Shown here one piece after another: positions 1 through 64,000 of a DNA stretch of 64,000 nucleotides (its first letter is position 1; the number at the start of each line of letters is the position of its first letter). The notes under the pieces were generated by a model. The model searched no databases, was not told the origin of the DNA, and saw only the letters and a program-made list of their open reading frames with translations. Origin of the DNA: Chrysomallon squamiferum (Eukaryota > Animalia > Mollusca). The stretch spans positions 32,674,001 through 32,738,000 of the forward strand of contig CM022670.1 in the NCBI GenBank assembly GCA_012295275.1, read 5' to 3'. A program made the translations under genes and the position numbers.

Positions 1-3316
<3,316 letters not shown>

Positions 3317-6300
3317 GGCAAACAGAGTGAGAGTGTTTCTCTTAATGTTATCTCAGTGTTTATAACCAGATACTGTGTGAAAAGAAACAACAGCATAAAA
3401 ACAACACATGGAAAACACAAAACAACACAAAACAAATACAAACAAAAACAAACAATAGCCATGAATGTGCAAGCAGAAAACTAAAACTAAACTTTGCCAA
3501 ATGAGTGCACAGCTGTCTGTTGAATTTTGCTTGCATGACTCAGGGAATTGAGAACAGGTGAAAAACAAAATCAACGAACTCTACATAGCTTGAATGGCTT
3601 CTCCAAAACAGAAAACGACACAACAACAACAAAAGAGAAAAGAAAAATATAGATAATACAACAATTATTATCTTTGAAACAAACAAACAAACAAAAACAA
3701 AAATTCTTGCTCACATCAGTAATCATGTGATCTCTAGTGTGGTGTTATGTTAGTTTTTCATCAGATTGTTTTTTAAAATTGATGTTAATCACCATCAAAA
3801 CATTGTAGACATGCAACAACAATAAAATTAACAGCCATGGTAGCAAGTGACTGCTTTAACAGGGAAGGGAGACAACTCCAATGACTTGGAGTCCCTGACC
3901 TTTACACAGTGTAGAGTTAATGCTAATTTAGTGAAATGACTAAGACATTGTTTTGTAGTATGTGTGAATGTGTGTGTGTGCGTGCGTGTGTGTGTGTTAA
4001 ATGTCTCAGTTTATCATGTGACTTGACTGATCAGATTTGATCCGTCTTGTAAGTATGCTTATAATTAAGCATATTGTTTAATTTATTGTATCAGACTTTG
4101 CAACAAGTATTGGAATGGGTATTTCTGGAAGCTGTGATAATTTTACTTCCTCTAACAGAGAAATTGTTTTTAAATGCAATGTTTATAGATTTCAGTGGTT
4201 GTAAGTTTGTTTGATGGAAAAAGAAGAAAAAAATCACATTTTTTTTCTTTTCATTTTATGCTTTTCATCCAGATAGTTCAGCTACCAGAAAACAAGAATT
4301 TTACTAAATGTTAATATCATTTCTAACACTGATGATCATTTATAAGCACTAGTTTCATTATTTTTATCTTGACACCTCAGTCATGACATTTGCTCTTGTT
4401 CATCATCAAATAGTCTTTTAAAACCTAAATTACAACTGTTTGATTAATTAAATATGGCTCCTCAGTCATGATTATTTAATTCCATTTAATATATTTTCAT
4501 TTCTGATAAATGAATCTTACAGTCTTATCATAATCCACTGAATTCTTTTGCAGCTTCATTATCAAAATCAAATAATTTATTAGAATTGGAAAAATTTAGT
4601 GAAATATTTATTAAAATCGCCTTTTAAATTTTAATTTGTTTAAAGATAAAAATGAAACATTCTGATAATTTAAAAGAAATTTTAAAATTATTATTTAAAA
4701 ATTATCACAAGGTGGAAGGAAAAAATTAGGGACTCTTTGAAAATATGTTATATAGTGATCATCATAACTTGAGGTTGTGCCATTTTTAATATGAACTTGG
4801 AAATAATAAGACAAATATGCACACACACTGACTTACTTACATACAAAGACAATATGTGCATACACAGAAACAAATCTACTGACTTTTTATGACATCACAA
4901 TCATTTACCCTTTCACAATACAAAAACAAAATCATGACAAAACAGTTAACACAACATTATCATGACTTTGTCAACTGTTGATTCTATCTTTTTTTTCATG
5001 ACATTGAATTCATCACCTGAGATATGTATTACCCTTCTCATGATTCCAAATTGTAACCCTTTTTTTTTTCTTGTGATTCCAGAAACATTTCATGATTTAC
5101 CCTGGAAAAAGCTTTTGTTACTGACCTGATTCAGATGTGATTGTCCCTTCCATATCATCAAATCATTTCTGTAAATAGTTACACTTGTTCCTAAAATATT
5201 AACTGAAAATAAAAGAAAGTAGATATCATTTTAACATAATCCTAGAATTAAAACCCAGAGCACTTACAAATTCATTTTGAAGTTGTTGTTATATTTTATT
5301 ATTATTTTAAAAAAAAATTAATAATAAAAATAAAAATAAGGTTTAGGTTAGTTTTGTTTTCACCTGGATGTTGTTTCTGTTCATTTATTTAATTTATATC
5401 TAATTGAGCAAGGTTGTCATGGTGATCACTGATGTAATTAGTTTCTCTGTTAATTTTATAAATTTTTATTATAATTAACCTTTTTTGTTTTTAAACAATA
5501 TTTTAAAGAGAAACTAAATTGGTTTGTTAAGAATTACAAATGTTTTTCACTAACATGTTGAAGATAAAAGTCAGATTTAAAATATTAATACTTTAGTACC
5601 TTCTTTTTTTTAATATTAATAATTTAGTTATTAGAATTATGTTTAGTTATTGGTATTAATTGTTACCTTTAGTTATTTTGTTGTTTTTCTTTAAAAAAAG
5701 GGTTTAACAATACATGTAAATGAATACTGAGATTTCGTGAACTATTCATAACAACTGAGGAAAAAAAACAAAAAAAACAAATGTGAATGTGTATGTGACA
5801 AAAATAACATCAGTAAGGAAATGTTAGATGTGTATGAGTGTCATTATTAGTATTGGCAGTATCGCTACTAATACATTTAAGAAAAACTGAAATGTTAATA
5901 GCTACACTTGTTTTGCACTTGTACAGTTCCCTCGACTTTAATTCCTAGCATAATAGTGAAAGTTTTATGTATGCTGAATGTAAGGTGGAAACTCAAGGGT
6001 TAAAAAAGAATCATTTTGTTAATTTATTAACTGTTTTTAAAAAAAAAAAAAATTATTATTATTATTATTATTATTATTATTGTGCATGTAACTGTTTAGT
6101 TTTGAGTTTAGTATTGTTACTTTAACAATTAACAAAACCCTGACATTCACTTTTGTTGAGATACACAGTGGATATTTTTCACTTTTCGTGTTGAATGGAA
6201 CAAAAACAATTCACATACACAATTTGCTTTGAATTAACTAGTTAAATAGCATATTTAAGGCAATTTAGGACAATGATAAGGAGCTGTTTAATGTAAGATG

Positions 6301-7014
6301 CTTTTAACTTTTTCCAAAAGCTGATTGTTTAAACCAGTTGTTGAATTTTTTTTTTTTTTTTAATTTTCAGTTTTGCATAATTTAAAATATTGTTAATAAA
6401 TGTTGTTATTTTAGATTGATATTGCAATCTTTGTGTTATTATGATAAAGAAACATCAATTTGCAGACTTTGTTACTAACGTAATATGTTATTTTTTCGGG
6501 ATTGTTTGTAATTATAACTCAAGATTTCAAATGCTTCTATTCTGCACATTGTCTACTGGTTTCCTCAAATTCTTATTCAGTTTCAGGAATTTCCTTTTCT
6601 ATTTTTTTTCTTATTATTTTCTTTTTATTTATCTGTGATATGATTTTGATTTAAAATGCATAAAATTGTTAATCTGTTATTATGTTATTGGAAGGTACCA
6701 TTAAGAACTGCATTTAATGGTAAAATATCAGATTAACCTTTTAAATCTCAATTTTTAATGATTAAAAACCAATTATGTTATTACAAAAGATTGCATGAAT
6801 GTATTCAGGCAGCTAGTTTTTGGTAGACAATACCATAATATTTTGTGAATCAAATAGTGCTCTAAACTGCATCAGTGCAATAGGAATATGTTCCTGTATT
6901 CGCTGATGCAAATCTTTTAACTGTAAATCTTCTGTTACTTGTTTTAAACCAAAATCTAGCACTGCACATGACTGTTGACTATTTACTCACTAATTGTGTT
7001 AGATGTTGAAAGAA

Positions 7015-7048
<34 letters not shown>

Positions 7049-10000
7049 GAATTCTTGAAAAAATGAGTGAAGAGAGAGAAATATTAACAAAAAAATGTAA
7101 TGAATGCTATATGTTCCAAATAACATAATGGTTTTAAATCTTTAACTGACTCATAAAATTTAAAAGATAAAAAATAACTAATTATCTTCTTTTAAATTAT
7201 TTTTATTATTATTACATTTATTATTAATATTATTATTTAAAATTATTATTCTGTTAGTTATTATTTTTAAATTAATATTTTATTATAATTGTTTTTTAAA
7301 AAGATTCCTGCATATATTATTAATATTTATCAGTTGTATAATTAATAACATTATAAAAATTAAATTATTTCTAATTTGTAGTCACAGACTTGAAAACAAT
7401 CAGAAAACACCATGTCAGACTACACTCAAACCAAAATAGTCCTTTCAGTTCAGAAGAAGAAAAAAAGAATACTAATATTTATTTGATCCTCTTCAAAAGT
7501 TTCTTTTTTGTATTAAAATTGCTAGACAAAACATTGTTACTTTTCTAGAATTTATGTCCCATCAACTTACAGCAAATTTATCTGAGTAAAGTATTTATTG
7601 GAATAAAATAGAATTTTCTGGTAATTCCCCATTTCAAATCGATGTTTTTAACAAATTTAAAATAAAATCTTATGTTATTTAACTACAAGATTACATAGTT
7701 CTGTTAAAAAAGCATTTTGGAGAGGTTATTATTATTATTATTATTACATTTTAGATTAAGAACAACAATTTTATAAGAAAGAATCAAAATATAATAAATG
7801 TATAGCTAATATTAACTCTATGAATATATCGTATAAACAACTGTACACATTTTTGACAGTTACAATGCAGTGAGTGGGTGATTAATGTAACTGACAATTT
7901 TTATTATTTTCATTTTTAAATCTGCAATGTTAAAAATGTTTTATAAGGTAAAAGTATTGTTTCTCAGCAATGTTATTTTTCAGTAGAATGAACAAGTTAC
8001 TAGTCATTTTGCTGTGTTATTATTAATCAGGTGATACTCCCGTAAAAACAAAACAAAATCCTTCCCATGGTTCTCCTCTGAGAACTTGCTCATATTTGCA
8101 ACAATTAAAATCCTTTTAATTGAAAATGTGTTTTGTTGTTCTTGCTTTATGTGTCATTTTGTGGTTGTTTTGATGCTGCATATTTTAATGAAAGATTAAA
8201 AACTGCAGTTTGATTAAGATTTATAAATAAGTATGATGATGTAAAGTATAAACAAGCCCATGTAATGCATTCTTTGGGAGAAACAGGAATAATTGAGTTT
8301 TTCTTAATTAATCATATCTTCAAGATAATTCACATAAACAGACAAATTGGTGTAACCATCTGAATTATGGAAATAAAAGCCAAGTTAACCATGAATAAAC
8401 ATTATTTTTGACTCCTAACACTTAACAATGATAATAAACTGCTAGTCACACATTTCTGCTACACAATATGATTTGTGAGGGAAATCAGTCACTGCTAACA
8501 GTAAGATGCCTTTTACCTGACATTTAAAAGCATGAAATGATTGACCTTATCTAGTATTATGCAGCGAATCTCTGGTAATGTGAAGAAGTAATATAAATAT
8601 ATTCTGCTCATTTCCAAATCAGATTTGGTTTTTGTAGACATATCTTAATTAATAATGAAGTATAACAAAAGAGTAGAGATTAAGAATACCATGGTGCCAC
8701 CAGTTTTTTTTGTGTTTATGATCTCATTATGTACATGATGGAAAATTCTGCTCTTAAGTTTCTTCTTTCTTATGTTTGAAATAATACAGATACTGGTCCA
8801 CAATGTTATTAAGAGGTTAAATGGTGGTATTCAAATATTTTTTAACAGTATTTTTTTTTTACTGTCATCCTTTGTTAAGAGTGATGATAAAACAATAAAT
8901 TAATAACCTGGAAGTATAAATAAGTTTATTCATAAATCTAAACAGACTGCTTCAAAACAGATTTTATGAAAGTTGTTATTATTTTAATAGATTTATAAAT
9001 TGTTTTCTAATTACATCATTCAAATTAATGTTTATTTAAACAATTAAAAAAATATATATATATGTATAAAAAAAAACAAGTAAAATACTAAAAATGTGTT
9101 TAATGCAGAGACACAAATTTTTCAATTTCATTATTATAGCCCATTTAAAAAAAAAAAAAAAAAAAATGGTTCTATGGGCATCAGATTATTTATCAGGCTT
9201 CCAGAAACATCACTTAAGAGGTGTTTTAATTTGCATCTGTTAAATACAATTTTGTTCTTTACTTTTGATTATTTCACATCACAAATGTATACTTGAAGTC
9301 TTGGTAGAGAAAACTAAAATACTGAAATCCAGGTCACCTGTGGTCCCACACTTACTAGGTAAATGATCTAACATAACTAATAAATATTTATATTTATTCC
9401 ATTTTTTAAATATTAAATGTCATTAATGCCTCTTTTATTCACAGTTAAGTTTTCTGTTTCTAGAAAAGAGATATTTCATTATTTGTAATATTTTACAACT
9501 TATCTATAAAATATATTTTTGTAGTTGCATTTAATTCATAATGGACTAATTATTTCAAAGCAGGAACAAAAAGCATGCATAAATTCTAATCTTACAAGAA
9601 AATAACAGTGTTATTTACTTTTAATCTGTAATTATGTGAAAAAATAAATTCAGGGACTATTAAAATACTGTTCTGCTTTTGTTATGAACCCTGAGTTTTT
9701 TTGTTTTTTAAATCATTGTTCTCTTTTGAAGAGATAAAAAAAAAACGTATTTCTCAAATATTTAGTGAAGAAAACAGTGATAAAATAGTCTAAAAGTCAA
9801 TTTTTCAAAGAAATCATTAACATAATGTGATTCTGTAAAATCTCTGAAATACTGTCAGAGACACTTTCAAGTGAACTTTGCATATTTTCCATCCCATGAA
9901 AGTTCAAACTGCTTTAGCCAAATAAAATTGTTCAAACTAATGCATTCTTTCCTTTTTTTGAAATTTAAACTTTCTATTTGCCCTCAGTATAATGGATTCT

Positions 10001-13000
10001 TCAATAATCAGACTTTATCACTCAAAGTTGAAAATAAAATCAATTTTTATCTGTTAAAATAAATATTACTTTTAGAAATTATTTACTCAGTTGAACTGGT
10101 TTGCTAGGCAGATAAAATTTCTGACTAGTTATTGCTGATGTCTACTGTTACAAATGTCAATGCTATCAGTGTAACAAAATATTAAATAAATAAAAAAAAA
10201 AAAAATTTTTTAATTCTTTACAACATGATCATCAGAGTCCTACTTTTAAATATTATCAATATATTTCACAGGTAGTCAGTACAACATAACTAACATTTTA
10301 TTTATTTTCAAACAATATTAAACCTAAGTAGTTAAGTGTCAGCCTTTTTTTTTTAAATAGTAAATAAAAATGTAAATAAATAAATGAAAAATAAGAACAA
10401 CAACAACAACAAAATTTTGTTAATCTAAAAACTGTATCGAGAATTTAAGATGAAATTAAAGAAAAAGAAACATAGCATATCTCTCTAAACAATAAGCCAT
10501 ATAAATGTTAGTATTTTCTTCATTAAATACGTTAAAATGTACAAGTATTTATAAAAATAAACCACAGTAATTTATTATAAGTATTTCCATAAAGTATAGT
10601 ACTTAGTTAAAAATTTTGCATTTCATCCTGCTATTGCAGTTTGCTGTAAAAGGATATATACTGAACAAAAACGTTTTGGATCACAAAAATATTTAACATA
10701 TATGAATAATTGATATAAAAAGCAAAACTACTTTATACATCATAGACAGATGATTTCTAAAATAAAAATTCAGTATCACAAAATATTAACATATGTATGA
10801 ATAACTAATATAAAAAGTAAGGCTAATTTTTAACCAGAATTTACTCTCAGTTATGATTTTATGTAAAAAAATGCTATCTGTCAAAACACATATTCAATGA
10901 TCCCTAAATATTTTTGTTCAGCATATTATATTAATTAATAACAACAAAATACATCTTTGATAAATAAACAAATAAAAAGTTTTGTGACTAATAATTAATT
11001 TTCACATTCAAAAAATATCACAAGTTATAGAATGCCCATATTTTTTAAAGTTTAAAAAACATGTTTTAAAAAAATCTTTAAAATTACTATAAAGCTGCCA
11101 TGTTATGGTTAAATACTTAGCAAAATGGTAATTTTATTTTAGAAGCTAGTAGTTATTGAGCAAAAACAAATCTATAATATATACAAAGAAAAAGAATTGA
11201 ACATAAATATTATATCATGTTTTCAATCAGTTTATGTATGTCACATATCTGTCATTTCATCTACTTACTTATTTACATAAATACAAAATATTTTATACTC
11301 TTAGATCCGAGTAGGTCTTAAGTTCAGTCATTTTATCTAATTATTTATTTTTCAAATCCAAAATATTTTTACACTTATATCTAGATAGATCTCAAATTCT
11401 ATCACTGAATTTATTTTTTAAACATAATTCTTGTTTAACATATTTTTATTAACTTTAATTTTGAGAAGTTAAATGTAATAGTTTTTTTTACTTAGCTTCA
11501 AAAATAATTTCAGAAATAGATGGATTTTAATAATAATATTAATAATAATAATTTTTATTATTATTACTTTTATTGATATTAAATATTAATACAATCTTCA
11601 GAACATGATCTATATTTCACTAATGAAGCAATCAACTTGACTTTCTTATAACACACATATATCTTAATAACACCATCAGAATACTTTCTAAACTATCTTA
11701 TTTCCACAGTGAATTATATTTTATAAAAAGACAAAATACAAATACCCTAAAACCTTTTGATTCTGATGCATTTTGATTTGAACAGCAGTTTGGTAATATT
11801 TAACATATATATACCACAATCTCTACATCAGAGTCACCCATTGCTTACAGTAAAAATAAACACATAATACTGTTACAAAATCTGGTACGGATGATTTATA
11901 TAATGAAATATATAGTATTTTTGTGGTTATTTAGTAAAGAAACACTTGAATTTGATTAGCTTCACATTTACAAAAATAAAATACTGACAGTGCCCTTAAT
12001 ATTATGTGCTATGTTTTGCTGTTAACAACAAGAGCACCAATATTTATCAATTTTATACTATAGTTAATAGAACATTAAGTGTATCTAATCATAAATACTG
12101 ATAAAGTCAAATTGTATCGTTTTTTAAAACAACTTTAAGTGCACCAATTTTACTAAATAGATATTTCAAACAAATAATGATAGACTAAATAATGAGGAAT
12201 ACTAAATGAATATTACAACAAATGATAATAGTGTTTGTACTGATCACTTGTTTCTAGCAATCAGATTTAGCAAGACAAAAAAATAAATAGGTTACGTATT
12301 TTTTAAAAATAATTTAATTATATAATTTTTTTTTAAAACTGCTTATGTGATTTATTAAACTCTGAAATGTTATATTCAAAATGTATAATTTAAAAAAAAA
12401 AAATATGTGCTTCACTATTAATAACTTTGTAATAGCTGGTTTCAAACATAAAAAATTTCTCAAATTTTTTTTGTTAAATCATGTATAACAAATACAAACA
12501 ATTCTGCTGCAACAAAAACACTGTGTCTAATTGCAAGTAATTTAATAAAATGTTTAAAAATAGTAAATAAATAAATAAATAATAAAAATAATAAATGAAT
12601 TAAATAAACTATTAAAATACAACATTTGCTTAGGAATTAAAATGTCTACATAAACTATCAACTGATCTATTTGAACACATCACAAGCAATATTTGTTTTT
12701 TGGATTTAATTATAAAAATATTTTCATACTGCACTAAATAATCATCAATTAACCTTTTAATTTTGATATCCCTGTGTAAATCTTTGACATTAAATTCTTG
12801 TCGAGTAATTTATAATAAATTTAAAAATGTATTTAATTTGTTAAAAACTGATGTTTTAAAGATATAAAGCAAAATTATAAAAATAAGAAACAAATCTAAT
12901 CTAAAAGAAAACTCAGGCATTGAAAAGTTATAAAAATAAGCATTCACATAATAAGCAACAAATCTAATATAAAAGAAAACTCAGGCATTGAAAAGTTATA

Positions 13001-13383
13001 ATATAAAAACCCAAACAATCTTTAGTTTCATATTTACTGAAATTTTAAAATTAGAATAAATAAACAAAAAAGATAAGTAAAAATATTATCTTTTTTCCAT
13101 ATTAATGCCAGTTTTAAAATTTTTTAAATACAACTAAAGCTAGTGTAACATGGTGGAATAATAGATTTTGCAAATCATTTAAAGAATGCATGAAAACAGA
13201 CACAATGAATTAACATTCTGGAAAAATTATAAAATAAAACATACAACATGATGATATACATCATTAAAACATCACAACCTATTTTGTATAGTTTACAAAA
13301 TAACAATCTGTATAATTTATAAAACAATTATGTACAAGATTTTTGTACAATGTCACAGCCTTTTATTATTTGTTCAGTGTTTG

Positions 13384-16300
13384 TTATAAAACAATACAAA
13401 CAGCACACTTGGCAACATGAACTTGTTCAACAGTGGTAGCCTGTGCAGCAGATGCATTTTGCAGGGTGGAGTTCAAACTTGGTGTAGTTGTGTCCCATGG
13501 TGCAGGTGGGGCCAGATCCAACTCAGGCTCTGATCCACTTTCCAGACTGTTGTCAGCAAACAACCAGCTGACAGTGTCAGTCTCTTTCATTGTCTTGGCA
13601 ACAGTTGTGTCTATGCAAGGGGAGAAAACTGGTGTCACATGAACAGACAGTCTCTGAATAATTTCACTGTATTTGTCTTCAAGGTCTGCATGGATTCCTG
13701 TACCACCGTGGCCTCCAACACCTTGAACAAAACAATACTGATCACAATATCGTCCAGATCCAATTAAATATTTTTAAAGAATGAATGTATGAGTGTGTGT
13801 GTGTGTGCATCAGTGTGTGCATGTGTGTGCGTGTGTGTGTGTGTAATAGCTGAAAACAAAAATATTGCTGTGGAGAATTAAGAACTAAACAGAAACCTCC
13901 AGAGCACTGTTGACTGCTGTTGTCTTAGAAGGAATGAAGCAACTGTTATCTAAACATAAAAAGTAACTAATTTTAAGATATTTATTCCTACCTTTCATAT
14001 TTATGTAAGCTAACTGTGAGAATATGACTGCCATGCCACCTGGTGGAGGCCACATAATGTTTTCAAACATGATGGGAATCACAGGTTTGTGTAGGATATC
14101 AGCAAGGCTAAGTTCCCGGTTGCAGTGATGAGAAACAACATACTTGGGTGTTATACATGCTATCACAACCTGCAAATAACAGTGTTAGATGTCTGTGTAA
14201 GATCACATTGTTTAAATATTGCATTACACAGATTTTGAGTACTTTAAATATATTGATCATAACTCCATGTTTAGAACAGAATGCAATTTTCATTTTCTCT
14301 TTTCCTGAAATACAGAAAGGCTTAGGTCATGAAGTTAAATAAATTTAATTAATTTTAACTTAAATTTTAGGTTTTGCTGAGAGAAAGAAAACACACTAAA
14401 ATAAAAATTAAAAATACGTAAATTAACAGTAAACAAAATTAAAAACAAATAAAAAATAATAAAAATCCCAAACAACTAATTTTGATTACTGTGACTTCAC
14501 CCAAACAACCCACCTTACTCTTGCGAATACCATCATCTATTTTTACATTCAGCAGATCCCCAGCCCCCATCTGACCAATGTCCATCCAGCAGGAGAAACC
14601 TGCCCTCTCCAAGTGATCTCTGAGAGCCTGGACATCATCCTGTATATCCCACTGGTAACTTATAAACACCTGGGCAGGTGCAATGCCATTTTCTGTAACA
14701 CAAATACCCCTATAATTATATTTCTCTGTTTTTTAAGAAAGAGTTTTTCTAAAAGGTAATAAAAATGTTCCCCAAAAAACCTATGCAATTATAAATTAAA
14801 ATTTTGTTAAAAACTGAAATCAGAGTGAACTTTATCTATTGATTGCTATGTATCTACAAATTATAAATGATAAAATTTAGATGTTATATTCTGCTTGAAA
14901 AATTCAAAATGTGATATAAAACTGAATAATGCCTGAAAAATAGTTAAATTTCAACTATATCAGTTCTGTCATATCAACGTTTGATTCTGTTTCTTAGTTG
15001 CTATGAGGTCCCACAGTGAGAATACTGTTTTATGTTTACATACAAATAAAAAAACAAAAAAATAAATAAATAAAAAATAATAATAATAATTAAAAAAAAA
15101 AAATAATAATAATAATAATAACAAAAAAAAAAATAATAATATTAATAAATTGTATCTTTCTTTCAGATATAAAATGTTACCTTTAGCTCTCTGAATAATG
15201 TCGACAATGTCGTCTCTGCTGAGTTGTTCGAGATAGACACACAGCAAGTCGACAGAGAGATTGGTGTTACCACTGCTCAGTATCCAGTCTGTGAGCAGAA
15301 CCAGCGAGGGGTTCAAGTCTTCGTTGATCTTGTCTATCTGACTCAGCTTGTAACCTGAGCAAATAACATTTCTTTTAGAACTAAATAACTCATCAAAGTA
15401 TATTTATTTCAATTAAAATCATCCATAATACAGGTAGAAAGATTTGAGAAATCTTCAATACATAGCTGTAGTTAAAGAAAACATTATTTAGTAAAATTAA
15501 AAGATACTGTTATTATTTTCTGTTCTTTCTATTAATTTACAAATAAAACCTTTTTTTCATTATCCTAAAATACAACATTTATGAATGTCTAGTATTTAAA
15601 AATCTTCATATGGTTGATTTGCAACCTGCATTAGACTAGAATTTATTAACTATATTATGTTTATTAATGTTATTTTCATAATTATATTTGAACAATAAAA
15701 ATTAAACAATCATCTGAAATATTAGACTCCTAATAAATGTCTGGATAAATAGATAAATATCATATTTTATTTCAGAAACACACCCATAAGCTTAGCAAGA
15801 GCAATCCAGTCTTGGTTTTCATCACCCCCATTCAACAGCTTAGCTGCTCCTTTCATCCAGATTGGTAAATCAGGTACATTCTTTTCTATATTTCCTCCAG
15901 CTTCTTGTAGGCACAGTGGTGGAACAATAGGCTGATGAAAATCTTCATTAAATAAGTAGATAAATAAGAATTAAATAAATAGATAAATAAGAATTAAATA
16001 AAAAGATAAATAACAATGACAGTAGTTTTATTAATAATAATAAATATAATAATGATAATAATATTAATAATAATTATAACAATAAAACAGTTTTTTTTAT
16101 TATTAAATAGGTTTTTCGTTCTTTATTTCTTTTTCAAAAAATAAAAAATAAATCTGAATAATTCTATAAAAGAAAAAAACAAGACATTTTTATTTTAAAA
16201 TATTTCTGTCTTGATTTTTTTTAAAAAAAGAAAAGAAAAAAGAGTTTTAATGATGAGGATGATTATTATTAGTTTTGCCTAGATGGAATTAAGAAGCTTA

Positions 16301-19300
16301 GATATAAATACAATAGATGGGAGCATCATAAATTGATGAATCAAAATTACAACTTTTTATAACATGTAATTAGTCCATGATGTATATAACATAAACAAAA
16401 GGAAGTGAAAGTATATTTTAAAAAAATGTTTTTTACCTAGTTTTGGAACAGGAAACCAATTTTTAATAGTCTCAGTCTTAACCCTTCTATGTTCACAGCA
16501 TACCACCTGTGGAATCATTAAATGAAAATATTTTTATTTATTTAGGTTTTTTTTGGAAAAATATTCCAATAATCAAATAAGAGAAATAAAAGGAGTGAGA
16601 GTTGGAAGAACAGGGAGAGGGAGAAAGTTAGAGAGAGAGAAAAACAAAGAGAAAAGCAAGAGTGTGACAGAGAATGAGAGACAAAATGAGAGAGAGAAAG
16701 TGGGAATGACAAAGATAAAGGAAAAGATGAGTAAGAGAAAAAAGTGGAAGCTAGAAGATGTGATGAAGAAAGAAAGACAAGCACATATGTATTCCAGCCA
16801 GTGTGTGAACACTGATTACTTCTATTTACCTTGCTGGTGATACATTCATCAATATCGAGAAAGTGAATACATGATTCCTCTGTACACCCACTCTGACTGT
16901 GCAGTGAACATTCTTTCCAACATGGACACACTAAGCAGGTCTTGTAGGCTATTCTTTTCATCCACAGAGAACGTAGGTCAGATAACGTACATTCAAGAAA
17001 ATATCGCACCTGTAGAGAAAATCATAAACAAAAACTGATCTCAGATATGAAAGAGGACTAAAATAAGATGGAAATACATTAAAATTATTAATTGCACTTT
17101 GTTAACTGACCAGTAAAATTATAGTATTTTGAAACTTGTTATAATGTTTGTAGAAATGCAAATTAGATGTTATAAATATTTCTTTAAAAAAAATATACAT
17201 AAAAATAAAAATAATAAATTGTTTTACTGAAACTCAAAATTATAATGTAATGAAGAATGAAAATAATTAGCACATGATTAATGATATTAATGATAAAATT
17301 TAACTCACTTTGGCACAAGCTGCTGGTGTTGGGCTTCTTCTAGCTTCTGTTGTTGTTCTGTCTTTGCCATCACCAAGAAACATTACAACTACCTTTTAAA
17401 AAACAAAATGTTCAACTGTCATGTTAAAAAGGAATATTTGCTGATCATACTGTTTGATGCTAATTAAATAATGGCCATTATGTTTTGCTTTGTTTTACTA
17501 AATCTGAACTGTTATTGTATAATACAGGTAAACATTTCATTAAACAAACATGTTAAAGTAAACAATATATATAATAATAAATACAGTATATTAATACTTG
17601 TATTATGAATAATACTGCTTCTGATACATATTTTATAAATTTAAATTATAATGAATTTTATATATTATTTATGGAAATAACAAAACTAAGATGGAAAACT
17701 GGAAATAACTAAATATTTATTAACATATTTGGGATGTTTTTTTTTTAAATCATTTTAATCATTTGACCGGTTTGTAATCTGTTATATTCCAACAAAACAG
17801 TAGCCCAAAGTATCGGATTATTTACATTATGTATTATATTTATAAAGAAATGTTGATAAACTCATGAAATTTGTTTTGAAATATTTAGCTAAGAGATTAA
17901 TTGTTTTGTATGAAAATAGCTTATTACAGTTCTGCCTTCAAAACTTTTAAAATTACTATGATGTGTTTTAATTTATAAATATTTTCCTTAAAATTCACAT
18001 AACAAAATCAATAATAATAATTGCCTGGGTTATAAATCTGATAATCCACAACATCTCTAGACAATTTTCATTAAAATCATCCATCCACAGATAATAAATA
18101 AAAGGTTTTACCATAATTGAAACACTTGATAATTTTTTAATTTTGTTTCTTGATAAGAACGCCTAATACATATAATGACAATAAAGAAAATCATAAGTAA
18201 TATGTGCTGATAAAATGAATTTTGTAAATTCTTTTTACTTTTATTCTTTGATAACGTCGATGTGAAAGTTCCAAGACAAAATCATGGTCAGAATCAAGAT
18301 AAAACCTAGCCACCCTGCGGAAAAGGTGAAGGTCGCGTCCACCATTATCTTGTGACCATCTCACAGTCCGAGTTAAGATTCGAAAAAACAAGCCATCTGA
18401 GGATACAGAAATAGTAGGTACAAAACTAGAAACTAATATATAATAACAATAATAATATGAATAGTAATAGCTGTAATAGTAGTAGTAATAATAATAATAT
18501 TAACAATTTTTAAAAAATGAATAATTATTTATCTCAGGATCTCTATTTAAGATGTCAATAGTTTGACATCCAGATATTTAACAATGAAATTATTAAGTAA
18601 GTAACAATACCTGGTAAGAAACCATTAAAGTCCATGTAGAAGACTGCGTCATTTTCACTGTGCCTGTAAAGTCCTTGTTTATCCTGACACTTTCTTAGAC
18701 ACATGGGTACGTAATAGCTTTTTGTCTCCTGAAAATGAATCTTGAAAACAATTAAAACAGGTTTGTGTGTGAAATAATTTAAAACCAATAATTAAAAAAA
18801 AAAAAAAAGTAGAAATGATAAAAATTTCTAAATTATGAATCTTTAATTTGAATTGTAAAGTGAAATGAATAGAATGATCTTATAAATATTTGAAATAAAT
18901 AGTATAATATTATAAATATTCAAAATAAACAATGTAATATTATAAATATTTGAAATAAACAAGTATAACATTATAAACTTTTGAAATAAATAGTATAACA
19001 TTATAAGTATTTGAAATGAATCATTTGATTTGATAAATATTTGAAATAAACAGCACATCATCAACATCTGAAATGAATTTGATGATTTCGTAAATACTTC
19101 TGATTATGTGGCAAAACAATACTGTAAATCATCGAAATTCTGAAATTTTAAATTTCCATTTTGAAGCTTTACATAAATGCAATTTACCTGTCCTTGGGGT
19201 GGGAGTCTTTCTGAAATCAGGTCAAATGTCTCCATCAGTTGTAAAAGAAGTTGTTTCTGAATGAGTGCGTCTTCCCACAAAGTATCTATGAGAGGATCTT

Positions 19301-20883
19301 CCAGGATGCCATGTTCCAACAGCTGGACCCATTTGTCTGACAGGAGATTCCACTACAAAATCACATTCAAAAAGAAAAAACACATAAATAAAATTGGCTT
19401 AATAAAATATATGATCAAAACCTATAAAGATAGTAAAATAAGTTTTCTTCAAAAAACCTCACAAAACCATCAAACCTCCAAATATCTATTTAAAACAGTT
19501 AATCCTCTGAGAATGTGACATCTTTCTCAAATATCTTACAAATATTTTTAAAATTAGGAATCTGTAACAGGCATTTAATATCAATTAATGATCATAAAAT
19601 GATATGTAAGTAAGTGAATGCTCCACAGAATCTAAAATATCCTGCTAAAAGTTTAATTTATTAAATACTTAATATCTAAATGAATTTCAAAATAAAACAA
19701 CATTCAGACAGGTTCTAAAGTTATTTACAGTGAAAATTTGTTTTACTACTATGAAGGTGGTAAAGAAATAACCTTATCATTTGGTTTGTCTGTGGTGATG
19801 ATTCGTTTGAACATGTCAATGAGCCACTGTGGTTTTAACACCACTGTGTCCTGCAGCACACTGCTGCTTGAACTCAGGGCGTCATAGTGAATAACAACAC
19901 CAAGGTCATGATAGAACTCCAACATAGTCTGCACTTCTTCAGATGATGTGATATCATGGTTGTGGGCAATTTCAGAAATCTGTGGAAAAACAGAGAAACA
20001 TAAATTAAAGACAGATTTCATTCGTATGTTATTAAAATAAAATGTCTTTAAAGTGCAGGAAAAGGTTTTAGGAATGTTGTTTTAAATATTAATGGGGTTG
20101 AAAAATAATTTTAAAAAATCTACTACATTTAAAAAAATAAATATTATTAAATTAGTTTCCATTCATATTTTATCAAATGAACTAATTGTAATTTAGATAA
20201 CTTTTTTAAAAATTCAGTAAATTTAGTTTTGAGTTTTTGGAAATTTGATTTCAATATCAATGGTTATAAGAAAAAAAATTAAGAAGGAAATTTAGACTAT
20301 CATGAATGATGACAAGAAATGATAAAAAAAAAAAAAAAAAACCATTTTATATTCAATTTTTTAACTGAACCATTATAATAATTCTATAATGCAAATCAGA
20401 ACAAATTAACTGACTAAACAATGAATACTGTAAATCTTATTACCTGCTCATAGGTGGCAAAGTTTGTTCCTGTGTCAGCTAGATGAACAATCTCCTGCTC
20501 AAATTTTAACCACTTAATTGGAATTTGTTCTCCCATGTATGGCTCTCTATGAGCCACTTTTTCTATTTCTTCTCTTAGCAAGTCAATCTGGAAACAAATT
20601 TATAAACATCACAATATGTTTGGAAACCATTCTGTTTATCACCTGCTTATTCATCATTAATGTCAAATTAACCACCATAGTGAATTTTGGGGGGTTTTTT
20701 GGTTTTATTTATTTATTTATTATTATTATTATTATTATTTTTACCTGTGGATCTTCTCCCAGCTCATAATTGTTTTCCACTGCAAAAAATGGTGTCACGA
20801 TGTGCTGAGCATAGGGTTTACCAGTAATAAACTCTCTTAACTGTCCAAACTTTTCTTCTACCTGTGTAACAAAATTAAAACAA

Positions 20884-20915
<32 letters not shown>

Positions 20916-23900
20916 AGTATAGAGAAAACTAAGACTGATACATCATAGTGAATATCTAAAGTCTGTTTAATTATAATATTGCTATATCTATTGTAAAATA
21001 AAAAAAAAAAAAAATAAACATTAACTAAATACTTATGATGATGATGATGATAATTAGAATCACATACAAAACAATTAACAGATTATCTAAAGTTATCAAT
21101 CATAAATAAATGCATTAATGACTGAAACTCATCTATAATATCTAGTTTCATTTAATGCATCTGTGAAGTGATTTAAATAAAAATATAACTTTGCACAATT
21201 GCAAGAAAATGTTTAATATTAAACTGTTATACTGAATATCTTTTTAAATTTGTTTTTAGTTTCAGTCATTAATATATGAGAAAACTGACCCTTTGATTTT
21301 GTGTTTGAAAATCTGGGTGAAGACTGTTTCGGTGGGTGCCTACAATGAAGATTGGTGGTGACAACTTGATGTTGTCAACACTATTTCTTGTATTTTCAGC
21401 TGCATGGCTGTGAATGGATCTCATCCAGAAGTCCATATACTCTAGCACTGATAATTCCTCTTCATTTTCAGACTATAACATTAAGAATAAATTAAAATAA
21501 TTAACAAATATGTTCTGTTGATTATATTTGTTTTACAATATTTGTTTTTAAATCTAAAACATACATTATTTAGAAACATAGAGTAAATTTCTGTGAGGTA
21601 CGTATTCAAATTATTAAATATTGTTGGCACTGGATTATTTATTTTTAAAAAGATTTTGTAAAACACAAATACATTAATCATTCAAATCTTTAAGTGATAG
21701 ATTTTTATTTAGACTTTGTTGTTACTCATATTTCACCTGTATTTTGCTTTCTCCATCACTATTAACAAGGTCATCATTCAAATTGAAAACTATAACATAG
21801 ACAGCTCGCGATGTAAGGAACACCTGAAACAGATTTTTTAAAGGTTAAATAAATTTATATATATGAAAAAAAATATTAAGTATAATATAATGTTGGCATT
21901 TAAAAAATAAGTTATGAGTAATTATAATATACATTGTGGGTTTTTAATGATGAAAAAGTGTCCTTTATATAGTTTCATTTATTAATAAATAAATGTAAAA
22001 TAATTTTACTTCAAATACAGCAAACACAAATAAAATAAAAGTGTACACACGCAAACACATTATTATTATGATAAACTTTGGAATAATAGATATTTCTGGA
22101 TAGTGCTAAATTAAAATCTGTAATTTAATATATCAAAATTAACAAAGCTTTATTCCTCATAAAGACTGATTTATAGATTTCTAAATTACCAAAACAATTT
22201 CCTGAAAATATCTTAATGTCAATCAACAGCATTATCATAAGAAAATACACATATTTATACAAATACAAATACCTATACATTTACATATATTCCTTTTCAT
22301 ATAGGATTACATTGTAATACACAATGTATATTTTACTATGAATATAAATTGTTGTTGCTTTTAAACTTTATAACAAACACTATATAGTAACACATATATA
22401 TTGATTTGTATAATTAAATTAATTAAGTATAGTTATTTCTCTAATGTTAACCAATATCGTCTATGCTAATTTTTATGCTTAACACACACACACACACCCA
22501 CTCACCAACACACACACACACAAACACTTACACACTAGTTTTTGTTTTCAATACTAATTTGACGAGTGACATAACTCACAGCTTGGCATTCAAATCCCAC
22601 ATATTTAACAGCCACTGATATTTTATATCTTCACTGTTTTGCTTTAGTTTTTTTACGTTTCACCTACACCTACACACAATAATTATCCATAATAAACAAA
22701 ATGATTTATTTAAATAATAACCTGATGAGTGGTATAATACACAGCTTGGCCTGCAAAATCCCAGATGTTTAAAACGACTTTCTGACATCTCTCTAACTTC
22801 AGAAGATCTGCACCGTTTGTCTTGTTAGAGCTGTTTTCTTTTAACATCTCCTGTACAAGCTCCACCACACGACTTGGTATGTCTGTCATTACGTCAGGAG
22901 GAATTTTAACATTTTCAAGAACAGTGGTTGTGGAATTTGACTGTTTTGTAAAATGTGTTTTTGCATCCTGCAAGCATATTTTAAAAATATTTTTCTTTTA
23001 TTAAGGTTTTAGATTTAACTGTTTTTAAAGAATAAATTATCTTCAAATGTTATTCCTTAATATAAGTGAAGAGCTAACTAGTTTAAAGGGAAGACAACAA
23101 AGAATAAAATGCACGTAGTTTTAAAATGTGTCAAGTTTTGCAAAAAATTGTAATTTATAATTATTTCACATTCTGACAAATAAAAAATAATTTTGAAAAT
23201 TAATGTAAATAAATTCTCAATTAGGCTTTAAAAACTTTAACAAACCTTGACTTAATCATTAACATCTTTGGGAAAGCATAAGAAAAATATAATTTATTTT
23301 TAAGAAAAAAAAAAGGAAAAAAAGAAAAAGAAGAAGCCTAAGAGTAAGAAATTAATTTTAACAGATGATCAATAATAGTGAATAATAACAATAAAAAGAA
23401 AAATATTAAAATAATTATTAAATATAAGGAAATAAAATATTATAGACATTGCTTTCTTTTTTAATGTCCAAATGTCAAAAGGATTTTAAAGTTGATCCAC
23501 TGAAAGAAAAATGCAGTTTGACAACTGAATCAATACTTTTTTCCTGTCATCTTGAAATGAGACAAGAAAGAAAACAAAAAATCATTATTATAAGTATTTA
23601 GAAGAGAACAGTAATTCAAGATTCACTGTACACAATTTTGTAATGAGACTTGTATCAAAAATCAATAGAGTTAATTTGTTCGACACAACATTTACTTAAA
23701 TATCAATAGGAGTTTTCTTGCTCTACATTTAGGGTTACCTAATTCTTGAGACATTACACAGAATATTGATTCTAACCTCAACACTGAGTGCACATCCATG
23801 AAAAGAAAAAATCAGATGCATGCACAATGGTAGACTAATTAAATTTGATGTCTATTGTCTGTTTTATGATATCAGCATTCAGTCAGTGCAGAAAGGAAAC

Positions 23901-26500
23901 ATATAGAAGAAAAGCTATTTATAACCTATTACTAATATCTTTTTAATGTATAATGCCATAATCAAACACAAATTAACACACATAGTGTATATCAGTTGAC
24001 AATAAAAAGAAAAGAAAAAACAAAAATAATAATCAAACATATTAATGTTAATTAAAAGGCTATAAATGACTACTTTTTAATTTATTTTTGTCTGCAGTTC
24101 TCCGACATTTATACTAAAACTGTAAAATTATTATATTTGTTTCTGAATTATTTCTAGGTGATTACTTAATATCTGAAAGTTATTATTTTTTTCATGATCA
24201 CAAAGTTATTATTACTCACATCCAGAACCATCAGGCTAAAAAATACTTTTATAATTTCAGTGAATTGAGACCACAAAACAGTAATTTCCTTTTTCTTTCT
24301 TTCTTTTTTTCCCTTCCCCCTCCATTATAAAAATAACTTTTATCTACTTTGACTATTATTACCTTTGAAATGTTTTCTTCAGAACCAGTTATTGATGATC
24401 TTTTTACTGGATTGGGAGATTTTCCAGCTTCATTAACTTGCCGTTTCTGATACAGTAATTCTTGAACAATGTTAGTTGCTATAGCTTTGTGATATTCCTC
24501 TTCAATTCCATCTGAACCACCTTAACATAATAAAAAACCAAAAAATAGGACCTCTAATCATATTAATTTATATTATTTTGTAAATACATAATCTAATCTG
24601 TGCTATACTTCTCAGAAAGTTTATCAAAAATATATTCATTACAGATGCCCAATTAGTGTCTGTTACTAGTAGATCACCCAAAGCAAAACTGTGTAAACCA
24701 TCTTCTTTGTCTAAAAAGTTTGCTTATATTTATAATTTCTATAATAAAAACCCATTTCTTTGCCTAAAGTATTTTTCAGGTATTTCAACATTACTGTAAG
24801 TGAGATGAAAGCATACAAATTATAAAATAATAAATTTAAAATATTTATTACCTAAAATGCCTAAATTCTTTCTGTCATCCTCTGTTTCTTCTGTGACTGT
24901 ATCTTCTCCCTTGATAGCCAGTTTCCAGGATGATCGGTTATTTAGATTGAAAGAACATGATGATGAGAGGTCAATTCCATCTGTCCTTTCTTCAGAGTCA
25001 TTTTGACTATATAAAAAAAAAGGTAAAACATATCTACACTAACATTTCAGTGCAATGAAAAAACCCACATTAGTTCTCAGTCTAATCATAAATTTGCTCA
25101 AGCTACTCTTTAACGCAGAGTTAACAGGCAGAAATAAAAATTAAAACTGATTAAAATATTTCAGAAACCAACCTCTATATGGAAGGGTTGTAAATACTGT
25201 AGAAGTCATTTCTAGGGAGTGTTTTGCACTTTTTACTTATTATTATTATTATATTTATCAATTATAGCATAAATGTGTGTGTTTATGTGTGTTTTTGTTT
25301 GTTTAGTTCAAGGCAAGGTAACTGCATGGAATATAGATGATCTACCTTTGGCCTGTGAGGGACTTCTTTAAGCTTGTTTTCCCAACCCTGTCTTTTCCAA
25401 CAAGCATTAGTCGGGTGCGGTACACTGACTGTGTTCCTGACTGACATGATTTCTCGTAGGCTTCTATTGCCTTAGGACCTCTTGCTGTTATTTCTTTTGG
25501 AGCATCATCTGAGTAATAAATATGTAGCAGAATGTAATATGACAAACAATCTTACTTCAGAAAAAATTCAGAGAACATATTAACAAATGACTGAAAAAGC
25601 AAAAGAAATAAGCTTGGATTATATTGTAACAGATGTTGAAAGATCCATCTTTTGAAAGTTTGATCTAACCCATGTCAGAGATTAACATATTGTTGAATAT
25701 TGCTTTAAACTGCATTTATACTTTAGTATCTTCAACATCAGTTGTTTCAGAAACATTCTGATGGTCAGAAGCACTATTTCTAAGTCATTCATTTATACAT
25801 CATATTAAAGCAAAAACATAATTCAAAAATGATGGTAGCCTTTTTCATTTTACACACACACACACACACACACTATATATATATATGTATAAAATATTAA
25901 TAAAATATTAATAGTCATGGACATTTTGTCTTAGGAAACTTTATATATCGAATTCCAACAATAAGTAAATTATGTATCAATTGATAATAGATAAGATGTG
26001 ATTTTAGAAGTATATAAAATACAAATTAACATACCTGACTTAACAAACTTGGCACTGTTTGTGTTACCATATATGTCCAGCAGTAACCACAGTGGTTGAT
26101 TTGTTGGTAGGTTGGATAGGAGAACTCCTTTATGCTCTCCATCTACAAAAAGTTGGAGCTGACCAGCTTGTGTTATATAGAATGTCACTTTAGAACCTGT
26201 TGAGATGAAATTTTCGTTCAATGACCTGACCCAATAGCCCTCCTTTTCAGTAAGATCTGGATATGCATATTTAGGAATATCATCTTCACTGAGAGTCTCT
26301 GGATTGACTGTTGTTAGTCCTATCCGTACAGCCCCACTCCATGCTGTAATGCATGAAAGCTCCACAGAATATCTTTTACCAATGCTAACTGGCTCTTGTC
26401 CAAACACAATTCCATTACAGAAGTGTGCTTCTGTCCTTGTAGCCCGCAGTTTATCACTGGACAGTGAGACAGCCTTCCCATGAACATGGTGAAATTTCAT
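13384..26500 (-). CDS. Kinase-less Roco protein: NHR(Neuralized)-Roc-COR-Cys/His cluster-Death-TIR-CaaX, ~1242 aa. Exons (minus): 26500-26035, 25508-25346, 25006-24852, 24520-24363, 22967-22722, 21823-21737, 21472-21290, 20861-20745, 20587-20444, 19979-19773, 19352-19188, 18728-18611, 18396-18239, 17392-17309, 17009-16830, 16506-16437, 15942-15784, 15354-15181, 14692-14514, 14169-13992, 13721-13384
   Basis: 21 GT-AG exons join in one open frame (3729 nt including stop). Motifs: MKFHHVHGKAVSLS...FCNGIVF...LWLLLDIYG (NHR); RLMLVGKDRVGKTSL (P-loop); RTDGID; IWDFAGQ..YY.TH.VFLT; IFIVGTH; MGEQIPIKWL, FYHDLG, LKPQWL (COR); DWIALAKLMGY...LLTDW...LEQLSRDDIVDII (Death); VFISYQWD...CWMDIGQM...SHHCNREL...PVIPI (TIR); ends KCAVCIVL*. 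Confidence 0.9.
13992..14692 (-). other. TIR domain (TIR_2-like, two exons)
   Basis: VFISY box 1, L...GFSCWMD, I..GI..SKVVIACITPKY..S..C..EL..A....KPVIPI. Confidence 0.88.
15181..15942 (-). other. Death domain (two exons)
   Basis: AAKLLNGG..DWIALAKLMGYKLSQIDKINEDLNPSLVLLTDWILSSGNTNLSVDLLCVYLEQLSRDDIVDIIQ fits the six-helix Death-domain pattern (DW..LA..LG, LL..W, L...L..L.R.D.V..I). Confidence 0.85.
16437..25508 (-). other. Roc GTPase + COR tandem with Cys/His-rich tail
   Basis: G1 GKDRVGKTS (exon 25508-25346); switch I RTDGID (25006-24852); G3 WDFAGQ (22967-22722); G4 GTHRN (21340-21326); COR motifs IPIKWL, FYHDLG, PQWL, YYVP, FLPDGLF; Cys/His cluster at 17009-16437. Confidence 0.9.
18851..19100. 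repeat. ~30-bp degenerate minisatellite (about 8 units) in a Roco intron
   Basis: Repeated unit approximately TATAAATATTTGAAATAAATAGTATAATAT. Confidence 0.8.
26035..26500 (-). other. Neuralized homology repeat (NHR) domain, encoded by one exon of the Roco gene
   Basis: FH-x-x-HG start, FCNGIVF-x-x-x-P, WSGAVRIGLT-x-x-x-P, GYWV and LWLLLDIYG match the Neuralized/NHR pattern. Confidence 0.88.
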
Positions 26501-26568
26501 CTTGTAGAACTCATCAGTTCTTCAAATTCATCCATTCTGACTTCATTATCTTTTGCAGTTAGGTGCAT
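26497..26568 (-). promoter_or_regulatory. 23-codon upstream ORF whose TGA overlaps the Roco start codon (ATGA)
   Basis: Minus strand GCC ATG CAC CTA...ACA AGA TGA encodes MHLTAKDNEVRMDEFEELMSSTR*; its TGA (26499-26497) overlaps the main ATG (26500-26498). Confidence 0.6.
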
Positions 26569-29500
26569 GGCTAAATTAATCAATAGTAATACACATCTTT
26601 AACAAAACTGCTGCCACAGGTGGAGTTATAACACAAACAAAAAACAGTGGTCGATGATAATCAACAGAATGCTGATCTAAGTAGATAAAACATCAGCAGA
26701 TTTGAAATGTATTGCTGTACATGCCAATATCAAAACAGATGATGTATAGCTGCCTTTTAAATACATTTTATGTGCCAACTTGAGACAACATTCGTAATTC
26801 TTCTATGACAATCATCTGTAAGAAAAAAAGATATACATGTAACAGTAGAAAAAAACACAACATTAATCAATAGGATATGGAATACAATCCTTCTTGAGCA
26901 AACTAATGCCTATAAAGGATAGGAATTTCTCCAATTAAATTAGTTACTCAATTTTCAAACATCAAAGTTTCCATTACTACCTTTAGTTTATTTATGTTCC
27001 ACAAATTATGTTATTTTACAAAAGAATTATTTCTTCTTCAACAAATATTTATCTATATCTATTTATTTTTTATCTGTTAGGCTTATACTATTACTGATAA
27101 ATTTAAACTATTTTTTAAATAATCAACTGTTGAAAAAATAATAAAAAGAAAACCATACCAATATTACTTTCTTCTACAAAATTCTAATTCAAATGATTAA
27201 GTAAAATTGATCTGTTCAAAAATGTTCTTTACCATATTATTTTTCCAAGAGCCATTATTTAACCTTACAACCAATACTTGACATATTACATAACATTTTC
27301 TTTTGATAGATACTGAACCCATTAAAATTTTCAATACAATTCTCCAAAACAGGACAGTTATTTTTAAAGATTACTTAATTTTATTATGCAGTATTAATAA
27401 GAACTATAAGTTTATACATGTTCAGGATCAAATTTTATATCTTCTATTGATATTGTTAAATAGGAGTACCAAAAGATCAAATGACTTACGCAATTATAAT
27501 ATAGATAATCAAAATGTTAACTAGACCATAAATGAAATATCTTTATTAAATATCTATTATGACAAAGACTTTTAATGAAGAATGCTTAAATTGGGAGTGG
27601 AAAATAACACTGCTTGAAAGCCTGTGTAATACAAATCAAGTTCAAGCCGATTAAATGAAACAGGAAGTCTCTTATTTATATAAAAAAAAATACACTTCAA
27701 ATAACAGTCTTGCTGGTGCATAAATATTTTATCGATACACAACAGAGAATACAATTTTTGGTATACAAAGCCTAGCAACACAATTGGATAGTACATATAT
27801 TGATCTGTTTAAGTAAAGAACATTTTCATTTAAAACAGTTTACAAACATTTGCAGTTCATGCAGTTTATTTGGGTTGGAGGAAGGAGTTACTGTTGTTAT
27901 GCCAGTGAAGAAAAAACATTATGATTAATAAACAGTTTAAGGTGACATTAGGATCTAAATACAATTGTTTGATTATTTATTGTATTAAACATTATATTTA
28001 TTTATTTATTCATTCATTCATTATTTAGCTTGTTGTTTTTATTAGTTTCCAAGTCAAATTTACAAAAAATAATAAGAACTTCTTAATCATGAATAAGGCA
28101 TTGTTTTAAGCATATTCATAAACAATTTTAGAAAAGACATCCCACAAAAATGTCATTTTATTACATAATACATTCGATTTCACAAAATTGTTTTGTATAT
28201 ATTACAATTTGAAAAATGCCTAGGTAAATACTTTTTTATTTATATATAATTTTATATATTTATTTTCACATTTAATAACACCTATCTATTTATTGTCATT
28301 TAAACCATAAAAATTCAATTGTGGACACATTCATTAATGCAAGCCTGTCAATGTCAACACATTTTTTAAAATAATTAATTAATACAGACTACCAGTTATT
28401 GAACAGGGGATATAAACTTTTTTACCAGTAAATAAATAAATAAATAATATATATGAATAAACTTAGTGTTATTTTAATTTCCTATTCAAAGCAACTGTTT
28501 TAGTTTGTACAGAAAGGCAGCAGTGATTCTACATCCAAATGCAAATTCAATTTATATTTGATAAAGAAAATATTCAAATTAACAAGGAGGAATTTAGAAT
28601 ATTCAGATTTAAGCTAGTGACACTTTGGTCAGTTTTAATACTTGAACTTAATAATTATTGCATATAAATATATTTTAAAGCAATGATACTTACAATTATT
28701 TTTGGCATCTCTAAAACAATTCAATTTATTTCAATTGTTATTTATTATAATTCTGTTAATAAAAGAATGAATTCATTGGGTTATTTCCATTGTAGCTGAT
28801 TTGTTTATTAAAGACAATATGTGTGCTTTCCAGTCTTTGAGAAAGTGGAGTGGTGACAGTGATTTCAGATCATTATGATACCAACAATTTATTCTTGACA
28901 CTTAATATCTGTTAATAGAAAAATGCTCTAAATTATTTATTCATCATGTTTCACAACAAATCAATAACTATTAAAATATTCATTAATTATAATTATATAA
29001 AAAACAAATTTGACACCTTATAACAATTAATATCAAATGGGTTATTATGCAACTATTCATTCATTTGTAATTAGTATTAAAACAAATTATGTCTCACACT
29101 TAATAACTGTTAAGTACTATTATAAAGGGTCAAGTTTTATCATAAATTCATTTAATATATCATTGCAAACAAGCTACAGGACAACAATTTTTTAACTCAT
29201 TCAGAGTCTTTATAGTTTTTACTAATTCATTCATTATACTTCTAGGTATTAATAATGTGTAATTCCCAAAGTATACACTTTCAAAAAGGTTTCCTACCCC
29301 AGCCATATCATCCTTATTATGTTGATAATTAATGTTTTACAACCAAAATATATGCATTCTTTCACTGTATACACAACTAACCCCCCTGAAGATAAAAATA
29401 ATGATAATAATAAAAGTATCTTTGGTCTGAGAAACAGAGAGTCAGACATAAAATTCTGAATGTTTTGTTAATATAATGAACTAGCAGGTCATCTTCTATC

Positions 29501-30429
29501 AGTTGTCATTGTTGCTGTTGTTGTTGTTATTATTATTATTATTATTACATTTAATATTCTGAAAATAATACATGTAGCTTATTAAAAAAAAAAAGTTATT
29601 TATATATTTATGTTTAAAGACCTGTTAAAAGCAGTATTGTAATACTATGGCAACATCTCAAAATAATAATTATTTTAGCTGTTGAATAATTTCTAAATAT
29701 ATTAATCTAGATAGTAACAATCAATATGATAACTATGATGACTCTGCTGCAGGATATGTTCTACTGCTTTATAAAAATACAATCTTGCTTTATGAAATAT
29801 AATCTTGCTAAATGTTAATTTTAAAAATGCAGTTAGTTATTTTTATTCTACTGTTACAGTTATTTTTGCACAGTCACAGATAAAGGATAAACGGTCTGCA
29901 AGGAATGTATCTGTGTGGTCAAAATCAAATATACTAACACACAGAGTATTTGAAATATTACAAACCTTAAAGCCTGCATATCACGGGGACACATCCAGGT
30001 AATAACTTCTAATTACAGCCATTTGAAAAGGTGTAATATCGCAATACCTTCCCTTACAACTAACTAATCTGTGATACACTAGTATAGTAGTAAGTGACTA
30101 ACTGTGAATTACGTCGCCAGAACAGGTGTGCCTCACAACAATTGCTTTAATTAGCATGTTAAAAATGTTCCGTTCAATTAGACTACGCAACCTGTAAATC
30201 AAACAACCATTACATAGAATTTAATGACCAGTGGTGAAAAAAAGGAAGAAGACGAAATTTATTCTATAAATAATGCTTTGCCTTTGCTTTTGGCCATTAC
30301 AGTTTTCTGCAGGTACTGTAAGTGTAACAAACAGTGTTGAATCAAAACAAAAACAGATAAACATGTTAATGAAAACCTGAACAAGTCAACTGTTACCTTA
30401 ACTTGTAGAATACGTCTAAATATACTTAC

Positions 30430-30620
30430 CATCTATAATCCATACAAAAAAACAAAAGGAATCAAACATTAAAAGAAAAATATAAGGCCAAATCCAAATC
30501 TGTCAAAGCTCTGCATCTCCAAGGTATACGAAACTAATTTTTCGATCATGTTGCGCAAACATGCGATACTGAAACAGGATCGTTCTATTTTGTGAGCAAT
30601 GCAAAAGGAAAAGATCTGAC
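30430..30620 (-). other. Probable non-coding first exon of the Roco gene (5' end approximate)
   Basis: Strong donor G|GTAAGT at 30430/30429 (minus) and matching acceptor TTTTTTTCTTACAG at 26816. Locally CpG-richer, divergent from GADD45GIP1. Confidence 0.4.
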
Positions 30621-31043
30621 AGTTTGTAGCTCAGATTATACCAATATATAACTTCTACAAGAAATAAACTTAACAGTAACATTTAGACATAACGTCTCCA
30701 AAAATTGATAATGAATTTATATCGTTGACGCATATTATTCGAATTAAACGCTAACTTAAAAAACTAAAATAATATATAAAATAAAAACATTTACAGTACA
30801 ACTTTACCCTTAGCTTTATTTTCTGATGTTTAAATATTATTTCTTTTATTTTATTATAACATTTATACCGTCCCGTTATATACAACATTAATATTTAAGT
30901 TCTGTGATATCAATACATACCTTAGACTTAGAGCGAATCCATAGTATAACAGTCAGTAGAATACGTGATAAATACGAATATTGATCTACTTGACATGATG
31001 AGCATTATGTTTTATTTATTGTTTCTCCACAATTTTATTTATT

Positions 31044-31370
31044 CAGGTTGAGAATCCTTTATCCGAAATGCTTGGGATCGGAAGTATTTCGGATTTCGGA
31101 GTATTTGGATTTTGGAAAATAAAGAGATAGCATAAGAATGGAATCCACGTCTAAATACGAACACATTTATTTTTCATATATAACTTTCATTTACACAGTC
31201 TGCATGATTTTTTAAAATAATATTTTTAATAATTTTCTGCTTAAAATACGGTTTGTACATGCCAAAAAGACTGAAAATAGTAAGATGTTAATATTTCTGC
31301 TGCTCGTTAAAGGTTTCGGATTTCGGAGCTAATCGGATTTTTTAAATTTCGATAAGGGATCCTCACCCTA
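31044..31370. mobile_element. Non-autonomous pogo/Tigger-type MITE resembling Tigger4/Zombi
   Basis: Left end CAGGTTGAGAATCCTTTATCCGAAAT; right end CGATAAGGGATCCTCACCCTA is a degenerate inverted repeat; subterminal TTTCGGA/TCGGATTT motifs at both ends. Confidence 0.8.
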
Positions 31371-32081
31371 TTCTGTTTAATGTTTTTATTTAATGACAGT
31401 TACAAATAGATAGGTAAGAAGAAAAAAACACCTAATAATAAACTAATAATAATAATAGTAATAATCATAATAATAACTAAATAAATAAAACAAAATTAAA
31501 TACTGTCTTAATTTAATATTAAAGTGAAACTAGTTTGCGTAAGTTGTTTGAAAAAACCAAAAAAAAAAAAAAAAACCCACTTAAATACATTACTGGGCAT
31601 TTATATAGAAGGGGATGTATCCAGTCCAAACCGTATCTTAATCGATGCCCCATCTGTTAACAGTATCTAAAGAAGGCGTTCAAGACTAGCAATAAAGCAT
31701 TAACGGTACAGTATATATATATATATATATATATATTAAAATCGTTTATTTATCTTTTGATATAATACATTATTCTTTAACATGTACTAACACATTTCAG
31801 TATCAATTATTCTGTAACAAACAACATGTAATTCACAAAACATGAAATAAAATGGAAATATAACATATTTAAAGAAAAAAAAAAAAAAAAAAGCACACAA
31901 ATCATTTATATAATATACATTTTTCCCCCAGTATATTATATTTAATTTAATGTAAAATATTGTTTGTGTTTCTTTATTGTTGTTGTTGTTGTTGTTTGTT
32001 TGTTTTGGGGTTTTTTTTGTATTTGTTTATAATGGGATCTCATACATCAGCGGTGGAAAATGAAAAAGAATAAGGAACAAG

Positions 32082-33553
32082 ATGGCTGCTTCCATGCATA
32101 GCAAATGTTTTCAGCGATTTTATTTCAATTATGTTTTACTTTTGAAATGTAGCCGCAGAGGGAACTACCACATATTTTGGGCACCACTTTCTAGTACATC
32201 GGGGCCTCTTGCCACAAAAGACGAAGATGAAGAATATGACCATATAGCAGCCATACGAAACGTGTCAGGTTTGAAGGGTAACCTTTACAAACGACTTCAC
32301 AGTGAAATGCCCGAAATTCTTAACAGTTACCAAGAACAGCTGCGTTATCAAAGACGACTTTATGCAAAATTTGGTTCACAGTCGGATATAGATCCAAGAA
32401 TTATGTGGCCAAGCAAAGCGCAACTGGCAGAAATCATTGAAGACGAAAAAACATGGGAACCAACACTTGAACAGACACTGGAAATTGTTCGCAACAGAGA
32501 GCTCGAAGCAGCAAAGATACAGAGATTGCGGTTTGTTTTCTTAATAGCATATAAAATGTAATATCTTAGATCCACCCTTTAGGTCTGCCCTATGTTAGCA
32601 AAGGTTTTACTCAGTACTTCACTTCCATTTACCAATATAGTATTAATAACTTAATCAGTTAATGAAAATACTTTTTTAAAAGTCACATAAAACTGTAAAA
32701 CACATTCAGTGATTCACTCTAACTTGTCTGTCAACCAGTTTTGCCTTCCAATCATAATTATATATTCACTTCTTCATCAAATAAGAAAATACTGCAAACA
32801 TAAACAGCAGCACAAAGTTATATGACAACATATAAAATATTAATCATGAGGATATAAAAGAAAATTAAAAAATCTAGAATATTTTTCACTTAATATTATT
32901 AAATAAATAGTCTGTCTCAATTAAGTATTTTTCTAGGTGTAGAAGTTGGTAAATTATGTAAATTTTATTATTCATTTTATTAAATTATTACTGATTTAAA
33001 ATGAAATCAGTTTGAAAAAAGTCAAAAACACTTTTTATTTATTTTGTTTTTTTCATTTTTTCCACCTAGTACAGTAACACAATCTTAATGAAAATAAAAT
33101 TCAATATGCTCAAATTAATTTGAAAACTTGTAAGATACATTCACGTTTTTTTTACTGTTCTGATTTTAGAAAGGCCTTAATGATTGGATAATGAGAACAT
33201 TTTCCCAATTGTTTGTTTTAACAGGACTTATCTTCTATTCTGTATCAATTTTCATTTTCAGTGAAGAGAAAGTGGAACAGAATATGGAGAAAATGTCTAA
33301 GTGGATAGATGAATACCACCAACGGAAACAGGCTCTGGTTGACCAGCAGAAGAAGAGAGAAGATAAGAAAGCCAAATTGCTCGAGGAAGCTCGCGAGTAT
33401 TTTGGATACCAGATTGATCCTAGAGACAAAAAGTTCAAGGAGATGTTAGAAAAGAAAGAACTCGAGGAGAAGAAGCTAGCCAAAAAGAAGAAGAAGCAAA
33501 CCAAGCTGGAAGAGCTGACTGCCAGACTTCAAGCCATGACTCAAGAGTCCTAG
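32082..33553 (+). CDS. GADD45GIP1: GADD45GIP1 / CRIF1 / mitoribosomal protein mL64, ~246 aa. Exons 32082-32530, 33262-33553
   Basis: YAKFGSQSDIDPRIMWPSKAQLAEIIEDEKTWEPTL and EAREYFGYQIDPRDKKFKEML match CRIF1/mL64 motifs. N-terminus looks like a mitochondrial presequence; a phase-2 GT-AG intron joins the two exons in frame. Confidence 0.9.
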
Positions 33554-34560
33554 CAACAGATTTTTTAAATACGTGATAATCTTGAAAAGAATTAGGTTTT
33601 TCAATATTTAAGGACATATAAATATCTGTATTCTGTGGACTAAGTAAATGCTGGATAGTGCTTTTAATTTCAAAATAATAAATTAAGTTTAAAAAGAAAG
33701 AAGTACTTTTAACATATATTACTGTATTGTTCATTTGCTTTTCTTTTGAAGTATCTGGTCTAACAGAGTTATTGGCCTTACAATACATGACCTGAAATAT
33801 AAGATTAGTGATATTTTATAAGAGACACTAAATTAAATACAAGTTATTGAAGATGTTTTGTGTTGGGTATTTTGTTGTTTTTTACTGCTGCAAAAGAGAG
33901 TTTAACTTTAACTAGAAACTGACACCAAAAAAAAAAAAATTTAAAAAATGAAATAATTAAATGGTAATCTTCCTTTGTTATTATTTATTTATTTTTTACA
34001 ATTATTATTTTGTTTTTATATTTATATTTAGATAGGTTAAAAAGAAAGACTAATAACTAAAGTAAATAAGTAATAATAACAATAAAAAAAATATTCTAAA
34101 CTTGTTAAAGAATAGGAAAGGAATTGCCTTATGTAATAAACAGTTGTGACAAGTTGCAGAATAAACTGAATTATATTTATTAAACTAAAACAAAATTCTT
34201 CTAGTAAACAATACTTTAAAACAAAAGCTCAAATTTGTATGGGGTCCATAATTACCACAGAACGGGTAATTAAGTGCATAGTCTTTATAGACATTTTCAA
34301 TGGATAAAAAATCTGTAATCAATTATCAACTTACTGCCAAGTCATTCATCCAGCGGATACCACAGTTATATTTTTCTACTAAGGTGTGTTGCCATAATAA
34401 ATTTGATAATGCTGTCAAAATAATATGACCATGCTATTCACCTGGGTGACAAATCATAGTGAAATGTATTCTTTGTGCCCGAATTGTCGCCCTTCCTTCA
34501 CTAGTGGTTTATCTTTGCCCTGTGAGCTGTGATCATTCTCCCTTCCCTCACCTCAGTTTC

Positions 34561-35092
34561 AAAGATGCTGGCTTCACTTTATATAGCCTTTTCGGTCGTT
34601 ACTTATAAATATTTATACATACAGACTCGTGATACTGTCAGTGGAAAATTGTTGCGGTTTTCCTCTCGGAGCCTTGTTCAGAGTACCAAAATTAATGTGA
34701 CAAGTAATAACCGATAGTTAAATAATGGCCCTTTGCCTTTTATATTATCTATTCTTAATAAAATATTAAACTACTATTTTTCAGTAATTTAATTTAAGTA
34801 ATAATAATAGTAATAATAATAAATTTAAAGATGCTGGCTTCACTTTATATAGCCTTTTCGGTCGTTACTTATAAATATTTATACATACAGACTCGTGATA
34901 CTGTCAGTGGAAAATTGTTGCGGTTTTCCTCTCGGAGCCTTGTTCAGAGTACCAAAATTAATGTGACAAGTAATAACCGATAGTTAAATAATGGCCCTTT
35001 GCCTTTTATATTATCTATTCTTAATAAAATATTAAACTACTATTTTTCAGTAATTTAATTTAAGTAATAATAATAGTAATAATAATAAATTT
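34561..35092. repeat. Direct tandem duplication, 2 x 266 bp (34561-34826, 34827-35092)
   Basis: Both copies start AAAGATGCTGGCTTCAC and end AATAATAAATTT; no differences found by eye. Confidence 0.93.
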
Positions 35093-37518
35093 AAAAAAAA
35101 AGATTTGGGATCGTTTTTGAGGCTGATTATTATGCTTTTGGTATGAAGCCGAAAAGAATCTTGCTGCCATCTGTTCATGACCGTTTGAATGTCTGTTGTT
35201 GCTCATTATTACCATAAACTGGTCTTTTACATAGTTAGGAAAGCACTTGCAATATAACTAAATATAACAAAGGAAATGAAAGATGTTGTTGAACTAAACA
35301 TTTCTCAAAGTCGACCTTTTCTGTTCTCTTATTATTATTATTACATGTGTGTTATCTTAAAATAAAATGGCTTTATATCTATGTATAAAACTGCTAATAT
35401 TAATTGAATATGAACCATGATTTTTATGACAATAATTATAAATAAATTAATTAAAACCAAATATCGTAAAACAAATCCTGTGGGCCCATGCGGTTTATAA
35501 TAGTATTAGTTGAATCAATGTAGTTTCCTGATCACACAAAGCTGTTATTTGAGTGTATTGTTTTGATATGTGAACTTGTAACATTTCCATGGGAGCATTC
35601 AAGGTTTTGACCTTAGTTCTGAGTAACAGACAGTACCTCTGAATACTGTTTAAAAAGATAAAAATGCAGATAACTCGATATTTAATTTTTCCGCTAATAC
35701 AACGAATTTGGAAATTATTTATATTTTACCACACTAAATTTCTTCTTTTTTTAATCTCCCCCATCCTTTTTCTGCGATTGGATGCGAAAGACATTTAAAT
35801 ATTTTGCAGTGAGTTTCATATTTTAGTTTATTGAAGTAACTGCACTGATATATATTATTATTTTCTTTTATGTCATTTTCAGTTACTTTTTTTTTTTTGC
35901 AAACTAGGTTTATAATTCCCTGTTGAATTTGAGAAAGAAACATAAGTTTCTGTGAATGGTAAAGAATGGAGTAACGGGGTGTATATGGCTGAAAGAGAGA
36001 TGGAAATATTAACAATTTATTATTAAACATGTAATAGTTAAAAAATAACAAAATTCATGTCTAGGTTTTATAGTCTATTAAGTACACACAAGCTTTCATG
36101 CATCCCTGAATATGTTATTGCGACCGGAATTGTATTAAATCGTTTCAAAGCAATGCTTTTCATACAGCATTCTCGTAATTCGTTTCTCGAATATTCGATC
36201 TGTAATTATACTAGCCATTAAAAATCAGTCCATTTTTCTTTTTCTTAGAAAAGTAATAAACTGATTATATCAAATCCTATGATAAATTATTCTCTGAATA
36301 GTGATCAATATACAAGACATTATACCTTGATAGATTACTTCGATTCTCCAGAAAACAGTTTTGTGCTGTTGCCACCAGTTACCATTAACAGTGTGAATTA
36401 AGAAAATAATAAAAAATAGTTATTTATTAATATTAATTTATTTTCACAACAAAAGAGAAAGAAGGAACTGATGTTAAAAAAAATAAAAATAAAAATGAAC
36501 GCTGGTCTGTCTTTGTATAACGATTTTATTCCAAATCGTACAAATTATTTATAACATCTGAAAAATACCGGTAATAACAAAATAATAAAATTAAATAATT
36601 GCTAACCACAGCATAAAAATAATAAATGTTTGTTGTAATTATTATAGAAATATACCGTCTGAAATATAAAGAGAAATGTGGTTAACATCTAAAGTTTATT
36701 TAATTCTAATATTAGTATAGGTATATCTATTTTATATTTATTACAAAAATAAATCAGTGATGATAATGACAATGATAATAATTTTAAAAGTCATTTGAAA
36801 TATTCAGTGTACATGGTGTGTTATTTTATTATTATTTTAATTATTATTATTTTTCTTCAATGTAACAGGTTTCGTCTTTAATGTTATATCCTTCGTATTT
36901 AAGCCCCACGATACCCTAATTATCTAGGTAACAGACTGCTAATCCAGCGAACATTTGACCGGAGATGACCCGGATTCAGATTTTCTTAAGTAAGGCCTAA
37001 TATACACTTAAAATATAAAATAAATACTGGAGGAAAAACAAAATTGTATTTAACAGATATAAATTAATATGCAATGCATTTCTAAAGCCGATTTATTACA
37101 ACTGAGCGACGGTTATGAAAACATAACACTTTCTGTTTTCTCCTTTTTCTTGAACCTCTATGATTAACTAAACTAAGGTCATTGTAACAAAATCTTATAA
37201 AATTTTGTCATCAACATATGATTAGATTGCTGGGTGAATAGTTAAACGAAATGATTTATTACATTATCAATTAATAATTAAAAATTGTCCCCAAAATTAT
37301 GGACGTTAAAAATTATAGTCGCATTCCCAATATTACTGTTGCAAGTGATATTTTTTTTTTTTTTTTTATTTGCCCTGTGATCCTGTTATCTGATTTTGTC
37401 CGTTACCACCAGTGTGCATATTTCATTAATATGCGCCCCGGAAGTTAAATAAATAAATAAAATTAATTATGTATATGTATGTGTGTGTGTGTGTGTGTGA
37501 ACACTACTACTACTACTA

Positions 37519-37858
37519 CTACTACCGAACCAATTATCCGGACTCCTTTGGTGCCTGAGGCATTCCGGATTTCTGGATTTCTCGGTTTTCTGGTATCAAG
37601 GCATCTAAATATATAAATAATTAGGCATAAACATTTTAAAATTAAAAACATAAAGAAAATGGACCATACACAACTGTGGCGACTCGACACGTAAACAATG
37701 CGGCGAGTGAATGAACGCCACGCGGCTCGAAAGAGTAGTTCCGGCTTGGTGAGGACAACACCCGCGCGCGAGAACTATGAAAATAGCGTTGGGAAAAAAT
37801 ATTCCGGTTTTCTGATCTTTCCGGATTTCAGGACGCCGGATAATTGGTCCGGTACCTG
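37519..37858. mobile_element. Tc1/mariner-pogo-type MITE (~340 bp)
   Basis: Left TACCGAACCAATTATCCGGACTCCT versus reverse complement of right end CAGGTACCGGACCAATTATCCGGCGTCCT. Right end followed by TA; left tip merges into a (CTA)n run; subterminal CCGGATTT motifs. Confidence 0.75.
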
Positions 37859-38157
37859 TAATAATAATAATAATTATAAATATGAATTAGGCTATTAATT
37901 TAATCCAAAAATCTACAAATTTTGAGATTCTAAATCAACTGAGTTACTGAGTTCAGTGTCCTATTTTCAGTTCTGACGGTTTTCCTTCCTTAATCGTCAC
38001 TCGTAACTCTTCTTTCTGCCACGAAGAATATGTTCATTAATTGCATAGAATAACGAATGAGATCAATTAATTCATATATATCCAGCGGTCCATAGTTCTC
38101 ACTGTAGTTGACTATAAAGTATATTTAGTCACATAATGGACATTCTAAAACACGAAA

Positions 38158-38658
38158 TTAAATTTTCACATAACTAGGACGTCTTGAATGATTACTTCTG
38201 TTCGTCAAGATATTATTATTCAGCAAGTTGCACGCCTCGACCACCCTCTCTGCCGCCTTGAACTTCATCTTTTCAGCGTTTGTAACTGAATTAAGTCCAG
38301 ACATAGGCCTATGACTCATTGCTGTGTAGCCACGCAATTGCGTAAAATCTGTTGGAACGTAACTAACATGAGGTCGGTAAGACGAAGAAAGCTGGGGTTG
38401 CCATGCGTTGAACAGATTGTGTATTATTTCTTTCGAACTGATAGCTGTTTTCTTTCGACATGATGACGAACGACGACTGTCCGTATCTCTGGATGTCGTT
38501 GCTACACTGCTTACATATGGAGATGAACGATCAGTTACATGGTCCATGTCATCAACATCGCTGTTTCTCTCGGTGTCTTTATCCGAGTCGTTACCTATAT
38601 TCGTGTTAATCGCAGGGACTGTTGAATTCTGCTGACTTCTATTTGCTAGTGAAGGCAT
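38158..38658 (-). CDS. Uncharacterised 166-aa Ser/Thr/Asp-rich protein (single exon, or a terminal exon)
   Basis: 501-nt non-repetitive ORF, clearly GC-richer than background; AAT ATG start context; no family recognised. Confidence 0.55.
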   Translation of the reverse strand: MPSLANRSQQNSTVPAINTNIGNDSDKDTERNSDVDDMDHVTDRSSPYVSSVATTSRDTDSRRSSSCRKKTAISSKEIIHNLFNAWQPQLSSSYRPHVSYVPTDFTQLRGYTAMSHRPMSGLNSVTNAEKMKFKAAERVVEACNLLNNNILTNRSNHSRRPSYVKI

Positions 38659-39051
38659 ATTAAATTAAAAAATATATAGATTAGTCACAGCTCTGTGTAC
38701 TTGTAAGTTACACTTATCACAAGGTAAGTTTACGAGTTAAGTAAATAAGTTCACAAATAATTAAGTTTGAAAGGTCTCCGTTTCAGAAATGTTATCGTAC
38801 TTATCCAACCAACACAACTTCATAGAAACGAAAAATCCAAAAGTACACTGCAAATGTATGTTCTGTACGGTACCACTGGGGTTTTTTTCTGAGTTATTCA
38901 GACAGGTTCGTGCGACCCAGTGAAATAAGAAAGTTTACAAAAGGTTCCACACAATCCTCTTAATGAAGTCTTTACCGATTATCACACACTTCAGTACTGC
39001 GTGGATACAAATTCCTTACTCTGTATGTGCTTTATGCTACACCTTCTTGAA

Positions 39052-39237
39052 CTATATAGCCTTGTGTTGATCTATGAAATTATCTTTTAAATGCTTTCTC
39101 AACGATCTGCGTCTCCAGTTGCCCACTGTTCTTTCGATATTTCTTTCCAATAATCGATTGTAATCCATCACCATCGCACAGTGAGCTTGTGAGGCACAAG
39201 CTTCGGGCACTTCATTAAAAACTCGAACCTGATCCAT
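39052..39237 (-). CDS. Possible 61-aa small ORF upstream of the 166-aa ORF
   Basis: ATG G start, protein-like composition, raised GC; no homology recognised. Confidence 0.25.
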   Translation of the reverse strand: MDQVRVFNEVPEACASQAHCAMVMDYNRLLERNIERTVGNWRRRSLRKHLKDNFIDQHKAI

Positions 39238-40354
39238 GAATAATGATAGGCTACTTCAGTTGCATAATTTTCGAACATTATAAGCAGTAACATATCATAG
39301 AACTAATAGTCTTAACAACTTTGCTGCAGATTAACCAGAACACCACAGTTAGCTTTCTACTTTAAATATAAGCTGCAAACATTTCATCAAAACACTTCGA
39401 CGGCTTTATTAGTTGCGCAATCTATAACGTTATATCCTCTTTATGAGTTTATTTGTATTAGCTGCCATTCAAAAATTGTGTAATGTTATTATCTTTAGAG
39501 TTTACCCGCCTCGCAAAAGCTTCCACACGTGAACAACATACATACATGACTACATAATATCAAAACCTGTTACCAGTTACTGACATTAAAATTCATTTCG
39601 CTTCTATTTGTTAATTAAACATTTCATTAGAAATCATTTTCTCTTCTATTTATTAAAAGTAGCTTTTTATTAAATATATTTAACTTAATTACAAAAACAA
39701 CAACATTGATAAATAATAATAGTAATAATATTCATTATTATTATTATTATTATTAAAATATACTTTGTAGTTTACTTCATTATTATTCGCTTAAATATTT
39801 CCCCCAAAGAGGATATGAATCTCAGAAAGTAATTTAATTTAAGTTAATCTAAAAAGAATAACAGTTAGCTGTTAAAAACTAGATATATTTGGAGTTAGGC
39901 ATTGCCTGTATTAAACTCCAGGTACTCGGTGTGGATGTGATTTGACGATAAAATGAGTCCTTTAATAAAAAAATAATTAAAATCTTATTATTCTTCTATT
40001 TATTTTGTTTTGTTTTGCTTTTAATTTCTATTCTTTTTCCAAATTTTTTAATTAGAATTTTCATTTTTCTTCTTCTTTTTTTTTTTTTTTTTTTTTTTTT
40101 TTGAGAGGGAGGGATTAAGATAAATAAGAAGAAGAAGAGGAAGAAGTATCAAAAAAAAAAAAAAAAAAACCCAGCAACCTCGATCATAATCACTGTTATT
40201 GTTATTGAATTATTAGCACAGAACAGTTTATCAGCTAGAGATGAAAAACAAAAACCGGCGTAACTACGCATCTCATTACTATAAATAGAAATGACGATAC
40301 GTGGTCCTCGTTAAGTAATCAGCTATTCACTCGTTATATTTATTTATATATTAG

Positions 40355-40385
<31 letters not shown>

Positions 40386-40882
40386 GAAGAAGAGTAAAAG
40401 AGTTTCATTAATTATACTGATGATTGAAAATAAGTAACATTATCAAACAAGCGCATTACTTGTTTGGAGAAATGTATGACGGGTTAACATTCCGTGTTAA
40501 ACGAGAGACTGCGGATGGATGGGGTACTAGACGTTAGTAAAAGCACAGGAATTTTGAAAAAAATTACAAAGAACTAAATGGACTTCGCTTATCTTATAAA
40601 CCTTGTATATTGTGGGCAAATATTATCATGTACAACAATCTATAATCTGATTCATTCGTTAACAGTGTAACTTTAAATTAAATGACTAGCAAATATTATG
40701 TCTTTTTGTTCTTTGGTAATGGTATAATTTTCACAAATGGCACATCAACACGGACGATGGGTAAAACAATTATTTGAGAATGTCTAGTTTACGGATTTTT
40801 TTCTGGGAAGCCCTTTGTACTTCAAGCTATCATTTAAAATAACAAAAGAAAGAAAAGAAAAGAAAAAATACAACAAAAAAAC

Positions 40883-40916
<34 letters not shown>

Positions 40917-41052
40917 AACAACAAAAAAACCACCCATAAATAAATAAATAAAATAATAAAAATAAAAATAAAAATGAAAACACTCATATATTTATGTTTG
41001 TGTTGGTGGATGTGTTTATCATTATTATTATCTCTTAATCTGGGTATATCTG

Positions 41053-41060
41053 TGACGTCA
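41053..41060. promoter_or_regulatory. Palindromic cAMP response element (CRE)
   Basis: TGACGTCA, 70 bp upstream of the ATG at 41131. Confidence 0.5.
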
Positions 41061-41130
41061 TTATATTGTAGCGTAGGCCTACTTTGACTTTTATGGCGAT
41101 GGTAACGCATATTAATTATGAATATGAATA

Positions 41131-43081
41131 ATGTCTCACCATACTACAAGACAATGTGCAAACTACAAACAGGTAGGCATTTTTGGAAGTGTGTGTGTGT
41201 GTGTTTTAATAGTTACATTTGTACATATTTAGAATAATGTTCAGTTAAAATTCAGAAATAAGTATTAGTAGATATAAACGTTAACAATGAATTATTTAAT
41301 AAAAATACTATATGCATTTAAAAACAAATAATGATAATTTTAAAAGTTAAGAATTAGACAAAAAGTATTAGTAGACAGTGGCGTTCAGAGGTCTAGTCAT
41401 GCCCGGGGCCAACTCCTTGATTGTATGCCCAAAGACACAAGTATAAGTCCTAGTACTGAGAAATATCACGAGAAAGGAAGATGCTTTGAATATTTAAGTA
41501 TAGATGAAACATAAAATAAACACTTTATTCAATTTAAATATAAATCAATCAATTTTATCAAGTTCTTTTCTCTGATTGGATTTCCCCCACCGCCCCTTCG
41601 ACATCCCCTCTGCACGCCACTGTTACATCGTTAACAACGAACTATTTAATAAAAAATAATTATATATGCATTTAAAAAAAAAAAAAAAAAAAAAAAGAAT
41701 TGAGATTCATGTTCAAATTGTATAACTTGATGCCCATATCGTATTTATATATCAACAGTTATTTTCTTGTGGCTGGCCAAGAGGAAAGCGTCGTAAACGG
41801 AAAAAGCGTGAAAAGGTAAGAACAGCTTAATTGTTTCTAAAATTTGTCAGACGTACAAAATAGACATCTTTACAGTCATTAAGAAAAAAAGAAGTTGCAA
41901 ATTAAGCTCTCGTTTATTTTAATAAATTGATATTTTTATTTCACTATTCTAGGAAGGTTCTCAATCTGGTAGCTTCAGCGATTCTGATTTTATAGATTTT
42001 TCCATCGATACCGATGAGGGTCCACATAGTAGATATTCATTTGATGTCTTTGCAAACAAAGACTCTTCAATCCTGTCTCGCATCAACCTGCTACCGACAG
42101 ACAGCAGCAATCTGTCGTCGTCAATTCAGAAAAGCATCCTACTAGGTATGTCTAACCACGTATCTCCATTTGTCTATCAGCTTGCATTAATTGTACTTAC
42201 TACTACGTCACTGGTCATGGGCACGAAGATGATTTCAGTTAATGACTTGAGTTAACTAGCGTAAACTGTTTTAGTCTCTAGCCGAGCTCAGACTTAATTA
42301 GTCAGTAGTAATTTGTAAAATAACGCTGAAAATTAAGTTATTATTCTTTATGATTACAGTTCATTAATTAGTGCTTTTATCAGAGTTGAAAGTAATAAAT
42401 CAAAATAAAATGATATAAAGTAGTTGAGTATAGCTCAGTGATTAGTTGCAAGTTCCACTCTCCTCAGTTAGTTGATTTTGGATATTTTCGATTCCAGACT
42501 TTGCTTCACAACTTGTTTATTGGTTTTCCTCTCTGTGCAAAATTGAAAATCTTCTAAAAGTGATAAGAATAGCACAGCTGTGGGTTTCAGTGCATATTTA
42601 AAAAAACAATAATAATCAAATAAAAAAGTTAATCATTAACATTCAAATGTATTTGAACATAATAATCTGAAATGTTTTTAAGCATGAATTCAAGCATTTA
42701 TTTACAACTACAACATCTTTATTGTTGACACCTAATAATAATCATTAAATATATTTTGACGAATCATGTAATAAATATTCATGCATATCTTTATGAATAT
42801 TCATTCTGTAGATATACTATTGGAATCAGTAAAAAAACCATATGGTGAACAAATCTTATTGCAAAAATTATTCTCTATGTTTAATATCCATAATTATTTT
42901 TAGGTAAATAAGCATGATTCAGAGATGATTATGTGTAGTCTATTACAGCTCATTTTCATATTTTTCATATAAAATTTAAATATTCACTAAAAATATATTA
43001 ATTTTCATTTCAGTCAGTGTGCCTGAATCAAGCTCAAACCTCACTGACAAAACACCTGATAATTGTGCACAATGTAGCTAA
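41131..43081 (+). CDS. Small 4-exon gene, 119 aa, uncharacterised. Exons 41131-41172, 41759-41815, 41953-42145, 43014-43081
   Basis: Splice sites CAG|GTAGGC, AACAG|, AAG|GTAAG, TTCTAG|, TAG|GTATGT and TTTCAG| join in frame to MSHHTTRQCANYKQLFSCGWPRGKRRKRKKREKEGSQSGSFSDSDFIDFSIDTDEG...DNCAQCS*. AATAAA at 43132 is followed by GU-rich sequence. Confidence 0.7.
41376..41622. mobile_element. hAT-like MITE (247 bp) in intron 1 of the 119-aa gene
   Basis: TIRs CAGTGGCGTTCAGAGG / CCTCTGCACGCCACTG (15 of 16 match). Confidence 0.75.
42425..42705 (+). mobile_element. Possible highly decayed tRNA-derived SINE
   Basis: A-box-like TAGCTCAGTG at 42431. Downstream segments (TTGGATATTTTCGATTCCAG, GTGGGTTTC, AAATGTTTTTAAGCATG) resemble my recollection of gastropod SINE bodies; no clear B box. 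Confidence 0.3.
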
Positions 43082-44905
43082 TGCTCAACAGTTTATGACA
43101 CTGGTTTTTTTTACTCACAATCAACGTAAAAAATAAACAGTATATTCACCTTGTGTACATTATTTTTTGTGTGGAAAATCACTTTATTATGGGATCTAGA
43201 AAATTACATATCCAGTATACATCTTTTTTCATTTAAATGCCAAAACTTAGATTTAGATCTACAATGAGGCAAAATTGTTTTTGAATACTGCTGGTGATTC
43301 ATATGGGAATGCAGTTGTTATATTTTTACCATAGTTATTGTAACTAAATAATTCTAGATTTGGATATCCTTATACAGATACTAATTATCAGATCAGTTAC
43401 TAAATGTAATTTGACTATGTAAGAATTTTTATACCCTTCAGGTTAAATTATATTCGTTTAATACATTTAATTTAAGTACTTCATATTTGTATTTATTAAA
43501 CAGAAAAACCATGCATTTATCCATTTAACAGTCCATAACCATGCCAATATATTAGCCTCAATAGTTAATATAGAATCTTTTTTAATTTTATTTTTTATTT
43601 TATATATATATTTTTTTTTTTTGGAAAGAGAATAATAAGAAATAAAAATAATTAGTTTTTAGTTCACCATAACATTTCAAAACATTTTATATGTTTACAT
43701 ATATTTTATTATTATATGCACTATATATTAATTACATTGCATATGATATTTTGAAACAGTATTGGAAATGTACAAAGCTTTTTAAACAGTGTTATCTTAT
43801 GTTTGCAATCATTTGTATGTTGAGAAATCTGTGTTACAATGAACTGTAACACTGGAAACCTTGTGACTTTTTATTATTTATTAAAATTGTTTATAGTAGT
43901 ATCATAAGCAACATTATAGAAACAAAATTTAGAACTGAAAAATTCATTAAAGAAAACCTTTATCAAAGAATTTCAATTAACTTTCACTTTTCTTTTCTCC
44001 TAGACATTTACTTCTAAATAACTAAACATTCTTAGCAGTTTATAAATTTACCATTTTTAAAATTATTGTTAAATTTTTATTTTCCCCTTAGATTCAATGT
44101 CATTTTATAAAACATAGGTCAACTTAATGGAAAATAATTTTAATATACAGCAGTAATAACTATACTGAAAATATTCTGGATTTAAATTTATTATAAACAA
44201 GTTTCCAGGCTTGAATTATCTTTGAATTTGCACATATACTGTGTCTGAGTATGCTAGATTACTGTTAGAACTGTGTATTGTGAATGTTATGACATGTTAG
44301 AAGAATAGAATTTGGTGCAATTGTCTGTACATAATAAGATAGTTTTTATAAACGAGGAGGCCAGATGTTTATATATTTTAAATTTGCCTTTCATTTATTG
44401 TATATGTGTTTACTAAAATCATTTTTTATAAATAATTTTGTTTTTAAGTACTTGTCAAAGCCAGATATTATTTTTAAGTTATATCTGCCTACAGAATTAA
44501 TGAACATAAATGAGTTTTATGATTTTTAATTTATTGTACATAATAGTTTATTATTACATCTTTGATATATTGTATATATTTCATTTATTCATGAAATAAT
44601 AATACTAATAGTTATATTTTTGTAATTATTTAACCAATTATAAACTTTAATTAAGAAGTAAAGTCATTCATTTAACACATTTTTTTTTTATTAAAAAGGA
44701 CACTGTCTAAGATTTGTCTAACATTTTTGTAAATATAGTTAATAAAAATTGAAAAATGTATTCTGTTTTTCTATTTCATCTGTAATTTCATAAACACAAA
44801 AGAAATTAAGCAGAACTGAAGCAAAATAAAAACAATCAGATTTTAACCAAAATCTTAATTAACCACTTTGGTTTTTTTTTTTTTTTTTTTTTTTTTTGGT
44901 GTATG

Positions 44906-45254
44906 CAGTGTTCAAATTTGTCTGGTTGTCCTTGCTGAACTTATTTGACAGACAACTTCTAGACAATGGTAGCCCCTTGGACAAACTTTAAAAATTGCTA
45001 ATGAGTAATCAATCACCAATTATAGGTTATTGAAAAATCACTCAATAAGAAAAAGAGAGACAAAACAAAGCATAAAACATCTGGTTAACAGTCAACCTCT
45101 TTTGTTCAGGTTTGGTACATAACATGTACTTGGATTATTCTATTTTCCATGCACAAATGTAACTAATGGCAACCTAATCTGAAGGACAACCTAAAAAAAA
45201 AAAGCCCATGGTTGTGCTCTGGTCAGCCAGACAAATCCTTAAAATTGATCACAG
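44906..45254. mobile_element. Degenerate hAT-like MITE
   Basis: Left CAGTGTTCAAATTTGTCTGGTTGTCC versus reverse complement of right end CTGTGATCAATTTT...ATTTGTCTGGCTGACC. Confidence 0.45.
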
Positions 45255-45718
45255 TGCATACAGAATATACATCTGCATCTCTGATACAAACATATCTGTG
45301 TTTGTACTAATCTTTCCTGCAGATCTTCATTTCTTATTAAATATTTTCAGTATACTAATGTATGTGAATGTAAAATTGCAGTCGGAATTTCATTTAAACA
45401 ATTATTATCATTAAAGTGCATTTTACACAACAGTGCTAACAAAATCATTCTTTTAGAATCATCAGAGTTATTATTAATTTTTTCATAATCTAAATGTTTT
45501 TAGCAGTTTATAAAATTAATGAAAAAATACAACAAAAGTTTACAAATTATGAACCAACCTTTTTATTATGTAAATATTTGTCTCAGAACCAGTCCATATA
45601 AAACATTATTACAAAATAATGTTATAAAATTTAATATCAGATTAAAAAAAAAAAGTATAAATAACAGTTTAGTTGTTGTTTTTAACTCTCTCTCTTTATA
45701 ACTGAAATAGGTTTGTAT

Positions 45719-46909
45719 CTACATTCTTAACACAGAACATTCAGTCTTCTTTAAAGGAAGGTAGGCTTTAACAATTGTTAAACATTGTCCAATAACCTAA
45801 AAAACAAAAGAAATCAAAACAAATATGTATCTGTTGCAGATATCTTACAAATGTTACCTAAAAACTATTAGTAAAATGTACATTTGTAAGTGTATGTATC
45901 TAAAACACTAAAGCAGCAAAAGATGAATTTTGAACTATGTCTGTGTAACTGAAGAATATAATTAATTTTAAATACTTTAAGGGAAAAGAGGAAAGAAAAT
46001 GGTGTTTTGTTTCATTTGAAATGTGTTTGAAGAATACCCAACACGTTATGTCTAGAAAATTTCTACTTGTCATTCCAAATCACTTGCTCTTGACTAATCA
46101 TAAGAAGCTGAAATGTGTGAAGAAGAATTGTATAAGAAAAGTTAAGAACTGAGAAACAAAAATTCTTATCCTTATGATTTCTCAGTACAGTGTTATCTAT
46201 TTAATAATTTAGTAACATTAATGTGACATTAATTTTAGCATGTAAAATTGATTTTTTTACATGCTAAAAAACCCATATTATTCACATTTTAAGAAATAAC
46301 AAAAGAAGGATGCAACTTGAGAACATTCCATTAACAGCACTATCTCCATATATTACAAGTTACTGTTAAATTTCAAGTAAGGAAACATCAAACCTTTCTG
46401 GTATTCTGAGGTAGTATAACACCATCATCTAACACTCTGGGTGATGTAAATGTGGTTGACATTTCCAGTGTATATTTTTCTGTCAGTTTATTCTGTAGAG
46501 TCACTGCTTCTTCTGTAGAGTTAGTTCCAAGTTTCTCCTACAAGTGAAAAGATAAACATTCCTCTCAAAACTTCATGGTTTTAATTACTTCTTGTTTTAG
46601 TAGATTCCTTTAAAAAAGGACTCTCATTTTCACTTGCACACTAAACCATAAAAAATAAAATTGAGTAACATGTATCTTAGACTAAATTAGTGCATTATAT
46701 ATACATTATATATATCTCAATTTTAAATGGCTAATTTCATATTAAAATGTAGGTAGAAAATTATAAAAATAAAACAATCTACAATACCATATAAAATAAA
46801 GATATAAACTGACCTGAACAGCCAAATTTGCCAATTCTTCTGGTTCCATTAATCCAGTAACAGCGTTAGGCCAAGTGAACAAAAAATTTGGATTCACAGC
46901 TCGTCCACC

Positions 46910-46955
<46 letters not shown>

Positions 46956-49900
46956 AATGAAATTAAATTTGTTTGATAAAGAAAGTATTTTAAAAAATTA
47001 AATAAATAAATACATAAAAAAAAAAAAAAAAAGATAATCAAAATAAACAAAGAAAGAAAGAAGAACTAACTAATAATTATACATGCGAAGAAACAAATGA
47101 GTTGAAAGTTGAAAATCATACTTGAAAATCATAATCTGTTATGAATTAATCTCAGGTCAATTTTAAATACTACATCAATAACATTTGATACTATAAGAAA
47201 CTTTAAGAACTGAGAAAAAAAAACTCTCATCCTTATGTTTTCTCAGTATAGTGTTATCTATTTAATAATTTTAGTAACATATACCATGACGTAGTGAGTA
47301 TATCCAAGTCCATTTGCTACAACGACTGTGATCTTTGGAACTGCAGCACAGCTTACAGCTGACAACATCGCTGCTTGTGCCTTTAGTTGTTGGCCCAGTA
47401 ATACAGCTAAAAAACAATATCACAGTTTTGTGTTTTTAGATTAATTTCACCATGAATGTGGATTTAAATAGATTGATAATTGGTATAATGTATTTCAACA
47501 TGGGACCATATTTATAGCTTTATTTTCTAAATAATGATAGGATAATGAATACGTGTAAAAGAACTGATTATATTTAATGATATTAAAACAACAAAAACAT
47601 TAATAACATAACAATATTAATAACAGTAAAATAACAATAGTTATGGTATCTCTAATAAATAAACAAAGAATATCTAACCATAAACAAAAATAAAATAATT
47701 AAAGTATATGACTATCTATGATATTAGTTATAAATTGTGATGAAATATTATTATTATTATTAATTTTTTTAAATGGATATATAACTTTTCAAAGTTCCTA
47801 ACTTTATTTTCATGCTTAAAAAAGATTAAGTTTATATCAATTAATCAGATATCTTATTGGTAGATTATCTGATACAAATTTGAAAATAGATTTAGTTATT
47901 ACTAAAAAAAAAAGATTAAAAGTTATAAAAAAAGAATAAACAATGTCAGGAAAAATAACAAAACAAGTGTCAAACAGGCTGACCTTTGTTTTGCATCTGT
48001 AAGTTCACTAGAGAATCTGGAACTGTATTTTGAAGAAATATAAGTGGAATATTTCTCTCAGAACATATCTGAACAAAGTGACATCCCTTTATTGCAGCCT
48101 TTTCAGTTAACTCCCCTTGGTTCCCAACAATCCCTACAAGATGCCTGAAAACATTCATAAATATTACTCAGTTTTTTAACAGCTTAAACACACACACACA
48201 ATATAAAAGAATTGTTCTGGAAAATAATAATTAAAAAAAAAAAAAAAAAAAATTTCTGTTGTATTTTAAACATCTGTACACCTATTTATTATGTATTTAT
48301 TTATATAAATTTTATATCAAACACACATCTACTTAAATCTTTGAAGAACATGGATTTTGAATGGATGTATATATGTATATATATTTTCAGCATTTTTAAA
48401 TGGATATAATCTTGAATTACCCACAAATATATGCAAATCCTGTCAATAAAGTTGGTCCAAAAAGTTTTTTGAATTCACGGAATTTGCTAGAATCAACCAA
48501 TCTAGCAATTACCTAAAGAAAAATAAACAAATTTAACTTTTTAACAATACTGTTGTTTAAAGAAACACACACATCTTTTTTTTTTCAATGAATATTCTTT
48601 AATCCTACATACACTAGAGTGATATTCGAAATTATCACATATTAGAAAAAAATATCATTAATTCATTAATAATTAAATCACAGCCATTTAAGTCTCATAC
48701 CTCATGCATATTCATGTGATGTTGATTTTCTAGTGGAATTAGTCCTGGTAATTCTTCGGGGTCATAATGAGGATCAACTGGGGGGAGAGTAGGGTGTGGT
48801 GGAGCAGGCAAATTCAGACAGGTCACTATGTCTCGAGTGATTTCAAATGCTTCTTTTTCTGTCTCAGCAAAGTAATCAGTACATCCACTAACACTAGAAC
48901 AAATAAATAAATAATTAATCAAATGAAATGAAATTAAATAATAAAAAATAGATAAATATACAAATAAACACACATAAACAAGAAAACAAATAAATAAACA
49001 AGCAAATAAAACACAAAACACTGTATTATTAATTCCTTCATTTCTTTTAACTGACAGTTAATTAAATTATTTTGAGATTATACCTAATAGAAATAAAACA
49101 TTCTGTAGATTTTTAAATAATAAAAATTTCAAATGTAAAATAGTAACTCTTTTTAAGGATAAAAATGGAAAGGTATTTTAAGTTATACAACTTTGTAACA
49201 CTGCAAAAAATATACAAAATGTTTAGAAAGATTTTTATGAAAATATAAATTCACCACTTAGAAACAAACAGTATTAAAATTTTTAAAAAAAAAAAAAAAT
49301 TAAATAAATAAATAAAAATAAAAGATAATAATGAAATAACTGGACAAAAAACTTTAATACTTTAAAAATGATGTTACCAAATCAGAAGTACATACAAGTC
49401 CTGCTGGGTGCAGTGTTTATCAGATCATACACATAATGCTAAGCCCTGTTAAGAAAGTTTTTTTTACCTACAATGGAGTGTTGCTCCTCCTAATTCTTCT
49501 GCTGTTACAACTTCTCCTGTTGCTGCCTGAACTAAAGGAGGGCCTCCAAGAAAAATAGTTCCAGATTTGTGTATAATAACAGCTTCATCTGCCATTGTGG
49601 GAACATATGCACCTCCAGCTGTGCAGCTTCCACAAACAACAGCTACCTTTGCGTGTATTAATATACAAATAATAACATTTAATATAAAACAATTTTATTA
49701 TTGACACTGTAAATAAGAATTAAAATAAATTAAATTAATAAATTGTAATAGGTAATTTGTTTTCAATTTTTCTGAAGAAACCTTACTAGTAAAATTATCA
49801 AAATAAATATCTAAATTTCTAAATATATACATTTTGAAGAGACTATGATATCATTTTTAAGTGTTTAAAAAAATTATATATTATTTGTATCAACTTGCTG

Positions 49901-51521
49901 AATTGGAACAGAATAACTATATTTTTTTTTGATATATACAATATTTAGTATTTCATTTAAATTATAAACTTTTATTAATGATAATTAATAAAAAGATTAA
50001 AAAACTGAAACTATTGCTTAAATATTCTACTTACATTAATTATTTATTAATATTATTAATTAAATAATTATGTTATAGTAAAGTCAATTAATGAACATAG
50101 AAAATACCTGAGGTATCTGCAAAGCTCCCATAACTGCTTCATTATAGAATGTCTGACCACCAGGGTTGAAAATCTCTGACTAAAATCAAAATGATATCAA
50201 GCATTATTAAACCTAAATAAGAAAAATATTTTTACAACAAAAATGCAGGGCACATGAGCAGTTATGTGTGGTGAGTCACAGAATATGTTCTGTTAAGTGA
50301 TCTAGGAGTCATTTTTATTTAAACCAGTGTTTCATGTATACTTGCTTTTCTGATAAAAGGTCTCTTCCCAGTAATCATTAACAGTAGCTTAACATGTAAT
50401 AAACACAAAGAATCTTCTTTAAAAAAAATCTAATTAACAGTTATGACATGCTGAATTAGTGTTAAATAAATATTTATTTATTCAGTACAAAGACACAATA
50501 TAAAAAATAAAAAAAATGATTATACAATAAAGATTTTTATTGTTTTTAAATGTCATTAAATGTTATATTTCATATAACTTCAACAAATAACAGTTACCAC
50601 AAACTCTCACTTGCAAAGGTAGAAAAGCACCTCCTGAATCAACTAAATAAATACATGGAAGATGATTTTGTAACGCAATTTCTTGAGCTCTCAGCTGTTT
50701 CTTTAGAGTGATGGGGTAGACAGAGCCACCCTTAACAGTAGCATCATTTGCAACTACAAGGCAGTATCTTCCAACAATTTTACCAATGCCTGAAAAAGAA
50801 ATAAAAAATTAATTAAAAACTGATATAGAAGAAAAGTATGCAGAACCATTGTTTTAGTTTATCAATTTATTGCTCTGTCCTTAAAACTAATAATAACGCA
50901 TTAAAAAAAATGTAGATTTAAGAAATAATGATATAAATAATAAATACAATAATTTAAAAATACTGTTGTACCTATGGTTTAACCTTCTGTTTTTCCCTTT
51001 TTGAAATGAATAACAGAGTATAAGAATAAACCAGTGTATAAAAATAGATAACATTTAGTATATATACATTTGCATGTGGTTGTCTGTGTGTATAGTTTTA
51101 AACATGTCTATGCTTTAACTTAACCTATAACAAGTCCTGCTCTGGCTATGTCACCATATTCCATGCCCAATCCAGCAACAGGTGATAATTCCAGAAAATC
51201 ATCTGTGCTGTCATCAAATAAAAGATTTATCCTGTCTTGGACAAGCAATTTTTTATTTCTTTTGGTGTGTCTTTCAATTGCCTTATCACCTCCACCTGCA
51301 AATGACTTCTGCAGCATCTGCACATACACATTTTCTCTATGTTTGGAGGCTTCATAATTTTCTATAAATTGTTTAGAATTTTTGTCTATTTGAGATTGTA
51401 TGATGGGGAAAGGAATGTTAGTTTTTCTTTTATATGTTATATCTTCCCCATTCTGAGCTGTGCACAGAGAAGAGACAAAAACTGATCGTTTTCCTAGGAT
51501 GCCAATTCCTTTAAACCAACC
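45719..51521 (-). CDS. MCCC2: Methylcrotonoyl-CoA carboxylase beta-chain-like carboxyltransferase (divergent MCCC2 paralogue), ~570 aa; start unresolved. Exons 51521-51125, 50789-50611, 50179-50108, 49646-49468, 48893-48701, 48512-48421, 48144-47984, 47406-47285, 46909-46814, 46537-46394, 45796-45719
   Basis: [102 protein letters not shown] and a C-terminal VLRM*. All junctions GT-AG and in frame. Confidence 0.88.
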
Positions 51522-51649
51522 CTATCTGTAAAGATCGCATGTCAACTGTCGACAGACATCAACAGAAAGGCAGTGAGACAGAACAATAATTAACGTGTTA
51601 ATCTGAACGAGCTGTTGTGAAGCATAATAGACATCAACATCTAACCATG

Positions 51650-52594
51650 TCAAATATACTAAAAGCAGGAACCATGGTCAAAGTTCAACTATAATAAAAG
51701 GGTGATAACTCTTTTTTGAAAACAAAATTAATAATTGTTTTTGTGTGAACCAAAAGTTACGAAATTATTGATAAACGTAATATTTTCTGATATTCGTTAA
51801 ACAATTTCTAATGATAAAAATACTAAAATGTTTTTAAATAATTACGTTTGTTAAATATACGTATATGTTCATCCTGGATCTATTGTTCTTATAATTTCGT
51901 TTCGGGCGCATATAAAATACAAAAATTTCTAAAAAATATGGCTGTCGTAGTACTACAACATTTTGTAATTTGTTGAAAACGATCAAATTAAGGACGTACC
52001 GCATAGCTTCAGATATAATTACACTTTTATATAGCATTTTATTCATAGGTAATGTGTTTGATTTTGGTTTTTGAAGTATGTGAATCATTTATCGTTCGAA
52101 TGTCACTGGTTTATAGTTTAGTGTTTATTTTATGTTTAGAAAATTCAGCATTTCATTTGCAGTAAATTGAGTCATTTGATTTTTCTTGATTTTGGCATTG
52201 GCTGATTTATATCTAAAAACTCATTTGCATTCATCATTTCGTTTAAACGAAGAATTTGAATATATTAATTTAGGTATTAGAAAATTAATTAAAAATAAAT
52301 ACTTCAGAGAGAAAGTAGGAAAATATTTTATAATTAGTTTAATGACTGTCACTGTCATTGTGATTTACATTATCTCAGATTCAGGACGAATCATTGAATC
52401 AGTCATACAATGATACATAATCATTTTTGAAATTAGATTTACAGATTTATATTTTTGCACTTTGTCCAGTAATAATGATGGTGATGATAAATAAAACACT
52501 ACCAACAAGCATCAGTATAGTTCAAAGATATTGTTAACATTACACATTATTATTCTATTTTTTATCAGTAATTAATAATATTTTTATTATCTAG
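51650..52594. promoter_or_regulatory. Probable bidirectional promoter region (MCCC2-like / DMAP1)
   Basis: Head-to-head genes ~1 kb apart; local CpG enrichment at ~51770-52100; acceptor CTAG at 52594 just before the DMAP1 ATG implies an upstream non-coding exon. Confidence 0.5.
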
Positions 52595-52606
52595 TTAAAA
52601 AGAGCA

Positions 52607-55600
52607 ATGGCAGCAAGTCTTGATGTAAGAGAGATTTTGGAACTGGATACAAGTACAGAGAAAGAAGCAGTTACTAAAGAATATATCTTGAATGATGGTA
52701 AAAAGGTATGTGATCATTAAATAATTATATACCTTTTGTTTTTACTTTATTTTATTTATTTATTTATTATTGTGTGTGTTGTGTATGTGTGTGTGTTTGT
52801 AATAAATTATGTATATTTTCTACAAATTATTTATTAACTAATAACTGTATAATTTTAATACAAAGTTTCTTGAGTATTCAAAGTGAAACATTAATATGAG
52901 TCATGACTTCATTTCAGTAGCTTTAGACAAATTGTTTTTTCGTCTTTACTCAAGTTATTACTGAGGTTTAATCAAATAAATAAACACTGAAAACAAATAT
53001 AAATGCCTCATTTCATTCATCAATGATCAAAACATTGATTTAGAACTCTGTTTTTATATTTCTCTATTAAATTAATATTATTCTATTTCATTTATATTTT
53101 CTTAGAAAAAGCCAAAGAAGAATGATCTTACATTCAAAAGACCTGAGGGAATGCACAGGGAATTGTGGGGTTTACTATGGACAGACAGCAAGTAATGTCA
53201 ATTTGTTTTTAACACTGGATTTTTTTTTTCTTAAATTCTTAAACTTGAAATATTTGTTATAAATGAATTGTAAAAATGAAATAATTTTATATGTTCCAAC
53301 TTAAATTATTAATAAAAAAAAAAAAAAACGAAAAGTTCCCTCAATATCACAACAATAATGTAATGTAAAACTGGATTGGACTGGATTATATTCATTGGTT
53401 AGTAGTATAGTATATTATTCTGAAGCATGACACATTGACAGATCACAGGAACTGGTACCAAAGTTGGTATATTTTCTATTCCTGGTAGCACCCACACCAA
53501 ATAATACAATATAATAGTTAGTTAATATTGAAACCTACTTAATCATTAATTCATTTATGTTGTAATATTCAGTGGGTTTTATTTTTTACGGATAGAGATG
53601 CCCCACCTATTGTACCCTCAGATTCTAATCAAGGATACAAACAAATGAAAGCCAAAATTGGATCAAGTCGTGTGAGACCATGGAAGTGGATGCCATTTAC
53701 AAACCCAGCAAGGAAGGTAAAGTCTTTTATATGTAACATGTAGTTTTATTTCATTAATGTATCATTTACAGTTTGTTTGTCTAATTACTGTTCTAATTAT
53801 CAGACAATCCATGCTACCAGGATTACAATAACAGTCTAATTTGGAATTATTATTTTCATATATTTTTGATATTGCAATATTTTCCTAAGCAGTGAAAATA
53901 AAATTGTTATATTTGTATTAGAGCTGAAAAGCTTGGTTATGTAGTTGCATAGTGTAAAAGTTTTTACATTTCATTTCTAAACAGGATGGAGCAATATTTT
54001 ACCATTATCGGAGAGTTGCAGATGAGGGTAAAGATTATCCATTTGCAAGATTCAATAAGGTACAAATAGATTTTCATTTCACCAGATATTTAAGATCTGT
54101 GACTCATTCTGAACACTTGATTTAGAAGAAAAAGCAAAACATTTTCAAATAAAATTTACTTAAATGATTGGTATTTATCAGTCTAATATATTGCATAAAC
54201 TTTAAACCACTCCCAGCTGGAATATACTGAAAAGTTAAAAAAATTTAGAACTAGTATCATAGACACAGAATTAAAAAAAAGTTTTAAATCTATAACTTTT
54301 GACATTAAACTATATGCTATGGTATTTTTTTTTATTCCTGGTTTTAATAACAGTGGTTAGTAATTAAAGCTTAAATAAATATTATAATATATACCCCCTC
54401 TTTTTCAAAATATTTGTAAATTAATCTAGAAACTTGATTTGAGATTCTTCCTTATTAGATTAATAAACCTAGAAATTTGGTTTAATATCTTTAATTATTT
54501 TAACTGTTTAGAGTGTTGACGTTCCAACTTATTCTGACTTGGAATATCAACAACACCTTCACGATGATAACTGGCCCAGACAAGAAACAGATCATCTGTT
54601 TGACTTATGTAAAAGATTTGATTTGAGATTCATTATAATACATGATCGCTGGAACAAGGAGAAGTACAGGGACCGAAGTATTGAAGATCTGAAAGAGAGA
54701 TACTATAATGTCTGTAATATATTGGCTAAGGTGAGATATTTATATTAATGCATGTTTAATGACACTGCAGAACAAAATACTCTTTTGTTTTAAACTAAGG
54801 TAGATATCTAAATATGTGAGACAGTTTATAGTTCAGTTTATCCATTATTGATTTATATTAATTTTTGTATGTGTTTATGTGTATTTCTGATTAGCCCATG
54901 CATTATTTATTACTGAAAATCTTTACTAGTTTTTACTGACTTATTTTATCACAATACTTATGTTAGATCCAATATATTGCTGTAATCTGAAAAAAAGGCA
55001 TGGTTTTATTTTTTTAATGGGGTAAATAATAATTTTGTAAATTGAAGGAAATTTTATATAACAAAATAATATGAACACAGAGATTTCCTTGTTGCTTACA
55101 AAAAGGCTGTTTATTTTGGAGTAATTAAAATTATTAATAATTTTATTCAGTACAGTTGCTGCTTTGTTATTTTCTATCCATTTAAATTATTTTTTTATTT
55201 TTAATTAGGTAAGGGCTCCACAAGGATTTGAACCAAAAATCAGAGTTTTTGATGCTGAACATGAGCGGAGAAGGAAAGCTCAGTTAATGAAACTGTTTGA
55301 CAGGACACACGAACAAGTAAGTAGTATTTAATATTGTGTCTGATGAATATGTATATTTTACTTATGGAAAGTAATACATTTTTAGATAGACAGACTGATT
55401 GATTATATCTATACAGAATGTCATCATTTATTCTGAATGCCATACATTTCATAAATTCAAAAAACAAAATGGATATTTTTATTTTTTATTAAATAAAAAT
55501 GTTTTCTCAGTTTGTAAACATAATTTACTCCAGCATAACCCAAATTGTTCCTTTTTTTATTGCAAAACTGAATTTGTTAATAATATTCTTTAACTATTAC

Positions 55601-56539
55601 ATAATCTTTTCATTGGATGTATTTTATAGCTTTAGAGTGATAATAATAAGATGAAATTAAAAAATTTTCCAGGACATATTCCATTATTATTAAAAAGCAG
55701 TTTTAATGACAAACAAAATAATTTCATTTTGTATAAAATTATTTTCTTTTGGGTTTTTTTAAGGTTGAAGAAGAAGAGAATCTGATAACAGAACTGAAGA
55801 AGATTGAGCTTCGTAAACGAGAACGAGAAAAGAAGACACAAGATCTGCAGAAACTGATCACTGCCGCAGACAGCAACATCGACAACAGACGTGCAGAGAG
55901 AAGAAATATGAAGAAAAGAATCACACCACAGCAGAAAATCAGAGAAACTGGAGTAAGTGTTTTAGTTCTTCGTTGTTGTTTTCCAGTAAGAATGAAATAT
56001 AATGTATCATTACTCTGATACATTGAAGATAACAATGTCCTAAACAGAACTGCAAGCCAAAGTAAAATTCAACATTATTCAATAAAGTCAGTTCATTTTG
56101 AATGACAATAAAATCCAGAATCAGGAATAATTTATGTCAAAGAAAGTTTATCCACTAACAAATGCCTTTCCATGAGATTTATCCTTTGTTTTTTATTAAA
56201 TGCCCTTCCATCATTTTATTGTCTGCTTGCATTTCTCATACTGTTATTATAATAACAATTTTTTGTTTGTTTGCAGCCTTCTACACCTGATACTGCTGGG
56301 ATAAAGTTTCCAGATTTTAAGCAGTCTGGTGTCACATTGCGCAGTCAGAGGGTATAATTTTTGTTTTATATTTAAAACATATAGCATTAATAATATTGCT
56401 TATAGTTCTGTAATGATATTTGTAGATATTTTGGTATTTATTAATTAATGTTGTGTCAGGACACCATTTCTTTTAAAATATTTAAAAAAATATATATTTC
56501 TTTATTATATATTCTAATTCATATAAATGGTTTTTTAAT

Positions 56540-56574
<35 letters not shown>

Positions 56575-58230
56575 TTGTTTTGTTGTTCTTTTGTTAAAAT
56601 TATTTTGTGTATTCTTTAACTGCATAAGAAAATAATAACAGATGTTACTTTTTCAGTTTTTATCATATATATATATATAAATATATATATAAAATGTACT
56701 GTTGTTTTTCAGATGAAACTGCCAGCCTCTGTTGGCCAAAAGAAAATGAAGGCAATAGAACAGGTTCTGGAAGAACTTGGAATAGGTAAATTAAATTAAA
56801 AGAAGATTTGGAAATTATATTTAGCAAAGTTAACTAAAATTAAGTTCAGGTCTTTGCTTACATTTGTCAAAATAGGTTCACAACATCCACATTTTAAAAG
56901 GTTTTATTTATTTTATTTTTTATTATTTTTTTTTTAAATGTATCTAGGTATATACTGTTAAACTGATATATGATAAAAGTAATTTAAGTAAAAAAATTAA
57001 TGATAATTGTATTTGACAAGATCAGTCGATTTGTTTGCACACAATAATTGTTTTGCTGTATTATATTGTTAATAATTAATTATTTATTTATTATACAGAA
57101 TACAATCCTATGCCAACAGAAGAGATAGTTCAGCATTTTAATGAGTTACGTCAGGATATTGTTTTGTTGTATGAACTAAAATTGGCTTCAGCAACCTGTG
57201 AATATGAACTGCAGACTCTGAGACACAGAGTTGACAATGGAGGTCAAGTTAAGGTAGGCTGTTCTTTCTTAATTTTCTCAGCGTTATAAATTATATTAAA
57301 TATTTATATATGTTAGTAAATTATTTTTGTTTTCTTATCCCATTTTTAAAAACTGTTTTCTTTTATAATTATCATTTTATAATCAGTTTCATTTAATTGG
57401 ATATATTTTTATTTCATTTTAAGTGTTTTTACCCAACTTGTATACAGATTAGTAGGTTTAACTTTATTTATTTTGTTTTTAAAAATTGATATTTTGACTT
57501 TTTTTTTTTTGGTGATAATAATCCAAAAACAGTTTTAAAATTTGTTTAATTAATAGAAAACTTATATATATATATATTGTTATAGGAGAGTAATAAATTT
57601 TGCACTTGATTGTAAAATTTCAGGTTGAAAATGACATCGCAAACACACCAACAGATATTAAGATTTCTCTTGATCTTGGAACATCAGTTCCTTCAACTCC
57701 AACAACTCCAAATATTGATACAAGCATTCGACTGAGTCCTACACCAGAATCTGGAATGAACACAACACCAGACACACCAACTGGGCAGAGAAAGATTTCA
57801 GAAACAATAGATGTTGTGGGAACTCCCACCACACCCACAACACCAAATGTAAGTATAAACTAAGTAGGGTTTTCTTAAGAATAAAAGCTTTTATAAATTT
57901 GATACTTCTTTTTTAAATGGAAAAATAAATATTAAAATGTTGTGTAAATTTTTGGCTATGGAGTATTCAGGTCATTTTATCATAATAATTATCAACTTTA
58001 TAAATTTTGCCTATCATTTTTTGGTGCTTGATATCATTGTTTTAAGGTGTTACCACTTAAAATAATCATGAGAATTTTTTTCCCAGCAATCTTGTTTTAC
58101 TTAAACATTGCTATGACAGATTTGTTTTATGGTATGATAAAGTATATGAACACAATCTGTTTTTCAGAGAAAGAGAAAAGCTGCAATGGAATCAAGTAAC
58201 ATACTGAAGAAAATTAAACAAAAAGTTTGA
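52607..58230 (+). CDS. DMAP1: DNA methyltransferase 1-associated protein 1 (DMAP1/Swc4/Eaf2), ~495 aa. Exons 52607-52705, 53106-53191, 53596-53716, 53985-54059, 54512-54730, 55209-55316, 55764-55952, 56277-56351, 56713-56785, 57099-57253, 57624-57848, 58168-58230
   Basis: DVREILEL, FKRPEGMHRE, VRPWKWMPFTNPARKDG, DYPFARFNK, SANT-like W...ETDHLFDLCKRFDLRF..IHDRW..RSIEDLKERYY, ERRRKAQL, KKTQDLQKLITAAD, GIKFPDFK..GVTLRSQRMKLP, FNELRQDIVLLYELK. 12 exons join in frame. Confidence 0.96.
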
Positions 58231-60984
58231 TACAGAAAGACTCTGGAATAGATGAAGTTAAAACAGTATTGATGAATTTCTTGTCTTGGATAGACATTAC
58301 AACAAACATTTAAACAGACTAAGATAATAATTATGGATGTTGTCAGGGTTTGGAGTTTGCAAAATTAGATGTTTAACAGATAATGAATGATTGACAGTGT
58401 TGTTCTGTTCCATATAATTAAAAAGTTTTGCATAGAAATCAACTGAGGCTTTATGTTTTAATCCTTCTACGAAATAAAGCTGTTGTATCTGACAGGTTAT
58501 GCTCCAAAATCAAGTGTAGGCTGAGCACATGCAGTTACAATGCTTGAGAATCTGACAGTAAATTCAAAGCTGACTGTGTGAACTACATAATCCAGTTATG
58601 TATTTTTTGTTACTTTGACATAGTTTTGAAATGGATACATCTTTGTCTGTTAGTGCAATGAAATCAACCATTGTATATTAGCTGCTTATACAAATGAAAT
58701 AATCATTGTATTCTTAAAAGCACTATGAAGTTCTGTAGCAGAAATAACTATGTAAACAGGGAATTTTCATATCTGTTTACTGTTCAAGAAATAAAACTTA
58801 TGAATATGTCTCTATATATTTGATTTTATTCTTTGTTAATTGTTGACATATTAATTAAAAATGGTTTATTAGCAAAGACAAAAGTTAATTTCATTCATGG
58901 AAATGAACAACTGTACATGTCTTTAAGTTCTGGTAGTGAGTTGTTGATCCTCCACTTTTATTATATTTAGAAATACATTTGAGTGCACACAGACAAATGT
59001 AATAAAAAATTCCAAATATGCAAAAATGTCAATAATTTTAAAAAATATTTTTTTTTTTTTTATAAATAGTCAGTTGTGTTATGCTGATTCTGGATTTATG
59101 ATTCCAGTTAATATAATATAATATAAAAAAATAATAAAGTAAAGTAAAATAAAAATAAAAAATAAAGTAAAGTAATGAAATAAATAAATAAATATATAAA
59201 TATATAAAAAAATAAAATAGAAGAAAATTAAATTAATTAAAATAAATTGTGGATAAACAAGATAACAAAAGAAACAATCTTTTCTACTATAAAGGTATTT
59301 TATTTGAAAAATGTAAAAATGAGTCACATAAGAATAATTATTTTAAAGCAGATAGATATATTAAACTTAATAAAGTTGTATAAAAAGTTGTGTTAAATAC
59401 AGAATTAAAATAGTACATTAAATTTTATTCAGTCCATTAATAAGTTATCTATTATATCTATTATATATTAACCAACCAGTCAATATTAATTATTTCATTT
59501 CTGTTATAACATTGACATTTATAATGTAAAAACAAAAAAGGAAGATCACACTATATTAATTTAAAAATAAAACAATTATAAATATATTTATAAAAAACAG
59601 AATAATAAACTATTATATGAAAAAATGATAAATTGTTATTTATAAAAACAATATAAATCTAATAAAAAAAAAAATGATTTAAAAACATAAAAGGAAATCA
59701 GTATATATTTTTAAAAATTGTAAATTCAGCAGTCACTAATCTAATTTTGTTTCTATAATTATTTAACCAACATGGGAAGATTGTACAAACATAAACAATT
59801 TTTTCATGAAATCTTGTGCATTTATACAAAATGAGATATACTTAATGGCAATCATATATCTCTAATAAAAATCATACAATAATTATTTCACCTGGTATAA
59901 CAATAATTAAAAAAAGCCCCATATAATAAAAATATGAACTATCAGACAAAAGGCAACATTTTTCTGTCCATTCCAGAGGATTTTGTTCATTTAGTGCAGC
60001 ATTAAATATTTTGCAGTCTTCAACTGATGAATGTATTTACAGACTGCTTTACTGGCTAACAGGTTTCTGTTATAAACATCAAAATAAATTTATAACTCTG
60101 AGGTGCCACTGCCAGGTGTCACACTATTTAAAAAATGAAAAAACACAGAGAGTTCAACACAAAACACATCAGTAACAATGTCCATGTTTTTGTGCCGCTC
60201 CACTCAACCCCTGCGATTACATAATGAAATCCAGGGCAATCCCAACAGCCTTGATGACTAATGAGATTGCTCACTCTGCAGAACAAAATGTTTTGGTTCT
60301 GTCCAGATGGGGAAATATGAAATATGTCATTTTTGTTTTCTATATTTTTTTACTGGAATATCTCTCCTTTGGTTCAAGGATTTTTTTTTTTTTTGTGGAA
60401 CACATGTAAAATACACATTAAAACCATTGTCAACACATTTGTTGAGAATATAATACAGACACCGATTTATTGTTTTTAAGAAAAAAAATTTCTTTATAAT
60501 AACTGAGGAACGCATGCATGACACACAAAATGTTTTTTAGAAAAAGTCTGTAGATTTGTTGAGGAACAGATACACACCACAGTTTTATTTTTGATATATA
60601 TCAAACCAAATACTGTTTTTTGGTAATTGTTTTTTTTGTTGTTTTTGCAACTGAGGAACACATGTAAGACACATAAAACACTTCATCTCTTTTGAAAAAG
60701 TCAGCCATTGTCATTTTATTTGTTGAGAAAACATAATTATTAAAGACACTGTTATATCAGTTTTGTGGTCATTTTTTTAAGTGTTTGAGGAACGCTTTTA
60801 AGACACAGCTTAGATTTTTGTGTAATAATTTGGCATCTGAATATCTTGAATATTAACAAGTTTGAACAGAATATCTTTTTCTTTTGCAGCACAAAATGAT
60901 TTCTTACAAAAGTAGATACCAAATTATTTAAGATTTCTTTCCAGACATTAACTTCATCTGCCTGGAAACACAAGGAACCATTGT

Positions 60985-63900
60985 CTATTGGTCATTCATA
61001 TTTCCCTCCTCATACAGCTTGTACACCAACTGCAAAAGAATTTAAAATAACATTAACTCATGAATAAGTAACTAACATGTTAATTTAGGAGTACTTATGA
61101 AACCATTAATTATTATCACTACTTCTGATAACATTAATATTAGAACAAAATCTCTCTGAATATAATATTTTAAATTAAAGTTCTGAATTAATAACATTAA
61201 AAGAGTCAGCAGTGTTTAATATTATGTTTCAAACATTACTAAATTAAGGAAAACAGAACATTAATAAGCTTCAGAGTAAAGTAAGTAAATAAGTACATAC
61301 ACTTTTAAATTTCACAGAAAGACTCTCTATGAACTGTTCTGGGTTTTTGCCCTGAGGTACAAGAGTAGCCAGTGGACGACCTGGTCTTTCTCGTTGATAC
61401 TGGTCTTCCAGTCCTTTGGGAATGTAGTCAGTGTCAATTTCAACCTTTAATTTAAAATAACATATATGGTAATTTTTATCATACAGCTTAATCTTATATA
61501 TATATTACAATTTTATTTTATTTTATTTGTTTGTTTGTTTGTTTGTTTTTGTTTTGTTTTTTGTTAGGAGTGAATCCACACAGTTATATTCTTATTTTAC
61601 CCACATATATTTAAAATAATTATTACAATGTTTATATTTAAAGAAACATCAGTGAATCTATTTTCATCTAAAATTCACTAACCTGAGAGGTGTTGAACTC
61701 GACCATGTTTAGCTATAAGACACATTTTAAAAAGGTAGTTACAATAATGATGATATCTCAACCCTTATCTACAAATTCTGGACCTACCCTGGTATGTACA
61801 GATGAAATGTTTCACTAAACTTACCAGTTTGTTGGTAGGCACATCTAAAACCAACTCATCATCTCGTCTGGCATCACAGATTCGTACAAAGATGGAACCT
61901 CCTTCAATCAGTTTTATCTAGGAATGAAAATGGCAAGAAAGATAAAATGCACATTATTTAATAAAAAAATTAATATTCTCTTTTTTACCAAAATATTTCT
62001 TAAGAGTGTTAAGAGTACAATCTTCAATAATATGTAAAATAAATCTACTGAATATATATATATATATTTTTAAGTAAACAAACAAAACAAATAAAAAACA
62101 TGAGAAAAGTTATTTTAGAATTAATAACAAAAGAAAACTTACCTAGAATATGTAATATACAAATCTGAAACTTATCACAATGGGTATATAACATAAAAGA
62201 ATAATTATAATACAAAAATAAAAAACACAAACGAAAATCATGTGTATGTACAACTTCTGCAATTAGAAAAATAATAATGTTTACAGCATTTTCTCTGTCA
62301 ATTTTCTTTTTGACACTGTCAAAGTAAATTAAAAATTATATGACCCTGCTGACTGTTTTAAACATACATAGAGATTTTATATATAAAAATAAATAAATAA
62401 ATGAAACAACAATGAAACCTGAAATAAAACAAAATAAAATATAAATTAATATCAAGATGTGTAATAACAGTGAACAAAAATGCAGTTATTATTCTAATAC
62501 AGTACATATTAAAATTATAACTGACAAGGTTGCTGCGAATGTTACGTTCCATCCATTCCCGAGTGGGCTCTCTTGCCAGCTGTTTGAGCATCTGTGGGGT
62601 TGGAGCTCCTAAAAACAGCGGCAGCTGGAATGTTGTAGTGTATGCGTAATGATCTTTGAACAGCTGAACTGCAGTCCATGCCTGGAAACAAACAGAATAA
62701 GAGATAGGTTTATATATAAGTCAAAGATATATAATTTTGTAACAGAAGTTATATTAATTTAAATTTTTTTTTTTTTATTATTATTAATATTTTTGAACTC
62801 TAACAGATCCTTTATTCTAATCTAATTGCATGTTATATAATACACAATTAGATTATTTTACATGCTGTATAAGTTTAAAATTAAACAGTAAATCAATGTA
62901 GTTAATGAATTCTATGTCTATGTAAAATAAAAGGTAGCAAATAGTAATGTTACTATATTTTCATATATTATTATTATAAATGTCAAACATTAATCCCTAC
63001 AAAGCCTGAGTCCAAGTAATAAAACAAAAAGTAGATCATTTAAATATGGTATTTAAAGTTTCTTTTTTAAAACTTTACAATCTATAAATTTTATTTGTTA
63101 GTTAAAACAATGTGTGTAGAATATGAGTTTAACCTGTTCAAGGAGGCCATATTTGTAATTGTCTCTGGAGACTGTGACAAAAACTTCCTGTATGTGGATG
63201 ATAGCTGTCAGGAAACGATGGTATGATCTTCTTGGAAAGTGCTTAAAATAAACACCAAATATTAAATGTTTATCAAACATTGTAAACAGAAATGACACAT
63301 GTTAACAAGAATAATATACATAGACACTGATTATTTTGTAAAGCATTTAAATAAACATTAAGGATTATTTATTAAAATGTATTTGATATGAAATCATTTA
63401 ATACTGTGATATCATTACATTCACAGCAGAAAATATATTTTTATTTCGTAAAAAAAAATTATTTAATTAAAAAATAATAATAATAATAAAGGCAGAAAAA
63501 TCATGATCCTTAGGTCTGAAAAAAAAAAGTGTTTTGATTAATAACACACTAAAAAATTTGTATATTAAATATATTTAATAAATTCTTGAAAATAAATAAA
63601 TAAATATTTTTACTTTGAAACCATCTCTCCAGGCTGGAGAGGTGTTTGTACTTCGAAGATCCAAGTTTTCTGTGAAGACCAGTTTATCATATGTGGCATG
63701 TGGTGTGCCCTACAACAACAAAAAGTTATGATTAACTGATTAATAAAACAAATAACATTACAAGTGTATCCTTTAATATTATGCAGTCACACATTTCTCT
63801 TTATTTCTATTTTTTGTAAACTGAAGCTCATCAACTGAGAATTTACAGTCAATAGTGTTGATGCATTTTAAATTATATTCACCATGATGATTTTCTCTGA

Positions 63901-64000
63901 AATCCCTAATCTGCTGTGAAAAATTACTGCTAGTAATTAAATATTAGTTGAAAAATTATTTTAAGTATTTAAATTAGCTTACCAAATAGAAAGCTCCAGG
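60985..64000 (-). CDS. Uncharacterised protein, C-terminal ~219 aa (5'-truncated). Exons >64000-63983, 63709-63614, 63241-63134, 62681-62526, 61917-61825, 61444-61301, 61029-60985
   Basis: Phase-0 GT-AG exons join to PGAFYLGTPHATYDKLVFTENLDLRSTNTSPAWRDGFKHFPRR...AWTAVQLF...FQLPLFLGAP...GSIFVRICDARRDDEL...LVYKLYEEGNMNDQ*. Confidence 0.85.

Follow-up and report, generated by a model that had tools for sequence, protein, structure and literature searches.

A Chrysomallon squamiferum Roco gene of the bilaterian NHR-Roc-COR-Death-TIR-CaaX family with a putative NAD-cleaving TIR domain

The locus and its gene model

The window analyzed here, a stretch of 64,000 nucleotides of Chrysomallon squamiferum DNA, carries on its minus strand a gene of 21 exons (coding span 26500-13384) that encodes an NHR domain, Roc, COR, a Cys-rich subdomain, a Death domain, a TIR domain, a low-complexity tail, and a CaaX end, in that order. 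The neighbouring genes in the window were the 3' exons of a cyclic-nucleotide phosphodiesterase (1804-3316, +), GADD45GIP1/CRIF1 (32064-33553, +), an MCCC2-like carboxyl-transferase (48695-51521, -), and DMAP1 (54512-57863, +). These neighbours are housekeeping genes, and no immune gene cluster was seen in the window. Pfam gave no match for exon-like frames at 37.6-38.7 kb (-) and 61.2-62.7 kb (-). The contig region around the gene was AT-rich (22-34% GC) and intron-rich.

The gene model was built by picking AG/GT sites around open frames. All 20 introns were GT-AG; for exon 13 two donors were compared, and the frame was kept with just one of them. The coding sequence of 3729 nt starts with an ATG at 26500, has its sole stop at the end (13384), and encodes 1242 aa with the C-terminus CAVCIVL. 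Exon 1 (26035-26500) encodes the NHR (Neuralized) domain (aa 1-155) and is followed by a phase-1 intron; its 5' UTR part probably occupies 26501-26817, with an acceptor-like site at 26817. This upstream stretch contains 11 ATGs on the minus strand, three of them in one frame whose stop runs into the main ATG, an arrangement that may slow translation. Exon 2 (25346-25508) encodes the pre-Roc linker helix and the P-loop GKDRVGKT (25375-25398), and exon 3 (24852-25006) encodes switch I (TDGID). A Roc insert of about 140 aa begins in exon 4 (24363-24520) with a helix followed by a poorly conserved part, and ends in exon 5 (22722-22967), which also carries the G3 motif WDFAGQ. The C-terminal half of Roc is encoded by exons 6-8 (21737-21823, 21290-21472, and 20745-20861), with THRN as G4 (21326-21337) and FAVEN as G5. 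COR-A is encoded by exons 9-11 (20444-20587, 19773-19979, and 19188-19352), COR-B by exons 12-14 (18611-18728, 18239-18396, and 17309-17392), and the COR-B end with a Cys/His cluster by exons 15-16 (16830-17009 and 16437-16506). The Death domain (exons 17-18; 15784-15942 and 15181-15354) and the TIR_2 domain (exons 19-20; 14514-14692 and 13992-14169) each have phase-1 introns on both sides, and the codon of a putative catalytic Glu1090 (14113-14115) lies within the TIR exons. Exon 21 (13384-13721) encodes a GGHGG loop, the last TIR helix, an unconserved tail, and the CxxCaaL end, of which CIVL and the stop occupy 13384-13398.

When the Gigantopelta aegis protein P0001 was compared with the window by tblastn, all 21 exons were matched in order and no other match was obtained in the window. 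P0001 and the window protein shared 83.1% global identity over 1239 aligned residues, and the range for eight compared relatives was 37-83%. Pfam searches with 15 single exon frames of the window recovered Neuralized (E 1.6e-41), COR-A (E 2.6e-13), Roc (E 2.5e-5, G3 exon), Death (E 2.5e-5), and TIR_2 (E 1.2e-10 and 1e-6), and five of these frames had no match at E 0.1. In full-length P0001, Neuralized, Roc, COR-A, Death, and TIR_2 were all above the Pfam cut-off, and no kinase family was reported. The one-chain status of the window protein rests on its homologues, including the RefSeq NP_ entry P0085 and Logan entries on contigs of 4-6 kb. Four RNA runs from one study contained 0.21-0.25 of the words sampled from 18200-26600, close to the share of 0.236 expected if exons 1-13 alone were present; the word shares therefore fit a spliced transcript of the gene. 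The original prediction of a 21-exon splice model of about 1242 aa, with NHR, Roc-COR, Death, and TIR in this order on one chain and no kinase, was thus confirmed at the level of the predicted transcript by the open frame, the GT-AG introns, the collinearity of P0001, the full-length homologues, and the Pfam matches, which included HMM support for both Death and TIR.

Two introns contained repeats. About 80 bases into intron 5 (22560-22640, -), the 3' end of exon 5 with its G3 stretch recurs in degenerate form, interrupted by stops; this copy is probably a defunct tandem duplicate. In Gigantopelta P0001, 20 residues are repeated in tandem right before the G3 motif. In intron 11, an AT-rich 30-base unit is repeated in tandem in about six copies (18861-19050).

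The family and its CaaX-bearing relatives

Three protein searches listed 150 distinct proteins, and all five domains were found in 49 of these listed matches using domain profiles from a hand-picked 45-row alignment; since this alignment consisted of the window protein and 44 full-length matches, the count is partly circular. The named carriers of the full architecture were molluscs (gastropods, bivalves, cephalopods, and one chiton), annelids, nemerteans, the flatworm Macrostomum, rotifers, Priapulus, myriapods, ticks, mites, echinoderms, hemichordates, and amphioxus, with spiders and further mites among the search representatives. No vertebrate, insect, or nematode name occurred among the matches listed. 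In a Roc-COR tree of 50 rows obtained by a quick method, the window protein grouped within the molluscs and next with the remaining spiralians, with a deuterostome group alongside, a pattern that fits vertical inheritance of a single gene; the long-branch arthropod, flatworm, and rotifer rows had no resolved placement in this tree, and the family needs two changes on it. The 16 family rows of a TIR tree formed one group (98/97). The Roc-COR tree suggested a slow, apparently single-copy descent. The window gene is likely an ordinary orthologue of the listed NHR-Roc-COR-Death-TIR proteins.

The gene is real and intact, and it belongs to a bilaterian family already listed in print. The five-domain architecture is given in a 2016 supplement, whose named proteins were among our matches and agree with the window protein in all five domains and their order, differing in sequence only; the supplement passages on this architecture mention neither the CaaX end nor the catalytic Glu. 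In GenBank the Saccoglossus orthologue is named 'neuralized PATS1', and an Aplysia ROCO-Death-TIR gene was classed as MyD88-like, with the NHR named in the legend of Fig. 6 (PMC9334734). No functional study of the NHR-Roc-COR-Death-TIR family was found in open PMC papers and bioRxiv. The claim that no protein with the full architecture had been characterized therefore holds for function within that literature, but its novelty was overstated, since the architecture is in print and, as the search for it elsewhere indicated, widespread rather than new. A clam transcript called 'neuralized pats1' is reported as 759-fold down in parasite nodules (PMC4769524); being a single assembly isoform named by similarity, it was given no weight as evidence of a role.

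Related Roc-COR cores with shuffled partners formed a separate echinoderm clade in the Roc-COR tree (19 rows, 99). The echinoderm set P0089-P0126 included a CARD with a RIG-I-type helicase (P0097), a macro domain (P0092 and P0096), a kinase with ZU5 or NHR (P0101 and P0106), and FN3-TIR (P0125 and P0126). A coral kinase-SH3-Roc-COR protein (P0124) was 30% identical to the window protein over 829 columns, and no Death or TIR domain was seen in it. A cnidarian form in print (A7RN39), known here by its description, shares a Roc-COR-Death-TIR core with the window protein but has a kinase and SH3 where the window protein has the NHR.

The predicted terminal CaaX box proved to be a constant feature of the family. 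A Cys at position -4 was present in 49/49 full-architecture relatives, and the alignment rows had the -4 Cys in 45/45, a terminal Leu in 44/45, and a second Cys three residues upstream in 42/45, whereas the tail before the CaaX end was only 13% identical. Among other Roc-COR relatives, 1/61 had a CaaX-type end. A CaaL end directs geranylgeranylation, and the CIVL of the window protein follows this C-a-a-L pattern, from which a lipid tag is predicted. The same end was found in a sister family composed of helical repeats, a coiled coil, Death, TIR, TIR, and CaaX (P0061, P0064-P0079, and P0081, with Gigantopelta P0079 included), in which the Glu is kept in both TIRs. It occurred in molluscs, echinoderms, hemichordates, and amphioxus, and both amphioxus and a crinoid had several copies. 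Since this family lacks the GTPase and has the Death-TIR-CaaX cassette in 18/18 members, the CaaX tag appears to track the TIR clade and not the GTPase. CaaX ends also occurred in 72 of the 134 new representatives; fragments of the NHR-Roc-COR family or of the sister family made up many of these. Stand-alone TIR-CaaX proteins were considered as a family of their own and rejected, as those examined seem to be gene calls made on the last exon and covering the second TIR of the sister family. In P0206, P0224, P0232, and P0241, WD40 repeats came after an array of TIRs of a related type, with five to seven TIRs per protein.

TIR, Roc-COR and NHR domains

The TIR was the most conserved domain, with a mean identity of 67% compared to 59% for Death, 54-59% for Roc, and 47-48% for COR and NHR. 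Glu1090, in helix C, was present in 45/45 aligned rows and in 52/52 TIR rows of the clade, and aligned with the Glu in 'WTNYELD' of AbTir. In AbTir this residue (E208) is reported as essential, and W204 as required for cyclisation and in part for activity (10.1101/2022.05.07.491051). The W204-equivalent, four residues before the Glu, is His1086 in the window protein, and Trp was found there in 0/45 and Tyr in 2/45 rows; the missing aromatic points to linear ADPR as product, if the TIR is active. The BB loop reads MDIGQMG(G/A)GD, and a GGHG motif is invariant in the loop ahead of the last TIR helix. A profile of 19 short clade TIRs had Cat1 (E 1e-10), bacterial TIRs, and SARM1 as its top matches, with no MyD88 TIR among 48 matches at E up to 1. 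For P0001, Pfam favoured TIR_2 (E 3.9e-24) over TIR (E 6e-5), and the PADLOC and NCBIfam matches were prokaryotic defence TIRs, the latter under cut-off. An AlphaFold model of the Death-TIR part of P0001 (pLDDT 87) had SARM1/TIR-1 as top Foldseek matches. Using the TIR half of this model, Z-scores were 17.5-16.7 for SPARTA, Hydra TRR-2, and SARM1 (SARM1 16.7) versus 15.6 for MyD88, so that the modelled fold would separate NADase from MyD88-type TIRs only narrowly. Exon 20 alone gave only chance-level matches to solved structures. Based on these comparisons, the TIR of the window protein is likely closest to the NAD-cleaving TIRs (Cat1, AbTir, and SARM1) and is a putative NADase. With SARM1/TIR-1, the closest solved TIR folds, it shares the Glu position and a layout of sensor, oligomeriser, and TIR; however, SARM1 is an ARM-SAM-SAM-TIR protein without GTPase, death domain, or CaaX, with about 20% TIR identity, and the window protein lacks the ARM-SAM-SAM-TIR order of a SARM1 orthologue.

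Several observations count against the NADase reading. The helix-C Glu occurs in over 70% of all TIRs, and its presence need not mean activity (PMC7075850); of the Glu-bearing animal TIRs, only 12/61 were reported active in E. coli (10.64898/2026.04.20.719644). The missing W204-type aromatic and the close MyD88 fold weigh in the same direction, and a G4 Asp in only 12/45 rows weighs against gating of the TIR by Roc-COR. On the other side, a figure legend places a Roc-COR-containing architecture among the cADPR-producing eukaryotic TIRs (10.64898/2026.04.20.719644), and the constant Glu1090, the top conservation of the TIR, and its affinity to Cat1, AbTir, and SARM1 argue for it, as the CaaX Cys in all 49 relatives and the retention of G1-G3 do for a membrane-anchored, Roc-COR-gated form of this reading.

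We weighed whether the protein could instead be a non-enzymatic, MyD88-like adaptor, whose TIR binds receptor TIRs and whose death domain recruits IRAK/Pelle, with Roc-COR and the anchor regulating where and when. The resemblance to MyD88 drawn in the original prediction holds insofar as Death precedes TIR in both. In addition, the death domain matched that of MyD88 (E 2.4e-5) after p75NTR/NRADD, the Aplysia gene has been filed as MyD88-like (PMC9334734), and arthropod MyD88 likewise has a membrane-localising C-terminal part (PMC7075850). The resemblance does not extend to the TIR itself, which falls outside the MyD88 group: MyD88 TIRs carry RDxxPG and FW boxes and have the helix-C Glu in under 10% of cases (PMC7075850), while in our alignment RDxxPG (Box 2) was found in 0/45 rows and the last TIR helix opened with KY-type residues in place of FW (Box 3). 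Three extra modules further distinguish the window protein from MyD88. We consider such an adaptor unlikely, and the putative NADase remains the preferred reading of the TIR.

Roc was directly followed by COR according to Pfam, PDB sequence matches, and Foldseek, and by this membership the window protein is a Roco protein. A model of the Lottia orthologue (pLDDT 76) comprised Roc with the long insert, COR-A, COR-B, the Cys-rich subdomain, Death, and TIR, and matched LRRK1 (E 7.7e-21), CtRoco (E 1.4e-17), and LRRK2 by Foldseek. The pre-Roc linker helix matched its counterpart in Methanosarcina and Chlorobium Roco proteins; the NHR is placed just ahead of this helix, which is preceded by LRRs in the prokaryotic Roco proteins. 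At the COR-B end, C845, C847, H866, and C873 were conserved in 45/45 rows and likely bind Zn. Up to eight Cys/His residues of this cluster are conserved, and it is partly deleted in amphioxus. The linker, the Roc G-motifs, and the COR-A/B fold are shared with LRRK1/2, CtRoco, and DAPK1, and DAPK1 also has the Roc-COR-Death end. Unlike these proteins, the window protein has no kinase, LRR, or ankyrin repeats, and has a long Roc insert, a THRN G4, and an added TIR and CaaX.

Whether Roc acts as a switch was judged from its motifs. The P-loop Lys (45/45), switch-I Thr (41/45), G3 Asp (45/45), and G3 DxxG (44/45) were retained, and the window protein has intact G1, G2, G3, and G5 motifs. The G4 Asp reads the guanine base. 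At this motif the window protein has THRN where LRRK2 has THLD, with Asp in 12/45 and Asn in 25/45 rows, and it thus lacks the G4 aspartate of a canonical guanine-specific Ras-like switch. In tick, mite, millipede, and rotifer rows G1-G3 were eroded with the TIR Glu and CaaX kept, which indicates that not every lineage depends on a GTP switch. A very divergent orthologue, Seison P0243, has an unrecognisable P-loop with the TIR Glu and CaaX intact. GTPase switching is therefore plausible in the window protein and not universal in the family. An enzymatic TIR on a relaxed or nucleotide-independent Roc scaffold, activated by membrane clustering or death-domain partners, would accommodate the scarce G4 Asp, the eroded rows, and the sister family that uses the same cassette without a GTPase, but is improbable given the invariant P-loop Lys and G3 Asp and the intact window motifs.

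The NHR was most similar to NHR1 of Drosophila Neuralized (E 4e-32), and far less to the NEURL4-type structure 2e63/KIAA1787 (E 2e-11). It was among the least conserved domains (48%), and looks like an exchangeable input because oyster RefSeq isoforms P0152 and P0155 lack it and it is replaced in other lineages. The LRRK2 ROC domain binds NEURL4 NHR3-4 in a nucleotide-sensitive manner (PMC4565672), and the NHR-Roc fusion may mirror this pairing. A complex prediction of NHR with Roc-COR scored 0.00 and was given no weight for or against this pairing, and the ligand-binding residue of Neuralized NHR1 was not found in the open PMC/bioRxiv literature. A developmental or trafficking regulator, in which the NHR binds Delta/Bearded-type ligands on endosomes as a one-chain counterpart of LRRK2-NEURL4 with the TIR as local output, would suit a conserved, vertically inherited gene with an NHR nearest to that of a Delta binder, but is doubtful at best given the low NHR conservation, the NHR-less oyster isoforms, the kinase in place of the NHR in the cnidarian form, and the poor match to NEURL4. 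The four border introns (after NHR, before Death, between Death and TIR, and near the TIR end) were all of phase 1, compared to 7/20 overall (chance 0.007, with the borders chosen after the fact), which is suggestive of exon shuffling of the Death-TIR cassette.

Proposed mechanism and significance

With the NADase reading of the TIR preferred, we put at about an even chance a model in which the protein, prenylated and predicted to be anchored in a membrane, consumes NAD+ through a TIR that is gated by Roc-COR and clustered by the death domain. The CaaL end would be geranylgeranylated, and the Cys three residues upstream possibly palmitoylated, keeping the protein on a membrane. The NHR, in place of the LRRs of LRR-Roco proteins, would bind a peptide ligand or regulator, and the Roc-COR nucleotide cycle would alter the oligomeric state. 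The death domain would then cluster several chains, the role of the SAM domains in SARM1, and the clustered TIRs would form head-to-tail active sites that cleave NAD+, with linear ADP-ribose likelier than a cyclic product. By analogy to SARM1 and plant TIR-NLRs, such a protein would be a probable stress or immune executioner.

An immune or cell-death function is suggested by the domains and by prokaryotic LRR-Roc-COR-effector proteins, some with TIR, proposed as conflict systems (PMC8195603). Prokaryotic AP-GTPase (Roc)-COR counter-invader proteins (PMC8195603) and plant TIR-NLRs share with the window protein a chain of sensor, NTPase, and effector, with TIR among the effectors; they have fast-evolving LRR sensors and variable effectors, whereas the window protein is fixed and slow, with an NHR and a lipid tag. 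The parallel to NLR/STAND proteins made in the original prediction thus stands for the layout and not for the core, as the NTPase is Roc rather than NACHT/NB-ARC, and the arrangement of sensor, switch, and effector is kept as a working idea. The slow, apparently single-copy descent and the housekeeping neighbours count against an immune role, unlike what is seen in fast-evolving immune receptors.

More tentatively, and with less confidence than the model above, the two families may share an ancient bilaterian prenylated Death-TIR NADase cassette that was joined to two sensors, NHR-Roc-COR and the helical repeat-coiled coil of the sister family. Such a unit, missing from the vertebrate and insect matches listed, would be the first animal Roco switch directly gating a membrane NAD+-cleaving TIR, and a second SARM1-like executioner pathway in animals.

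The interest lies in the family as a whole, of which the window gene is an ordinary orthologue. Several experimentally tractable animals have orthologues (oyster, snails, sea urchin, amphioxus, and Macrostomum), and the TIR is assayable in E. coli. If true, the model would provide a Roco that lacks a kinase and has an easily measured enzymatic output for studying how the Roc-COR nucleotide cycle controls effectors in LRRK2-type proteins. Should the TIR prove catalytic and under Roc-COR control, the family would represent a conserved invertebrate NAD+-based executioner or messenger pathway beside SARM1.
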